A DNA stretch of 64,000 nucleotides from the NCBI GenBank assembly GCA_002269645.1, contig NIVC01001371.1, positions 1 to 64,000 on the forward strand. Reading direction: 5' to 3'. The notes under the pieces are model-generated. The model was not told where the DNA came from and made no database searches. It was given only the letters and a program-made list of their open reading frames with translations. Positions within the stretch are counted from its first letter, which is position 1. Each line of letters opens with the position of its first letter. The position numbers and the translations under genes are program-made. Below, in pieces: positions 1-64,000 of this stretch. This stretch comes from Macrostomum lignano. Taxonomy: Eukaryota.

Positions 1-967
1 AAGTAAAACACAACAAAATTGATGCAAAGTTTTGTAATGAACAAAGTAATGATATAATGAATGCAAGTTAAAACAAAATACATTTAAATAATTACTAATT
101 CTATAAACTTTTGATCAAAAGACCTGTTCCCAATTCTTGTGTTTTTTAGGGTCAAGATCCTGGTCCCGCAGAAATATAATTTTTCTTGGGATCCCAGGAT
201 TTTAGGATCTGGGATTGGGATCCTATAAGACTCTATTAATGAGTTGCACAAAGCATATGGGTCAAAGATAGTCAAGGTAAGGAGTAGCAAAGCATAGTAA
301 GAGTGTAGAGTTAGACTATATAATTTTTATATTGCTAAAGGTAGTATTTAGCAATAGCCAATCTAGATAAACATGTAATATAAATATTTTGGTACAATTA
401 AAATATATGCACATTAGAATGAAATATTAGTTTTAATTGTCAAAAACTATGAATTTATCTATTTTGCTAATTATATAATTCATGATATATTAATGAATTT
501 GGCATTCTTTTTGGTTCCCTTCGATAATAATAAAATTAATTTGTTAATGAATTCAGTATAACCTAGTAAGTATTTGTGCAAGCATAAATTCAGTTTCTCA
601 TATTAAATTATACATATATTTCATACAATTACATGATATTAATATTTTGGAGATAAAATTAACTAAGTTAACCAAATTATATATCAGCCAGGCCTAATAC
701 TTGGCTAGGCCTAGCCACTGTATCATAGAATATATGTTTTATATAATTCCTACTAGTGCAAAACATCCAGATCATACAGTTTGGCTAGTTATCAAAGATC
801 ACCTATTAGAATTATTGTTGTTAGTGTAGGTGGATGCCTAGCTATATCTTTGCAGCTAAAACGAGCATGGATTTAAACAAAAAATAATTTAACAAGGGAA
901 ACTGCATTTATAGTCTTATGTACTAGCAAATCTAGTGTGGCCCCCCTTTGGGTGCCCAATTTTAATA

Positions 968-1083
968 GTCCGCTGCAAGGTAGACTCAAACCTGGGACCT
1001 TTCGCCTATCCTAAACCTGGTCCTAGTGCCTACAGTGTGGCTACTCCGCCTATTGATTGGAGGGTGACAAAATCAGCCATATA
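968..1083 (-). mobile_element. tRNA-derived SINE-like element, copy 1
   Basis: Minus strand reads GGCGGAGTAGCCACACTGTAGG...CCCAGGTTTGAGTCTACC, with a Pol III A-box-like motif and a decayed B-box (GGTTCGANTCC). It aligns over about 115 bp with 1573-1686. Confidence 0.6.
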
Positions 1084-1572
1084 TTCTTTGGCACTGCAAT
1101 CAAATACATAGCAATGATAGGCTACTCAGTGCACGGGTTGCATACAGGCAGAGCCAATGCTCAGTTAAGTGAAATCTATAAATTAGATTTAAGTCTAGAG
1201 GAACTAATTCACAGTCTGCAGTTCTTCTTTGTCCAGCACCTCAGTCCCCTTAGAAAACTGCAATTTGCTCAATTGCTCAGCATTTTATGGCTCACTAATC
1301 AATTTTCGACACATATTGGCAGTTTTAAAAAGCTCAGCATTTAGCACTACCTTTAACAAATTTAGCACCATTGTCTGCAGTTTAGTAATTTTGTACTTTT
1401 ATGGAGCTAGACAATAGCCATTGATGAGATCAGTTATACTCAAAGCAGTTTTTACAAATCAAATTGTGGAACTGCTAATTAATTAAAAATGTTTCAATTG
1501 AAATTAATCAAAAAAGTTCCAATCAGTCAAGGCCCAAGCTACAAATGAATGAATGAATTTAATTTTAATTAT

Positions 1573-1686
1573 CTGCCAGGGAGGCAGATTTGAACCTTTG
1601 ACCTTACGCCTATCCTAAACCTAGTCCTAGTGCCTACATTGCGGCTACTCCGCCTATTGATTAGAGGATGACAAAATCAGCCATAT
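1573..1686 (-). mobile_element. tRNA-derived SINE-like element, copy 2
   Basis: Minus strand GGCGGAGTAGCCGCAATGTAGG...AAAGGTTCAAATCTGCC. Same family and orientation as 968-1083. Confidence 0.6.
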
Positions 1687-1693
1687 ATGCTTC

Positions 1694-1861
1694 AATTAGA
1701 TAACAAGGCATTTAGCCCTAATAAGACAGTCATGTTACTCTTGCCATTTACCCAAAATTGCATTACTTTTTACTATATAGTGTTTCTTTCATAGGTAAGT
1801 CACATTTTTTGTCAAAAAGTAAATACAAGCCAATATAAATCAGAGGGTTGCGCATGTATGC
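1694..1861. mobile_element. Dispersed repeat fragment (second copy at 27594-27751, opposite orientation)
   Basis: AATTAGAT..GGCATTTAGCCCT..TAAGACAGT..GTTACTCTTGCC..TTTCTTTCA.AGGTAAGTC.CATTTT..GTCAAAAAGTAA..AAATCAGAGGG.TTGCGCATGTATGC aligns with the reverse complement of 27594-27751. Confidence 0.75.
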
Positions 1862-2101
1862 TATACCACACAAACAACTTTTATAATATTACTATTTGCA
1901 CTTTAATTTTTTTTGCTATTGCATCATAATGAAATCTAAAATTCAAAGGCTAAAGGCTAGTTAGTTGGTTAGTTGCCCAAAAACAATTTTTTAGTATAAA
2001 AGAAGATAAATTCTAATCTCTTTTTACCCTGATATTAGTACCTCAAGCCATAGTTCTGTAGGCTATTATTCTCTAGGTTATATCACAATCAGTTTTGATA
2101 A

Positions 2102-2281
2102 GCTGCTGCTAGCCAGGGGCATAGACCCCCATGACCCCTCCCCCCCAGCCAGCTGATCCAGGCCAAATTTTCAGGCCCCATCCCCCATTGCTGAGGCCTA
2201 GCACCCCCTGCCCTCAGTTGTTGCTGTGAGCCTGTGACTGACTGTGACCTCCCCCAGAAAGAAATCCTGGCTATGTCACTG
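2102..2281. mobile_element. Degenerate MITE-like GC-rich island
   Basis: Short inverted termini TAGCCAGG (2110-2117) and CCTGGCTA (2266-2273, followed by TGTCACTG) bracket a GC-rich, CpG-free island within AT-rich DNA. Confidence 0.35.
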
Positions 2282-3713
2282 CTGTTAGCTTGTCAAAAGG
2301 CACATTGAATTGTGCTAGTTTATATATCATATTACAATTCAGAGCTCACTATTAGTTTCTTGTGTTTGCAAAATATTTTATTGTTTCTTTATATTTTTTA
2401 TTTTATTTTAATCTGAATATTTGTTTAATTCTTACTAATTTCATTCTTACTTCTAAATCAGTAACATTCTCACTTATTATGTATTAAGCAGTTTATTTTT
2501 GCCCTGATCTAGAATATATTTCTTGGAATTATTTGTATAAATATTTCTTTGTTTCTAGGTATTGAAACATATCCAGTCCTTAAGCATTACCAAGATTAGT
2601 GGGTCACAGAGTTTTTAATTCTTTATATGTACTCTTATTTCTAAGGTCTATTTTGTTTTACTTTAGTCTCTTTCTTAGTATTCTACATATTAGTAGTATA
2701 TATGGTATTTCCTTTTATTTCACTCTGAAAAATTCATAGTTCTTAAAACAGTTTCTAAGTCTCAAACTAAAAGTTTTTTAAATTAAAATTTAAAGTTGAA
2801 AATTTGTTGGATTATCAACCAGTTTGTTTCTATTTATATTTTTAGAAGACCTAGTCAATAGTAATTCTGAGAGAGTAATAGTAATTTGTTTACTTTAAAA
2901 AAGGGTACTCAGTTGCATATTTGAGGTAAGATTTTATTAATTTTAAGGTTTTGTTTAGTTAAGTTAGGGGGTAGTTAGCAGCTATATAGCATGAATGGAT
3001 GCTTTTTAAAAAGTACAGCAAATTGAATAAATATAAATGTCAAGGTCAATTAATTAAAAAAACTATTTAATTGTAAAAAGAACAATTTATAATTGTATTC
3101 AGTTGTAATTAAGTTGTAATTAAGTTCTTGCATTTATAGATTTTCATTTTTCAATATTGCAAGTATTTAGCATTTTAGCACAGTTTAAATGAAAAATTTC
3201 TTGATGCATTCTTGCAACCGTATATAATAATACTTTTGATTTACTTTTGTCAAAAGGGTTACTGTTTTAAACATTGTAATACAATTTTAAAATTGAATTT
3301 TTATATACCTTTTTTTCACTTGATGTTAGCAAGTCTTTATAATAATATCATTTTTATATTTATTTCATCTTCTTTTTTGAAGATACTGAATAAATACATT
3401 TTTGCAAAAGGTATGAGATACAAGCATAGTTTATGGTAATAACTTAAATGTTTCAAAGATAATATTTTGCATTTCAATAATCATTTGATGGCAATAGACA
3501 GTTACAAGAACAAATGTTTTCACTGCCCATGTTTATATAGATTTATCATAGACCTTGGTATTTTTTAATTTGCTTAGTGATTTTCTGCTTACTAAATTTC
3601 GATGTCTGTGGCCATCCAATGCTTTTGATATAGACAGTAGTATAGTGCGTTTTTTGTGTAAAAAATGGGTCCAATGGGACACAGCATAGAATCAAATAAT
3701 GAGAGGACAGCAG

Positions 3714-4616
3714 TTACAACTCGAAGTACATGTGCGTTGTTGCATAGTTCTTGTGTATAGTAGGCGCTGATGACGAGCAAGGCATTGGTGATTGGGCAGA
3801 ATCCGTTGCGATATTACTGTGATTGCCATATCCATATTGCTGCGGTTGCTGTTGTTGGACCAGATGTAACTGTTGCAGCTGCTGGTGGGGATGATGTAGC
3901 TGTTGCTGCTGACGCATCTGCGGCTGATGCGGAGAGTATTGCTGGTGCTGCTGCAGCTGCTGTTGGTAGGCTCGAATCTGTCGTACTGAACAGGTGGGCG
4001 AGGGACAAGCGGCATTCTGATTCTCGGTCACTAGGGAGACTCCCGCGTGCACAGGAGTGGAGGCGGTCACCAGATGTGTTTCGGTCGGATGGCAGCACAG
4101 GCAGTCCTTGTACGCGAAGCAGAGTAGTATGGCCGACACGAGCGATTGCAGCAGCAGCAGGCCAATCTGGCCAGTCTCTTTTATCACAATGTAATGCCCA
4201 CAGCCTCGGCAGTGTAGCTCAAAATTTGGACTCGGCGTGTACTGCTGCTGTAGAATGAGACTCAACTCCAGTATGTGCGCGATGCAGAGCAGCACGCCAA
4301 TAAATGCAATCGCCAATGAAGCGACACAAAAAACTAGGCAGGTATTAATGGAGCATACGGTGCGCGTCTTGGGTACTGCCATGGTTACAGCGCCGAGTAG
4401 AACAAACGGCGCCCCAGTCCAGATACCGATGCCCATGGAGGTGAGGCCGCGCTTTATAATAAATACGGACACCTCGGCCAGCATGCAGAGAACGCCGATG
4501 CCGAAGCTGGCCCGGCCGCAGTACATGTAAATTGCCGGCCGGGCTATTCGCTGCTGATCGTACACGGACTTTTCCTGCGGAGCGTCGCCGTTGCAGAGTT
4601 TTCTTTCTTTAGTCAT
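3714..4616 (-). CDS. CD20/MS4A-like tetraspan membrane protein with Gln/His-rich C-terminal tail, single coding exon, 300 aa
   Basis: Uninterrupted ORF with four hydrophobic segments. The GIGIWTGAPFVLLG motif in the second helix is typical of the CD20-like family, followed by a Cys-rich juxtamembrane segment (KDCLCC) and a poly-Q/H tail. Confidence 0.75.
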   Translation of the reverse strand: MTKERKLCNGDAPQEKSVYDQQRIARPAIYMYCGRASFGIGVLCMLAEVSVFIIKRGLTSMGIGIWTGAPFVLLGAVTMAVPKTRTVCSINTCLVFCVASLAIAFIGVLLCIAHILELSLILQQQYTPSPNFELHCRGCGHYIVIKETGQIGLLLLQSLVSAILLCFAYKDCLCCHPTETHLVTASTPVHAGVSLVTENQNAACPSPTCSVRQIRAYQQQLQQHQQYSPHQPQMRQQQQLHHPHQQLQQLHLVQQQQPQQYGYGNHSNIATDSAQSPMPCSSSAPTIHKNYATTHMYFEL

Positions 4617-7463
4617 GATAGCAATGGTTAGAAGTCCGGCTTCCCTGCTCGAGTTACGGCGCGTTAATTCGGCTTTCAGCTTGGGCAGCAGCTAATTCAT
4701 ATGCCGTTTTTTGCGGTGTTTCTTCTCACACCCCCAGACTGGTGGGCGGAAAAGACAGTTGGCTAAAGCAAGAGAAAGACAGGCAGCTTAGATGGCTGAC
4801 TTCGTGACACATTGCGCTCTTTTTAATACCTTCCGGGTAGGTAGCCGGCTGGGAAGGAGCGATGGGGAGGGAGGTAGACGTGTAGTCTGTCGTCGACTTG
4901 CCGCCTTGTCTGTCTCCTTCCTGCCCCACATTCTCCACTTCCCCTTCTCTTCGGCGCCATGCCCTTCTGACCACTGCGTTGCTTGTGCCGCGAACCTATC
5001 CACCCCGGGTACCCGACCACCCCTCCATATCCATGCCTTCATGTTTTCTCTCCGCTTCCCGCTCTGTCCGTTGCCTTAACACTCTTTTCTTAAAGTCTAC
5101 CCTTTCCTCCGTGGACCAATCCTTCTGCGATTCTACTCTTCTGTTTCTTAGCTTTACAATCTACACAACTTCTGTAGCAGCTACTGCTGACTAAGAATCG
5201 CGAATCCGCGGGTGTCGCGAGTGCTTGTGTGCGTTTAAAAAAATTAAAGATATTCTTAAGTTTGTATTGCTGGAGATGCCCTATTTCCGTCTTTCTAAAA
5301 AGTTACGATACAGTGTCAACGAGTTCAGCTCGTGTTATCGCTTGCTGCATAAAAAAGTTGCCTCTTAGGAATTATAAAAATTAAGTATTGACTATCGATC
5401 GATGAAAAGCATAGATGACCAGATGAGAACACGGTTTCTATGTAGAAAGAGTTTCTTCGATCCGATGATTAACCAGTTGAATGCATCCGACGTTTGGTCC
5501 CTTCTTATGCTTGACTTGGAAGTTGAAGCTACGCAATAAAAATTCGCTGGCTTTTATTGTGTATTGCTAAGTAAAATACTGTTTGAACTACGTGCAAACA
5601 GAAAAGGTATTGGGAGCATGCTTATCTTTTGCCTTTTTGGCTTTATTTATTACCGTTGAGGCTGCCAGTGGCTCAAAGAAAGCAATCATATTTTATGTGC
5701 GGCGATTCAGAAAGACTAAAAAGAAGCGTGCCATTATTTTTCTGCCATAAAAACAGATGATGGCTTTCTTTTATGGCCGGAGTTTAGGATTATGCTGCTT
5801 AGCACTCGGCATCATCTTTGACTGGCAGGACTATAGGCCTGAATCGAATATTTCGCATTCCAGCGCGGTTCTTTGGCCGAATACAAATTTGGTTCTATTC
5901 AAATGCAGTATTATATTATAGTGGACACAACTTTATATTTGTTGCCTGTCTGTCATCTGTATTTTTTACTTCGAGAAGTAAAAAGTTTGTATTGCTAAAC
6001 CTGATGTTGAAGTATGGGCAAGGCAGTGCTGTCTGTAAGGATGGTTATGGCAATCAAATGAAAAGAGAGACAGGCGACAGCGGCCAGACAGGGCATCGAT
6101 GCAAAAGCGATAAGGAAAACTGGTCGGATGATTTAGCTAGTTGATCGTGCACTGCAGCTAAGTAGGCTTCTTATTGCATTTCTCCTTGTATGGATAGAAG
6201 CACGCTATCGCTGAGTCATGCAACTGGTCGATGGACCAACTTCGCAGAGGGAAGGAGTTGGTAGTCAGAGATACTATAGGGTATAGGAAGAGGGTAAAAA
6301 TCGCCGGCGAAGCAGAGGCTGTTTGTGCTGGATTTTCAGTAATTCCACTGCAAAGTTCCGGTGACTTAGCTCTCCAGAGAAGGCCGTATGGAAAGAAAAA
6401 ATAATAGGGAATGCCAAGGGAATTATTGAAGAGAAGAGAAATAGGCCTGAGCAGCACGTCTTGCATTAGCTTCCTAACCGCAAGCTGTTTTGAAGGGACC
6501 CTAAGCCAAAAACGTAGAGGAAATTAAGCTGATAAGCTTTCTATTGGAAGCAAGGGCTTTGCCTGTTTTGGACGGTAGGGATTAGAAGTCTCGACTGTAT
6601 TTGGTTTGCAAATTATTATTGTTGCTGGGTATTAATCATACGAGACAAGAGAATGGTCAAATTCCTATTTGGGCTTTGGCTTTCCAGTTGTGGTTTCGCC
6701 TTAAATTTCGTTGAACCGTCATTTGCTGCGCATGATTTTGTAACTCTAGAACGCGTCATTTATTTAAGTTACGTATGCACTTTTGCCTGCCCTGGAATTT
6801 TTTAAACGTGCATGGCACTTAAATATTCAATATTCATTCGCATATGCCTCCAGCCTGTCCTAGAGACTTTCGAGTGCCTTATAAAGGCTAGAGATAGTCA
6901 CTTTACCATTGGCTGCTAATCCCATTCACCTTCTATAGTGCACCCTCCTAAAACTTTGACTAAAAAGTGTCAGACAGATTTCTAATTGCATCTAGAGGGC
7001 ATTGGCAGTAGGAGTTGTCTCAGTCAAGTGACTCAGTCAGAGAAATGGAAGGGTCCGAAAAAAATTCAGCTATACACTTTCCTCACTCTGCATTGAGCAA
7101 GTGTGGTCTTTAATCAATAATTGCGGCGAGATTGGACGAGACCTTGAGAAAAGGGTTATTTGAACTGCTGTCCTGTTCATAGTTCGGGCTCGATCAAATC
7201 TGCATCTGTCGGCGCATGTCTCTACTACGAAGTTTTTCATTTTTTTCTTTTTTGCCTCGATTTTTCGTCCGTCAGGCGACGCGGCAGAATTAATAAATAT
7301 TTTCTACCAGGGATGAAGCCAACGTAATGATTGGGACTGTGTTCGAGCTATTGCTGCGTATAAGCCGCGGCATACGAGAAGCCAAGACAGATTGCCCTCA
7401 GTTGCCTTAGGGCCGGCTTTGCCAGCTTCTTGCGGCGTTTTGTACTTGGGCGGGCAGTCCGAA

Positions 7464-7694
7464 ATGTTGCCAGTCGATGACAGACTGGTGCGACTTCTGC
7501 TACTACTGACTGTTCTTGCAGGCAGGCCAATGCAATCTAGTGACCTCGGGGCTCCTTCCTATAGCCCGCCCATTGATTTCGATCGCGAAAAATCTCGCCC
7601 CAAATGGCATCCTCGGCAAAACTGCTTGGAAAGAAAACTGTTCGAACATTCGATTGCCAACCAAAATGGGCAGGCTCGATGGAATGAGGAATAA
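7464..7694 (+). CDS. Possible small secreted protein, 76 aa
   Basis: ATG at 7464 in GAAATG context, hydrophobic core LVRLLLLLTVLA, and a long polypyrimidine tract plus AG at about 7236-7275. No family recognised. Confidence 0.25.
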   Translation: MLPVDDRLVRLLLLLTVLAGRPMQSSDLGAPSYSPPIDFDREKSRPKWHPRQNCLERKLFEHSIANQNGQARWNEE

Positions 7695-9513
7695 TAAAGA
7701 AAAATCAACAACTAACGAGTATTCAATGAACAGCGACAGGCAAAAGTGCAAGGAGGACTTTGTGAAATTTCCCTACGGAAATAAGTAGCGGATAAATTCC
7801 GGCATCGGCATCCCACTATATTTTTTGCTTAAAAAGTTAAAAATTCGACTACCCTAAATAGCCGCGAGGCGAACCAAGAAATTGCAGTATTTGAATTTGT
7901 CAATGAAGCACTGGGGCTTTGAGATTGTCAAAAAATATTGAGTCAATCCGCCCTCCAGGAAGCCCATCTTTGTATTGGGAAAATTGATTTTTTTATCTTG
8001 TACGAGTACCCTGAGTACTGTTCGATTTTTGCCGCGAATCAGGCGATAATTATGTATTAAAACCCTCGTAGATTTTTGAGCGGCATGAGTTGGAGACGCG
8101 AAGTGTACAAGTATTAAACTTTGCCTTCTCTGTTCTGTCTTGGTCCCGGTACTCTGAGCTGTCTGCACTCTCTAATGCTGATCGACAAGGCGACAGAAAT
8201 ACTATAGAATAATATGCTTAGAGATTATGGCAGGAATGCAACTGCAAAATAAGCCTGTCATATCCAATCCATTTTCCTCTGCCTCAGCGTAGCTCTAAGT
8301 TGTTCAGCGTTCACTTGCTTCTCTGCCAAGGGACGGATGCATTATTTACGAATCGAGCAGCTCTCGCCTTCTTCCTTACCACTATAGGTCCACTTGGTAT
8401 CCCTCGCTCCTTGCCTAATGCAGTTGATAGCTTCAGCCAGCAGCTTAACCTAATTGCACTGGAAACGAGCACCATCTCCCAGTTTGAATGAACTCGGCCC
8501 GCCCACTCTTTGGCTGGAGCCGCTGCTCTTGAAGTATTATAGAATAATTTTCAAAACTTCTCTCCTTCCTAGCTCATCCTTCATCTCCTTACAAGAATGG
8601 TTCGATCTATCCAGTCTATTGGTACTTTTGTGCGTTCGCACTGCCCATTAGAAGTATCTGTCTGCATCGCAGAGAGTACGCATCATTGCACCGTTTTCAG
8701 CGTATATTGCTGAGTAAACCTCTTGTTCCGTCCACTCTATGCGAGACTAGTAAAAGTAAGCCATATGCTGTTGCAGCATGCTTTGTTTATTAGAACTACG
8801 TGCTGTTCCAACTTTTCGTAGTAGATCTGGATGAATTCTGACCAAACTCATGACGGATGGTCCTGATTTTTTATTTCATAGTGTTGTACCATAAAGTAAT
8901 GGAAGTTTTTTGGGTACGTATGCTTAGCCACAATAATAGCATATATTAGTGTTTTTATTCAGCTGTAATTTAAAAAAAATTCTAACAGCCACTCGGTAGG
9001 ATTGCTTAAGGAACTGTTTATGCAATAGATTGACGTCCACTTATAGCACACTTTAATTTTTATTGACTTTGCTAAGTAGGGCTAAGGGAATGATTTTATG
9101 TGCAAAATATTTCTTCCGATCCGAGTTCAAGGACTTCTTGAAGTATAACCCGAGTTGATTTACCACTTTTATAACGCTGGACAGTGACTTTTCGAAGTCC
9201 AAAATGTTTTTAAATGTTTGTACGCTTTGTCCAGTTTTTAGTTAATCTTAGACTTTAATACACTTTGAGATAAAACTTTAAAATGAAACGTTTTTAGATG
9301 GTTGCTGCAGTCGTAAGCTTTTGCCGATGATGCCAATCGTTATTTTAAAGGTGTCTTGTGAATTTGCACAAAGTGCATAGTGTACTTTTGCAACTTTACA
9401 AGTTTTTTAATCAATCATGAATTTTATTTCTGTATAATAGAGAAAGTTCAACATAAATAATTTCTAATACCAATACTAATAAGACAACTTTATTTATTCC
9501 TATTAAACTTTAG

Positions 9514-10278
9514 GGAGAAGAAATGGGTGCACATCAAGGACACAAGTTTAACCGTGTACAAATGGATTCCATGTAAGTGAGATACGCAAGCAATGTTTAT
9601 TACAGTAACATTCACTATAGTCGATTATTTAAATGATTCGATTTTCAAGGTCACCTGAATTTTCAAATCTGCACCCGCCGATCACCCCGAGGTGACACTA
9701 ACAGTACATAGCAATCTTCTCTTATCCCCGAACTTCCAGCCGCCGAACAGAATTTCACCCGGCACAAGCCCAAGCCCTACCAGGTGTCCGACAAGGCCCG
9801 CTTTGCCCTGTCCGGCCCCGAGGCTGCCTCCTCGGCCACGCCGGACGAGGCGGCGGCCGCCGCCGCCGTAGCTGCAGCAGCAGCGGACGCAGACGCCGCC
9901 GCGGCCGCTGTCGCCGTTGACAGCGCGGCAGCCGTGGACACTAGCAGCATCATTGCTCCGATGTCGTCCGCTTCAGCGGTAGCGGCGGCGGCTTCTTCAG
10001 CGCCAACCGGCCTAGATGTCGATCTGGACTCGGCTAACGGCGACTCCAACATCGGCTTGGGCGGCAGCTTGGGCGTCGGCGATTCCAACAATTCGCCGCC
10101 GACCAACCTGCTGATGGACGACGACAGCAAGTCGGGCGGCACCGAGTTCACCGCCGGCAGCTGCCAGGGCCCCGGCGGACCCAGCGAGGACAACACTAAT
10201 AGCGACCTGATGTCCGCCTGCCAGGACGCCAGCCAGGACGGGCCGCCGGCCGCTAAACGCACCAAACAAGATTTCTAA
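9514..10278 (+). CDS. BCL7: BCL7-family SWI/SNF (BAF) subunit, 5'-incomplete model
   Basis: Exon 9514-9572 (tttag|G...CCAT|gtaagt) encodes EKKWVHIKDTSLTVYKWIP, matching the BCL7 N-terminal motif [20 protein letters not shown]. It joins in frame (T|CC) to terminal exon 9740-10278, which is Ala/acidic low complexity and ends PPAAKRTKQDF* (NLS-like). The first coding exon was not found. Confidence 0.8.
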
Positions 10279-10347
10279 CCGCTTGGCATTGATTCTTGGC
10301 GCTCTTTAAAATTTTCGCGTTTGGAAATTACAGATATTAACCAAAAA

Positions 10348-11620
<1,273 letters not shown>

Positions 11621-12249
11621 GGATGATCTAAGATAATGTCAATCTGGGTATCCAAAATAGACTTTTCAGAGGCGAAAACTTTCGTTACTTTGACGTTGCT
11701 TGGCGCATTCTGAAAAATTTCCGGTTTCCAAAGTGAAAACTAGACAAGCGTAAGCGATTTTTTGTTAATATTGGCCGCCGCATTTGCACTTTTCTTGTTA
11801 GAAACAATAACAGCTTTGTCTGGATTATAATGCTAATTTAGGCTTGGGAAAAATTAAATAATATTACGAGTAATAATAAAGCTTTTATTATTGTTAATTT
11901 GCACCAAATATCCAATGTGCGTGTTTGTGTGTCCACTTTTTCGTGTTCGTCGCTGCTCTTATACTCTTTTATAAGTATATCTGATCTTCTCATAGCTGTT
12001 TTTAATTGCTTGCTGTTAATTTGCTTTATTCGTTGTTCATACTCGATATTTTATAATTTATGGCCCGTCCCTGGATTTTTTAACTGTTTCAAGTTTCGCG
12101 TCAAGTGTTACCAAAATGTTTTAGACTTGACTTCTGGAGTCTGCAGGTAGCGTAATTATTGCCTCGTTATCTTTTTTGATTATCTTGTTTACAATCGGAA
12201 TTTTCATGTTTTGGGGCATGATTGGCAATTATTGTATTACTAATAGCAA

Positions 12250-12680
12250 TTGGGAAACACCAAGACATTTCCGCAGCACGTCGAGTGTGCGAGAATCTTT
12301 CTAAAAACAGCAACTGGGAACCACCCATAGATTTCCGCAGCATGGCGGGTGTGCGAGAATCTTTCTAAAAACAGCAACTGGGAACCACCCATAGATTTCC
12401 GCAGCATGGCGGGTGTGCGAGAATCTTTCTAAAAATAGCAACTGGGAACCACCCATAGATTTCCGCAGCATGGCGGGTGTGCCAGAATATTTCTAAAAAT
12501 AGAAACTGGGAACCACCTATAGATTTCCGCAGCATGGCGGGTGTGCCAGAATCTTTCTAAAAATAGAAACTGGGAAACACCCATAGATTTCCGCAGCAAG
12601 GCGGATGTTTCTTTATCTTTCTAAAATCTTTCTAAAAAACTATAGACTCATAGATTTCCGCAGCACGTCAAGTGCCGAGA
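12250..12680. repeat. 64-bp tandem repeat, about 6-7 copies
   Basis: Unit AACAGCAACTGGGAACCACCCATAGATTTCCGCAGCATGGCGGGTGTGCGAGAATCTTTCTAAA; the period was read from 12306 to 12370. Confidence 0.93.
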
Positions 12681-13754
12681 ATATTTTTTAAATAGTACCT
12701 GGGATTCCCCGTAACCAAAGTCTGGTTTGCTCCACAGAAATTATTAATACGTATTTTATTGCTGCTTAAAATAGTTTTACTGTATAGCGGTTGCATTGTT
12801 TTTATTGAGTTTCAATTGAACACAATTGATTTTATTCAATTTTAATTTATGTGAAATGACTCTTCAAATTGCAAACTCAAATGTCAATGGTTTATTTGAT
12901 TTTATTCACAACTGTTTACAATTAATTGTTAGTTTATCTAGTCCCTTGCGCGGTGGGTTTTTATTGTCCTTTTCACTGTTAAATAAGCAGCTACCTGTTG
13001 CTTGGTTGAACTTTTGTTTTAATGAAATAAGACCACACCGGTTATATTTGTTGTAATTATTTAATGATTCCGAAACGTGTTCTGCTATTTGTGTAACACA
13101 GTTTCGTTAGCTATTACAATAAAATAAATTACCAATCTTATACAACACTGAAAGAAATCGGAAACTTTAATTTTTTACGACTAAACTTTATTTTCTTTAT
13201 CAGCCAAAATATAATTTCAATTACCTTTACAATTGTGTTCCAGTCCTGGTCCCCAGTTGCACTCAGCTGTCAAAGCATCAGCTGTCCGCCTGTCTCGAAT
13301 TTCGAAGCCTACTGCTTGATCCACTGTTCATTTCCTGGCACGCGCGCTGTGTTGTGGTCTTATCCCGATGCTCCATCTCTGCCTTCCCCTCCCTCAGCTA
13401 CCGTGATAAACTGCTATGCAGATGCGGCTTCCCTTCCTTCCCATGGATTCTTGAAATGCTATGCGAACTGAAGAAATCCTAGCAGCGGCTGGCTGTGCTG
13501 CAGGCACAGACCTTCCGTCTATTGATTGAAAACAAAGCATTTTTCTCCCGTGTATTGGCTAAACGGTCTGCTTTTTGATATTCTGCTTGCAAATAATGTG
13601 GCTCTTGGACTCGTGGGTTTTTCCATTGTTGTAGGTTTTTTGACACGGGCATCTTAGCTATGACATTCCGGTTCTTTGCAGAGTTACGTTAAATATTGTT
13701 GGCCTACTACATAATAGTCACCTTTTGCGTCTATGTAGCCTCTTTGTAGAGGTC

Positions 13755-14263
13755 TATAGACATTTAGGCACCTACTATAGACATATGGGCACATACTATA
13801 GACATGTGGGCACCTACTATAGACACACTGGCACCTACTATAGACATTTAGGCACCTACTATAGACACTGACACCTACCATAGACACACTGGCACATACT
13901 GTAGACATTTAGGCACCTACTATAGACATTTAGGCACATACTATAGACATATGGGCACATACTATAGACATGTGGGCACCTACTATAGGCACATTGGCAC
14001 CTACTATAGACATTTAGGCACCTACTATAGACATTTAGGCACCTACTATAGACATTTAGGCACCTACTATAGACATTTAGGCACCTACTATAGACAGGTG
14101 GGCACCTACTATAGACATTTAGGCACCTACTATAGACATTTAGGCACCTACTATAGACATTTAAGCACCTACTATAGATGTGTGGGCACCTACTATAGGC
14201 ACACTGGCTCCTACTATAGACATGTGGGCACCTACTATAGGCACACTGGCACCTACTATAGAC
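13755..14263. repeat. 21-bp minisatellite, about 24 copies
   Basis: Unit CTACTATAGACATTTAGGCAC with variants. Confidence 0.95.
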
Positions 14264-14500
14264 AGAAACGCATCCATATTAACATCCACTAGTATTGGCG
14301 CACAGGCACTAATTTATCTTTCAAAGACAATGGCAACCCTTAGAGAACGCTTGCACCCGTCTGAATGCTGGATGCCCGAAGTTTCAATAGCCAAGCTTTA
14401 TTTATTGCAAAAGTTTCCCTGCATCCTCATTACTGCCTACATCTGGTCCATGTTTACAGACACAGACTACTGCAGTTAAAGGGATTCCACCTTGCTTAGA

Positions 14501-16366
14501 ATGCAGCCTAGCAGAGGCGGCAGCGACTTTGCCTGGTCCCTGGCCTACGGCGCCACCAGCGGCGCCATCAGCTCCGTTGTTTTCCAACCGTTGGACGTGC
14601 TGAAGACTCGAGTCCAGGCGGCCGCTGTGCAGCAGCCGGCGGCATCTCGCCGAAGCCTGCCGAGGTTTGCGGCAGAGCTGATCAGACGGGAGGGGCCGCT
14701 GGCGCTGTGGCGGGGCACCTCGCCAACCCTACTGCGGACTGTGCCGGGACTGGCAATGTACCTGGCTGCTGTGAACAGGTAATAAGGTTACCATTGGTGA
14801 CAGAGCAGCTCAGGGGTTAAAACGCCCGACTCTCCCTGGTTTGATTCCGTGCGCAGCCCCCCCCCCAAGGCACAGAGAGTGTACATGCCTGACACCCTGT
14901 GTGCCGCTGTACACCCTGTGTGCCGCTGTACACCCTGTGTGCCGCTGTACACCCTGTGTGCCGCTGTACACCCTGTGTGCCGCTGTACACCCTGTGTGCC
15001 GCTGTACACCCTGTGTGCCGCTGTACACCCTGTGTGCCGCTGTACACCCTGTGTGCCGCTGTACACCCTGTGTGCCGCTGTACACCCTGTGTGCCGCTGT
15101 ACACCCTGTGTGCCGCTGTACACCCTGTGTGCCGCTGTACACCCTGTGTGCCGCTGTACACCCTGTGTGCCGCTGTACACCCTGTGTGCCGCTGTACACC
15201 CTGTGTGAGCGTGTGTACGAGTGCCTGTGTACAGCATTGTGGCGCTTGTATGTGCTCAGGAGTCAGCGGGATGGGCAGAATTGCCTCAGCTTTGAGTGTG
15301 AGGGACGATTTCGCCGAAGGCGTTGCGCCAGGGTGTTCACGGCCTTCCTGAGAATATTTTTATTTTGGAATTACTATTAGCTTGTGGCGGCTAGTGACTT
15401 CTGGTAATTTCTTATCGTTTGAACTTGCATGTGCATATAGGCTCATAATTGTACAAAATACATGTATTGTGATATACCGATTCAATCACAAGCGGATCAT
15501 CTATCTAGTTTTGGTGGACCCCATGTAGCTCAGTGGACTTAGGGAAACCCGAGCAGGGAGCAGTCGAATTTATCCAACTGGCTCGCCGAAAAGTATGCGA
15601 GTAATTTGAAATAGTTAGGCAGTTAAATCGTAAACAAAAAATCGAATATTTCTACTATAAGTAGTCCAATGCATCGCAACGATTTTTTTATGATGCGGAA
15701 ACTTTTAAAAACATCGCCGCCTGCAGCCTGCACGACAGACTGTCGACAAGTCGCGACGACGCAACAATCGGCGGCCTCGCTAAAGCGGCCGGCGTCGCCG
15801 CCGCCGCCAGATCCGCCACGGCTGTCGCTCTGCAGCCGCTGGTGACACTGAAGACCAACATCGAGGCTGGCGGCCGGTGCCCGCCCGGCCTGTTCAGCGC
15901 AGCCGGCTGGCTCTGGCGCGCTGGCGGCGGCCCCGCTGCCTTCTACAGAGGCTTGGCGGCAACCCTAGCCAGAGATGTGCCTTATTCTAGCATCTACTTT
16001 GCTGTGTACTCCGAGACCAATAGCTTATTAATTCACCTGCCCATATTCCTAGAAAATAATGCCAACTTCAAGTACCGCCTTGTCCGGCTCTGCTTTGCGT
16101 CCGCCTGCGGCTCCCTGATTGCCACGCTGGCCACCCATCCGGCAGATGTTGTGAAAACTCACCAACAGCTGCTGGCTGCTGGCGGCCGTCTGCGCCTGGC
16201 GGATCTGCTGCAGCGAATCCGGGATAGCGAGGGCTCGCTCGTCGCCGGCCTGACGAGGGGCCTGGCACCCAGGCTGCTGCGTAGATTGGGTTTCGGTGCC
16301 GTGTCCTGGGTCACCTTTGAAGAGCTGCGCCGGCTGAGGACTGCCCGGTCCGCACAGCCACGATAG
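14501..16366 (+). CDS. SLC25A38: SLC25A38-like mitochondrial carrier (glycine transporter family), 2 coding exons, about 305 aa
   Basis: join(14501..14778,15727..16366), phase-2 intron (AACAG|gtaata...ctgcag|C). Motifs FQPLDVLKTRVQ, LWRGTSPTLLRTVPG, LARDVPYSSIY, HPADVVKT and PRLLRR match the SLC25A38/Hem25 subfamily. Confidence 0.85.
14890..15207. repeat. 19-bp minisatellite in the SLC25A38 intron, about 16 copies
   Basis: Near-perfect unit TGTACACCCTGTGTGCCGC. Confidence 0.97.
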
Positions 16367-16465
16367 CGGTGTCTAGCAGTAGCACTAGTCTAATGGTATT
16401 GCCTCTTAGCCATCTTTTCATGTGGTATATTCGTGTGCCGAACTTGATAGTGCCACTCTTCAGAT

Positions 16466-17215
16466 AGTGCCCCTCCTTCCCGAGTGCCCCTCCTTCCCGA
16501 GTGCCCTCCTTCCCGAGTGCCCCTTCTTCATGAGTTCCCCTCCTTCCCGAGTGCCCCTCCTTCCCGAGTGCCCTCCTTCCCGAGTGCCCCTTCTTCATGA
16601 GTTCCCCTCCTTCCCGAGTGCCCCTCCTTCCCGAGTGCCCTCTTTCCCGAGTGCCCCTTCTTCATGAGTTCCCCTCCTTCCCGAGTGCTTCTCCTTCCCG
16701 AGTGCCCCTTCTTCCCGAGTGCTCCTCCTTCCCGAGTGCCCCTCTTTCCCGAGTGCCCCTTCTTCATGAGTTCCCCTCCTTCCCGAGTGCCCCTCCTTCC
16801 CGAGTGCCCCTTCTTCCCGAGTGCCCCTCTTTCCCGAGTGCCCCTTCTTCACGAGTTCCCCTCCTTCCAGAGTGCCCATCATTCCCGGGTGCTTCTCCTT
16901 CCAGAGTGCCCCTTCACTCAGAGTGCCCCTTAATTCAAAGTGCCCCTCCACTCAGAGTGCCCCTCCGTTCAGAGTGCCCCTCTACTCAGAGTGCCCCTCC
17001 GTTCAGAGTGCCCCTCCACTCAGAGTGCCCCTCCACTCAGAGTGCCCCTCCGTTCAGAGTGCCCCTTCATTCAGAGTGTCCCTCCTTTCAGAGTGCCCCT
17101 CCGTTCAGAGTGCCCCTCCGTTCAGAGTGCCCCTCCACTCAGAGTGCCCCTCCGTTCAGAGTGCCCCTCCATTCAGAGTGCCCCTCCGTTCAGAGTGCCC
17201 CTCCATTCAGAGTCC
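16466..17215. repeat. 17-bp minisatellite with two sub-domains
   Basis: GAGTGCCCCTCCTTCCC-type units to about 16880, then CAGAGTGCCCCTCC(GTT/ACT)-type units. The array starts about 100 nt after the SLC25A38 stop. Confidence 0.93.
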
Positions 17216-17503
17216 CAAATGGGTTGTAAAATATTAAGTCTACTTTGTATATGACAGTCAACATTATCATGTCGACCACGGTTTTTAGCATGCATTGATT
17301 TTCATTCAAATTACTAGAAATACATTTTGAGTTTCCTACTTAGACCTGAGACATTGTTGGCCATTTCTCTGCCACTAACTGGCTTCATTGCTTAGAATTG
17401 GCAAAGATATTTTATAAACCATTTTCTTTATACGCTTGTGCTGTGCATGCCTACGAGATATGAATTCTTATCAGAAAACTGTCATACATACCCGGAATAG
17501 CAG

Positions 17504-18348
17504 TGACCAACTGATTGACTGGGTGACCGACTGATTGACTGGGTGACCAACTGATTGACTGGGTGACCAACTGATTGACTGGGTGACCAACTGATTGACT
17601 GGGTGACCAACTGATTGACTGGGTGACCAACTGATTGACTGGGTGACCAACTGTTTGACTGGGTGACCAACTGATGGACTGGGTGACCGACTGATTGACT
17701 GGGTGACCAACTGATGGACTGGGTGACCGACTGATTGACTGGGTGACCAACTGATTGACTGGGTGACCAACTGATTGACTGGGTGACCAACTGATTGACT
17801 GGGTGACCAACTGATTGACTGGGTGACCAACTGATTGACTGGGTGACCAACTGATTGACTGGGTGACCAACTGATTGACTGGGTGACCAACTGATTGACT
17901 GGGTGACCAACTGATTGACTGGGTGACCAACTGATTGACTGGGTGACCAACTGATTGACTGGGTGACCAACTGATTGACTGGGTGACCAACTGATTGACT
18001 GGGTGACCAACTGATTGACTGGGTGACCAACTGATTGACTGGGTGACCAACTGATTGACTGGGTGACTAACTGATTAACTGGGTGACCAACTGATTGACT
18101 GGGTGACCAACTGATTGACTGGGTGACCAACTGATTGACTGGGTGACCAACTGATTGACTGGGTGACCAACTGTTTGACTGGGTGACCGACTGATTGACT
18201 GGGTGACCAACTGATTGACTGGGTGACCAACTGATTGACTGGGTGACCAACTGTTTGACTGGGTGACCGACTGATTGACTGGGTGACCAACTGATTGACT
18301 GGGTGACCAACTAATTGACTGGGTGACCAACTGATTGACTGGGTGATT
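17504..18348. repeat. 20-bp minisatellite, about 42 copies
   Basis: Unit GACCAACTGATTGACTGGGT, the same unit as 24168-24680. Confidence 0.97.
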
Positions 18349-20492
18349 AACTAATTGGCTAATTAAGTGACTAGCAAAGTATGGGGAAAATGCAGTAGCA
18401 GAAAATAACTCGAAAAATCGATTTTTAAAACCGACGTTCTCAGCACTTTGTAGCTTCGTGATCAACTGAGTTTATTGATTTTTGCTGACTATATGCGCAT
18501 ACAAAAAATTGAAATTATCTATTGACATTTCAGTTTTAACTACACAGTTTTGTCATCCCTCTCCTAGAATTTCAAACTAAACTACCTGCATATGACTAGC
18601 AATTTCCAATACTGCACAGTGCAAACAGGCGATCCCCGCCTTCCTCGCCTGTACATGCCTAGACTGTTAATGAATAGTCCGGAAATTGCAGTCTCTGATT
18701 ACAGACTGCATACGCCGGGGAAATTCCATACCGAGACCAGCTGGCTTGAGTGACGTCTATACACAAGCTTGAGCGCAGTCATTTTGTTAGCAATGGAAAG
18801 AGTCAACTGCATGTACTTACTGTACTCAAATTCACAAGCTGGAAATTTCATAGCTTTGAACAGTCTTATCTTTTGCAAGTCAATTCGCTAGATTGCAACT
18901 TGGAAAGCGAACGGTTCGACGATGTGAAACTTCGAGCTTAAGAATTAAAGTTTCGCGCTGGTAAAAGTACGAGCTACACTACAGTATCTTATGTCCCTCG
19001 GGTTCCTATTGAAACTTCACGATAGCAATCCGGCTCGCTCAAGATTCATCTCTTCTCAGCTCCGCTATCATCTGACCCACAGCCATTAGCTGCATGTAGA
19101 ATCTTATTCGAATTAATCAAATTATTTGACTCATACCTTTAACTAAAGGTATGAAGTTGTGAGAACACTATAGCTCGTAGATACGAATACTTTCATCCAG
19201 TGTTTTGAGCTTATTATGACTAAAAAGTGACGCACAATAATGATCTGGTTAAAATTCTTCAATGACACGATTTTCAACAACGAATGCCTACCACGGATAG
19301 ACATCAACACTTAGGTGTCGCGTATATTTATCTATAGTAAATATACTAGCATAATCTAAGTTCTACTACAAAACATAATTTATTAAACGGCATGTGTGTA
19401 GCTTGAGTGGGCGGGTGACTAACAGTAACATAAAATCACAAGTTTTTGTTTGCCTCAATTGTGAATTAAATAATGCAAGCTGCAAAACTTCCTGTATAGA
19501 CAGAATAGTCGCGGTATTAAAAATTCCACAACGTATCGGATCATTACGAATACGAATCCATGAATTTGAACTGTGTGAGAAAATGATGATTAGACTAGAT
19601 AGGTACTAAGGGTGCAACAATACTATTAGCTACAATACAAAAATATACAAGAGAATCTGACGTAGACACAGCTGTGTACAGATATTGATTTATCAAAACG
19701 CTGGAACACAACGGGCTGATATTTAAAAATACTTATTAGCAATATACACATAAGTATACACACAGTGCGACCGGATTAAGTGCATATTTGTTTAAACTAA
19801 AGCTACTAAGAGTAGTACACTATAAATTAACGTATATCAAAAGTAAAATTATACAAAGCATGCACTAGCTACGCAGTAAATTCAACAAGTATTCAGATTT
19901 TAAAAGTTCATGTTCACCAGCCAGTTCGCTTCCATGACAGCTGGGCAATCGCCAATCGCAAGAAAGAGAGCGCGGAACTCGGAGAAATTCTTACCTCATG
20001 TCTACTAGGAGAAAAGAAGAGCAAGCAAGACAGGGGGGCAGAATGGGGAGGAAGGGAAGAGAGGAGTTAAAATCGATACCCAAAGAAGCAACATCCACAG
20101 GCCTGGAGAAGACTGGATCACGTTCTGTTGAGCGCTCAAGAGGCGCACTAAGCTATCCTGGAAACATGAAGAAAAAGCATAGGCCAGGCTCTGCCTAGCA
20201 ACCAGGAGAAAGGACGGATTAACGCAAAACACAAATCGCCAAAGCTGTCTAATAGTATACAAAGACGACGCGTAGTGACTAGTTTTAAATAAAAACCCGT
20301 CCAGTCTGCAAAACTCATTTCGATTACAAATCTCGCAGAATTTTTATAACAACGATTTTAAAACAACCAATTATTAAGATATGGGCACGAAAAAGCAGGC
20401 AGCAAAAAGCTCTTAGGACGCGTAGATCTGTAAAGTTAGTAGCTTATATTAGTGCCCCTGAAGAATCGGAGGTTAGGGATCCGCGACGACTT

Positions 20493-21690
20493 CTGAATAA
20501 TCAGTGGTAGCTAGGGGTTGGCAGCGGACCCTGAATAATCGGTGGTAGCTAGGGGTTGGCAGCGGACCCTGAATAATCGGTGGTAGCTAGGGGTTGGCAG
20601 CGGACCCTGAATAATCGGTGGTAGCTAGGGGTTGGCAGCGGACCCTGAAAAATCGGTGGTAGCTAGGGGTTTGCAGCGGACCCTGAATAATCAGTGGTAG
20701 CTAGGGGTTGGCAGCGGACCCTGAATAATCAGTGGTAGCTAGTGGTTGGCAGCGGACCCTGAATAATAAGTGGTAGCTAGGGGTTAGCAGCGGACCCTGA
20801 ATAATCAGTGGTAGCTAGGGGTTGGCAGCGGACCCTGAATAATCAGTGGTAGCTAGGGGTTGGCAGCGGACCCTGAATAATCGGTGGTAGCTAGGGGTTG
20901 GCAGCGGACCCTGAATAATCGGTGGTAGCTAGGGGTTGGCAGCGGACCCTGAAAAATCGGTGGTAGCTAGGGGTTTGCAGCGGACCCTGAATAATCAGTG
21001 GTAGCTAGGGGTTGGCAGCGGACCCTGAATAATCGGTGGTAGCTAGGGGTTGGCAGCGGACCCTGAATAATCAGTGGTAGCTAGTGGTTGGCAGCGGACC
21101 CTGAATAATAAGTGGTAGCTAGGGGTTAGCAGCGGACCCTGAATAATCGGTGGTAGCTAGGGGTTGGCAGCGGACCCTGAATAATCAGTGGTAGCTATAG
21201 GGGTTGGCAGCGGACCCTGAATAATCAGTGGTAGCTAGTGGTTGGCAGCGGACCCTGAATAATCAGTGGTAGCTAGGGGTTGGCAGCGGACCCTGAATAA
21301 TCAGTGGTAGCTAGGGGTTGGCAGCGGATCCTGAATAATCGGTGGTAGCTAGGGGTTGGCAGCGGACCCTGAATAATCAGTGGTAGCTAGGGGTTGGCAG
21401 CGGACCCTGAATAATCAGTGGTAGCTAGGGGTTGGCAGCGGACCCTGAATAATCAGTGGTAGCTAGGGGTTGGCAGCGGACCCTGAATAATCAGTGGTAG
21501 CTAGGGGTTGGCAGCGGACCCTGAATAATCAGTGGTAGCTAGTGGTTGGCAGCGGACCCTGAATAATCAGTGGTAGCTAGGGGTTGGCAGCGAACCCTGA
21601 ATAATCGGTGGTAGCTAGGGGTTGGCAGCGGACCCTGGAGAATCGGTGGTAGGGGTTGGCAGCGGACCCTGGAGAATCGGTGGTAGGGCA
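20493..21690. repeat. 38-bp minisatellite, about 31 copies
   Basis: Unit CTGAATAATCGGTGGTAGCTAGGGGTTGGCAGCGGACC. Confidence 0.97.
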
Positions 21691-21714
21691 GTGAACCCTG
21701 GCGAATCGGGGTAC

Positions 21715-21849
21715 GGCTCGTTCACCGCACTGTCATCAAACGAGAGGCCAATTTTAGAGTGATCACACACGGCTTGCACATAAATCTTGGCCGCTTTGTA
21801 CATCAACTGTGTGGTTTGATGAATTATTTGATGCCGGTGTGAACGAGCC
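21715..21849. mobile_element. 135-bp MITE-like insert with 11-bp terminal inverted repeats
   Basis: GGCTCGTTCAC (21715-21725) and GTGAACGAGCC (21839-21849) bracket unique sequence between degenerate 38-bp-family units. No clean target-site duplication. Confidence 0.5.
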
Positions 21850-22772
21850 TTACGAGCCAGGGGTTGGTATCGGCTCATGAAGAATACGGGGGTTTGCTCG
21901 TATGGGGTGGTTTCGATTCTTGAAGGATCAGAGGGGGTAGCGGCTGTCCCTGAATTAACTGGGGCTGTGGTACTGAGGGCCCTGAATGATGGGGGTAGAG
22001 TATAGCGCCGCTCAACTTCAATTTTTTGGTGTAATTTTTAAAAACCTTTCTGGTGCTAAATGTGCATAAACGTAGAATATACACTCGTATAAATGCATAG
22101 CAAAAAAAAGAATTGCTCAAGAGATACAATAGAATTCGAAGATGTCAAAAACAAGAAATTTATTATTTGCAAAACTATAGACTAGAATTCGGATAAGAGC
22201 AGAGAAGGAACACTCAGACAACATATTATTATCGAATAATAAAATCTGTCTTTAAAAATAAGAGCAGCCGTATTGCTGGTCCAAGCGATGCAGAAAAGAA
22301 AAAAATGGCTAGAAGCAGACTCGTCGTCACAAAACAACAGCTAAACTATAAGCAAGTCGAACACTAATAAATAGAATTACTTCAGTAGTATGTAGTAACT
22401 TTTCAATAGTCACGATATAATCTTGCCGACTCGTGATAATTCAAGATTTGCATTCAGTGTGCAGCGTGGACACGGATGTCTAAAATTTACAGTTCATCTG
22501 TTCAATAGATTTTCTCACGATTAAGCCGCGGAGTCCTTAAAGCCAGCCACCTGGATTGGAAGCGAGTAGATACAGTATTCCGTCTCTAATTAGAACTCTT
22601 GATTGAGGAAGCATCACTTGCAATTTTATCATTGATTTTAAACACAAAAAAACTACGTATATCAGACTTAATGACAGCCTACTAAAGGATAAGCTGCGGT
22701 TCCTGAAGAATTGGGGGTATAGGGATCGCGGAAACCCCTGAAGAATAGGATGTTAGATGTTGGCAGTGGCCA

Positions 22773-23297
22773 CTGAAGAATCGGGGGTAGGGGCTGTTTA
22801 GCGACGGAGCTCCTGAAGAATCGGGGTAGGGGCTGTTTAGCGACGGAGCTCCTGAAGAATCGGGGTAGTGGCTGTTTAGCGACGGAGCTCCTGAAGAATC
22901 GGGGGTAGTGGCTGTTTAGCGACGGAGCTCCTGAAGAATCGGGGGTAGGGGCTGTTTAGCGACGGAGCTCCTGAAGAATCGGGGTAGGGGCTGTTTAGCG
23001 ACGGAGCTCCTGAAGAATCGGGGGTAGTGGCTGTTTAGCGACGGAGCTCCTGAAGAATCGGGGTAGGGGCTGTTTAGCGACGGAGCTCCTGAAGAATCGG
23101 GGGTAGTGGCTGTTTAGCGACGGAGCTCCTGAAGAATCGGGGGTAGGGGCTGTTTAGCGACGGAGCTCCTGAAGAATCGGGGTAGGGCTGTTTAGCGACG
23201 GAGCTCCTGAAGAATCGGGGTAGGGGCTGTTTAGCGACGGAGCTCCTGAAGAGTCGGGGGTAGGGGCTTAGCGACGGAGCTCCTGAAGAATCGGGTT
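22773..23297. repeat. 39/40-bp minisatellite, about 13 copies
   Basis: Unit CTGAAGAATCGGGGGTAGGGGCTGTTTAGCGACGGAGCTC, related to the 38-bp array. It lies about 200 nt downstream of the GNB5 stop. Confidence 0.95.
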
Positions 23298-23492
23298 AGA
23301 GGAAGTTTTACTGGTCCAAGCGATGGGGTGGGGGTCACCACGAAGATTTACTTTCTTTGAAGAATTAATAGAACGATACTACAAGCTAATATAGATTTGA
23401 GATTAAACTGTCAGAAACTGAAGAATGACATTCATTGATCACCCAATCGCTCCGCTAGCATCACAGCCTACTGCTCACTCTCTACTCGTATC

Positions 23493-25955
23493 TCAGGCCC
23501 AGATGCGCAGCGTGGTGTCCCAGCTGCCGGTACAAACGGCCGTGCCGTCTGGCACAACCCGCAGACAGCTGACCCGATTCTCGTGCCCGTACAGCATAGC
23601 AACTCGTTTAGCCTTCAACACGTCCCAAACGTTGAGCACGTAGTCCGAATAGCCGGCGAATAGCAGGCGGCCGCTCAGGCTGAAATCCACGGCGTTGCAG
23701 CCAAACAGGACAGACTCCTTCTTGTAGACGGCCACCTCCCGGTCGGTGCGCAGGTCGAACAGTCGGCAGCTGGCGTCGTCGCTGCCAGTGACGAAGGCAT
23801 CGCCGGACGGATAGAATCTGACGCTATTGACGTCCGACTCGTGACTGTCAAATAGTTGGACACACTGGCCGCTGCGCATGTCCCAAACGTTGGCGGCTCG
23901 GTCACAGCCGGCCGAGACGAAAACTCGGCCACTCTCAGACGGGCTTAGGTCCAATGCCTGGACGTCGCCGGCGTGGCCATGGAAGGATTGAATCATCTGG
24001 CCGCTCTCGACGTCCCAAAGGACGCAGGTCGAATCTCCACTACCTGTTAGCACCTGGCAGTTTGGTGAAGGATATTTTTTAGAGATTTTTGCTAAAGTAC
24101 ATAGTGACTTTTTATTATGCTTCATATTAGGCCAATGACTATTATGCAAAACACCATCAGGCTTACTAATTGACTGGGTGACCAACTGTTTGACTGGGTG
24201 ACCAACTGATTGACTGGGTGACCGACTGATTGACTGGGTGACCAACTGATTGACTGTGTGATCAACTGATTGACTGGGTGACCAACTGATTGACTGGGTG
24301 ACCAACTGATTGACTTGGTGACCGACTGATTGACTGTGTGATCAACTGATTGACTGGGTGACCAACTGATTGACTGGGTGACCAACTGATTGACTTGGTG
24401 ACCGACTGATTGACTGGGTGACCAACTGATTGACTGTGTGACCAACTGATTGACTGGGTGACCAACTGATTGACTGGGTGACCAACTGATTGACTGGGTG
24501 ACCAACTGTTTAACTGGGTGACCAACTGTTTGACTGGGTGACCAACTGATTGACTGGGTGACCAACTAATTGACTGGGTGACCAGCTATTCGACTGGGTG
24601 ACCAACTGATTGACTGAATGAACAACTGATTGACTGAATGACCAACGGATTGACTGAATGACCAACTGATTGACTGGGTGGGTCTTATTTTGTAAAAGTT
24701 CGGTTCAACCATAAAGTTTTTCCTTAATTGGAATACGACTAAGTTGCTAAATGGGCGCTCGTTGTGCGGCCTTCGGCAAGTGGTACTCAGCATGTGACAT
24801 TTTCTGGCGTGCGCTGCGCAGTAGCGTAGAAAATTTCCATCCATTGGACCACCCTCCCCCCCCCCCCCGGTTTGTCCCGTGACCCCTTGACGCGGCTCCC
24901 ATCCCATATAATCAAAAATTAAAGAGAATCCTCAGATAGCTAGAGCTTAAGTTATCAGACCTCGAATACCATACAGGCTTGAATTATAATTTACATTTAC
25001 AAACGCGAAACGAGAATGCAAGAAATATCAGAAAATAAACAATTTCACACCTGATGATCGGAGGTGTTAAACTGGCAGCAAGCCAGGTAAGACGTGTGCG
25101 TGCCAACCAGCCTCTTCTTGGTGACGGGTTCCTCTTCCAGCAGCGGGTAGATGCTGCACTTGTTATCCAAACCGCCACAGGCCACAAACTGGCCAGATGG
25201 GCTATAGGCGCAGGCCATCACCCAGGTGGTTGCCATAGAGATGGCGTGCTCCTTATTGGTTGTAAATGCGTCCCATACAAGCAGTTTTCCATCCTAAAGA
25301 AATGTATAAAGAAAGCACATGTTAAATGATACATTGCATACTTGTCTAACTTAGCACACATTAAACTTACATGAGATGTTGACACAAGATGGCGCTTGTC
25401 TTGAGACCAGGACATACAAAGAACTTTTCCCTGGTGACCCTTGAGTACTTTTCGAACTTTGATGTTGACTTGAGTGATTGGCTCTATCTTTTGGCATGAT
25501 AGAATCACTAAAAATTAATAGGATAGTGAGAATTTTATAAGCACTTATTATATTTCAATAAAATAGACTTTTTCACTACCTAATTTAGCACAGTATGTAC
25601 TGCATAAATATGTATTTAGGAAAAGCTATTGATATACAAGTATCAGCAGCACATATACAAGCTTACATAGATAAATTATCTTAACCATGGTAACTTCTTG
25701 CATTATATAATATTACCAAAAAAGCAATAGATCAACACAAAAATTATTCAAAAAACAAATTGTACTTCCCCACATAACCACATAACCTAGGACTTTATCA
25801 TGTTGGTTTAAATCAGAATAGTGTTAATTTTAGAAAATTAAAAAAAAAGTTTAGAAAGTAAAAAACTTACAGTCAGCATCAGAAAGCTTTCCCTGTTCCT
25901 CAGCAAGCTTCTTTTTCAGTGTCTCTATCTCTCCTGTTAGATCTTGTTCTTCCAT
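23493..25955 (-). CDS. GNB5: Guanine nucleotide-binding protein subunit beta-5, 4 coding exons, 341 aa
   Basis: complement(join(23493..24053,25051..25293,25371..25507,25871..25955)); all introns are GT-AG and phase-consistent. The coiled-coil start [17 protein letters not shown] is followed by WD40 repeats with beta-5-type residues ([61 protein letters not shown]). Confidence 0.95.
24168..24680. repeat. 20-bp minisatellite in GNB5 intron 3, about 25 copies
   Basis: Same GACCAACTGATTGACTGGGT unit as 17504-18348, decaying at the right end. Confidence 0.96.
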
Positions 25956-26460
25956 TTAGTAAATAAATTTAGAAAAATGATAATATAATTTATAAGAAAT
26001 CAAAAATAATTAGAATAGATAGAACTCGTAATTTTAGAATTAAAAAAATTGAATATCAATGTAGAATTTTGTCCAGTTATAATTGTATACACAAAAATAA
26101 ACTGATTTTGACCAGATACAGTAGTTTAATTGTGTATATGGTAGTTCTCAATGACACCTACTGCATCTACTAAAATTGAATAGGTTTACTTGCAGTCCGT
26201 GTTGGTGGACGTCCAAGTATCTCATAGTGCCAAAAAAGAATTTTGCTTTCAAAGTTAAAAAAATATTTATATATTGTCGCGAATCATGAACCGCTTTTTT
26301 AAGAATAAAAGTTTACTATTATAAATTATTAATTCTGCAAATACTAGCTTTATTCTGTAAGTATGTGGGGTGTCCGAAGAGTTTGTTTTATTTTGATCCT
26401 AAGTTTTTATTTTTTAACTTTGCTCATGATTTCGAGTTTCTAGAAAATTGTTTTATTTCC

Positions 26461-27429
26461 ACTGCGCATAAATAATATAGTTATTAAACAAAAAATAGTT
26501 TACACTAACTCGAATCACGCACAGATTGATTGTTTGATGACGAAGTATTCAGCATAACTAAATATTTGGTCACTTCGTCATATTATTTTTCAAGCTACTT
26601 TGCTTCTGGTCACTTCGTCATCCGATATGACGAAATGGAATATCGAATATGACGATCTAACCAGTGACCATAATACCTACCTACAGCCTTTCTTTTTTCT
26701 TTGTTTGAAACGCAACTTTTCGTTCACGATTTCCCAGTGATTTTTTTACTTTGGAGGCCTAAATAATATATATACTAAATCTGATTTTACTGAATATACT
26801 CTCCTTTGGCTTTAGTTTGACTATTTTGTTTTCATTTTGACATTTTTGTATTAGGCCAAGGCCTATAATAAATTAACTTGAGTAGTGTTTAATAACAATA
26901 TATCTGCTTGCTTTGAGAATTTCATCCATAACTTATCTCTAGTTCATTGTTTATTTAAGTATTTTTGAGCAGTTTTAGATCCTAACACTTTGACTTATTT
27001 ATAAAAAACTTATTTTAATTTATAACATTCATTCTAAAATGAAACAAAGGACCTACATAATTAACATTTGTTTTTTAAATGATCTAAATAATATAGTTGT
27101 ACAAAAAATTGCTAGCAATCATTAGGAATAAATGTATAAAGTTGGATTCATATAAGCCTAGGCTAGGCTAAATAAATTAATAGTGAATGTTGATTTATTT
27201 TACTTAATGTTTAAATTTAAATTAAACTGCGCATAAATAATATAGTTATTAAACAAAAAATATGAATCTGGACGAAGTGACCAGAAGCAAAGTAGCTTGA
27301 AAAATAATATGACGAAGTGACCAAATATTTAGTTATGCTGAATACTCCGTCATCAACTAATCAATCTGTGCGTGATTTGAGTTAGTGTAAACTATTTTTT
27401 GTTTAATAACTATATTATTTATGCGCAGT
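26461..27429. mobile_element. Non-autonomous DNA-transposon-like element with about 159-bp inverted arms
   Basis: 26461-26619 is the reverse complement of 27271-27429 with few mismatches. A third, 37-bp copy of the terminus (ACTGCGCATAAATAATATAGTTATTAAACAAAAAATA) sits at 27226-27262. Confidence 0.75.
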
Positions 27430-27593
27430 TTAATAAATAGATAATACAGTATTGGTTCTCTAAAATAAGAATGAGAACTATCTTAAATTTATTTTTGACA
27501 ATTTTTATTATATCATTAATACATTATTATTTTATATTTTGTTATAGGCTACTTTCTTTAATAATAATATCCCTACTACTATCACTAGCAGTT

Positions 27594-27751
27594 GCATACA
27601 TGCGCAACCCCTCTGATTTACACTGGCCATGCGACTTACTTTTTGACCAAAAATGCGACTTACCTGTGAAAGAAACCCTAATGTAATTTTAGGTAAACGG
27701 CAAGAGTAACTATAACTGTCTTATAAGGGCTAAATGCCTCATCATCTAATT
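27594..27751. mobile_element. Dispersed repeat fragment (partner of 1694-1861)
   Basis: Reverse complement aligns to 1694-1861. This copy keeps CpGs that the other copy has lost. Confidence 0.75.
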
Positions 27752-30384
27752 AGTACTACGTCCGTATTCTTTAGGCTGGGAATTTTTGCGACTTCACTGG
27801 TCCACCACAATTTACGGTGACCAGATCGGCCAGGTCGGCCAGCAGTTGCGCATGTATGAGCAGTTGTAGGGCTATAAGTTTTTTTTCAGTCCTGGGCATT
27901 CCCTGGATCAGAGGGTCATAGCCTTATGTGGTTTTCCCTGCTCTGAGGCAATTTCTCCTGCCCTGAGGTGGCTATATACTCTATAAGGTTACTGCCCTAA
28001 GGCAATTCTTGCTCCTTAGTGGTTCTCTGATACTCCCAAAATCAGGTTTTTATTATAGAAATGAATAAGCTTTTTTGAACACTTGCAAATTTAATATAAG
28101 AACTATTAGGCCTATATTAACTTTGCTTAGGCAAGTTTATTAGCTTGCCAACAAGTCAAGTCAAGTTGCTTTCCTGGCCTGTTCTAGCCTTTTATTTATA
28201 TTTCATTTTTAGAACAAGCTTAATCAAAGTAGAATATTTTTGAAAATGACAACAGTTAAACAAAATTTTGCATCAATTTGAATGTGCATATTTCTAAGAA
28301 AGTGTAGCAAAATGTAAAGTATTAATTGTGCATAACAAAAGACTAACATTTCTTTGCTTAACACAGGCACTACCTCAATTCGTTTATTCAGTCTTATTCA
28401 ATTCAAATTTAAATTATAAATTTCAAATCATTTTAAACTTAAACTCAAAAATTATAAATTATAAATATCTATTGAAATCAAAATATATAATCATAAACTG
28501 AAAATTATACTTTCATTGAAATCTTTAATATAGATTGAAAATTTAATGTTAAGCCAGTTTTGTTTAATTCATTTGCATAAGCCTATATATGGACTTATTC
28601 TTAATATATACTATAGAAAATAAAGCACTTAGTGTAAAAGTTGACTTATACTTAAAATTCAATTTTTTAGTATAAGTCTGAACCAATAATATTCTAGATA
28701 AAGATAAAAATAAGATTATATATTTTAGATATATATGTGTATCGATAGACTACAAAAGAAATAGATAGGAACTTGAAACTAATGAGAATAAGGGTAAGTT
28801 AAGAGGTTGTTTTTTGGCTCAAAAAGGTTGGCTCAAAAAATATAAATGTCAATTTTTGATTGAGTTACCAAAATAAAAAGATGGGCAAAGATTTTTTAAA
28901 ATCAAAATGCTATAACTTGTAGGTTAAGATAATTTTTAAGATGCTATATAGTTTATATAGTTGTATAGGATATTGCTAAGATACTAAGGCTTATAGACAT
29001 AATAAGCAATTTTTTATTTAGCATTATTAAATAGCTCTTAAAAAGAGATCCTTATAATTGATTTTTTGTTTGTTCATTCTTATAGGATTTTTAAAGAATA
29101 AATATAGTGTATTCTACTAGCAATCTAATGTGTGCCCAATAAGCAAAGAGCAAAAATTATCCATTAAAAAGCACATTTTCTAAAGAATAAGTTCCTTTTT
29201 CAGTTTAAAAAATCACCTTATTTGAATAAAATTGTCATAGAAAAAGATGTTTGCTATAAATCTCTTTTTTCAAGTAACAAAAAGACTGCAAAATAAAGCC
29301 TTCAGAGAGATAATAGGCATTCCCCCTAAATAGAAAACATATCCAAAATAGCAAGCACCTTCCCAATACTAATAAGCTCTTTCAAATAACAAGCATCCCC
29401 CAGATAGCAAGTAGCTAGTGCAACCATTTCATTTGGCCAATGCCATAATCCATATAGCCATGATATTATAAGCCTTAGAAGAGAAAGGTATTAGAAAAGA
29501 ATTATAAGAGGTATGGGCTATATGTAGATCTTTTTTTATTTTTACTGTTACCATTCTATAATTCTGACTCTAGGTCTTTGAATATAAATAAATATTAAGA
29601 CTTAATTATTTGAATTTAGCAAAATTTACTGTAACAAAGCCCTATAAAAATGCTAGAAATACTATTTGAAGCTTAGGCATATATTTTATAACAATTTGAT
29701 TTTATATCCTCTGCTACCAATGGGATAAATTCCTAGATGGTAGGATTCTTTGCAACCACATTCAGAATGTATTTGATGCCTTTTATAAGCAAATATTTTT
29801 AAATACTATATTGTTATAGCTATAAAGATTGAGTTAAGTCAAGTTACAAAGATTGATTTGGTTGACTTAGAACATTTAGGGAAGGTCATTCTAAGTCTTC
29901 CATTCTTTTATAAGCATTGGCTTGTATGAGTATAGGTTTATTCCTTTGTCTGCTTCTTTTTAGGCCAATTCTAGCCTAGCCACATTCTGTGCTTATCAAA
30001 CTCCTTAGTCTTTCTGACCTTGCTTATCAACTATATAGTTCTAGTTTGCTAAGAAATTGTTAAATTCTAAGGGGTTTTATTTGAAAAACAAGTAGTATAT
30101 TTTGTTTATGGAATTCAAAATAAGGCAAAAATTTGAACAACCAAATTTGAATTCTAATTTGAACTTTTAAGTCAGTTTCTCATTCTCTTGGTTCATGTTT
30201 CCTCCCTCATCCTCATTGCACATATCTGATTGTGTCTACAATGTCATATTTATTGGCAGTTGCACTAAGCTCTAAAGATTTGCACCTCACATTTTTACAC
30301 TCATTTTCTTTTTTATGTTTTGATCCATTCTAATCTAGCTTATTTGTTATGATTGACTCTTGTTAGATATTCCCTGTATCCCAC

Positions 30385-30690
30385 AAAGGGCCTGTCAACT
30401 TTAGCTCATAAAATGGAGCCTGAGTAACCTATAGATAATATGTCAGTCTGCTTACAGTGACACTAGGAAGTTGAATTTGGCAAAAAAGTGACAAAAATTT
30501 GACCTGGGATAGGAGAGAACAAGCAAGGGGAGAACTAGGGACTCCACTTTATGAACCTTGCTTGTTCTCTCTGAATTTTTGTCCTTTTTGCCAAATCCAG
30601 CTTCCTGGTGACACCGAGCAGAATGATGTATCAATTGTGTACATAGGTTACTCAGGCTCCACTTTATGAGCCTAAGTTGACAGGCCCTTT
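30385..30690. mobile_element. 306-bp MITE-like element with 48-bp terminal inverted repeats
   Basis: AAAGGGCCTGTCAACTTTAGCTCATAAAATGGAGCCTGAGTAACCTAT (30385-30432) matches the reverse complement of 30643-30690 with about 3 mismatches. A partial internal copy lies near 30539. Confidence 0.75.
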
Positions 30691-32653
30691 CTGTGTTCAT
30701 AGCAATATTTAAAATAAGCCAAAAGGAGCAGCAGCTCTATATCACTAGATCTGCACTGTAAGCCTCTAAGCCTTAATTCCTTTGTTGTTCTGATCTGCTA
30801 GATAGCAATAGGCAGCTTAGAAGGATCTAGCGTGTTTTACATTTTGGCTCTGCTCCATTTAGCACACGAGGTTTGGCTAGCTGCTACCCAATGATCAGTC
30901 TAGGCACATTCTATTTAACAAAATGCACCGTGCCAATGGTTTTAGCTACTTGCTAAGTATACTGATAGTAGTAGTAAATAAGGCTTATAAAATTAGCAGA
31001 AAATCAGATTGAATTCTGTTTATTATTATTCACTTGTAACTCTCTTGTCTCATAAAGAGTTTTCAAATTGAAGCTTAATTTAAATTCAGTTTTTTATTTG
31101 GTTTTTGTTGTCACTGTTTCTATTTGAATAACAATCTTATTTAAGGTCAGTGCATTAAAGTGCCATTAATAAAAACTTTTAAACGTTCTACCTCAGAAAA
31201 GTAGTTATTTATCCAAAATTTGAATGATAATTTTATTTTCCTGCATCAGATTCTATTCAATTTGCCTATTCGAATTTTCAATTCGCGTGCTCAATTGCTT
31301 TTTCTATAAAAGCAGAACTGTATTCAGCCAGTTGCTTGTAATTAAGTGCATAGTTCTTCTTGGGTCGCCTGCTTTTATTAAGGACAGGTGAAACACAGAG
31401 TATGAGTATATTTAGAAGCACGAAATTAAATATTAAGCTTGCGTAGAAACTGATCCTGCAGCGCTGTAGATTTTTTCCATCTGCTTTTTTAGCGCTTGTC
31501 GCTCATCGTTTAATTCTCTTTTCTTTAACTTTTCTTTCTTTCTCTTCTCATTGTCTTTCTTCTAGAAGCTTCTGGTTCACTCTCTCTGCGTGCGCCGCGA
31601 TTTAAATGGCCCGCTCGCGGCAGCGGTCGTGGTTGACCCAACTCAAGCATTGCCAGCCTGCCTTAAACCTCTTGACGTTCACCCCCTTCCCTCCGCTATT
31701 AAAGCTAACCCACAGAAGCCGCCAGTGAACTGTCCGTTCCATCATCACTACAGCTTCTATATAGTCACTACAGCTTCTATTCTCCCCCTTGGTACTTAGA
31801 GATATTTTATTGCTGGCCAGCCTGCTGCTCCATGCACACGCCTCTTATTTCGCTCGTCTTCTCTGCAGTTCGCTGCATGCGTGCGAGAATAAAAAAGTTG
31901 TGTTGCATAGCTAAGCTCTGAGTACTACTCGGGCGTGTACTGAGAACTAATTGAGCGAGTATGGCCTCAGTGCAACGAATAGTCTTGAGTAGGCAATCTG
32001 TCTTTCCCTCTTCATAGTCGAGCTTGCTCAGTGCTCATTCACCGATTGGCAACACGCACTGCGGTTGGTTGGCGGTCGGGGAAAACAGTCTCTCCCCTCC
32101 AAGCCACCTCTCCGCTGCCCTCTTCTGCCAGAGCCGGTCAATGCGCTCAGAATGAAAAAAAAATGTGTGAAGGCTTGGCCTTGGCGAGAGGGCGCGCAAA
32201 GGACAGAGAGAAGATGGGTTGCGCCTGTGCATGGGTTGGTGGCGAAGGCTTAGACTTTAACAAAAAACAAAAAGCGAGTAAGGTGGCGCTGCTGGTAGCC
32301 GCGAAGCCGGTTCATTTTTCTAGATTTTTTGCTTCGCTCGGCCTCGAAACTTCGAACGTTTGCTGTTAGTTCTAATCTTTCCTCTTGCAAACATTCCTTC
32401 TCCTGCGATTGGATAAGAACAGCTTTTGGCCAGATAAGCGCTCGAGCGTATCTTGAGTGTTCAAAAGAAGTTAAAGTCCCCTCTTCCGCGGCTTGGTGCG
32501 CGCGCAAAAATATATACTCTTTTCAGTTGAAGGCATAACTGCATTAAACGCGTCATTTGGTCTTGGCCAGTGGTTTCTCCGCCTCTTATTAGCGCCTAAG
32601 CGCGCTGCAGCATTCAGAAAAGCGAAAAGTCAGAATTAAACACTATCGTGAAT

Positions 32654-35600
32654 ATGGACGAGTTCTACTTCGACCAAGAATTCCAAGAACAGTCGGGCTT
32701 TAACTTCGACCAGTATCAGTACTTGTTCGGCCTGCAGCCTAAGCCGGACAATTCGCCCGACGATCCTCAGCAGCCAGTTGGTATTATTGTGAAACGGCCG
32801 CGCTCCGCTAGGCACAAGTCCGGCGGCAGCGACGCCTCGGACTCAATCAACCAGTTGTTGCACGTCACCTTCAAGCAGACTGACAGCGAGCCAGCTCAGT
32901 ATGATCTTGATGACGACGACGACGATAGCGCGTTCATCCCCGACGGAGCTCTAACGCGTCCGCCGTCTCGTCGGCATCAACATCATCGGGATCGCTGGCA
33001 GGCGCCCAGCGTTCAGCCGACTGGCATCCCGGCGCCAGCGCCGCCGCCGCCGCCAGTGTCGCGCCAGACGCGCCGAGTTAAATCGCGCGATCCGTCGCCG
33101 CTGGATCGGGGCGGTCCAAGGCATCGGTTTATCAACGGAGATGCACAGAATGGGATAGGTCTGTACACGTAGAGAGAATGGGATCTTTTAGTTTTTCCCT
33201 CAGGTAAAAATGATCGTTTCGAATTGCAAAGATCGTCAGCAGTCAGCAAACTAATCTACCTTGAAACTCTGCCTTGTTTGATGCTGCTCCAATGGGTCTC
33301 CAGCTCCCATCTACGATCCTTTACAATAGCGCTGCTGATCCTCATGGAGGGCCGCTAAACCTCACGGAATGCCGTTAATTCCCTTGAAGTGCCGCTAATC
33401 TTCATGAAGCGCCGCTAATTCTCACAGAGCGCCGCTAATCCCCAGTTCTATGCCATTCTAAATCATTCAGTATAAAAATACGTATGTAAATTATTGAACT
33501 TTAAAAAAATTGAACAGAGAAATAGTTTTGTCAGTTTTTGTTGAAATATGTTATCAATGCACTATCATCTTAAAACTAGAAAGTGTGTTGTTATAATGCT
33601 ATGTATTTTACTACTATTATATAGATTTTATTAATAGACTTGAACCATGCTTAATAAGCATCTATTAGTATTAGACTATCCAAGCAAAAGTGTAACTTTC
33701 TTTACTACTATTCCAGACCAGCGGCGGCACAACAGCCAGACGCGCCAGATGAACCGGCCAGTAAACAGCGGCGCCGGCGGCAGTCAGCTGAGGCGGCCGC
33801 TTCACAGTGGCCGGAATGCGATTTCCTCCGCTACTGCTGCTAGTGAGTCTTCTCCCGTGTTTGATGCAATTTTTTAAATTTAGTAATATGCGCGCTCCCT
33901 TATTTGTGAATAGGAAATAGATGAGTTGCTGGACTTTGTTAACGCGATTAGAGTTAGTGGATTAGGCCCTTTTTGCAATCGAATTGCTGTCTTAGAGATG
34001 CGATACTGTGTCATCGGAGTTCTAATATGTGAGAAGGAGCACGTGGCGTTGTGCAATTCGATACATTCTGTGCTTGCCTTGGTTACTAGTCTTCTTTACT
34101 CCGCCTTTATTCTCTTCAGAATCCATCTTGTCTTATCTCATTTTCATATGTCCGATCTCTCATCTACCATATCCGATCTCTCATCTCCCATGCCCGACCT
34201 CTTATCTCCCATGCCCAATCTCTCATCTATCATATCCGATCTCTCATCTACCATATCCGATCTCTCATCTACCATATCCGATCTCTCATCTACCATATCC
34301 GATCTCTCATCTACCATATCCGATCTCTCATCTACCATATCCGACCTCTCATCTACCATATCCGACCTCTCATCTACCATATCCGACCTCTCATCTACCA
34401 TATCCGATCTCTCATCTACCATATCCGATCTCTCATCTACCATATCCGATCTCTCATCTCCCATGCCCGACCTCTTATCTCCCATGCCCAATCTCTCATC
34501 TATCATATCCGATCTCTCATATTCCATATCCGACCTCTCATCTACCATATCCGACCTCTCATCTACCACATCCGATCTCTCATCTACCATATCCGATCTC
34601 TCATCTCCCATGCCAGATCTCTCCTCGTCCTCTGTCCTCTCGTATATCTTATCTCTATTATCTCCGTTCATACATACAATACCTAATCTCTTTTCAACTC
34701 TAATATCTTTATGCTTCTTGTCTGGACGTCTGTTTCTTCTGGCTTTGCCCTCTTAGTCTTCTCCCTGAGTCTCATTATTGGGTCGCATTCCAATTCTGAT
34801 TCCATTACCTGCTTGAATTTATTCAGGCTACAGACCTTGCAGTGCCAGGGCTTCTGGGTAGATGATTAATTTACCGTATTATTCGTTCAGTTTACATACC
34901 TACTTATATGGGTTTCTTGCTAACAGGAAATCTGTTTTAATGCATATTATTGTTAACTAATTAATTGTAACTAAGTGCCTAATTTCCTCATTTCGCAAGA
35001 CGGAATTAGCTTTCATTCACCTGTCAGTATTTTGCTTGCATTACTATATCATTTTCTCTTACCCCGTATTGTATAGTATGCGATGCGTGCTTTGAGAAAA
35101 AATTTATATATGAAGATTTTTCAGTATCTAGGTGCATTGTAGGCAGATTGTGGAATTATAAGTTAGGAGCAGATCGCTTGGATTTGATTGATCGCTCATT
35201 AGCGTGTTGGAGCATCGATTGAACCAAAAAACTGCTCAATATTAGGCCTGGCTAATTACAATAAGATTGTCTAAAAAGTATGTTTTTGTGGGTTTAGCGC
35301 CAAAATCAGCATGTTCAAAGTGTACATGTGAGTGGCTAGCGCCAAAATCAGCATGATCAAAGTGTACATGTGAGTGGCTAGCGCCAAAATCAGCATGTTC
35401 AAAGTGTACATGTGAGTGGCTGGCGCCTAAATCATCATTTTCAAAGTGTACATGTGAGTGACTAGCGCCAAAATCAGCATGTTCAAAGTGTACATGTGAG
35501 TGGCTAGCGCCAAAATCATCATTTTCAAAGTGTACATGTGAGTGGCTGGCGCCAAAATCATGTTCAAAGTGTACATGTGAGTGGCTGGCGCCAAAATCAT

Positions 35601-38600
35601 GTTCAAAGTGTACATGTGAGTGGCTGGCGCCAAAATCATCATGTTCAAAGTGTGCATGTGAGTGGCTGGCGCCAAAATCAGCATGTTCAAAGTGTACATG
35701 TGAGTGGCTGGCGCCAAAATCATCATGTTCAAAGTGTACATGTGAGTGGCTGGCGCCAAAATCAGCATGTTCAAAGTGTACATGTGAGTGGCTGGCGCCA
35801 AAATCAGCATGTTCAAAGTGTACATGTGAGTGGCTGGCGCCAAAATCATCATGTTCAAAGTGTACATGTGAGTGGCTGGCGCCAAAATCAGCATGTTTGG
35901 ATTGTCTGCAAGATCGTAGAAAAATGGTTTGTCAGCTGTCTTATTCTTAAATCGCTTAAAAATACATGTACATACATGTACATTTCCAATGCATTTACTA
36001 ACTAAGCTGGAGAGAACCTGTTGTCAAATGTGCCTTACCTCAACCTATAGTATTTATATAATATATATTCAATCTAATAGCAAGCAACTGATACTAAGAA
36101 TTAGACAAGCTCTTAAACAAAAAAGCCACAATGACAATAACTAACAGGCTACGCCTACTGCGGCCCAAGACGGGCCACAGTCTCCGCAGTTGATGATGTT
36201 GTTAGCAGTTTTGGCCTAACGGCCAGGCCGCCAGCCTTGTCTAACTCAACTAGGCAGCGCCGCGACTCTGCTGCAGGTATTTCTTGATCGCGTTTTTTCT
36301 CATAAAAACTACAGAAAGAAGACACGACCTTGGAGGTTTTTAGGTTGAGACAAGATTAAAATTAGACAAGCGAGCTTAATTGAGTCTTATGTGTTTCCCT
36401 ATGCGTCGCCAGAGTGTTTGCAGTTTTTTCCCACTGATTTCTCTTGCTCTCTCAGTCTGTCAGTCTGTCTAACTCGAAAATTTTGGTTCCATGCATTTAT
36501 TTAATCTATTAAGAGTGGGCGGCTGGCTCGTTGGTGTTTTCCTTCTTACTTCAGTGTTATCTCAATGAGGTCAATTGGCCGTATATTGCATTCAGTGTAA
36601 ATTATTAGCTGCACCAATGTTAATGCACATGGTATGTGTTATAATATATTCTATACACACACTGGCACTGGGGTAGGGTTCTACGCATAATTTGATACAT
36701 ACCCAGTGGTGTGTCAAATCTGATGCGGCCTCTGATTTCGTATTTCGCCTTAAAATGTATACCCCACTGTCATACTTGTGGTGTTGTTAATTCTTACTAG
36801 CTTTAAACGGTGTTTTTTTGTCCGTGTCTTTGTCATATTTGCTGTCTTAAATTCTGGAATCGATTTTTTATGATTTATATGTGTTATAAGTATCGGAACC
36901 CTTTATTGTGTTGAGTTGTTTTTTTTGCTAACAACATTAACCACAATTCCCTGCAGGTGCCGGCTCTATTGACGAAGAGGGATTCCTGGCGGCTTTTGAA
37001 CAGGTGCCAAAAATTAATGTAAGTTTTGTTATACCGTTTGGGGCGCCGGGTTACCCCATTTTGAACAGATCGGTCTTTATCATTACCTCTGATATCCACA
37101 CTAGTCCTTCATTAGCCTCCCACAGGTCCTTCATTAGCCTCCCACTGGTCCTTCATTAGCCTCCCACAGGTCCTTCATTAGCCTCCCACTGGTCCTTCAT
37201 TAGCCTCCCACAGGTCCTTCATTAGCCTCCCACAGGTCCTTCATTAGCCTCCCACTGGTCCTTCATTAGCCTCCCACTGGTCCTTCATTAGCCTCCCACT
37301 GGTCCTTCATTAGCCTCTCACTGATCCTTCATTAGCCTCCCACTGGTCCTTCATTAGCCTCACACTGGTCTTTCATCACGAGCGTGCCCTTCGCTGATTC
37401 TTTATTGGCACTGCCACCACCTTCCCAGGTGTACAGCAACCGAGATGCCATCGAGTGTCTGAACCGGATTCGCGACACTCTATCCAGCAGCGCCTCCGAG
37501 GACTGGGAAAAACGTGTCGACGCAATGAAACAGCTGCGCTCCCTGTTGCTAGCCGGCGGTCCCGAGTTCGAAGACTTTCTTCCCACGCTCCGATCCCTAG
37601 CCGTTCCATTTCGAGGCTGTATTTCCGATCTTCGCTCTCAGGTTGTTCGAGAAGCCTGCATAACTATTGCCCACCTGGCTAGTTGCCTTGGCAACCGGTT
37701 TGACCAATTCGCCGAGCCGATTATGGAACCGTTGTTAGCGTTGCTAGGCAACACTGCCAAGATTGTGGCCACATGCGGAATGGTGAGTCTAATGACTTGT
37801 TATGGTGGACTCATCAATGAGAGAATCGGATTGCGAATCTCACCCATGGATAAGAGAATCGGATTGCGAATCTCACCAATCAATGAGAGAATCGGATTGC
37901 GAATCTCACCCATCGATGAGAGAATCGAATTGAGAATCTCACCCATTGATGAGAGAATCGGATTGCGAATCTCACCCATCGATGAGAGAATCGGATTGAG
38001 AATCTCACCCATCGATGAGAGAATCGGATTGCGAATCTCACCCACCAAAAGAATAGGAAAGTTCTGCTGGCACAGGTTAGAGATGGAAATAACTTTTTGT
38101 CTCGTTAATAACGGCTCTAACTGCGCATTAAAAATATGCGTTAATAAAATTGCTTACTAAAGTCTGAATTAAAGTTAAGACCCGACCACAGACTGACGGT
38201 TGCAAATGCTAAAGAAACAAAATATAATAGCAGCATGCAGGTTTTCCAAGCCCGCTTATTTGTTTAAGCGCGCTACTTTAAGGACTGAGCCAACTCTGTA
38301 CAGCTTTCAAGCTGAAAAGGTCCTTCGAAAGCTACTTATTTATTTATATAGACCCGGTGATAGAAAGCAAATCAATACCTGAGCTTATTACCTTTTCGTT
38401 AAAGCTGTTATAATTGCTACAGTAGGCCATTAATGTGCTAGGAAGAGAATGTCGAAAATTTTAGATGAATTCATTGATATAATAATTAAAAATATATGAT
38501 AAGTGCTGCAAGTTAAGCAGGGTTGGCCGGGGTTAGTACGTTGCTGAATAAGCTTTATTGCGTGACCGCCTAAGTCACGTAGGAGATCCGACAATACTGG

Positions 38601-41600
38601 CGCATTTACTTAAACCGTTGAAAACGTTACCGTGACAAGAATCGCTTAAAAGTCATTGCAAACAACTCACTAGTGAGTCTAGCAACTCTGGCGACTCTTG
38701 TGTGTCAAACGAATTTAATGCGACAGAGAGACGGCTGTCGTCTAGAGAGACGCTTCACGTGAGTTGCAGAATCGTGAAAGAGTCGTTGTGCTGGTGCTTA
38801 ACTTCCTATTATCTTAAGTAGACTAAATAGAGTTATAAATGCTAAATGCGATTCTAATTCATGAAGTGACGCTGATGCGCTTTAGACACAACTCAGTGAT
38901 TCTACAGCAACTCTAGCCAGTACGCCTCAAATTGACTCTTTAACGACTTTTTCTACCGTGAAATCTCGCCGTTTTAGAGTCGTCTAGAGTCGCTTCTTAC
39001 TATTTTGCCTGTTACCTGCAACGACGCAAGTGACGCGAGTGACTCTGGGACGCTTCTTACCTGAGGTACCTTCTCCTTTGTTATCCATCCACACCCGCCT
39101 TGCCATTCTCAGGTGTGCACCTCCCTGCTGCTGCGGTACACTCAGAGCCACCGCCTCCTGCCCAGCCTGTTGGCACTCGGCCAAGCAAAATCGGCCATCC
39201 AGAGACGCTGCGTTGCCGAATTAATGGCCGACCAGGTAGGCGATTTTGCTATTACTGCTAATTATTGGGTCTATAGGGAATGGAACTCTGTGCCAGTCTC
39301 TTCCGTGGGTATCTCAAACTTCTAGCACTGTTTTAACTGGATTTTCCATTTCGGATATCGGGTGTTAAAATCTGGCGCCAAACTGGGAATCGGGTGCCGA
39401 AATCTGGCGCCAAACTGGGAATCGAGTGTTAAAATCTGGCGCCAAATTGGGTATCGAGTGTTAAAATCTGGCGCCAAACTGGGAATCGGGTGCTAAAATC
39501 TGGCGCCAAACTGGGTATCGGGTGCCGAAATCTGGCGCCAAACTGGGAATCGAGTGTAAAAATCTGGCGCCAAACTGGGAATCGGGTGTTAAAATCTGGC
39601 GCCAAACTGGGAATCGGGTGCCGAAATCTGGCGCCAAACTGGGAATCGAGTGTTAAAATCTGGCGCCAAATTGGGTATCGAGTGTTAAAATCTGGCGCCA
39701 AACTGGGAATCGGGTGCTAAAATCTGGCGCCAAACTGGGTATCGGATGCTGAAATTTGGCGCCAAAATCAGCGCCAACCAGGGGCGCCAATCGGGTTTAC
39801 TCTACTATTTCGTCACTAATCGGACCCGCAGGTCCTGGCCAGCTGGCCTGCGCACGCGCTCGAACGCCAGCTGCCCGGCCTGCTGGACTGGCTGCGCCGC
39901 TGCCTCACAGACGCCGATCAGGAGGCCCGATCGAATGGCCGGCGGGCATTCTGGCGATTCGGCAGGCAGTTCTGGGCCCAGGCGGCCAGCATTTTAAACG
40001 GCTGCGATTCGCGCACCCGGGCCGCTATTGAGCGGGTCCGACCGTCCGACATGCCGGCTCCGGCCGCGCCTGGCGCCACGGCCGCTTCCAGGGCGCCGCA
40101 ATCGACGCCGGCAAGTCGGGGCGCTTCGCCACCACGCAGCGGCCGCGGCGGCCCCAGATCGCAGGTGAGATTTTATTCTCTCACTGGTTGTAGGGGTGAG
40201 ACTCCGGTTGTTGCATCACATCTTCTCACTGGTTGTAAGGGTGAGATTCTCTTTTCTCACTTGTTGATGGGGTGAGACTCCGGTTGTTGCATCACATCCT
40301 CTCACTGGTTGCAGGGGTGAGACTCCGGTTATTACATCACATCCTCTCACTGGTTGCAGGGGTGAGACTCCGGTTATTGCATCACATCCTCTCACTGGTT
40401 GCAGGGGTGAGACTCCGGTTATTGCATCACATCCTCTCACTGGTTGCAGGGGTGAGACTCCGGTTATTGCATCACATCCTCTCACTGGTTGCAGGGGTGA
40501 GACTCCGGTTTAGGATAGGATAAAAGCTGTCCCCGCAGCTCAGCAAGCCGCATGCATTCCACTCCGTGTCGCGCAGGCCTCCAGCCGGGGCTCCTCGCCG
40601 CCTCGGTCCGGCATCCCGGTGCCGATGAACTCCTCGACACCGGCGCCCGCCGGCTCATCCTCGCTGCGCCGATCCTCGCAGGGCGCAGGCGGCGGTGGCG
40701 GCGGCTCGATCTCGGCTCGCAGCTCCTTCCGCGGCGGCCGGCAGCGAGTTGAACAGCAGGCGGCGGCGCAGTCCGCTCTGGCCGAGGCGCTGCAGTTCAA
40801 ACTGCAACAGCGGCGTCAGACTGGCGACGGTGACGACGCAAGCGAGACGTCGTCCGTTTGTTCGGACGCTTCGTTCAAGTCGTTCACGGTGAGTTTTAGG
40901 CAGACTGTTCGCAGCGGGATCTGGGGAGTTCACTAACGTTGGAGCGTTTGTAAGCTCAAAAGATTGAGCTCGACGCTTTGCAGGTTCGAACTTTTTAATG
41001 AGCTCAATAGCCTATATGCTCGAAATTTCACGTCATCGAAATGGAAAAGAAGTGACTAGCATTAATTTTTTCGACGATGTTAAAGATTTCAAGCTTGTGA
41101 ATTAAGTTTCTTACTACTGTAAGTAGCTGAGTTTTATATTTAAAAGCGATCCTGCGCGTCACTTATCTGTCTGCCACTTTTACACCAATAAGAATTTCCG
41201 CCATTCTAACAAGTGATCCCTTTATGCAGGTTGGATCTCTGGCAAACGGGCCTTGTCTCTTAATAATATGCCAGTATGTAATTTGAGCTTTGCAACCCTC
41301 TAGAAAGCTTTTCAGTTTTATTTTTTGTTTATTACAGTCGACTGCTTTAGTTACTTAAAGTAGCTCTGTGAGTTTTCTGTTATACTTAAAATTATTTGAT
41401 AAATTTTATCCAACATCGCAGAGCTGCTACACTGGACGCAGATTTGTAGCCCGAATCAGCAAGGTAAAAGCATTATTCAGGTGGTACTTTTTAGTACTTT
41501 TTTCTAGTCATTTTTGTGTGTGCGTTTATGGTTCTCGTCATTATCTAGTTTTATTCCTTTATTCATGGTTTCGACGGTCTTCTTATTCTAGCTCCTTTTT

Positions 41601-44600
41601 TATTCCTTTTGTTCTTTCGCATTTGATAGATTAGCAATCCATTCTGTTCCTTCACATGGGATTGATTAGCAATCCATTTTGATCCTTCACATGGGATAGA
41701 TTAGCAATCCATTTTGATCCTTCACATGGGATAGATTAGCAATCCATTTTGATCCTTCACATGGGATTGATTAGCAATCCATTCTGCTCCTTCACATGGG
41801 ATAGATTAGCAATCCATTCTGCTCCTTCACATGGGATAGATAAGCAATCCATTTTGATCCTTCACATGGGATTGATTAGCAATCCATTCTGCTCCTTCAC
41901 ATGGGATAGATAAGCAATCCATTTTGATCCTTCACATGGGATAGATTAGCAATCCATTTTGATCCTTCACATGGGATAGATTAGCAATCCATTCTGCTCC
42001 TTCACATGGAATAGATTAGCAATCCATTCTGATCCTTCACATGGGATAGATTAGCAATCCTGAGGGTGTTGGTGTTTTATTTCCTTAACTTAGTAGATTA
42101 TATACCATTATATTTATTGTAGTGTGTATTTTTGTTGTCGAACTTGTATGAGTGTTTTTATTTAATTGTATGTAATGCTATTAAAAATGCACAAAAACCC
42201 ACTGTGTTGATGTTGTCTTTTACAGCATGCATATTTATTGTAAATGTATCATAAATGCTTGAATTATATACAAATTCATACATTGTGTGAATACTTGTAT
42301 AAGTTTTATCCACTTTGCACACACTATGTATTTAGTTTTCTTATCGTGTTTAACTTAGAAGTTGACATACACAAATCCTATGCAAACTCTTGGACTGAGT
42401 AAGTTTATATTTATTAGATTAGATGTTCACCACATTGCACACTAATACACCTCCTAGGTATTTAAATAAAACAATGTTTTTGCATTTTAGTTATCCACCC
42501 CTTCCAATACCTTCCAACACTTCAAAAAGCTGCCTCTGAACTGTCTTCAAAAAATCGCCCCTGAACTATAAGAAATCGCCCTGAATTATTGTCTATAAGA
42601 AATCGCCCCTGAACTGTCTTAAAAAATCGCCCCTGAACTACAAGAAATCGCCCCTGAATTACAAGAAATCGCCCCTGAACTACAAGAAATCGCACCTGAA
42701 CTACAAGAAATCTCCCCTAAAATATCTTTAAATAATCGCCCATGAACTACAAAAGATCGCCCCTGAACTATCTTCAAGAAATCGCCCCTGAACTATCTTC
42801 AAGAAATCGCCCCTGAACTATCTTCAAGAAATCGCCCCTGAACTATCTGCAAGAAATCGCCCCTGAACTATAAGAAATCGCCCTGAATTATTGTCTATAA
42901 GAAATCGCCCCTGAACTGTCTTAAAAAATCGCCCCTGAACTACAAGAAATCGCCCCTGAATTACAAGAAATCGCCCCTGAACTACAAGAAATCGCACCTG
43001 AACTACAAGAAATCTCCCCTAAAATATCTTTAAATAATCGCCCATGAACTACAAAAGATCGCCCCTGAACTATCTTCAAGAAATCGCCCCTGAACTATCT
43101 TCAAGAAATCGCCCCTGAACTATCTTCAAGAAATCGCCCCTGAACTATCTGCAAGTAATCGCCCCTGAACTATCTTCAAGAAATCCCCCCCTGAACTATC
43201 TTAAAGAAATCGCCCCTGAACTATCTTCAAGCAATCCCCCCTGAACTATCTTCAAGAAATCGCCCCTGAACTATCTTCAAGAAATCGCCCCTGAACTATC
43301 TGCAAGTAATCGCCCCTGAACTATCTTCAAGAAATCCCCCCTGAACTATCTTAAAGAAATCGCCCCTGAACTATCTTCAAGCAATCCCCCCTGAACTATC
43401 TTAAAGAAATCGCCCCTGAACTATCTTCAAGCAATCCCCCCTGAACTATCTTAAAGAAATCGCCCCTGAACTATCTTCAAGAAATCGCCCCTGAACTATC
43501 TTTAAGAAATCGCCCCTATCTATCATTAAAAATCGTCAGTAAACTGATATGAAGAATCGGCTCTGAACAACCTCAAAGCATCCAAACCTCCCAAACTCGC
43601 CGCCAGAACCTGGCCGAGATTCTTGCGCAGCTGCAATCGTCCGAATGGAGCTGCCGCCGCGACGGCCTGGCCAGCTTCAGCAGCTACCTGGCCAGGGAGG
43701 GCGGCCCGTCGCTGAATCAACTGGAATTGCGCCGGGTCTGCGACATCTTCGCTAAAATGTTTGGCGAACCCAACGGCCGGGTGATGCAGTTCTTTCTTGA
43801 GGCTTTGGCCGACTTTGTCACCCGCTATCACGGGGAGCTGCACGACTGGCTGTACACCCTGCTGGTGCGGCTTGTTGGCCGGATGGCTACGGAGACTCTG
43901 GCCAGTCAGCAGGCCAGGTTCCAGGTGAGAGGGATGCTGGGCTAGGGGAGATTTGGCGTTGGGGAGAATACTAATGGGGAAAATTGAGTATTGGGGAGAA
44001 TACTAATGGGGAATATTGGGTATTTGGGAGATTACTAATGGGGAAAATTGGGTATTGGGGAGATTACTAATGGGGAAAATTGGGTATTGGGGAGAATACT
44101 AATGGGGAAGATTGGGTATTTGGGAGATTACTAATGGGGACGATTGGGTAGTTGGCAGAATTCTAATGGGTAGGATTATATCTGTTGAAATTACTTATGG
44201 GAAATAAGGTAGCCAAATATTATTTCAATACAAGTACACTATACTACTATACTCGTATAGTACATTGTATAAAATAATACAATTATATCCCCGCAGACCG
44301 CCATGGAACGAGTTCAGCGAGCCTTTCCCATAACGCTGCAATTGCGCTGCCTGTTGCGCTTTTTAATCGATCAAAATCAGCAGCCGTCGCCGCGGGTGCA
44401 GGCCGCGCTGCTCCAGTGCCTGCTGCAGGTGGTCCGCCAGCTGCCAGCCGACGCTCTGGTGCCCTGGCGCAACCAGTCCGACCAGCCGGGGCAGGAGGCC
44501 CGCATCGCTCTGTCGCGCCTGACCACGCTGACCAAGGATCCGAAATCGCCTGATGTCCGCCGGCTGTCACAGGCTGTGTTGGCTGCTCTGTTCGACTTGA

Positions 44601-47600
44601 ATCCCGGATGCTTTAGCGCTGTACTCAAGGAGATGCAGCCGACTATACAGCAGCGGGCTACGGATGTGCTCAGGCTGCAGCTGGGGCCCAAGGCCGCCGG
44701 TGTTGGGTGAGTGTTCTAGGCTCAGATTTCCAGAGCTGTTGTGTTCTAACTAGGGTGAGATTTCCAGAGCTATTGTGTTCTAACTAGGGTGAGATTTCCA
44801 GAGCTGTTGTGTTCTAACTAGGGTGAGATTTCCAGAGCTGTTGTGTTCTAACTAGGGTGAGATTTCCAGAGCTGTTGTGTTCTAACTAGGGTGAGATTTC
44901 CAGAGCTGTTGTGTTCTAACTAGGGTGAGATTTCCAGAGCTATTGTGTTCTAACTAGGGTGAGATTTCCAGAGCTGTTGTGTTCTAACTAGGGTGAGATT
45001 TCCAGAGCTGTTGTGTTCTAACTAGGGTGAGATTTCCAGAGCTGTTGTGTTCTAACTAGGGTGAGATTTCCAGAGCTGTTGTGTTCTAACTAGGGTGAGA
45101 TTTCCAGAGCTGTTGTGTTCTAACTAGGGTGAGATTTCCAGGGCTGTTGTGTTCTAACTAGGGTGAGATTTCCAGAGCTGTTGTGTTCTAACTAGGGTGA
45201 GATTTCCAGAGCTGTTGTGTTCTAACTAGGGTGAGATTTCCAGAGCTGTTGTGTTCTAACTAGGGTGAGATTTCCAGAGCTGTTGTGTTCTAACTAGGGT
45301 GAGATTTCCAGAGCTGTTGTGTTCTAACTAGGGTGAGATTTCCAGAGCTGTTGTGTTCTAACTAGGGTGAGAATTTCAGAGATGTTGTGTTCTAACTAGG
45401 GTGAGATTTCCAGAGCTGTTGTGTTCTAACTAGGGTGAGATTTCCAGAGCTGTTGTGTTCTAACTAGGGTGAGATTTCCAGAGCTGTTGTGTTCTAACTA
45501 GGGTGATAATTTCAGAGATGTTGTGTTCTAACTAGGGTGAGATTTCCAGAGCTGTTGTGTTCTAACTAGGGTGAGATTTCCAGAGCTGTTGTGTTCTAAC
45601 TAGGGTGAGAATTTCAGAGATGTCGAGTTCTAGGGTGAGATTTCCAGAGCTGTTGTGTTCTAACTAGGGTGAGATTTCCAGAGCTGTTGTGTTCTAACTA
45701 GGGTGAGATTTCCAGAGCTGTTGTGTTCTAACTAGGGTGAGATTTCCAGAGCTGTTGTGTTCTAACTAGGGTGAGATTTCCAGAGCTGTTGTGTTCTAAC
45801 TAGGGTGAGATTTCCAGAGCTGTTGTGTTCTAACTAGGGTGAGAATTTCAGAGATGTCGAGTTCTAGGGTGAGATTTCCAGAGATTTAGAGTTCTAAGGG
45901 GAGATTTCCAGGAATTTAGAGTTCTGTGATGAGATTTCCAGGATTGTACAGTTCTAGGGTGAGATTTCCAGAGATTTGTAGTTCTATGGTGAGATTTCCA
46001 GGGATGTAGAGTTCTATGGTGAGATTTCCAGGGATGTAGAGTTCTTGGGGGAGATTTCCAGGGATTGTAGACTAATATTCTAGACAAGGCTTTATTGGTG
46101 CTATTTTGAGTGAGACTACTGAGACTTTAAAGAAAGTGTTAAAAAGCAGATTTTTGTCCTGATAATACCAGCGCGTTACCAATATTTGCTAGTAGCCAAA
46201 ACTAACAGCTATCATTGCTGAATTCTCAGCGCCGACTCAGCCTCAGCTTCATCAGCCGCATCGTCATCATTGTATCGCGTATCGCCTCTCCTGTCCCGTC
46301 GCACCCGACTTGGCCAGCTTAGGTAGCGATTAAGTGCTAATCTGCAAGAAAAACACTATTAATTTCCTTGATCTTGTGCGCGTATTTTCTCTGAAAATCG
46401 AATGCTATGTGTACACGGGATTAATAGACATCGCAAATTATCCCAGTTTTAATTTATATTGCAACAAACTTCCTATACACTCTGCATGCCGTCTATTTCT
46501 GAATATTTTTTGGTATTTACGATTTTGCTAATCATACTACTGGACTTTTGCTGCGTCAGTAGTGCAGATTGAATTTTACAATCTATTGTTATAATTGGAA
46601 ATTGAAAAATTATTAATTCATACAGGTCGGATCTTCCCGCATCTGCTGAGACGCCCCAGAAGCAGCAGCAGGTGTCTGGGCCGCGAAGTTCTGCTGCAGC
46701 GACGCCCGCGCCGTTGTCTGCTCGCGGCGGAGTCACCAGACCAGCCGCCGCTGTGGTCCGACGGGCCGCTCCCGCAACCCCCGCCGCCGCCGCTGCTGCA
46801 AACGCCGCCGCGGATGCCGGCGACGGTTCGGACGACTTGCTTAACAGCATCCACATGGCGGCGCTCAATCTGCAGTCCTTCACTCGGACAGCCGAAGACG
46901 CTGACGCGACTGAAAACAAGGCGCCACTTATTGAAGCTCTGCCGGCGCCAACTCCGGTCAGGCCCGCCCAGCTGGCCAATGGCCGCGCCCCAGCCTCTGC
47001 TTTGCAGCCTTCGCGGCAACAGCAACAACAGCAGCCGCCGCTGACTGCTGGTGGACCGCGTCAACAGCAGGCGACTGTCGCGGAGGTGACCTCAACTCCG
47101 TCGCGTTTCCAGCCTGTGCAAAAGCAGCAGCAGCAGCAGCAGCAGCAGGCTCCGCCTGCGCCGCCACCTGCTGCATTACAGTCTACTCTTGGCCAGCCAG
47201 ACTTTGAAGATTTCGACGATGATGAAGAATTATTGGACGACGACGACGAGGATATTGATGGTGAGACAACTCTGGATTGTGTGCTCACCTCTGGCGTTAG
47301 ATGCCTGCGCAGTACATTATATACGAAATAAACTTGCCGTTACACAGCTGTGATTGATCTCCTAGGGTGAGACTTCTCTGAATCTCCTAGGATGAGATTT
47401 CCCCGAATCTCCTAGGGTGAGATTTCTCTGAATCTCCTAGTGTGAGTTTTTTCTGATAAATCTCCTAGGGTGAGATTTGCCTGAATCTCCTAGGGTGATA
47501 TTTTTTTAATCTGCTAGGGTGGGATTTCTCTGATAAAATCTCCTAGGGTTAGATTTCTCTGAATCTCCTAGGGTGGGATTTCTCTGATATTCATAAATCC

Positions 47601-49905
47601 CCTAGGGTGAGATTCCCCTGAATGTTCTAGGGGGAGATTTCTTTGATAAATCTTCTAGGGTGAGATTTCCCTGAATCCTAGTGTGAGATTTCCCTGAATC
47701 TCCTAGAGTAAGATTTCTCTGATAAATCTCCTAGGGTGAGATTTCCCTGAATCCTAGTGTGAGATTTCCCTGAATCTCCTAGAGTAATATTTCTGTGATA
47801 AATCTCCTAGGGTGAGATTTCCCTGAATCTCCTAGGGTGAGATTTCCCCGAATCTCCTAAGGTGAGATTTTTCGGAAACCCCTGTTCTGTTGTGAATGAA
47901 TCTAGGGTATGATTTCGAATCTCTTATGATTCTCCTATGACAGTGTTGAATAGTAACTTCAATGTGTGTTTTAACTACTGTAAGTAGCTAATGTTTGAAA
48001 TCATATCTATCGCATGCATGCAATAATAACATACACAGCGAATTCGCAAATTTGCAGAAATGTCTACGGACGATGCAGTGACTGGAATATTGAAAGAGCT
48101 GTCGAATCACAATCAACGGTAAATTAACTTGTACTTTTATTTTATTTATTTATTTATTTATTTTATTTCTATCCTTTCCACTTCAGGCACGAGCAGCGAA
48201 TGAGTTCTATGCAGCGGCTGGTCCGAATGGTCCGTGACAACTCGGTAGACAGCTGGGATGAGAACTTCAAGACCGTGCTGCTGATCCTGCTGGAAACGCT
48301 GGGAGATAATGAGGTCAGTGTGCTCATTTATGTGCTGTTGTGTGCCGGGGTTTGGTAATTAAGTTGAAATTACTGATTCAGAGTATCACACTCTAGGTTG
48401 TGTTATAGCTTTCTTACTGTTGTATGATCATTTCCTGGGTCATAGTATCACTTCGTGGGTCATAGAATCACTTCCCGAGTCATAGTATCACTTCCCGAGT
48501 CATAGTATCACTTCCCGAGTCATAGTATCACTTCCCGAGTCATAGTATCGCTTCCCGAGTCATAGTATCACTTCCCGAGTCATAGTATCACTTCTCGAGT
48601 CATAGTATCACTTCCCGAGTCATAGTATCACTTCCCGAGTCATAGTATCACTTCCCGAGTCATAGTATCACTTCGTGGGTCATAGAATCACTTCCCAAGT
48701 CATAGTATCACTTCCCGAGTCATAGTATCACTTCCCGAGTCATAGTATCGCTTCCCGAGTCATAGTATCACTTCCCGAGTCATAGTATCACTTCTCGAGT
48801 CATAGTATCACTTCCCGAGTCATAGTATCACTTCCCGAGTCATAGTATCACTTCCCGAGTCATAGTATCACTTCCCGAGTCATAGTATCACTTCTCGAGT
48901 CATAGTATCACTTCCCAAGTCATAGCATCACTTCCCGAGTCATAGTATCACTTCCCGAGTCATAGTATCACTTCCCGAGTCATAGTATCACTTCCCGAGT
49001 CATAGTATCACTTCCCGAGTCATAGTATCACTTCCCGAGTCATAGTATCACTTCCCGAGTCATAGTATCACTTCTCGAGTCATAGTATCACTTCCCAAGT
49101 CATAGTATCACTTCTCGAGTCATAGTATCACTTCCCGAGTCATAGTATCACTTCCCGAGTCATAGTATCACTTCCCGAGTCATAGTATCACTTCCCGAGT
49201 CATAGTATCGCTTCCCGAGTCATAGTATCACTTTCTGAGTCATAGTATTGCTAAATAAGTCAGAATCACTTCCTGGGTCATAGTATCACTTGATGAGCCA
49301 TAGCAGCACATTCTCAGTCGCTATTAATCCCCCACTACCCACCACAGGCAGACATCCGCGCCCTGGCGCTGACGGTGCTGCAGGAGCTGATCAGGGCGCA
49401 GCCCCGCCGCCTATCCAACTACACCGAGCTGACCCTGTTAAAAATTCTCGAAGCCCACCGAGACACCGACAAGTTGGTGGCCAAAGCGGCCGAGGATTGC
49501 GCCAAGCACGTGGCCGCCCACCTGCCCGGCGATGTCTGCCTTCGCGTCCTGACTCCGCTGGTGTCCGGCGCCGACCCCGGCCTGGCCCTGGCCGCCGTAA
49601 AGATGCAGATGCGAGTGGTGCAAGAGTGCGAGCCCCGTGCCGTGGAGGCCGCCCTGCCCGAGCTGTGCCCAGGCCTGGTGCGCTGCTGCGATCACGCCGA
49701 GTCTCAAATACGCAAGGCCGCCATCTTCTGTCTAGTGCAGATGTACATGAAAGTTGGCGAGACGCTGCTGTTGCATCTCAAAGACATGAGCAGCACGAAA
49801 CGGCGCCTGCTGCAGCTGTACATCTGCAAGGCCCGCGTTGGCACCGCCCAGGACGCCGGCGGCGGCGGTGGCGCCGGCGGGGTTGCCCTGCCTCCAGTCA
49901 GCTGA
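32654..49905 (+). CDS. CLASP: CLIP-associating protein (CLASP/Orbit/MAST), 16-exon model of about 1380 aa
   Basis: join(32654..33158,33717..33842,36190..36276,36957..37018,37429..37782,39113..39235,39832..40164,40577..40888,41422..41463,43607..43924,44297..44706,46230..46322,46626..47260,48058..48118,48187..48313,49348..49905); all junctions are GT-AG and phase-consistent. Motifs: GSIDEEGFLAAF, DWEKRVDAMKQLRSLL, DLRSQVVREACITIAHL (TOG2), SGIP, DDASETSSVCS, ELRRVCDIFAKMF (TOG3), LKELSNHN, WDENFKTVLLILLETLGD, RKAAIFCLV (C-terminal domain). The acceptor at 40577 versus 40544 and the 42-nt exon are less certain. Confidence 0.9.
33350..33440. repeat. Short degenerate 21-bp repeat, CLASP intron 1
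   Basis: About 5 diverged units around GCCGCTAAT. Confidence 0.6.
34148..34620. repeat. 21-bp minisatellite, CLASP intron 2, about 22 copies
   Basis: Unit ATATCCGATCTCTCATCTACC. Confidence 0.95.
35290..35896. repeat. 42-bp (39-bp variant) minisatellite, CLASP intron 2, about 14-15 copies
   Basis: Unit TGGCGCCAAAATCAGCATGTTCAAAGTGTACATGTGAGTGGC. Confidence 0.96.
37105..37372. repeat. 22-bp minisatellite, CLASP intron 4, about 12 copies
   Basis: Unit GGTCCTTCATTAGCCTCCCACT/CA. Confidence 0.95.
37815..38045. repeat. 33-bp minisatellite, CLASP intron 5, about 7 copies
   Basis: Unit GAGAGAATCGGATTGCGAATCTCACCCATCGAT. Confidence 0.93.
39355..39775. repeat. 32-bp minisatellite, CLASP intron 6, about 13 copies
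   Basis: Unit AAATCTGGCGCCAAACTGGGAATCG(A/G)GTG(TTA/CCG). Confidence 0.95.
40170..40510. repeat. 45-bp minisatellite, CLASP intron 7, about 7 copies
   Basis: Unit GCATCACATCCTCTCACTGGTTGCAGGGGTGAGACTCCGGTTATT, starting directly at the splice donor. Confidence 0.93.
41628..42060. repeat. 35-bp minisatellite, CLASP intron 9, about 12 copies
   Basis: Unit GATTAGCAATCCATTTTGATCCTTCACATGGGATA. Confidence 0.95.
42550..43516. repeat. About 21-25-bp minisatellite with a higher-order duplication of about 300 bp, CLASP intron 9
   Basis: Unit AAGAAATCGCCCCTGAACTATCTTC. Block about 42563-42860 is repeated at about 42864-43160. Confidence 0.9.
43955..44170. repeat. About 32-bp minisatellite, CLASP intron 10, about 6 copies
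   Basis: Unit GGGGAGAATACTAATGGGGAAAATTGGGTATT. Confidence 0.9.
44721..46065. repeat. 34-bp minisatellite (about 33 copies) grading into 24-bp units, CLASP intron 11
   Basis: Unit GTGAGATTTCCAGAGCTGTTGTGTTCTAACTAGG; period read from 44755 to 44789. Confidence 0.97.
47360..47875. repeat. Degenerate about 24-bp minisatellite, CLASP intron 13
   Basis: Unit CTCCTAGGGTGAGATTTCCCTGAAT, sharing the CTAGGGTGAGATTTC core with the intron 11 array. Confidence 0.9.
48440..49290. repeat. 20-bp minisatellite, CLASP intron 15, about 40 copies
   Basis: Unit CATAGTATCACTTCCCGAGT. Confidence 0.97.
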
Positions 49906-50032
49906 GAGTCGCCCCCCCCGCTGCTATGCCGGATTTTACTTTGATTCATTTTAAGCACGATTTGTATTTGTGCGTTTGTGCTTTTAGCCTGTTTCTTTTA
50001 GTTCTCTGGGTTTTATCTGCTTTTGTGTGTCC

Positions 50033-50114
50033 GTCTGCCTGCCTGCCTGCTTGCCTGTCTGTCTGTCTGTCTGTCTGTCTTAGTTTCTGTCTGTCTTAGT
50101 GTCTGTCTGTCCGT

Positions 50115-50161
<47 letters not shown>

Positions 50162-50262
50162 CTTGTCTGTCTGTCTGTCTGTCTGTCTTAGTGTCTGTCT
50201 GTCTTAGTGTCTGTCTGTCTTAGTGTCTGTCTGTCCGTCTGCCTGCCTGCCTGCCTGCCTGT

Positions 50263-50347
<85 letters not shown>

Positions 50348-50390
50348 TGCCTGTCTGCCTGTCTGCCTGCCTGTCTGCCTGTCTGCCTGC

Positions 50391-50421
<31 letters not shown>

Positions 50422-50522
50422 CCTGCCTGCCTGCCTGCCTGCCTGTCTGCCGGCCTGCTCTGTCTTAGTGTCTGTCTGTCTTAGTGTCTGTCTCTCTGTC
50501 TGTCTGTCTCTCTGTCTGTCTC
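50033..50522. repeat. Compound (CCTG)n/(TCTG)n microsatellite downstream of the CLASP stop
   Basis: Includes an uninterrupted (GCCT)20 at 50265-50344 and GTCTTAGTGTCTG variant units like those in 10348-11620. Confidence 0.97.
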
Positions 50523-51404
50523 TACCTCTTCTTAGCTCTCTTCGCTCGCGACTTCACAACAACACCTAGTAGGCATCTGTACTTGTAAATGTGGCTTTTA
50601 TAATTGTAAAATTGCTCGCGCGCTTTGGTGACAGTTGCAGCCATCAGTCCCGATCGATGCCGCACAGACGAATAAGCACATATAGTAGATGTAAATCTAG
50701 CCATTTTAAAGTCATCATCGCGAGATCGTCAATCGCATCAAACGCCAATTGTACTAGTAGTATCTGCCGGATCGCATCGCATTCATTAGTTAATGCTCAT
50801 TTCACAGTGTTTTAATTAAACGTATTTGTCAACAGGCACACAGCACTGTTGCCATTTAGTCAGCTTACTGCAGCTTTCAATACACTGGCGCCCCCCCCCT
50901 CCGATCATCAGTCCATCCATCCTCTGTTCAATCTGTTCATTTCATTTTTCTATTGCCCACGATTAATTAAGCATAACATTTGTCGGATTTTATCGTATTA
51001 TTAAGCGCGATTGCGTGTTGTTTTCTTTCGAATCGATTTTCCGTCACTTTTTGTTCACTGATTTACTTGTTAAAATGTGGATTTCGTTCTTCTTTAACAC
51101 CTGTTGCTGCTGCTGCCTTCTTGATCGCCTTGGCAAGCTGTAACTGCAGACCGTTTGATTTGTTCCCACTTTTATAGTTTATTTGCAACCAATATGGATT
51201 TCTAGGCGGCTGGCCTAGCGTTGTTAAATAATAACTTATTATAAATCATACTATTGTGACATTATTGACTGTCTCATGCTTGCCACTGCGGCTTGTTTGT
51301 ATTATTTGTGACTTTGCCTTGCCTTCATTCTACAGCTCACCTGTGCTGCTGCTGTTAGTGTTCTGATTATCTGAATCAGATAATCTCTTCTTCGATCCCC
51401 AGTT

Positions 51405-52378
51405 CCTGAGCCATGCTCCCAGATCCCAGTGCCTGGGCCAGCCTCTCAGATCCCCAGTTACTGGGCCAGCCTCCCAGATCCTCAGTTGCTGGGCCAGCCT
51501 CCCCGATCCTCAGTTGCTAAGCCAGCCTCCCAGATCCTCAGTTGCTGGGCCAGCCTCCCAGATCCTCAGCTGCTGGGCCAGCCTCCCAGATCCTCAGCTG
51601 CTGGGCCAGCCTCCCAGATCCTCAGCTGCTGGGCCAGCCTCCCAGATCCTCAGCTGCTGGGCCAGCCTCCCAGATCCTCAGTTGCTGGGCCAGCCTCCCA
51701 GATCCTCAGCTGCTGGGCCAGCCTCCCAGATCCTCAGCTGCTGGGCCAGCCTCCCAGATCCTCAGTTGCTGGGCCAGCCTCCCAGATCCTCAGTTGCTGG
51801 GCCAGCCTCCCAGATCCTCAGTTGCTGGGCCACCCTCCCAGATCCTCAGTTGCTGGGCCAGCCTCCCAGATCCTCAGCTGCTGGGCCAGCCTCCCAGATC
51901 CTCAGCTGCTGGGCCAGCCTCCCAGATCCTCAGTTGCTGGGCAAGCCTCCCAGATCCCCAGTTGCTGGGCCAGCCTCCCAGATCCTCAGTTGCTGGGCCA
52001 GCCTCCCAATTCCTCAGCTGCTGGGCCAGCCTCCCAGATCCTCAGTTGCTGAGCCAGCCTCCCAGATCCTCAGTTGCTGTGCCAGCCTCCCAGATCCCCA
52101 GTTGCTGAGCCAGCCTCCCAGATCCTCAGTTGCTGGGCCAGCCTCCCAGATCCCAAGTTGCTGGGCCAGCCTCCCAGATCCTCAGCTGCTGGGCCAGCCT
52201 CCCAGATCCTCAGCTGCTGGGCCAGCCTCCCAGATCCTCAGCTGCTGGGCCAGCCTCCCAGATCCCCAGTTGCTGAGCCAGCCTCCCAGATCCTCAGTTG
52301 CTGGGCCAGCCTCCCAGATCCTCAGTTGCTGGACCAGCCTCCCAGATCCCCAGTTGCTGAGCCAGCCTCCCAGATCCT
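51405..52378. repeat. 28-bp minisatellite, about 34 copies
   Basis: Unit GGGCCAGCCTCCCAGATCCTCAG(T/C)TGCT. Confidence 0.97.
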
Positions 52379-53437
52379 TAACCTGCATCTCATACCTGAA
52401 ACACACGCAGCTAGCTCAATAGTAATAAGACCAGTAAAAGTACTTTTTGCACTGTGTTGCGCCCAGTAACTTTTCGGCTCAATAAGAATTTCCCCATCGT
52501 GCTGGGAGCTCCGGAGCCTCTTGTCTGCATTCGGTAATGAGTAGTTGGCCTACCGTGACATTGGAACAGTCCTATGTGCATGTTATGTTTATTGAGAAGA
52601 AAAACTCAAGCCAATTATTCCGATATGAAATACTTCAATAGTTTTAGACGTAATCGATTTATTAATTTATTTTTTTTGTCTATATAAGCCGGCCACTGTT
52701 TTACATTTGCGGAACTAAGGCTTAGACCATTCCTGGAAAAAACTTATTAATCTCTTCTGTCCACTTTTTGTTTTAATTTAAGTAACAGAAATTGAAAACA
52801 TTTCCTTTCGCTCTGATATTTTTGACAAGTTTGTAGGTACAGTTTGTACCTCAAATAAGTGCTGCTAGTGGTGTTGCTACATTATTGCATTACATAAGCG
52901 CAGGCCCGTTGTGATAATATTTATGCCATTTATTGTCGAATTTCTCACCTTGCTCACCTGCACTGGTATATTAATATGTATTTGCTCTACTACGAGTAGT
53001 AATGTAATGTTATTGCACTTTCCATGTCGCGTCTTAATTTCAAGTCGCAAATCTATCTCTCTCTGTTGCTTTTTTGTTGATTGCTTTTTTTAAAATAGCT
53101 ACGCGCATTTGCCCAGTCAGGGAATCGGTTAATATACAAAATCTGATTCTCGGTTCATACAGTGTAGTTATTGGTATTTTTGTGCTGCCTGATTACTAAA
53201 TATAGTTTAGTTTGATTTGGTAACACGGACACTTTTAATAACTTGACGTTTGTCGCTATGCTCTGTAAATTTGCAGCAGCTCATTGTGACTTACAGCTGT
53301 CTGATTCTTTATAATTCAATACTGATCTCTTGTCTTGGTGTGGGAGCGTTGCATCTTTTATCAGGCTGGCTGTCGTTGCTGCATGTGGTCTTCTTTATTA
53401 ATAGAAGCGTATTAATGTCGGTAAATTTGGCTATCTG

Positions 53438-54498
53438 ACACCCCATTTGGCATCTCTGACACACTCATTTCGCGTCTCTGACACACCTATTTGGCGTCTC
53501 TGACACCCATTTCGCGTCTCTGACACACCTATTTGGCGTCTCTGACACACCTATTTGGCGTCTCTGACACACCTATTTGGCGTCTCTGACACACCCATTT
53601 GGCGTCTCTGACAGACTCATTTGGCGTCTCTGACACACCCATTTGGCGTCTCTGACACCCATTTGGCGTCTCTGACACCCATTTGGCGTCTCTGACAGAC
53701 TCATTTGGCGTCTCTGACACACCCATTTGGCGTCTCTGACACCCATTTGGCGTCTCTGACACACCCATTTTGCGTCTCTGACACACCCAGTTGGCGTCTC
53801 TGACACACTCATTTGACGCCTCTGACAGACTCATTTGGCGTCTCTGACACACCCATTTGGCGTCTCTGACACCCATTTGGCGTCTCTGACACCCATTTGG
53901 CGTCTCTGACACCCAGTTGGCGTCTCTGACACACTCATTTGACGCCTCTGACACACTCATTTGGCGTCTCTGACAGACTCATTTGGCGTCTCTGACACAC
54001 CCATTTGGCGTCTCTGACACCCATTTGGCGTCTCTGACACCCATTTGGCGTCTCTGACAGACTCATTTGGCGTCTCTGACACACCCATTTGGCGTCTCTG
54101 ACACCCATTTGGCGTCTCTGACACACCCATTTTGCGTCTCTGACACACCCAGTTGGCGTCTCTGACACACTCATTTGACGCCTCTGACAGACTCATTTGG
54201 CGTCTCTGACACACCCATTTGGCGTCTCTGACACACTCATTTGACGCCTCTGACAGACTCATTTGGCGTCTCTGACACACCCATTTGGCGTCTCTGACAC
54301 ACCTATTTGGCGTCTCTGACACACCCATTTGGCGTCTCTGACAGACTCATTTGGCGTCTCTGACACCCAGTTGGCGTCTCTGACACACCCAGTTGGCGTC
54401 TCTGACACACCCAGTTGGCGTCTCTGACACACCCAGTTGGCGTCTCTGACACACTCATTTGACGCCTCTGACAGACTCATTTGGCGTCTCTGACACAC
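53438..54498. repeat. 20/22-bp minisatellite, about 49 copies
   Basis: Units GACAC(AC)CCATTTGGCGTCTCT and GACAGACTCATTTGGCGTCTCT. Confidence 0.97.
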
Positions 54499-55199
54499 TG
54501 GGCGGAGCGATTGAGGGTAAGGGCCACGGCCCCCTCTGCGTGCGCCAGTGATCATTTTTGTGTTTTCGTTATCTAAAAGATGTGGAAATGAACGTCGCTG
54601 TCCAAAAGTCTACACCGACGCAACAGAAGAGAGAACAGTTGCTAGGCTTTGGACCCCAGCCGGTGCCATTCCCAATTATCTAGGAGATGGCGCTAGCACC
54701 TGGCTTGTCTCAGTCGCCCTCAGCTGCCTAATTAATTGGCTGCCTGCATTCTTCCATGCTTCAGTTTATTTATCCGCTGAAGTTGAATTTGCCAGACTCA
54801 GCGCAATCGATATCGCTGCAGGACATCTGCTGCTCTCCTTGTGCTGGAGCCCGCGGCCTGGCTTGCTGTGCATAGCTGGCTAAGTTGATTCTTTCGACGA
54901 CCTCTTGAGCACTGGCTCAGCGCTTGTCATTGAACTCTACCTTAGCGCAGTCAACAAGTTTGAGCTAAAATTTCTTGTTTTATCGTCCCAATGAAACAAA
55001 ACCTGTAAGCATTTTACTCGATTAACCAGAGAATCGAAGGTAATTTTTGGATGGTTAGCCTGCGGCTTGTGTCAAGTCTATGGCTCAGGGGCGTCGCCAC
55101 GGGTAACAGGGGGACCCTATCGATTTAACATTTATGGAAGGACATGCCAATGCTTTGTTTCACCTTGTGACCCGTTATGGAAATCAATAAGTTTGCTTC

Positions 55200-55492
55200 A
55201 GGCGCCAAAATATAGCTCCTGTGGCGCCAAACTGAGTGCCTGCAGCACTAAGATGAGTGACTGCGGCGCCGAGATGAGTGCCTGCGGCACTAAGATGAGT
55301 GACTGTGGCGCCAAGATAAGTGACTGCGGCGCCGAGATGAGTGCCTGCGGCACTAAGATGAGTAACTGCGGCGCCAATATGAGTGACTGCGGCGCCAATA
55401 TGAGTGACTGCGGCGCCAAGATAAGTGCCTGTCTGCGGCGCCAAGATGAGTGCCTGCGGCGCCAAGACGAGTGACTGCAGCACCAAGATGAG
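55200..55492. repeat. 21-bp minisatellite, about 13 copies
   Basis: Unit GAGTGACTGCGGCGCCAAGAT. Confidence 0.92.
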
Positions 55493-56127
55493 GTAACAAC
55501 ACCGATTCCCAAAATAATGTAGGAGTTTTGTTGCATGTTCCTTCACTGCACATAGTCTATGGCCAAAAGTCCCAAATTTGGGATGCACGGTATGATTTTT
55601 GCGTCAGCAAGTAGCTGTCTTTATTCATGTAACGTAGAGATTGCATATTACGCTCGTAGATCCCATTTTGGGTTTACGAGGATTCATACATATGAAAATA
55701 CTGTTACATGAACACTCAATTCTCAAGTCTCTTCAGGTGGCAAACTCGTATTTTCAATTCCGTGGTTAATCGAGTAAATTGTTTACAGAGTTTGTTACAT
55801 ATTTGCCCATTTGCGTGTCATTTTTTGCTTATATCTGATGAACAGATGATAAATCCTACAAGTAGATCCTCCTGATCTAACTTCCTAGTTACCCCCCAGG
55901 TGCTCTTTTGAGGCAGAGTAGTGCATTATGCACTTTCTGAATGTTCATGGCGAGAACTTATGAATTTCTCCAGTTTAAGAATCAAGAATTTTACACCTGC
56001 TCTCGTTGAAGCAGCAATATGGTTCGGAAATCAACCATATTGCTGCTTTTTTTTTTTTCTTTATGATAAAAAAGAAAAATCATTTTTACTTTGAATTCAA
56101 TTTTTACATTAGAAAATTTTCGAAGAG

Positions 56128-58876
56128 TCAGTAGTAGCCTTTGTCCAGCATCACCAGCTCGTTCCGTTTCGGAGGCTGCGGCTTTCGCAGAACTTGTCCA
56201 GATGGGGTGGTCGCTTCTTGAAGCTGCCGTAGTTGCTGCTGCTGCTGTTGCTGCTGCTGTTGCCTTCCAGCCTGTCTGAGCGAGGCTTCCAGAAAAGTTC
56301 TCTGCCGTCGCAGCTGCACAAGATTAGCATTTTGGCATAGTAACTTTGAAATCATCATTCAAACTGAGAATCATCATCATTGAGACTGAGAATCATCATC
56401 ATCATTGAGACTGAGAGTCATCATCATTGAGACTGAGAATCATCACAACTGAGACTGAGAATCATCATCATTGAGACTGAGAGTCATCACAACTGAGACT
56501 GAGAATCATCATCATTGAGACTGAGAGTCATCATCATTGAGACTGAGAATCATCACAACTGAGACTGAGAATCATCATCATTGAGACTGAGAGTCATCAT
56601 CATTGAGACTGAGAATCATCACAACTGAGACTGAGAATCATCATCATTGAGACTGAGAGTCATCATCATTGAGACTGAGAATCATCACAACTGAGACTGA
56701 GAATCATCATCATTGAGACTGAGAATCATCACAACTGAGACTGAGAATCATCATCATTGAGACTGAGAATCATCACAACTGAGACTGAGAATCATCATCA
56801 TTGAGACTGAGAATCATCACAACTGAGACTGAGAATCATCATCATTGAGACTGAGAGTCATCATCATTGAGACTGAGAATCATCACAACTGAGACTGAGA
56901 ATCATCATCATTGAGACTGAGAGTCATCATCATTGAGACTGAGATTAATCATCATTGAGACTGAGATTAATCATCATTGAGACTGAGAATCAGCACTATT
57001 GAGACTGAGAATCATCATCTCCCCTCCCCTCACCTGTGTCGGAGGCTCCTCGTAGTCCTGGCTGACAACATAGTGAAAAGTTTTTTCCCGGCCCAACCCA
57101 GCGGATCGGAACGACCGTCCAGCGCTGTCCCTGGTGGACATCGGCGTCGGCGGCGTCGGCTGCTGTCCACCAGCCGCTGCGATGCGGCCAGCTTTGAGGT
57201 CCACAATCATGGGCGACTGTTCGTTGAAGACCCGGTTCAGATTCAGGTCTCTGTTGGCCAGCTCCAGTTTGTACTTTGTCAGCTCTCGCTGCAGTCGCTC
57301 GCATTCCTCCTCCAGTTGGCGCTCCGTCTGTTTTTTTTGGTTGTTTGTGAAGGTATTTGACAGGGTAGCGGCTGACCCAGTGAACAACTCAGGAATTGTA
57401 GCGGGTGACCCAGTGAACAACTTAGGAATGGTAGCGGCTGACCCAGTGGACAACTTAGGAATGGTAGCGGCTGAACCAGTGGACAACTCAGGAATGGTAG
57501 CGGCTGACCCAGTGAACAATTGGGGAAGGGTAGCGGGTGACTCAGTGAACAACTGGGGAGGGTAGCGGGTGACTCAGTGAACAACTGGGGAGGGTAGCGG
57601 GTGACCCAGTGAACAACTGGGGAGGGTAGCGGGTGACTCAGTGAACAACTGGGGAGGGTAGCGGTGACTCAGTGAACAACTGGGAAGGGTAGCGGGTGAC
57701 TCAGTGAACAACTGGGGAGGGTAGCGAGTGACTCAGTGAACAACTGGGGAGGGTAGCGGGTGACTCAGTGAACAACTGGGGAGGGTAGCGGGCGACTCAG
57801 TGAACAACTGGGGAGGGTAGCGGTGACTCAGTGAACAACTGGGGAGGGTAGCGGGTGACTCAGTGAACAACTGGGGAGGGTAGCGGGCGACTCAGTGAAC
57901 AACTGGGGAGGGTAGCGGTGACTCAGTGAACAACTGGGGAGGGTAGCGGGTGACCCAGTGAACAACTGGGGAGGTAGGGGCGGACCCAGTGAACAACGTA
58001 GGAAGGGTAGCGGTGATCAGTGAGCTTGCGTTTAGAGTGAACTTTTACATATGCTAATGCTCGATCGAGCATCGAATTCCAGAAAAAAGGCAATTCAGAT
58101 ATCGAACTGGAGCAGACCTGACTCTGGGCCGCCCTGTCCCCTCGGCCGCCCAGCGGCTGCACCAGCCCCTCGGATAGGCGCCTGTTGGCGTCGCGCTTCA
58201 TGGTTCTCAGCTCGTTCTCAATCTGCTTGTTCTTCAGCCGGAGCGCCTCGGCCGCCTTTGCCTGCTCCTCGGCGTACGCCTGCAGCTCGCTGCACTCTTT
58301 GTTCCACTTCTGTGCCCTCTTCTTGGCCGAGTCCAGCTCCTTGGACAGCTCGTCGGCCACTCGCTCTCGCTCGGCCAGCTTGTAGGACAGCTTGGCCAGC
58401 TTCTCGCGCAGTCCGGCGTTCTCCTCCTCTACCAGGCGGCTCCGTTCGCCTTTCTCGGACAGCTCGAGACTGACGCTACTGCGCATGCTGTCGATCTCTC
58501 GGCCAGCCTCTTCTAGCATCTTCTTCATCTGGTCGCGGCTCTCCCGCAGCCTGGCAAGCTGCGCGTCTCGGTCGGCCAGTTTCCGTTCGAGTTTCGTCCG
58601 CTGTTCGTCGAATTCCCGCCGGCGTTTAGCCAGGTCATCGTCCAGACGCTTCGCCGTTTCTTCCCTGTCGCGAGCCAGCAGCTCCTGGGCCTCCAGACGC
58701 TCGGCGGCGTCCTTCCGAGTGAGTTCGAGCTCGCTCTCGTAGGCCGAGCGGACGGCTGCCAGCTCGCACTCGCGCTCGTGCTGCCGTTTGAACAGCATGT
58801 GCACCACCTGGGTGAGCTCGGCGATCTTCTTCGAGACCCGGTACTCGAAGCTCAGCCTCGGCTCGTTTAGATTCAT
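56128..58876 (-). CDS. FAM184: FAM184-family coiled-coil protein, 3 coding exons, about 412 aa
   Basis: complement(join(56128..56313,57034..57327,58118..58876)) with phase-0 introns. N-terminal FEYRVSKKIAELTQVVHMLF and C-terminal KYKLELANRDLNLNRVFN match the two conserved FAM184 blocks. An acceptor-like ACTCAG lies about 10 nt upstream of the ATG. Confidence 0.8.
56362..57018. repeat. About 22-bp minisatellite, FAM184 intron 2
   Basis: Units GAGACTGAGA(A/G)TCATCATCATT and GAGACTGAGAATCATCACAACT. Confidence 0.95.
57360..58010. repeat. 32/33-bp minisatellite, FAM184 intron 1, about 20 copies
   Basis: Unit GGGTAGCGGGTGACTCAGTGAACAACTGGGGA. Confidence 0.95.
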
Positions 58877-59344
58877 GCCGAGGCAACCTGAGTGCTGAGT
58901 GCAGTTTGAAGTTGCACTGCAGTCTTGCATACACAGTGTAGCTGTCTGCTGCATTAATATTCACAACTGAGAGCGCCGTCCTCTCCTCTCTGAAACATCA
59001 ATAGGTGGCGACCCTTGCCTGCAGTGCAACAATAGCCTGTCTGCATCTCCAGAATTAATTGTACGCGCTTCACGTCGCATCGCAACCCCCCTCCCCTCCG
59101 CGTCTTTCACGAAGGCCTCTTGCGCAGCTCGTAGCACTTAACAATTGAGAAAGCTGGCCATTTCTTATCGCAGATTTTTCAGAGCCGACGAAAGGGCTTG
59201 AGAATTTCGCTCGCCATTTCTGGCGGCTACTGGCGAGGGGCGTCTACAGTGTCTCTCTGTTTTTTTAATTGCCAATTGGCTACTTAAACAAATAAGCACA
59301 TCGAGAGACATATATTTCCCCGAGTCTCTGCAGGTGCGTAGAAA

Positions 59345-59822
59345 TGAGTACATTTACTCTCATATGTGACTGTACATAATTGTACACAGCAGACATGAGT
59401 ACCTGCACACTCATGTGACTGTACATGCTTGTACACAGCAGACATGAGTACATGCACACTCATGTGACTGTACATGCTTGTAAACAGCAGACATGAGTAC
59501 ATGCACACTCATGTGACTGTACATGCTTGTAAACAGCAGACATGAGTACATGCACACTCATGTGACTGTACATGCTTGTACACAGCAGACATGAGTACCT
59601 GCACACTCATGGGACTGTACATGATTGTACACAGCAGACATGAGTACATGCGCACTCATGTGACTGTACATGCTTGTACACAGCAGACATGAGTACATGC
59701 GCACTCATGGGACTGTACATGCTTGTACACAGCAGACATGAGTACATGCGCACTCATGTGACTGTACATGCTTGTACACAGCAGACATGAGTACATGCGC
59801 ACTCATGGGACTGTACATGATT
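59345..59822. repeat. 49-bp minisatellite, about 9-10 copies
   Basis: Unit GTACACAGCAGACATGAGTACATGCACACTCATGTGACTGTACATGCTT. Confidence 0.95.
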
Positions 59823-60131
59823 ACACGTAAAACATTTCCCAATAGGAATCTGGATATTAAATTATAACAAAGAAGAAATATTTTACTGCAGCACCCGGAA
59901 AACAATTGCTTTCGGTGTCGGGGCTTCGGACAATCCAAATGGATTTCTATTTAGACTGTTCTTTTGCTAATATGAGATACATAAAGTTCGATTGCTTATT
60001 TTTCAAGTTTCAAAGTGCTCATTTAGGAGAAAAACGAAACTCGTTGGAATGTAGGAGAGCTGTGAAGTCTCTCTCGACTGTCTCTCGCCGCAGCAGCCCG
60101 CCTCATCCGAGCTATTGAGTAATCCAGATTG

Positions 60132-61166
60132 TTATTTTCCAATAAACTCGGACAGCCGTTTCTGAGCGCTCGGTTGGCTTCGCCTGTCCAGATAGGCGGA
60201 CACCCGTTTACGGAACTCGTTCACAATGCGCCTCAGCGCTGAGTCGGCGCCTTCGTTGTTGCTGTCGGCTCCATCCCGGACGAGGAGCACCACGGGCAGC
60301 TCCGCGCGGTTCAGGCCCGCTTTGGACTGCACCGAGCTGTCCGAACCATCCGGGTCCGCCAGCAGCCCATCTGGAGTCGTTTGAAAGGAATGGCTGATAT
60401 TGTAGCGTTTGAATAGTAGTGTTAGATATTAGTTAGTAGTATATTGATTTTCATTTATGATGTGCCACTTAAGACCGGCAACTTTTATCTGCATTAGCAC
60501 AATTTTAAAATAATTCTAATATCTAATTCTAACCTGTTAATCTGTTTGTTAGATTTGTTTATCTATTTGTTAGATTTGTTTATGTGATTGTTAAATTTGT
60601 TAATTTGATTGTTATATATGTTTATCTAGTTGTTAGATTTGTTTGTCTGGTTGTTAGATTTGTTCATTCGGTTGTTAGATTTGTTTATCAGGTTGTTAAA
60701 TTAGTTTATCTGAATGTTAAATTAGTTTATGTAATTTTTAGATTTGTTTATCTGATTGTTTGATTTATTAATCTGGTTGTTAGATTTTTTAATATGATTG
60801 TTAAATTTGTTTATCTGAATGTTAAATTTGTTTACGTAATTTTTAGATTTGTTTATCTAATCCGTGTATTTGTTATTTGTTTGAATGGTAGTAGTTAAGA
60901 AAATTCTCAGCACAAAAAATGGATAGAGTTAAAAAGATTCCTGATACTAAAAACAACAACACGAGATTAAAATACTCGTACGAGCCTGTGTCTACCTGGA
61001 ATGTCACCTTGGTACTGGGCGGCGCTTATCAGCTGCAGCAGCAGGTAAAATCCCAGAACTAAAGCCAGTAGGGAGCTTCGCGTGGACACTGAAAAATGAA
61101 TGGAAATTTAATTACAAATTTTAACTTTTCGGGATCAACACAGACCGACACAGCGGCTCACTTACT
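60132..61166 (-). CDS. Neuropeptide prohormone (predicted LSEFI-amide), 3 exons, 110 aa
   Basis: complement(join(60132..60370,60996..61088,61166)). The ATG is formed as A|TG across a 77-nt intron (CCA|gtaagt...tttttcag|TG); the second intron is CCAG|gtaga...ctccag|AT. The protein has a signal peptide (MSTRSSLLALVLGFYLLLQLISA), an acidic spacer, sites RR, RKR, RR and KR, and the C-terminus KRLSEFIGK*. Confidence 0.8.
60535..60860. repeat. Degenerate about 17-bp AT-rich repeat in prohormone intron 2
   Basis: Recurrent GTTAGATTTGTTTATCT-like units. Confidence 0.75.
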
Positions 61167-61267
61167 GGTTAGGATTTGGAAATTTCGGTAGTAGAAAGAT
61201 CAGCAGTTGGTCTTCTCTTTTGATTCAACTCCGATAGATGCCGAAGTCGAAGTCTGGAAAGCCTTCA

Positions 61268-61306
61268 TTTATATTTACGATTCCTCAGCTACACTGATTG
61301 GCCAAT
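61268..61306 (-). promoter_or_regulatory. Candidate core promoter of the prohormone gene (TATA plus CCAAT boxes)
   Basis: Minus-strand TATAAA at 61268-61273 and CCAAT at 61297-61301, with a mirror CCAAT at 61302-61306. The TATA is about 100 nt upstream of the split start codon. Confidence 0.5.
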
Positions 61307-61854
61307 GCAGCTTTGTGTCTATCCAATAGAGTTAATGTCCTCATACAGTTACTGCATACGGCTTCACAACCGCCCACACCTGTTGAACTGGCCAAATAAG
61401 GACTTGTACAAGACGATCTTTCTTTAGCACAGGGTTTGTCGGAAAAATAAATTAACAAACAGGACACAAAAGCATTGTTTGTGCTGGGCTGTCTATGCCT
61501 AAATGTATTAATTATATGTATTTTAGAGTCACGTGACAACACACCAAGGTAAATCGAGTTAAATTTCGGTATTAGAATAAAATTACTTGAACTAATTAAT
61601 AGAGGCACAACATGTCAGTTCCTCGAAAACAGTCAATTTAAAATGTACTTCAGTATAAGAACGAGTGTACTTTATAAGTGTACTGTAATACGAGCGACAT
61701 CTCAGTTATAAAATAATGTCATTAGGAAAACTCCATTCGTAAGAGAACGGAGAGCTACAGTGAACCCGAACACCGGACAGCAAACTCAGCTCAAACTCCC
61801 CCTATACGTTACACAGCCGTCTTCTTCAATAGGAACGTTGCTTTGTTTGCCCAC

Positions 61855-62290
61855 CTCACTCCTCACCCACCTCACTCCTCACCCGCCTCACTCCTCACTC
61901 AACTCACTCCTCACCCACCTCACTCCTCACCCGCCTCACTCCTCACCCGCCTCACTCCTCACCCACCTCACTCCTCACCCACCTCACTCCTCACCCACCT
62001 CACTCTTCACCCGACTCACTCCTCACTCAACTCACTCCTCACCCACCTCACTCCTCACCCACCTCACTCCTCACCCACCTCACTCCTCACCCACCTCACT
62101 CCTCACCCACCTCACTCCTCACCCACCTCACTCCTCACTCGCCTCACTCCTCACCCACCTCACGCTTCACCCGTCTCACTCCTCACCCACCTCACTCCTC
62201 ACTCGCCTCACTCCTCACCCACCTCACGCTTCACCCGTCTCACTCCTCACCCACCTCACTCCTCTCCCACCTCACTCCTCACCCGCCTCA
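61855..62290. repeat. 16-bp minisatellite just downstream of the NUDT9-H stop, about 26 copies
   Basis: Unit CTCACTCCTCACCCAC. Confidence 0.95.
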
Positions 62291-62317
62291 CTCTGCACCA
62301 ATCTCGTGCCCCAGCCC

Positions 62318-64000
62318 TCAAAAGTACGCTCCGTGCTGCTGCGCCACCAGCCGCAGCAGAGTGTTGTGCGACTGTCGCATCAGCCTCCGATTGGCCACGT
62401 CGATCCAGGCAACGCGCTCGCCGCTGCCGCCCTCGCGCAGGCACTCGGTCACAACGTCGTCTTCAAAATTATAATTGAAGTGTTCGTGCAAATTAACCAA
62501 GTCGGTCTCCAGCCAGGCGTTGTCGCCGTTCACCCTGTCGTCGAGCAAGCCGGTGTACACTGTGCTGCAGGCCGCGGCGGTGACCGCCTCCTGCTGAATG
62601 TGCAGCCGTTTGGCGCCCAGCCTGCCAGCGTCCAGAGCCTCGATGCGCTCCCGCAGCCAGGCCCGCAGCAGGTTCTGCAGGCCGCACTGGCCAACTGTCG
62701 ACGAAGAAGCCGATGAAGCTGACACGGAGGCTGGACCGATACAGCTCGGCAGGCAGTGCTTGACGTGATACCACGGCAGCTGCATGCCGCCCCGACGGTC
62801 CAGCACCGCCGCAACCTGCAGCACCGGCCGTCCAGCCTTCTTGGCGATGTTCTGACGATCGTCTCGTCGCCAACGAGTGACGGCCAAGTGGAGGCAGTGG
62901 TTGGGACCCCACAGCGGCAGCCGGTTGCGGTCCGGTGCCCCCGGCTTGCCGCTGGGGTTCATCGGGCGGCCGGCCTCGTCAGTCACGTAGCTGGGTGGCG
63001 GCGGCGGTGGGTGGGGTTCCAACTTCTTGTTGAAATTTGCTTCCAATTTCCGCTTCAAATTACTGACTTAGTTTTAATTAACTCAAAGAGGCTCATGTAT
63101 ATTCTATTTATTGATATATTTTGTTTAACTCTGACATCGTCTAAATTCAAAACGAATGACAAATGAGCACTAAAGAAACAGTCGGTTAAAAATATTAAAT
63201 TAGCTGATTCCTGTAAAAGTGAAACTGAGTAGCTGCATCTTCTTTTGCTAGCGATGGTGTTGATATTTCTGATTATAAAATTTAATAACTTCAAATGGTA
63301 ATCCATCGACACTTCATTCTCAATTATTATAATTGTGAAATACATTCACAATGTAGTCACTACATTTTCTACCATTGTGCATTTAAATTTCGCCGCTATG
63401 CACAAATTTGGTCTTCGCCAAAAATTTTCAAATGCCCCTGGGACGAAAGTGTCCGATTGCCCCTCGGAAGATATGTTCCAGTAAGTCTGGGACGTAATGT
63501 CCGATTTCCCTGGGACAAAGTGTCACTGTACCACTCGGACGAGATGTCCGATTTCCCTGGGACAAAGTGTCACTGTACCACTCGGGACGAAATGTCCGAT
63601 TTCCCTGGGACAAAGTGTCACTGTACCACTCGGGACGAAATGTCCGATTTCCCTGGGACAAAGTGTCAATGTACCACTCGGGACGAAATGTCTTACCGCC
63701 CAGCATGCGAGCCCCTGTGGAACCCGCTGCTCGAGTCGAATCCGTTAAAAGCTCCGGCCGCCTCGGCTCTGTCCGGCCAGTCGGAGCTGCTCCAGACTTC
63801 AGGCATCTCGGCCACTCTGGCCGAGCCGGAGTCCAGCTGGTACGGCACTAGCCTGGCCAGCTGGTGGTGCTGCAGTTTGCCGCGCCAAACTCGCGGCCGC
63901 TGCTCCTCCTCGGTCGAGTCCTCGCTGCCCAGATGGACGCTCAAGTCGTCGTCCACCGCGACCGGCTGCGATGTGGTCCGGCGATCGCTGCGAGAGCCTC
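62318..64000 (-). CDS. C-terminal NUDT9-homology domain, probably of a TRPM2-like channel (5' part outside the window)
   Basis: Exons >64000..63697 and 63062..62318 join in phase 2 (CG|T). Motifs HQLARLVPY, GRPMNPSG, WGPNH, YTGLLDDRVNGDNAWLET and the C-terminal SHNTLLRLVAQQHGAYF* parallel NUDT9/TRPM2. The frame stays open to the window edge. Confidence 0.8.
63435..63692. repeat. 48-bp minisatellite starting at the splice donor of the NUDT9-H intron, about 5 copies
   Basis: Unit CGGGACGAAATGTCCGATTTCCCTGGGACAAAGTGTCACTGTACCACT. Confidence 0.93.

What the first reader, a model, noticed from the sequence alone, without database searches (positions are those of the whole stretch)
60132..61306. 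Hidden neuropeptide gene: intron-split start codon, predicted LSEFI-amide (EFLamide/TRH-like)
Seen: CCAAT and TATA boxes, a 5' exon ending in the A of ATG, a 93-nt exon encoding a clean signal peptide, and a terminal exon. Protein: MSTRSSLLALVLGFYLLLQLISAAQYQGDIPDGLLADPDGSDSSVQSKAGLNRAELPVVLLVRDGADSNNEGADSALRR-IVNEF-RKR-VSAYLD-RR-SQPSAQ-KR-LSEFI-GK*. Known: convertases cut at KR/RR, carboxypeptidase E trims K, and C-terminal Gly becomes an amide; crustacean GSEFLamide and annelid FSEFLGamide belong to the protostome TRH-type family. Inference: a single-copy LSEFIamide that may be a flatworm-type TRH-receptor ligand, plus possible co-released peptides (IVNEF, VSAYLD). ORF-based annotation would miss this gene because the start codon is interrupted.
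Basis: partly seen in the sequence, partly recalled or inferred. Interest (0 to 1): 0.8.

Follow-up and report, generated by a model that had tools for sequence, protein, structure and literature searches.

The report
Unannotated flatworm fulicin/EFLamide-type neuropeptide gene
A small three-exon gene on the minus strand of this Macrostomum lignano (flatworm) contig very probably encodes a secreted prohormone whose last peptide, LSEFI-amide, closely resembles the mollusc fulicin / annelid EFLGamide / arthropod EFLamide peptides that act on TRH-type receptors; it is a likely new member of a known family, so far supported only by sequence analysis.

Summary
The window is Macrostomum lignano contig NIVC01001371.1:1-64000. 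The model is far beyond chance. Both coding exons independently show this genome's codon bias only in the model's frame (0/5000 shuffles). The signal-peptide start and the dibasic...G-K-stop tail are each unique in the window. A verified neighbouring gene has the same kinds of intron. Spliced-leader trans-splicing would be out of frame, so the split ATG is required. Family link: KR-LSEFIG-K* differs by one residue from mollusc KR-FSEFIG-KR (Ennucula; Deroceras 'fulicin'). Two decayed units (IVNEF, VSAYLD) precede it. Fulicin/EFLGa/EFLa peptides are the accepted protostome TRH-type ligands. Alignment statistics are only modest (p about 0.01) and cannot exclude an F[V/L/I]amide-type or convergent peptide. 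No transcript, peptide, orthologue or receptor data could be obtained. A TRH-type precursor is already annotated in a polyclad flatworm. Verdict: probably a real gene and a new member of a known kind. Interest is moderate.

The parts
61297..61306 (-). Palindromic double CCAAT box (ATTGGCCAAT). It is a putative NF-Y-type promoter element about 30 nt upstream of the TATA box.
   Evidence: the 10-mer occurs only twice on both strands of the window. Its function is inferred, not shown.
61267..61273 (-). TATAAAT, the putative TATA box. The only upstream ATG (61268-61266) overlaps it and so probably lies upstream of the transcription start.
   Evidence: TATAAAT occurs 0.24 times per kb per strand, so on its own it is weak evidence.
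61166..61245 (-). Exon 1: the 5' UTR plus the A of the start codon. The 5' end (about 61245) is inferred from the TATA position. The 3' end is exact: ...CCTAACCA|GTAAGTGA. After splicing, the start context is AACCATGT (A at -3, CC at -2/-1).
   Evidence: The donor matches the M. lignano cis-donor motif GT[G/A]AG (PMC8629364). There is no ATG inside the inferred exon.
61089..61165 (-). Intron 1, 77 nt, GTAAGT...TTTTTCAG, GC 0.36.
   Evidence: A verified intron of exactly 77 nt with the same site types (CAT|GTAAGT...CTTTAG|) lies in the Gbeta5-like gene at 25370-25294.
60996..61088 (-). Exon 2, 93 nt. It holds the TG of the start codon, then the signal peptide (residues 1-24, coded by A61166 plus 61088-61018; predicted cleavage ISAA|QYQ) and QYQGDIP(G/). 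An alternative in-frame donor, CAAG|GTGACA, would end the exon at 61008.
   Evidence: +12.8 bits in the model frame only; the only AG|TG-type signal-peptide-like start in the window.
60371..60995 (-). Intron 2, 625 nt, GC 0.26. About half of it is a 21-nt minisatellite (60535-60858, about 15 copies).
   Evidence: Introns that hold minisatellites are normal in this window, for example the last intron of the Gbeta5-like gene.
60132..60370 (-). Coding part of exon 3 (phase-1 acceptor CTCCAG|AT). It encodes the acidic spacer and the processed tail, ending in TAA at 60134-60132.
   Evidence: +15.1 bits in the model frame only; the only ORF tail of this kind in the window.
60204..60233 (-). RR-IVNEF-RKR: the first unit, not amidated. 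Compare fulicin FNEFV-amide and nemertean FNEFLP-amide.
60180..60203 (-). VSAYLD-RR: a decayed unit that BLASTP aligns with FSEFLG of the Tubulanus FSE/EFLGa precursor.
60135..60161 (-). KR-LSEFI-G-K: the predicted bioactive peptide LSEFI-NH2. The peptide is coded at 60155-60141, the amidation Gly at 60140-60138 and the C-terminal Lys at 60137-60135.
   Evidence: [SNG]EF[LIVMP]x0-2G[KR] occurs once in all six frames of the window; mollusc KR-FSEFIG-KR.
59882..60131 (-). Putative 3' UTR. It has only variant poly(A) signals: AATAAG at 60000-59995 and AGTAAA at 59887-59882. There is no AATAAA or ATTAAA within 430 nt.
   Evidence: The 3' end is not defined.

Best explanation
This is a genuine, small, stand-alone protein-coding gene of Macrostomum lignano (minus strand, about 61245 to about 59900).

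Gene structure:
- It is most likely transcribed from a TATA/CCAAT promoter.
- It is cis-spliced so that the last base of a non-coding first exon (A, 61166) joins TG at the start of exon 2 to form the only AUG of the mRNA, in a good AACCAUG context.

Product and processing:
- The 110-aa product (106 aa if the alternative donor is used) is a prepropeptide.
- A 24-residue signal peptide directs it into the secretory pathway.
- Prohormone convertases cut at RR78-79, RKR85-87, RR94-95 and KR101-102.
- A carboxypeptidase E-type enzyme trims the basic residues, including the C-terminal Lys.
- Peptidylglycine alpha-amidating monooxygenase converts the exposed Gly into an amide, giving LSEFI-NH2. The by-products are IVNEF, VSAYLD, SQPSAQ and a 53-residue acidic N-terminal peptide.

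Family:
- LSEFI-NH2 is most likely the flatworm representative of the fulicin / EFLGamide / EFLamide family (x-[S/N/A/G]-E-F-[L/V/I]-amide), the protostome TRH-type peptides, and would act on a TRH-receptor-type GPCR.
- The precursor looks like a decayed multi-copy array reduced to one amidated copy.

Shown: the sequence elements, the codon bias and frame consistency, the uniqueness of the signal-peptide start and the processing tail, and the motif identity with mollusc peptides.
Inferred: transcription, splicing, processing, amidation, neuronal expression and the receptor.

My estimates: real expressed gene about 0.85; given that, a processed amidated peptide about 0.8; given that, a fulicin/EFLa-type peptide by descent about 0.6. 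The confidence given (0.6) is for a real gene encoding a processed, amidated secretory peptide precursor with fulicin/EFLa-type as the leading family assignment. The full chain including family membership by descent is about 0.4.
For: - Gene model: exact splice signals and frame. The donor and acceptor motifs are those reported for this species and those seen in a verified gene of the same window, including a 77-nt intron and an intron filled by a minisatellite.
- Codon bias in the model frame only, in both exons independently, with GC3 as in real exons and 0/5000 shuffles reaching the score. Exon/intron GC contrast.
- Spliced-leader trans-splicing onto the exon 2 acceptor would put the leader's ATG out of frame (MCPREAPYWL*). 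The ORF has no internal Met, so the cis exon ending in A is required.
- The signal-peptide-like start is unique of its type in the window. The dibasic-rich tail ending G-K-stop is unique among 658 ORFs. The exons are single-copy and not repeat-derived.
- Family, closest peptides: KR-LSEFIG-K* against KR-FSEFIG-KR in the bivalve Ennucula and in the Deroceras 'fulicin' precursor, which itself ends ...GFIGK-stop.
- Family, related units: nemertean FSE/EFLGa units KR-F[S/N/G]EFL..G-KR, including the 5-mer FSEFP-amide. Oyster fulicins (F/Y)S(E/D)FL-amide were detected by mass spectrometry, and fulicin = EFLGa = TRH orthologue according to PMC8398477 and PMC11890989.
- Both Phe residues of the propeptide sit in [S/N]EF units next to cleavage sites; P(at least 2) is 2.5e-5 by residue shuffling.
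- BLASTP against the Tubulanus FSE precursor gives E = 2e-4 over 48 residues. With K/R positions kept fixed, p = 0.007-0.04.
- A single EFLa copy in the last exon is the norm in insects.
- Flatworm GPCRs with phylogenetic similarity to TRH receptors are reported (PMC6114109), and a polyclad expresses a TRH-type proneuropeptide in neurons.
Against: - There is no transcript, peptide or orthologue evidence of any kind.
- The precursor has no true homologue among 1.84 billion representative proteins. The only two hits are spurious. There is no Pfam family.
- Donor 2 (GTAGAC) lacks the conserved +5 G, as does its alternative (GTGACA).
- There is no canonical poly(A) signal within 430 nt.
- Position 1 of the peptide is Leu, whereas it is aromatic (F/Y/W) in nearly all the spiralian units seen (a few Capitella units start with Q or S).
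- Only one unit has an amidation signal.
- Alignment scores against an F[V/L/I]amide precursor are about as good as against FSE precursors, so the family assignment rests on a 5-6 residue motif.
- No planarian or schistosome prohormone in the Collins 2010 catalogue carries the motif, so conservation within flatworms is unshown.
- The statistical patterns were defined post hoc.
Confidence: 0.6

Rival explanations
1. It is a real secretory prohormone gene, but LSEFI-amide is not a fulicin/EFLa (TRH-type) peptide by descent. It would be either an F[V/L/I]amide / Mytilus-inhibitory-peptide-type peptide or a lineage-specific peptide that resembles the family by convergence.
For: - FLamide, FVamide and FIamide peptides are ubiquitous in lophotrochozoans. 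Members such as REFV-amide and (T)REFL-amide share the E-F-[V/L] end.
- Smith-Waterman scores with K/R positions fixed are as good against the Tubulanus F[V/L/I]amide precursor (p 0.009-0.027) as against FSE precursors.
- Position 1 is Leu, not aromatic.
- Five-residue motifs can converge.
Against: - The Ser-Glu-Phe core and the register (the peptide starts right after KR and is five residues long) match fulicin/FSE units. F[V/L/I]amide and MIP units typically have Pro or a basic residue before Phe.
- A second [S/N]EF unit and a VSAYL unit are present.
- In oyster and Capitella both peptide types come from one gene, so the two 'families' are not cleanly separate. No PxF[V/I]G unit exists near this locus.
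Confidence: 0.2
2. It is not a functional gene. The arrangement would be a chance combination picked out by a pattern-seeking reader, or a decaying relic (pseudogene) of a former multi-copy neuropeptide gene that is no longer expressed.
For: - There is no expression or homology evidence.
- Two of three peptide units are degenerate.
- Donor 2 is non-consensus and there is no canonical poly(A) signal.
- The split start codon is a rare architecture that a reader could construct after the fact, since any A|GT upstream would do.
Against: - Codon bias is frame-specific in both exons, and the ORF is intact through 110 codons.
- The donor is strong, and the AACC context precedes exactly the A that is needed.
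- The signal peptide is intact, and the tail is unique in the window.
- A relic would not be expected to keep frame-specific GC3 and two compatible phase-1 junctions.
Confidence: 0.12
3. It is a real gene for a secreted protein or peptide that is not neuronal, for example a gland, adhesive or reproductive secretion. The dibasic sites would be furin-type or incidental, and there would be no signalling function.
For: M. lignano expresses many small, lineage-specific secreted proteins. Nothing here shows the cell type. This rests on general knowledge; no tool result bears on it directly.
Against: Four dibasic sites are concentrated in the last 33 residues, and a C-terminal Gly-Lys follows a family-typical pentapeptide. 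That is the signature of processing in the regulated secretory pathway, not of a structural secretion.
Confidence: 0.06

Closest known systems
Molluscan fulicin-type precursors (Achatina fulicin Phe-D-Asn-Glu-Phe-Val-NH2; Deroceras reticulatum 'fulicin' ARS01371.1; Ennucula tenuis precursor; oyster Cragi-fulicin)
   Same: - They yield pentapeptide amides x-x-E-F-[V/L/I]-NH2 that are released from KR...G-[KR] sites.
- FSEFI-amide of Ennucula and Deroceras differs from LSEFI-amide only at residue 1.
- The Deroceras precursor also ends in ...FIGK-stop.
- The layout is the same: signal peptide, acidic spacer, then peptide units in the C-terminal part.
   Different: - The mollusc precursors carry many amidated copies and have an aromatic residue at position 1. 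The candidate has Leu at position 1, one amidated copy and two decayed units.
- In oyster the fulicin exon is an alternative 3' exon of the PxFV/I-amide (MIP) gene. No such exon is present here.
- The D-amino acid at position 2 is known for fulicin (PMC8398477). It is unknown here.
Annelid/nemertean EFLGamide ('FSE peptide', TRH-type) precursors (Platynereis FSEFLG-amide; nemertean FSEFL(x)-amides)
   Same: - The S-E-F core directly follows KR.
- Variants FNEFLP-amide and the 5-mer FSEFP-amide exist.
- BLASTP aligns 48 residues of the candidate's tail, including VSAYLD and LSEFIG, with Tubulanus units at E = 2e-4.
- The Platynereis peptide activates the TRH-receptor orthologue (cited).
   Different: These are arrays of 5 to more than 20 near-identical copies. 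They usually have one or two extra residues before the amide (FSEFLG-, FSEFLAP-amide), Leu rather than Ile, and Phe at position 1.
Arthropod EFLamide (crustacean xGSEFL-amide; insect EFLa, e.g. Pyrrhocoris TVGTEFLG)
   Same: - The C-terminus is S/T-E-F-L-amide.
- In insects there is a single copy, encoded in a short last exon and flanked by two cleavage sites.
- It is the ligand of a TRH-type receptor (cited).
   Different: - The arthropod peptides are extended at the N-terminus and end in Leu, not Ile.
- In Heteroptera and Locusta the exon is an alternative 3' exon of Prohormone-4. Here the gene has its own signal-peptide exon.
Lophotrochozoan F[V/L/I]amide / Mytilus inhibitory peptide (PxFV/I-amide) precursors
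   Same: They have a C-terminal Phe-[V/L/I]-amide, and some members are xEFV- or xEFL-amide. Alignment scores are comparable.
   Different: Pro or a basic residue typically precedes Phe, there is no Ser-Glu-Phe core, and the arrays are long. The Platynereis FLamide receptor is a different (rhodopsin-gamma) GPCR.
Polyclad flatworm TRH-type proneuropeptides (Prostheceraeus crozieri 'TRH', 'TRH2'; Piovani et al. 2023)
   Same: It is in the same phylum and is annotated as TRH-type. TRH2 is expressed in ciliomotor neurons of the larva.
   Different: The sequences are not held in the library, so no comparison was possible. Macrostomorpha is a different, early-branching lineage of flatworms.

Membership tests
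Fulicin / EFLGamide / EFLamide (protostome TRH-type) neuropeptide precursors | An N-terminal signal peptide on a short precursor | tested here: met
   The n-region is MSTRSS (+1), the 15-residue h-region is LLALVLGFYLLLQLI, and SAA|Q satisfies the -3/-1 rule. This was a crude rule-based test. SignalP was not available.
Fulicin / EFLGamide / EFLamide (protostome TRH-type) neuropeptide precursors | A core motif x-[S/N/A/G/T]-E-F-[L/V/I] that starts directly after a dibasic site | tested here: met
   KR-LSEFI matches FSEFI, FSEFV, YSEFL, WSEFL and FTEFL (Ennucula), FSEFI and YSEFL (Deroceras fulicin), F[S/N/G]EFL (nemerteans, Capitella) and the stated protostome core E-[L/F]-[L/F/V].
Fulicin / EFLGamide / EFLamide (protostome TRH-type) neuropeptide precursors | A C-terminal amidation signal (Gly followed by basic residue(s)) | tested here: met
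   The precursor ends ...LSEFI-G-K-stop. The same end...FIGK-stop, is found in the Deroceras fulicin precursor. Amidation itself was not shown.
Fulicin / EFLGamide / EFLamide (protostome TRH-type) neuropeptide precursors | An aromatic residue (F/Y/W) at position 1 of the spiralian pentapeptide | tested here: not met
   The candidate has Leu. A few Capitella units have Q or S at this position, and arthropods have G, so this feature is typical rather than strictly defining.
Fulicin / EFLGamide / EFLamide (protostome TRH-type) neuropeptide precursors | Several tandem copies of the unit (spiralians); a single copy in insects | tested here: inconclusive
   There is one amidated unit plus two degenerate units (IVNEF, VSAYLD) with the same spacing. 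P(at least 2 [S/N]EF units) is 2.5e-5 by shuffling, but the pattern was defined post hoc.
Fulicin / EFLGamide / EFLamide (protostome TRH-type) neuropeptide precursors | Statistically supported sequence similarity of the precursor to family members | tested here: inconclusive
   BLASTP gives E = 2e-4 (Tubulanus) and 0.04 (Lineus). Shuffles that keep K/R positions give p = 0.007-0.04, but a comparable p of 0.009-0.027 is obtained against an F[V/L/I]amide precursor. phmmer against 1.84e9 proteins found no true relative.
Fulicin / EFLGamide / EFLamide (protostome TRH-type) neuropeptide precursors | The peptide activates a TRH-receptor-type GPCR. This is the criterion by which the family was tied to TRH. 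| not testable with these tools
   It needs a receptor assay. The literature gives only this: the Platynereis EFLGa and C. elegans TRH-1 peptides activate TRH-receptor orthologues (cited).
Fulicin / EFLGamide / EFLamide (protostome TRH-type) neuropeptide precursors | A cognate TRH-type receptor gene in the same genome | not tested
Fasciola has GPCRs with phylogenetic similarity to TRH receptors (PMC6114109).
Fulicin / EFLGamide / EFLamide (protostome TRH-type) neuropeptide precursors | Orthologues in related species (other Macrostomum species, polyclads) | not testable with these tools
   The polyclad TRH sequences are not held. Other Macrostomum genomes are not in any searchable collection. 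The duplicated M. lignano contigs could not be reached.
F[V/L/I]amide / Mytilus inhibitory peptide (PxFV/I-amide) precursors | Arrays of short peptides ending F-[V/L/I]-amide, with Pro or a basic residue two to three positions before Phe | tested here: not met
   The FI-amide end is present. But there is no Pro or basic residue before Phe and no array, and no P.F[VIL]G occurs anywhere in the six frames of the window.
Deuterostome TRH precursors (repeats of Q-H-P-G or Q-[YW]-P-G between dibasic sites) | Repeated Gln-x-Pro-Gly units that give pGlu-x-Pro-amide | tested here: not met
   There is no QxPG unit in the 110-aa sequence. Any relation to TRH would be only through the receptor family.
Armadillo-repeat proteins (suggested by hit P0002) | A match to the Arm/HEAT repeat profile | tested here: not met
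   There is no Arm or related Pfam hit even at E <= 10. The phmmer E-value of 1.4e-5 came from one 26-residue stretch matched against four repeats.

The most novel reading that the evidence does not exclude
This would be the first TRH-type (fulicin/EFLamide-type) ligand gene identified in Macrostomorpha. That would mean the ancestral bilaterian TRH-type system survives, as a precursor reduced to a single amidated copy, in a transgenic, RNAi-amenable flatworm model, whereas planarians and parasitic flatworms are thought to have lost it. The peptide might also carry a D-residue at position 2, as fulicin does. The gene would have escaped cataloguing because its start codon is split by an intron and its product is only 110 aa.
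Probability: 0.4. Interest if true: 0.55.

Novelty: new member of a known kind. Interest (0 to 1): 0.45.

Why it matters
TRH-type signalling is one of the ancient bilaterian peptide systems. Its protostome ligands (fulicin, EFLGamide, EFLamide, nematode ELF-amides) were recognised only through receptor deorphanisation.

For flatworms the picture is patchy. TRH-like receptors were noted in Fasciola with 'ligand not yet reported' (2018). A TRH-type precursor is annotated in one polyclad larva (2023). Planarians and parasites are said to have lost many ancestral peptides (2026 review).

A candidate ligand gene in Macrostomum lignano, a model with transgenesis and RNAi, would let the function of this system be tested in a simple flatworm nervous system. 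It would also date the loss within the phylum.

Finally, it is a practical example of a short gene with an intron-split start codon, which ORF-based and some ab initio pipelines miss.

Tried and rejected
- Homology searches. The whole precursor gave no hit in the word-indexed search. The full phmmer scan of 1.84e9 representatives gave only two hits. One is a bacterial repeat adhesin and the other an ARM-repeat protein. Both were rejected as compositional or repeat-inflated, and Pfam shows no Arm match even at E <= 10.
- Reaching paralogous or duplicate copies to test exon conservation. The spliced protein is not accepted by the look-up of encoding contigs. The upstream ORF 62318-63058, the coiled-coil exon 57923-58954 and the exon 3 ORF are not on record. 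Neither the upstream ORF nor the coiled-coil exon is in the protein collection. The collection's silence on the precursor is therefore uninformative. The one duplicate that was reached (L001 against L002, around the CD20-like gene) is 99.06% identical, so it would have given little power anyway.
- Spliced-leader trans-splicing as the source of the start codon. Rejected: the leader ends in ATG, but it would be out of frame on the exon 2 acceptor. A possible trans-acceptor inside exon 1 (TTTCCAG|, about 61252) would, by my reading of the sequence, give only an 18-codon upstream ORF.
- Upstream in-frame ATG (61268). It runs into TGA.
- Alternative acceptor for exon 3 (TATCAG|CC). Its phase does not fit either donor (my reading of the sequence).
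- An MIP/PxFV-amide alternative exon, as in oyster and Capitella. None was found.
- Known RNA families and tRNAs in the window: none.
- The locus as a dispersed repeat: no; only the intronic minisatellite matches itself.
- Literature. No paper contains 'EFIamide' or 'SEFIamide'. No matching motif was found in the planarian/schistosome prohormone catalogue, in a schistosome neuropeptide paper or in the Taenia npp supplement. Koziol 2016 and McVeigh 2009, which covered Macrostomum, are not held, so I cannot exclude that the precursor was already listed there.
Full report
**What is there**

- A palindromic ATTGGCCAAT lies at 61306-61297 and TATAAAT at 61273-61267.
- A stretch ending ...CCTAACCA at 61166 is followed by GTAAGTGA.
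- A 77-nt interval ends in TTTTTCAG.
- A 93-nt segment (61088-60996) begins with TG and is followed by GTAGAC.
- A 625-nt AT-rich interval ends in CTCCAG.
- A 239-nt segment (60370-60132) ends in TAA.

**Whose genome**

A contiguous ORF of the window (3714-4616, a CD20-like protein) is on record on contig NIVC01001371.1 of assembly GCA_002269645.1, at the same coordinates and strand as in the window. The window is therefore bases 1-64000 of that contig.
- NIVC... is the Mlig_3_7 assembly of the free-living flatworm Macrostomum lignano. That identification is my own knowledge of the accession; it fits the Mlig_3_7 literature read and the taxonomy.
- The window is full of minisatellites (49 TRF rows).
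- It contains recognisable metazoan exons: Gbeta5-like, CLASP-like, a mitochondrial carrier and a coiled-coil protein.

**Is the gene model more than a construction?**

Several independent tests say yes.
- Codon usage. I trained a codon table on 1233 codons of exons of this same window that Pfam or the record's annotation verify.
  - The predicted CDS scores +32.5 bits against its own base composition in the model frame, and -0.5 to -55 bits in the other five frames.
  - Exon 2 alone (+12.8) and exon 3 alone (+15.1) are each positive only in the frame that the splice junctions impose.
  - GC by codon position (0.66/0.44/0.71) matches the training exons (0.64/0.43/0.72).
  - The per-codon score (0.30) lies within the range of the training exons (0.13-0.51), and none of 5000 shuffles reaches the observed score.
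- Base composition. The exons are GC islands (0.55, 0.62) in AT-rich introns (0.36, 0.26).
- Signal peptide. A crude test finds six candidate starts on both strands of the window. The others are a microsatellite read-through, transmembrane segments and AT-rich noise. Only this one is of the AG|TG type.
- Processing tail. Of 658 stop-to-stop ORFs of at least 40 residues, exactly one ends in dibasic-x(3-15)-Gly-[Lys/Arg]-stop. It is this one, with four dibasic sites in its last 40 residues. Shuffles that keep local composition give 0.015 such tails per window.
- Splice signals. They fit the species: cis donors GT[G/A]AG and acceptors CAG (PMC8629364).
  - The Gbeta5-like gene in the same window uses GTAAGT twice and CAG|GTGTGA once.
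  - It has an intron of exactly 77 nt, and its last intron of about 1 kb holds a minisatellite. The candidate's introns are therefore ordinary for this locus.
- Start codon context. The A supplied by exon 1 is preceded by ACC, so the reconstituted start is AACCAUG. The only upstream ATG overlaps the TATA box and runs into a stop.
- Copy number. The exons are single-copy in the window.
- The pattern definitions were made after the fact, so the individual p-values should be read as indicative. They are, however, independent of one another and all point the same way.

**Why the split start codon is needed**

About 30% of M. lignano genes receive a 35-nt spliced leader that ends in ATG.
- Placed on the exon 2 acceptor, that ATG would read MCPREAPYWL-stop.
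- The precursor frame has no internal Met.
- Only cis-splicing of an exon ending in A gives the ORF. A strong donor in cis upstream of an acceptor is also what prevents trans-splicing.

**Details that need amending**

- A second donor 12 nt upstream (CAAG|GTGACA) is in the same phase and is at least as close to consensus. It would delete GDIP, giving a 106-aa product.
- Neither donor has the usual G at +5.
- No AATAAA or ATTAAA lies within 430 nt of the stop. Only AATAAG (60000) and AGTAAA (59887) are present.

**What it encodes**

- The signal peptide is MSTRSSLLALVLGFYLLLQLISAA, with cleavage before QYQ.
- An acidic spacer of 53 residues follows.
- The tail is RR-IVNEF-RKR-VSAYLD-RR-SQPSAQ-KR-LSEFI-G-K-stop.
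- By the established pathway (prohormone convertases at dibasic sites, carboxypeptidase E trimming, amidation of an exposed C-terminal Gly by PAM), the end product would be LSEFI-NH2. This step is inferred, not shown.

**Family**

Database homology is absent, as is usual for short, fast-evolving precursors. The informative comparison came from published precursor collections.
- Nemertean 'EFLGamide/FSE peptide/TRH' precursors are arrays of KR-F[S/N/G]EFL(x)G-KR. They include FNEFLP-amide and the five-residue FSEFP-amide.
- The bivalve Ennucula tenuis encodes FSEFV-, FSEFI-, YSEFL-, WSEFL- and FTEFL-amide.
- The slug Deroceras 'fulicin' precursor contains KR-FSEFIG-KR and YSEFLG units and ends in ...GFIGK-stop.
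- Lottia has YLEFV-, YAEFV- and YLEFI-amide.
- LSEFI-amide therefore differs from a known mollusc peptide at one position, with the same flanks and the same register.
- The two other units resemble decayed copies. IVNEF compares with fulicin FNEFV-amide. VSAYLD is aligned by BLASTP to FSEFLG (E = 2e-4 against Tubulanus).
- Both phenylalanines of the propeptide are in [S/N]-E-F next to cleavage sites (2.5e-5 by residue shuffling).
- The literature treats fulicin, annelid EFLGamide, arthropod EFLamide and nematode ELF-amides as one protostome family with the core E-[L/F]-[L/F/V]. Its annelid and nematode members activate TRH-receptor orthologues (PMC8398477, PMC11890989, PMC7294237).
- A single copy in a short last exon is the insect condition.

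**Limits of the family claim**

- With the positions of K and R held fixed, Smith-Waterman scores against FSE precursors are only modestly unusual (p = 0.007-0.04). One precursor of the separate F[V/L/I]amide family scores about as well (p = 0.009-0.027).
- Position 1 is Leu, whereas it is aromatic in nearly all the spiralian units seen.
- In oyster and Capitella the fulicin/EFLGa exon is an alternative 3' exon of the PxFV/I-amide gene. No such exon exists here, so the candidate is a stand-alone gene.
- The defining functional criterion, activation of a TRH-type receptor, cannot be tested here. I also could not search this genome for the receptor.
- I therefore file it as a probable member (about 0.6, given a real amidated peptide), not as an established one.

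**Novelty**

- McVeigh et al. 2018 noted TRH-receptor-like GPCRs in Fasciola with the ligand 'not yet reported in flatworms'.
- Piovani et al. 2023 annotated TRH-type proneuropeptides in a polyclad larva.
- A 2026 review states that planarians and parasitic flatworms lost many ancestral peptides.
- I found no report for Macrostomum. However, two papers that mined Macrostomum data (McVeigh 2009, Koziol 2016) are not held.
- The gene is absent from the protein collection used here, but so are its neighbours that are clearly genuine. 'Hidden' therefore cannot be verified.
- The result is a probable new member of a known family in a useful model organism. It is moderately interesting and not surprising in kind.

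**Overall**

It is sharpened (fulicin-type; a decayed array; an alternative donor) and tempered (not the first flatworm candidate; family and function unproven).
- The decisive tests are split reads in existing RNA-seq, conservation in other Macrostomum genomes, peptidomics for LSEFI-NH2 and a receptor assay.

Noticed in passing
window 1-64000: The window equals NIVC01001371.1:1-64000 of assembly GCA_002269645.1 (Macrostomum lignano). At least two other contigs carry the same 300-aa CD20-like gene. One of them, NIVC01004016.1, is 99.06% identical over 6.9 kb, with 16 gaps. It is therefore a recent duplicate or haplotype, which fits the duplicated large chromosome of the DV1 line.
   Followed up: partly
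window, 49 TRF rows, e.g. 10368-11565, 17503-18357, 20493-21686, 44716-45911, 51394-52378: The density of minisatellites is extraordinary: units of 16-79 nt in arrays of 0.2-1.3 kb, plus (CTGT)n of 1.2 kb and (CTGC)n. Most sit in introns or between genes and create long spurious ORFs. The same 20-nt unit (GTGACCAACTGATTGACTGG) forms two arrays, at 17503-18357 and at 24165-24680. The second lies in the last intron of the Gbeta5-like gene.
   Followed up: partly
window 23493-25955 (-): A Gbeta5-like G-protein beta subunit gene (Pfam WD40_Gbeta, E = 5.6e-74 for the last exon). Its exons are at about 25.9, 25.4, 25.1-25.3 and 23.5-24.05 kb. The junctions I read were GTAAGT (twice), CAG|GTGTGA, a 77-nt intron (25370-25294) and a last intron of about 1 kb that holds a minisatellite.
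   Followed up: partly
window 37384-49905 (+): Exons of a CLASP/TOG-domain protein (CLASP_N at 37.4-37.9 kb; HEAT/TOG-like exons at 44.3-44.7 and 49.4-49.9 kb), separated by repeat-filled introns. A poly-Gln/Ala-rich exon at 46.7-47.3 kb may belong to the same gene.
   Followed up: no
window 56974-58954 (-): A coiled-coil protein gene lies immediately downstream of the candidate on the same strand. Its exons end near 58169 and resume near 57342, and the 32-nt minisatellite at 57362-58023 lies in the intron between them. Despite its clear coding character, it is not in the protein collection.
   Followed up: partly
window 62318-63058 (-): A 246-codon ORF about 1 kb upstream of the candidate on the same strand, with protein-like sequence in its C-terminal half. 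It has no Pfam family and no homologue in the collection. Its status is unknown. Between it and the candidate's promoter lies a 16-nt repeat array (61850-62293).
   Followed up: partly
window 15842-16366 (+) and 3714-4616 (-): A mitochondrial carrier exon (Mito_carr, E = 1.4e-22), and a single-exon CD20/MS4A-like gene with a Gln-rich tail. The latter is the only gene of the window that I found on record.
   Followed up: no
window 61252-61258 (-): A TTTCCAG| that matches the species' trans-splice acceptor motif lies inside the inferred exon 1, about 15 nt downstream of the TATA box. A spliced leader added there would create an 18-codon upstream ORF. This is probably irrelevant, but it could be checked with SL-read data.
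   Followed up: no
precursor residues 57-82 (window about 60193-60270, -): The stretch PVVLLVRDGADSNNEGADSAL resembles the armadillo-repeat consensus IPPLVALVRDGxDAQKExAAxAL of an unrelated protein (phmmer E = 1.4e-5, summed over four repeats). Pfam gives no Arm match even at E <= 10, so I regard the resemblance as chance.
   Followed up: yes
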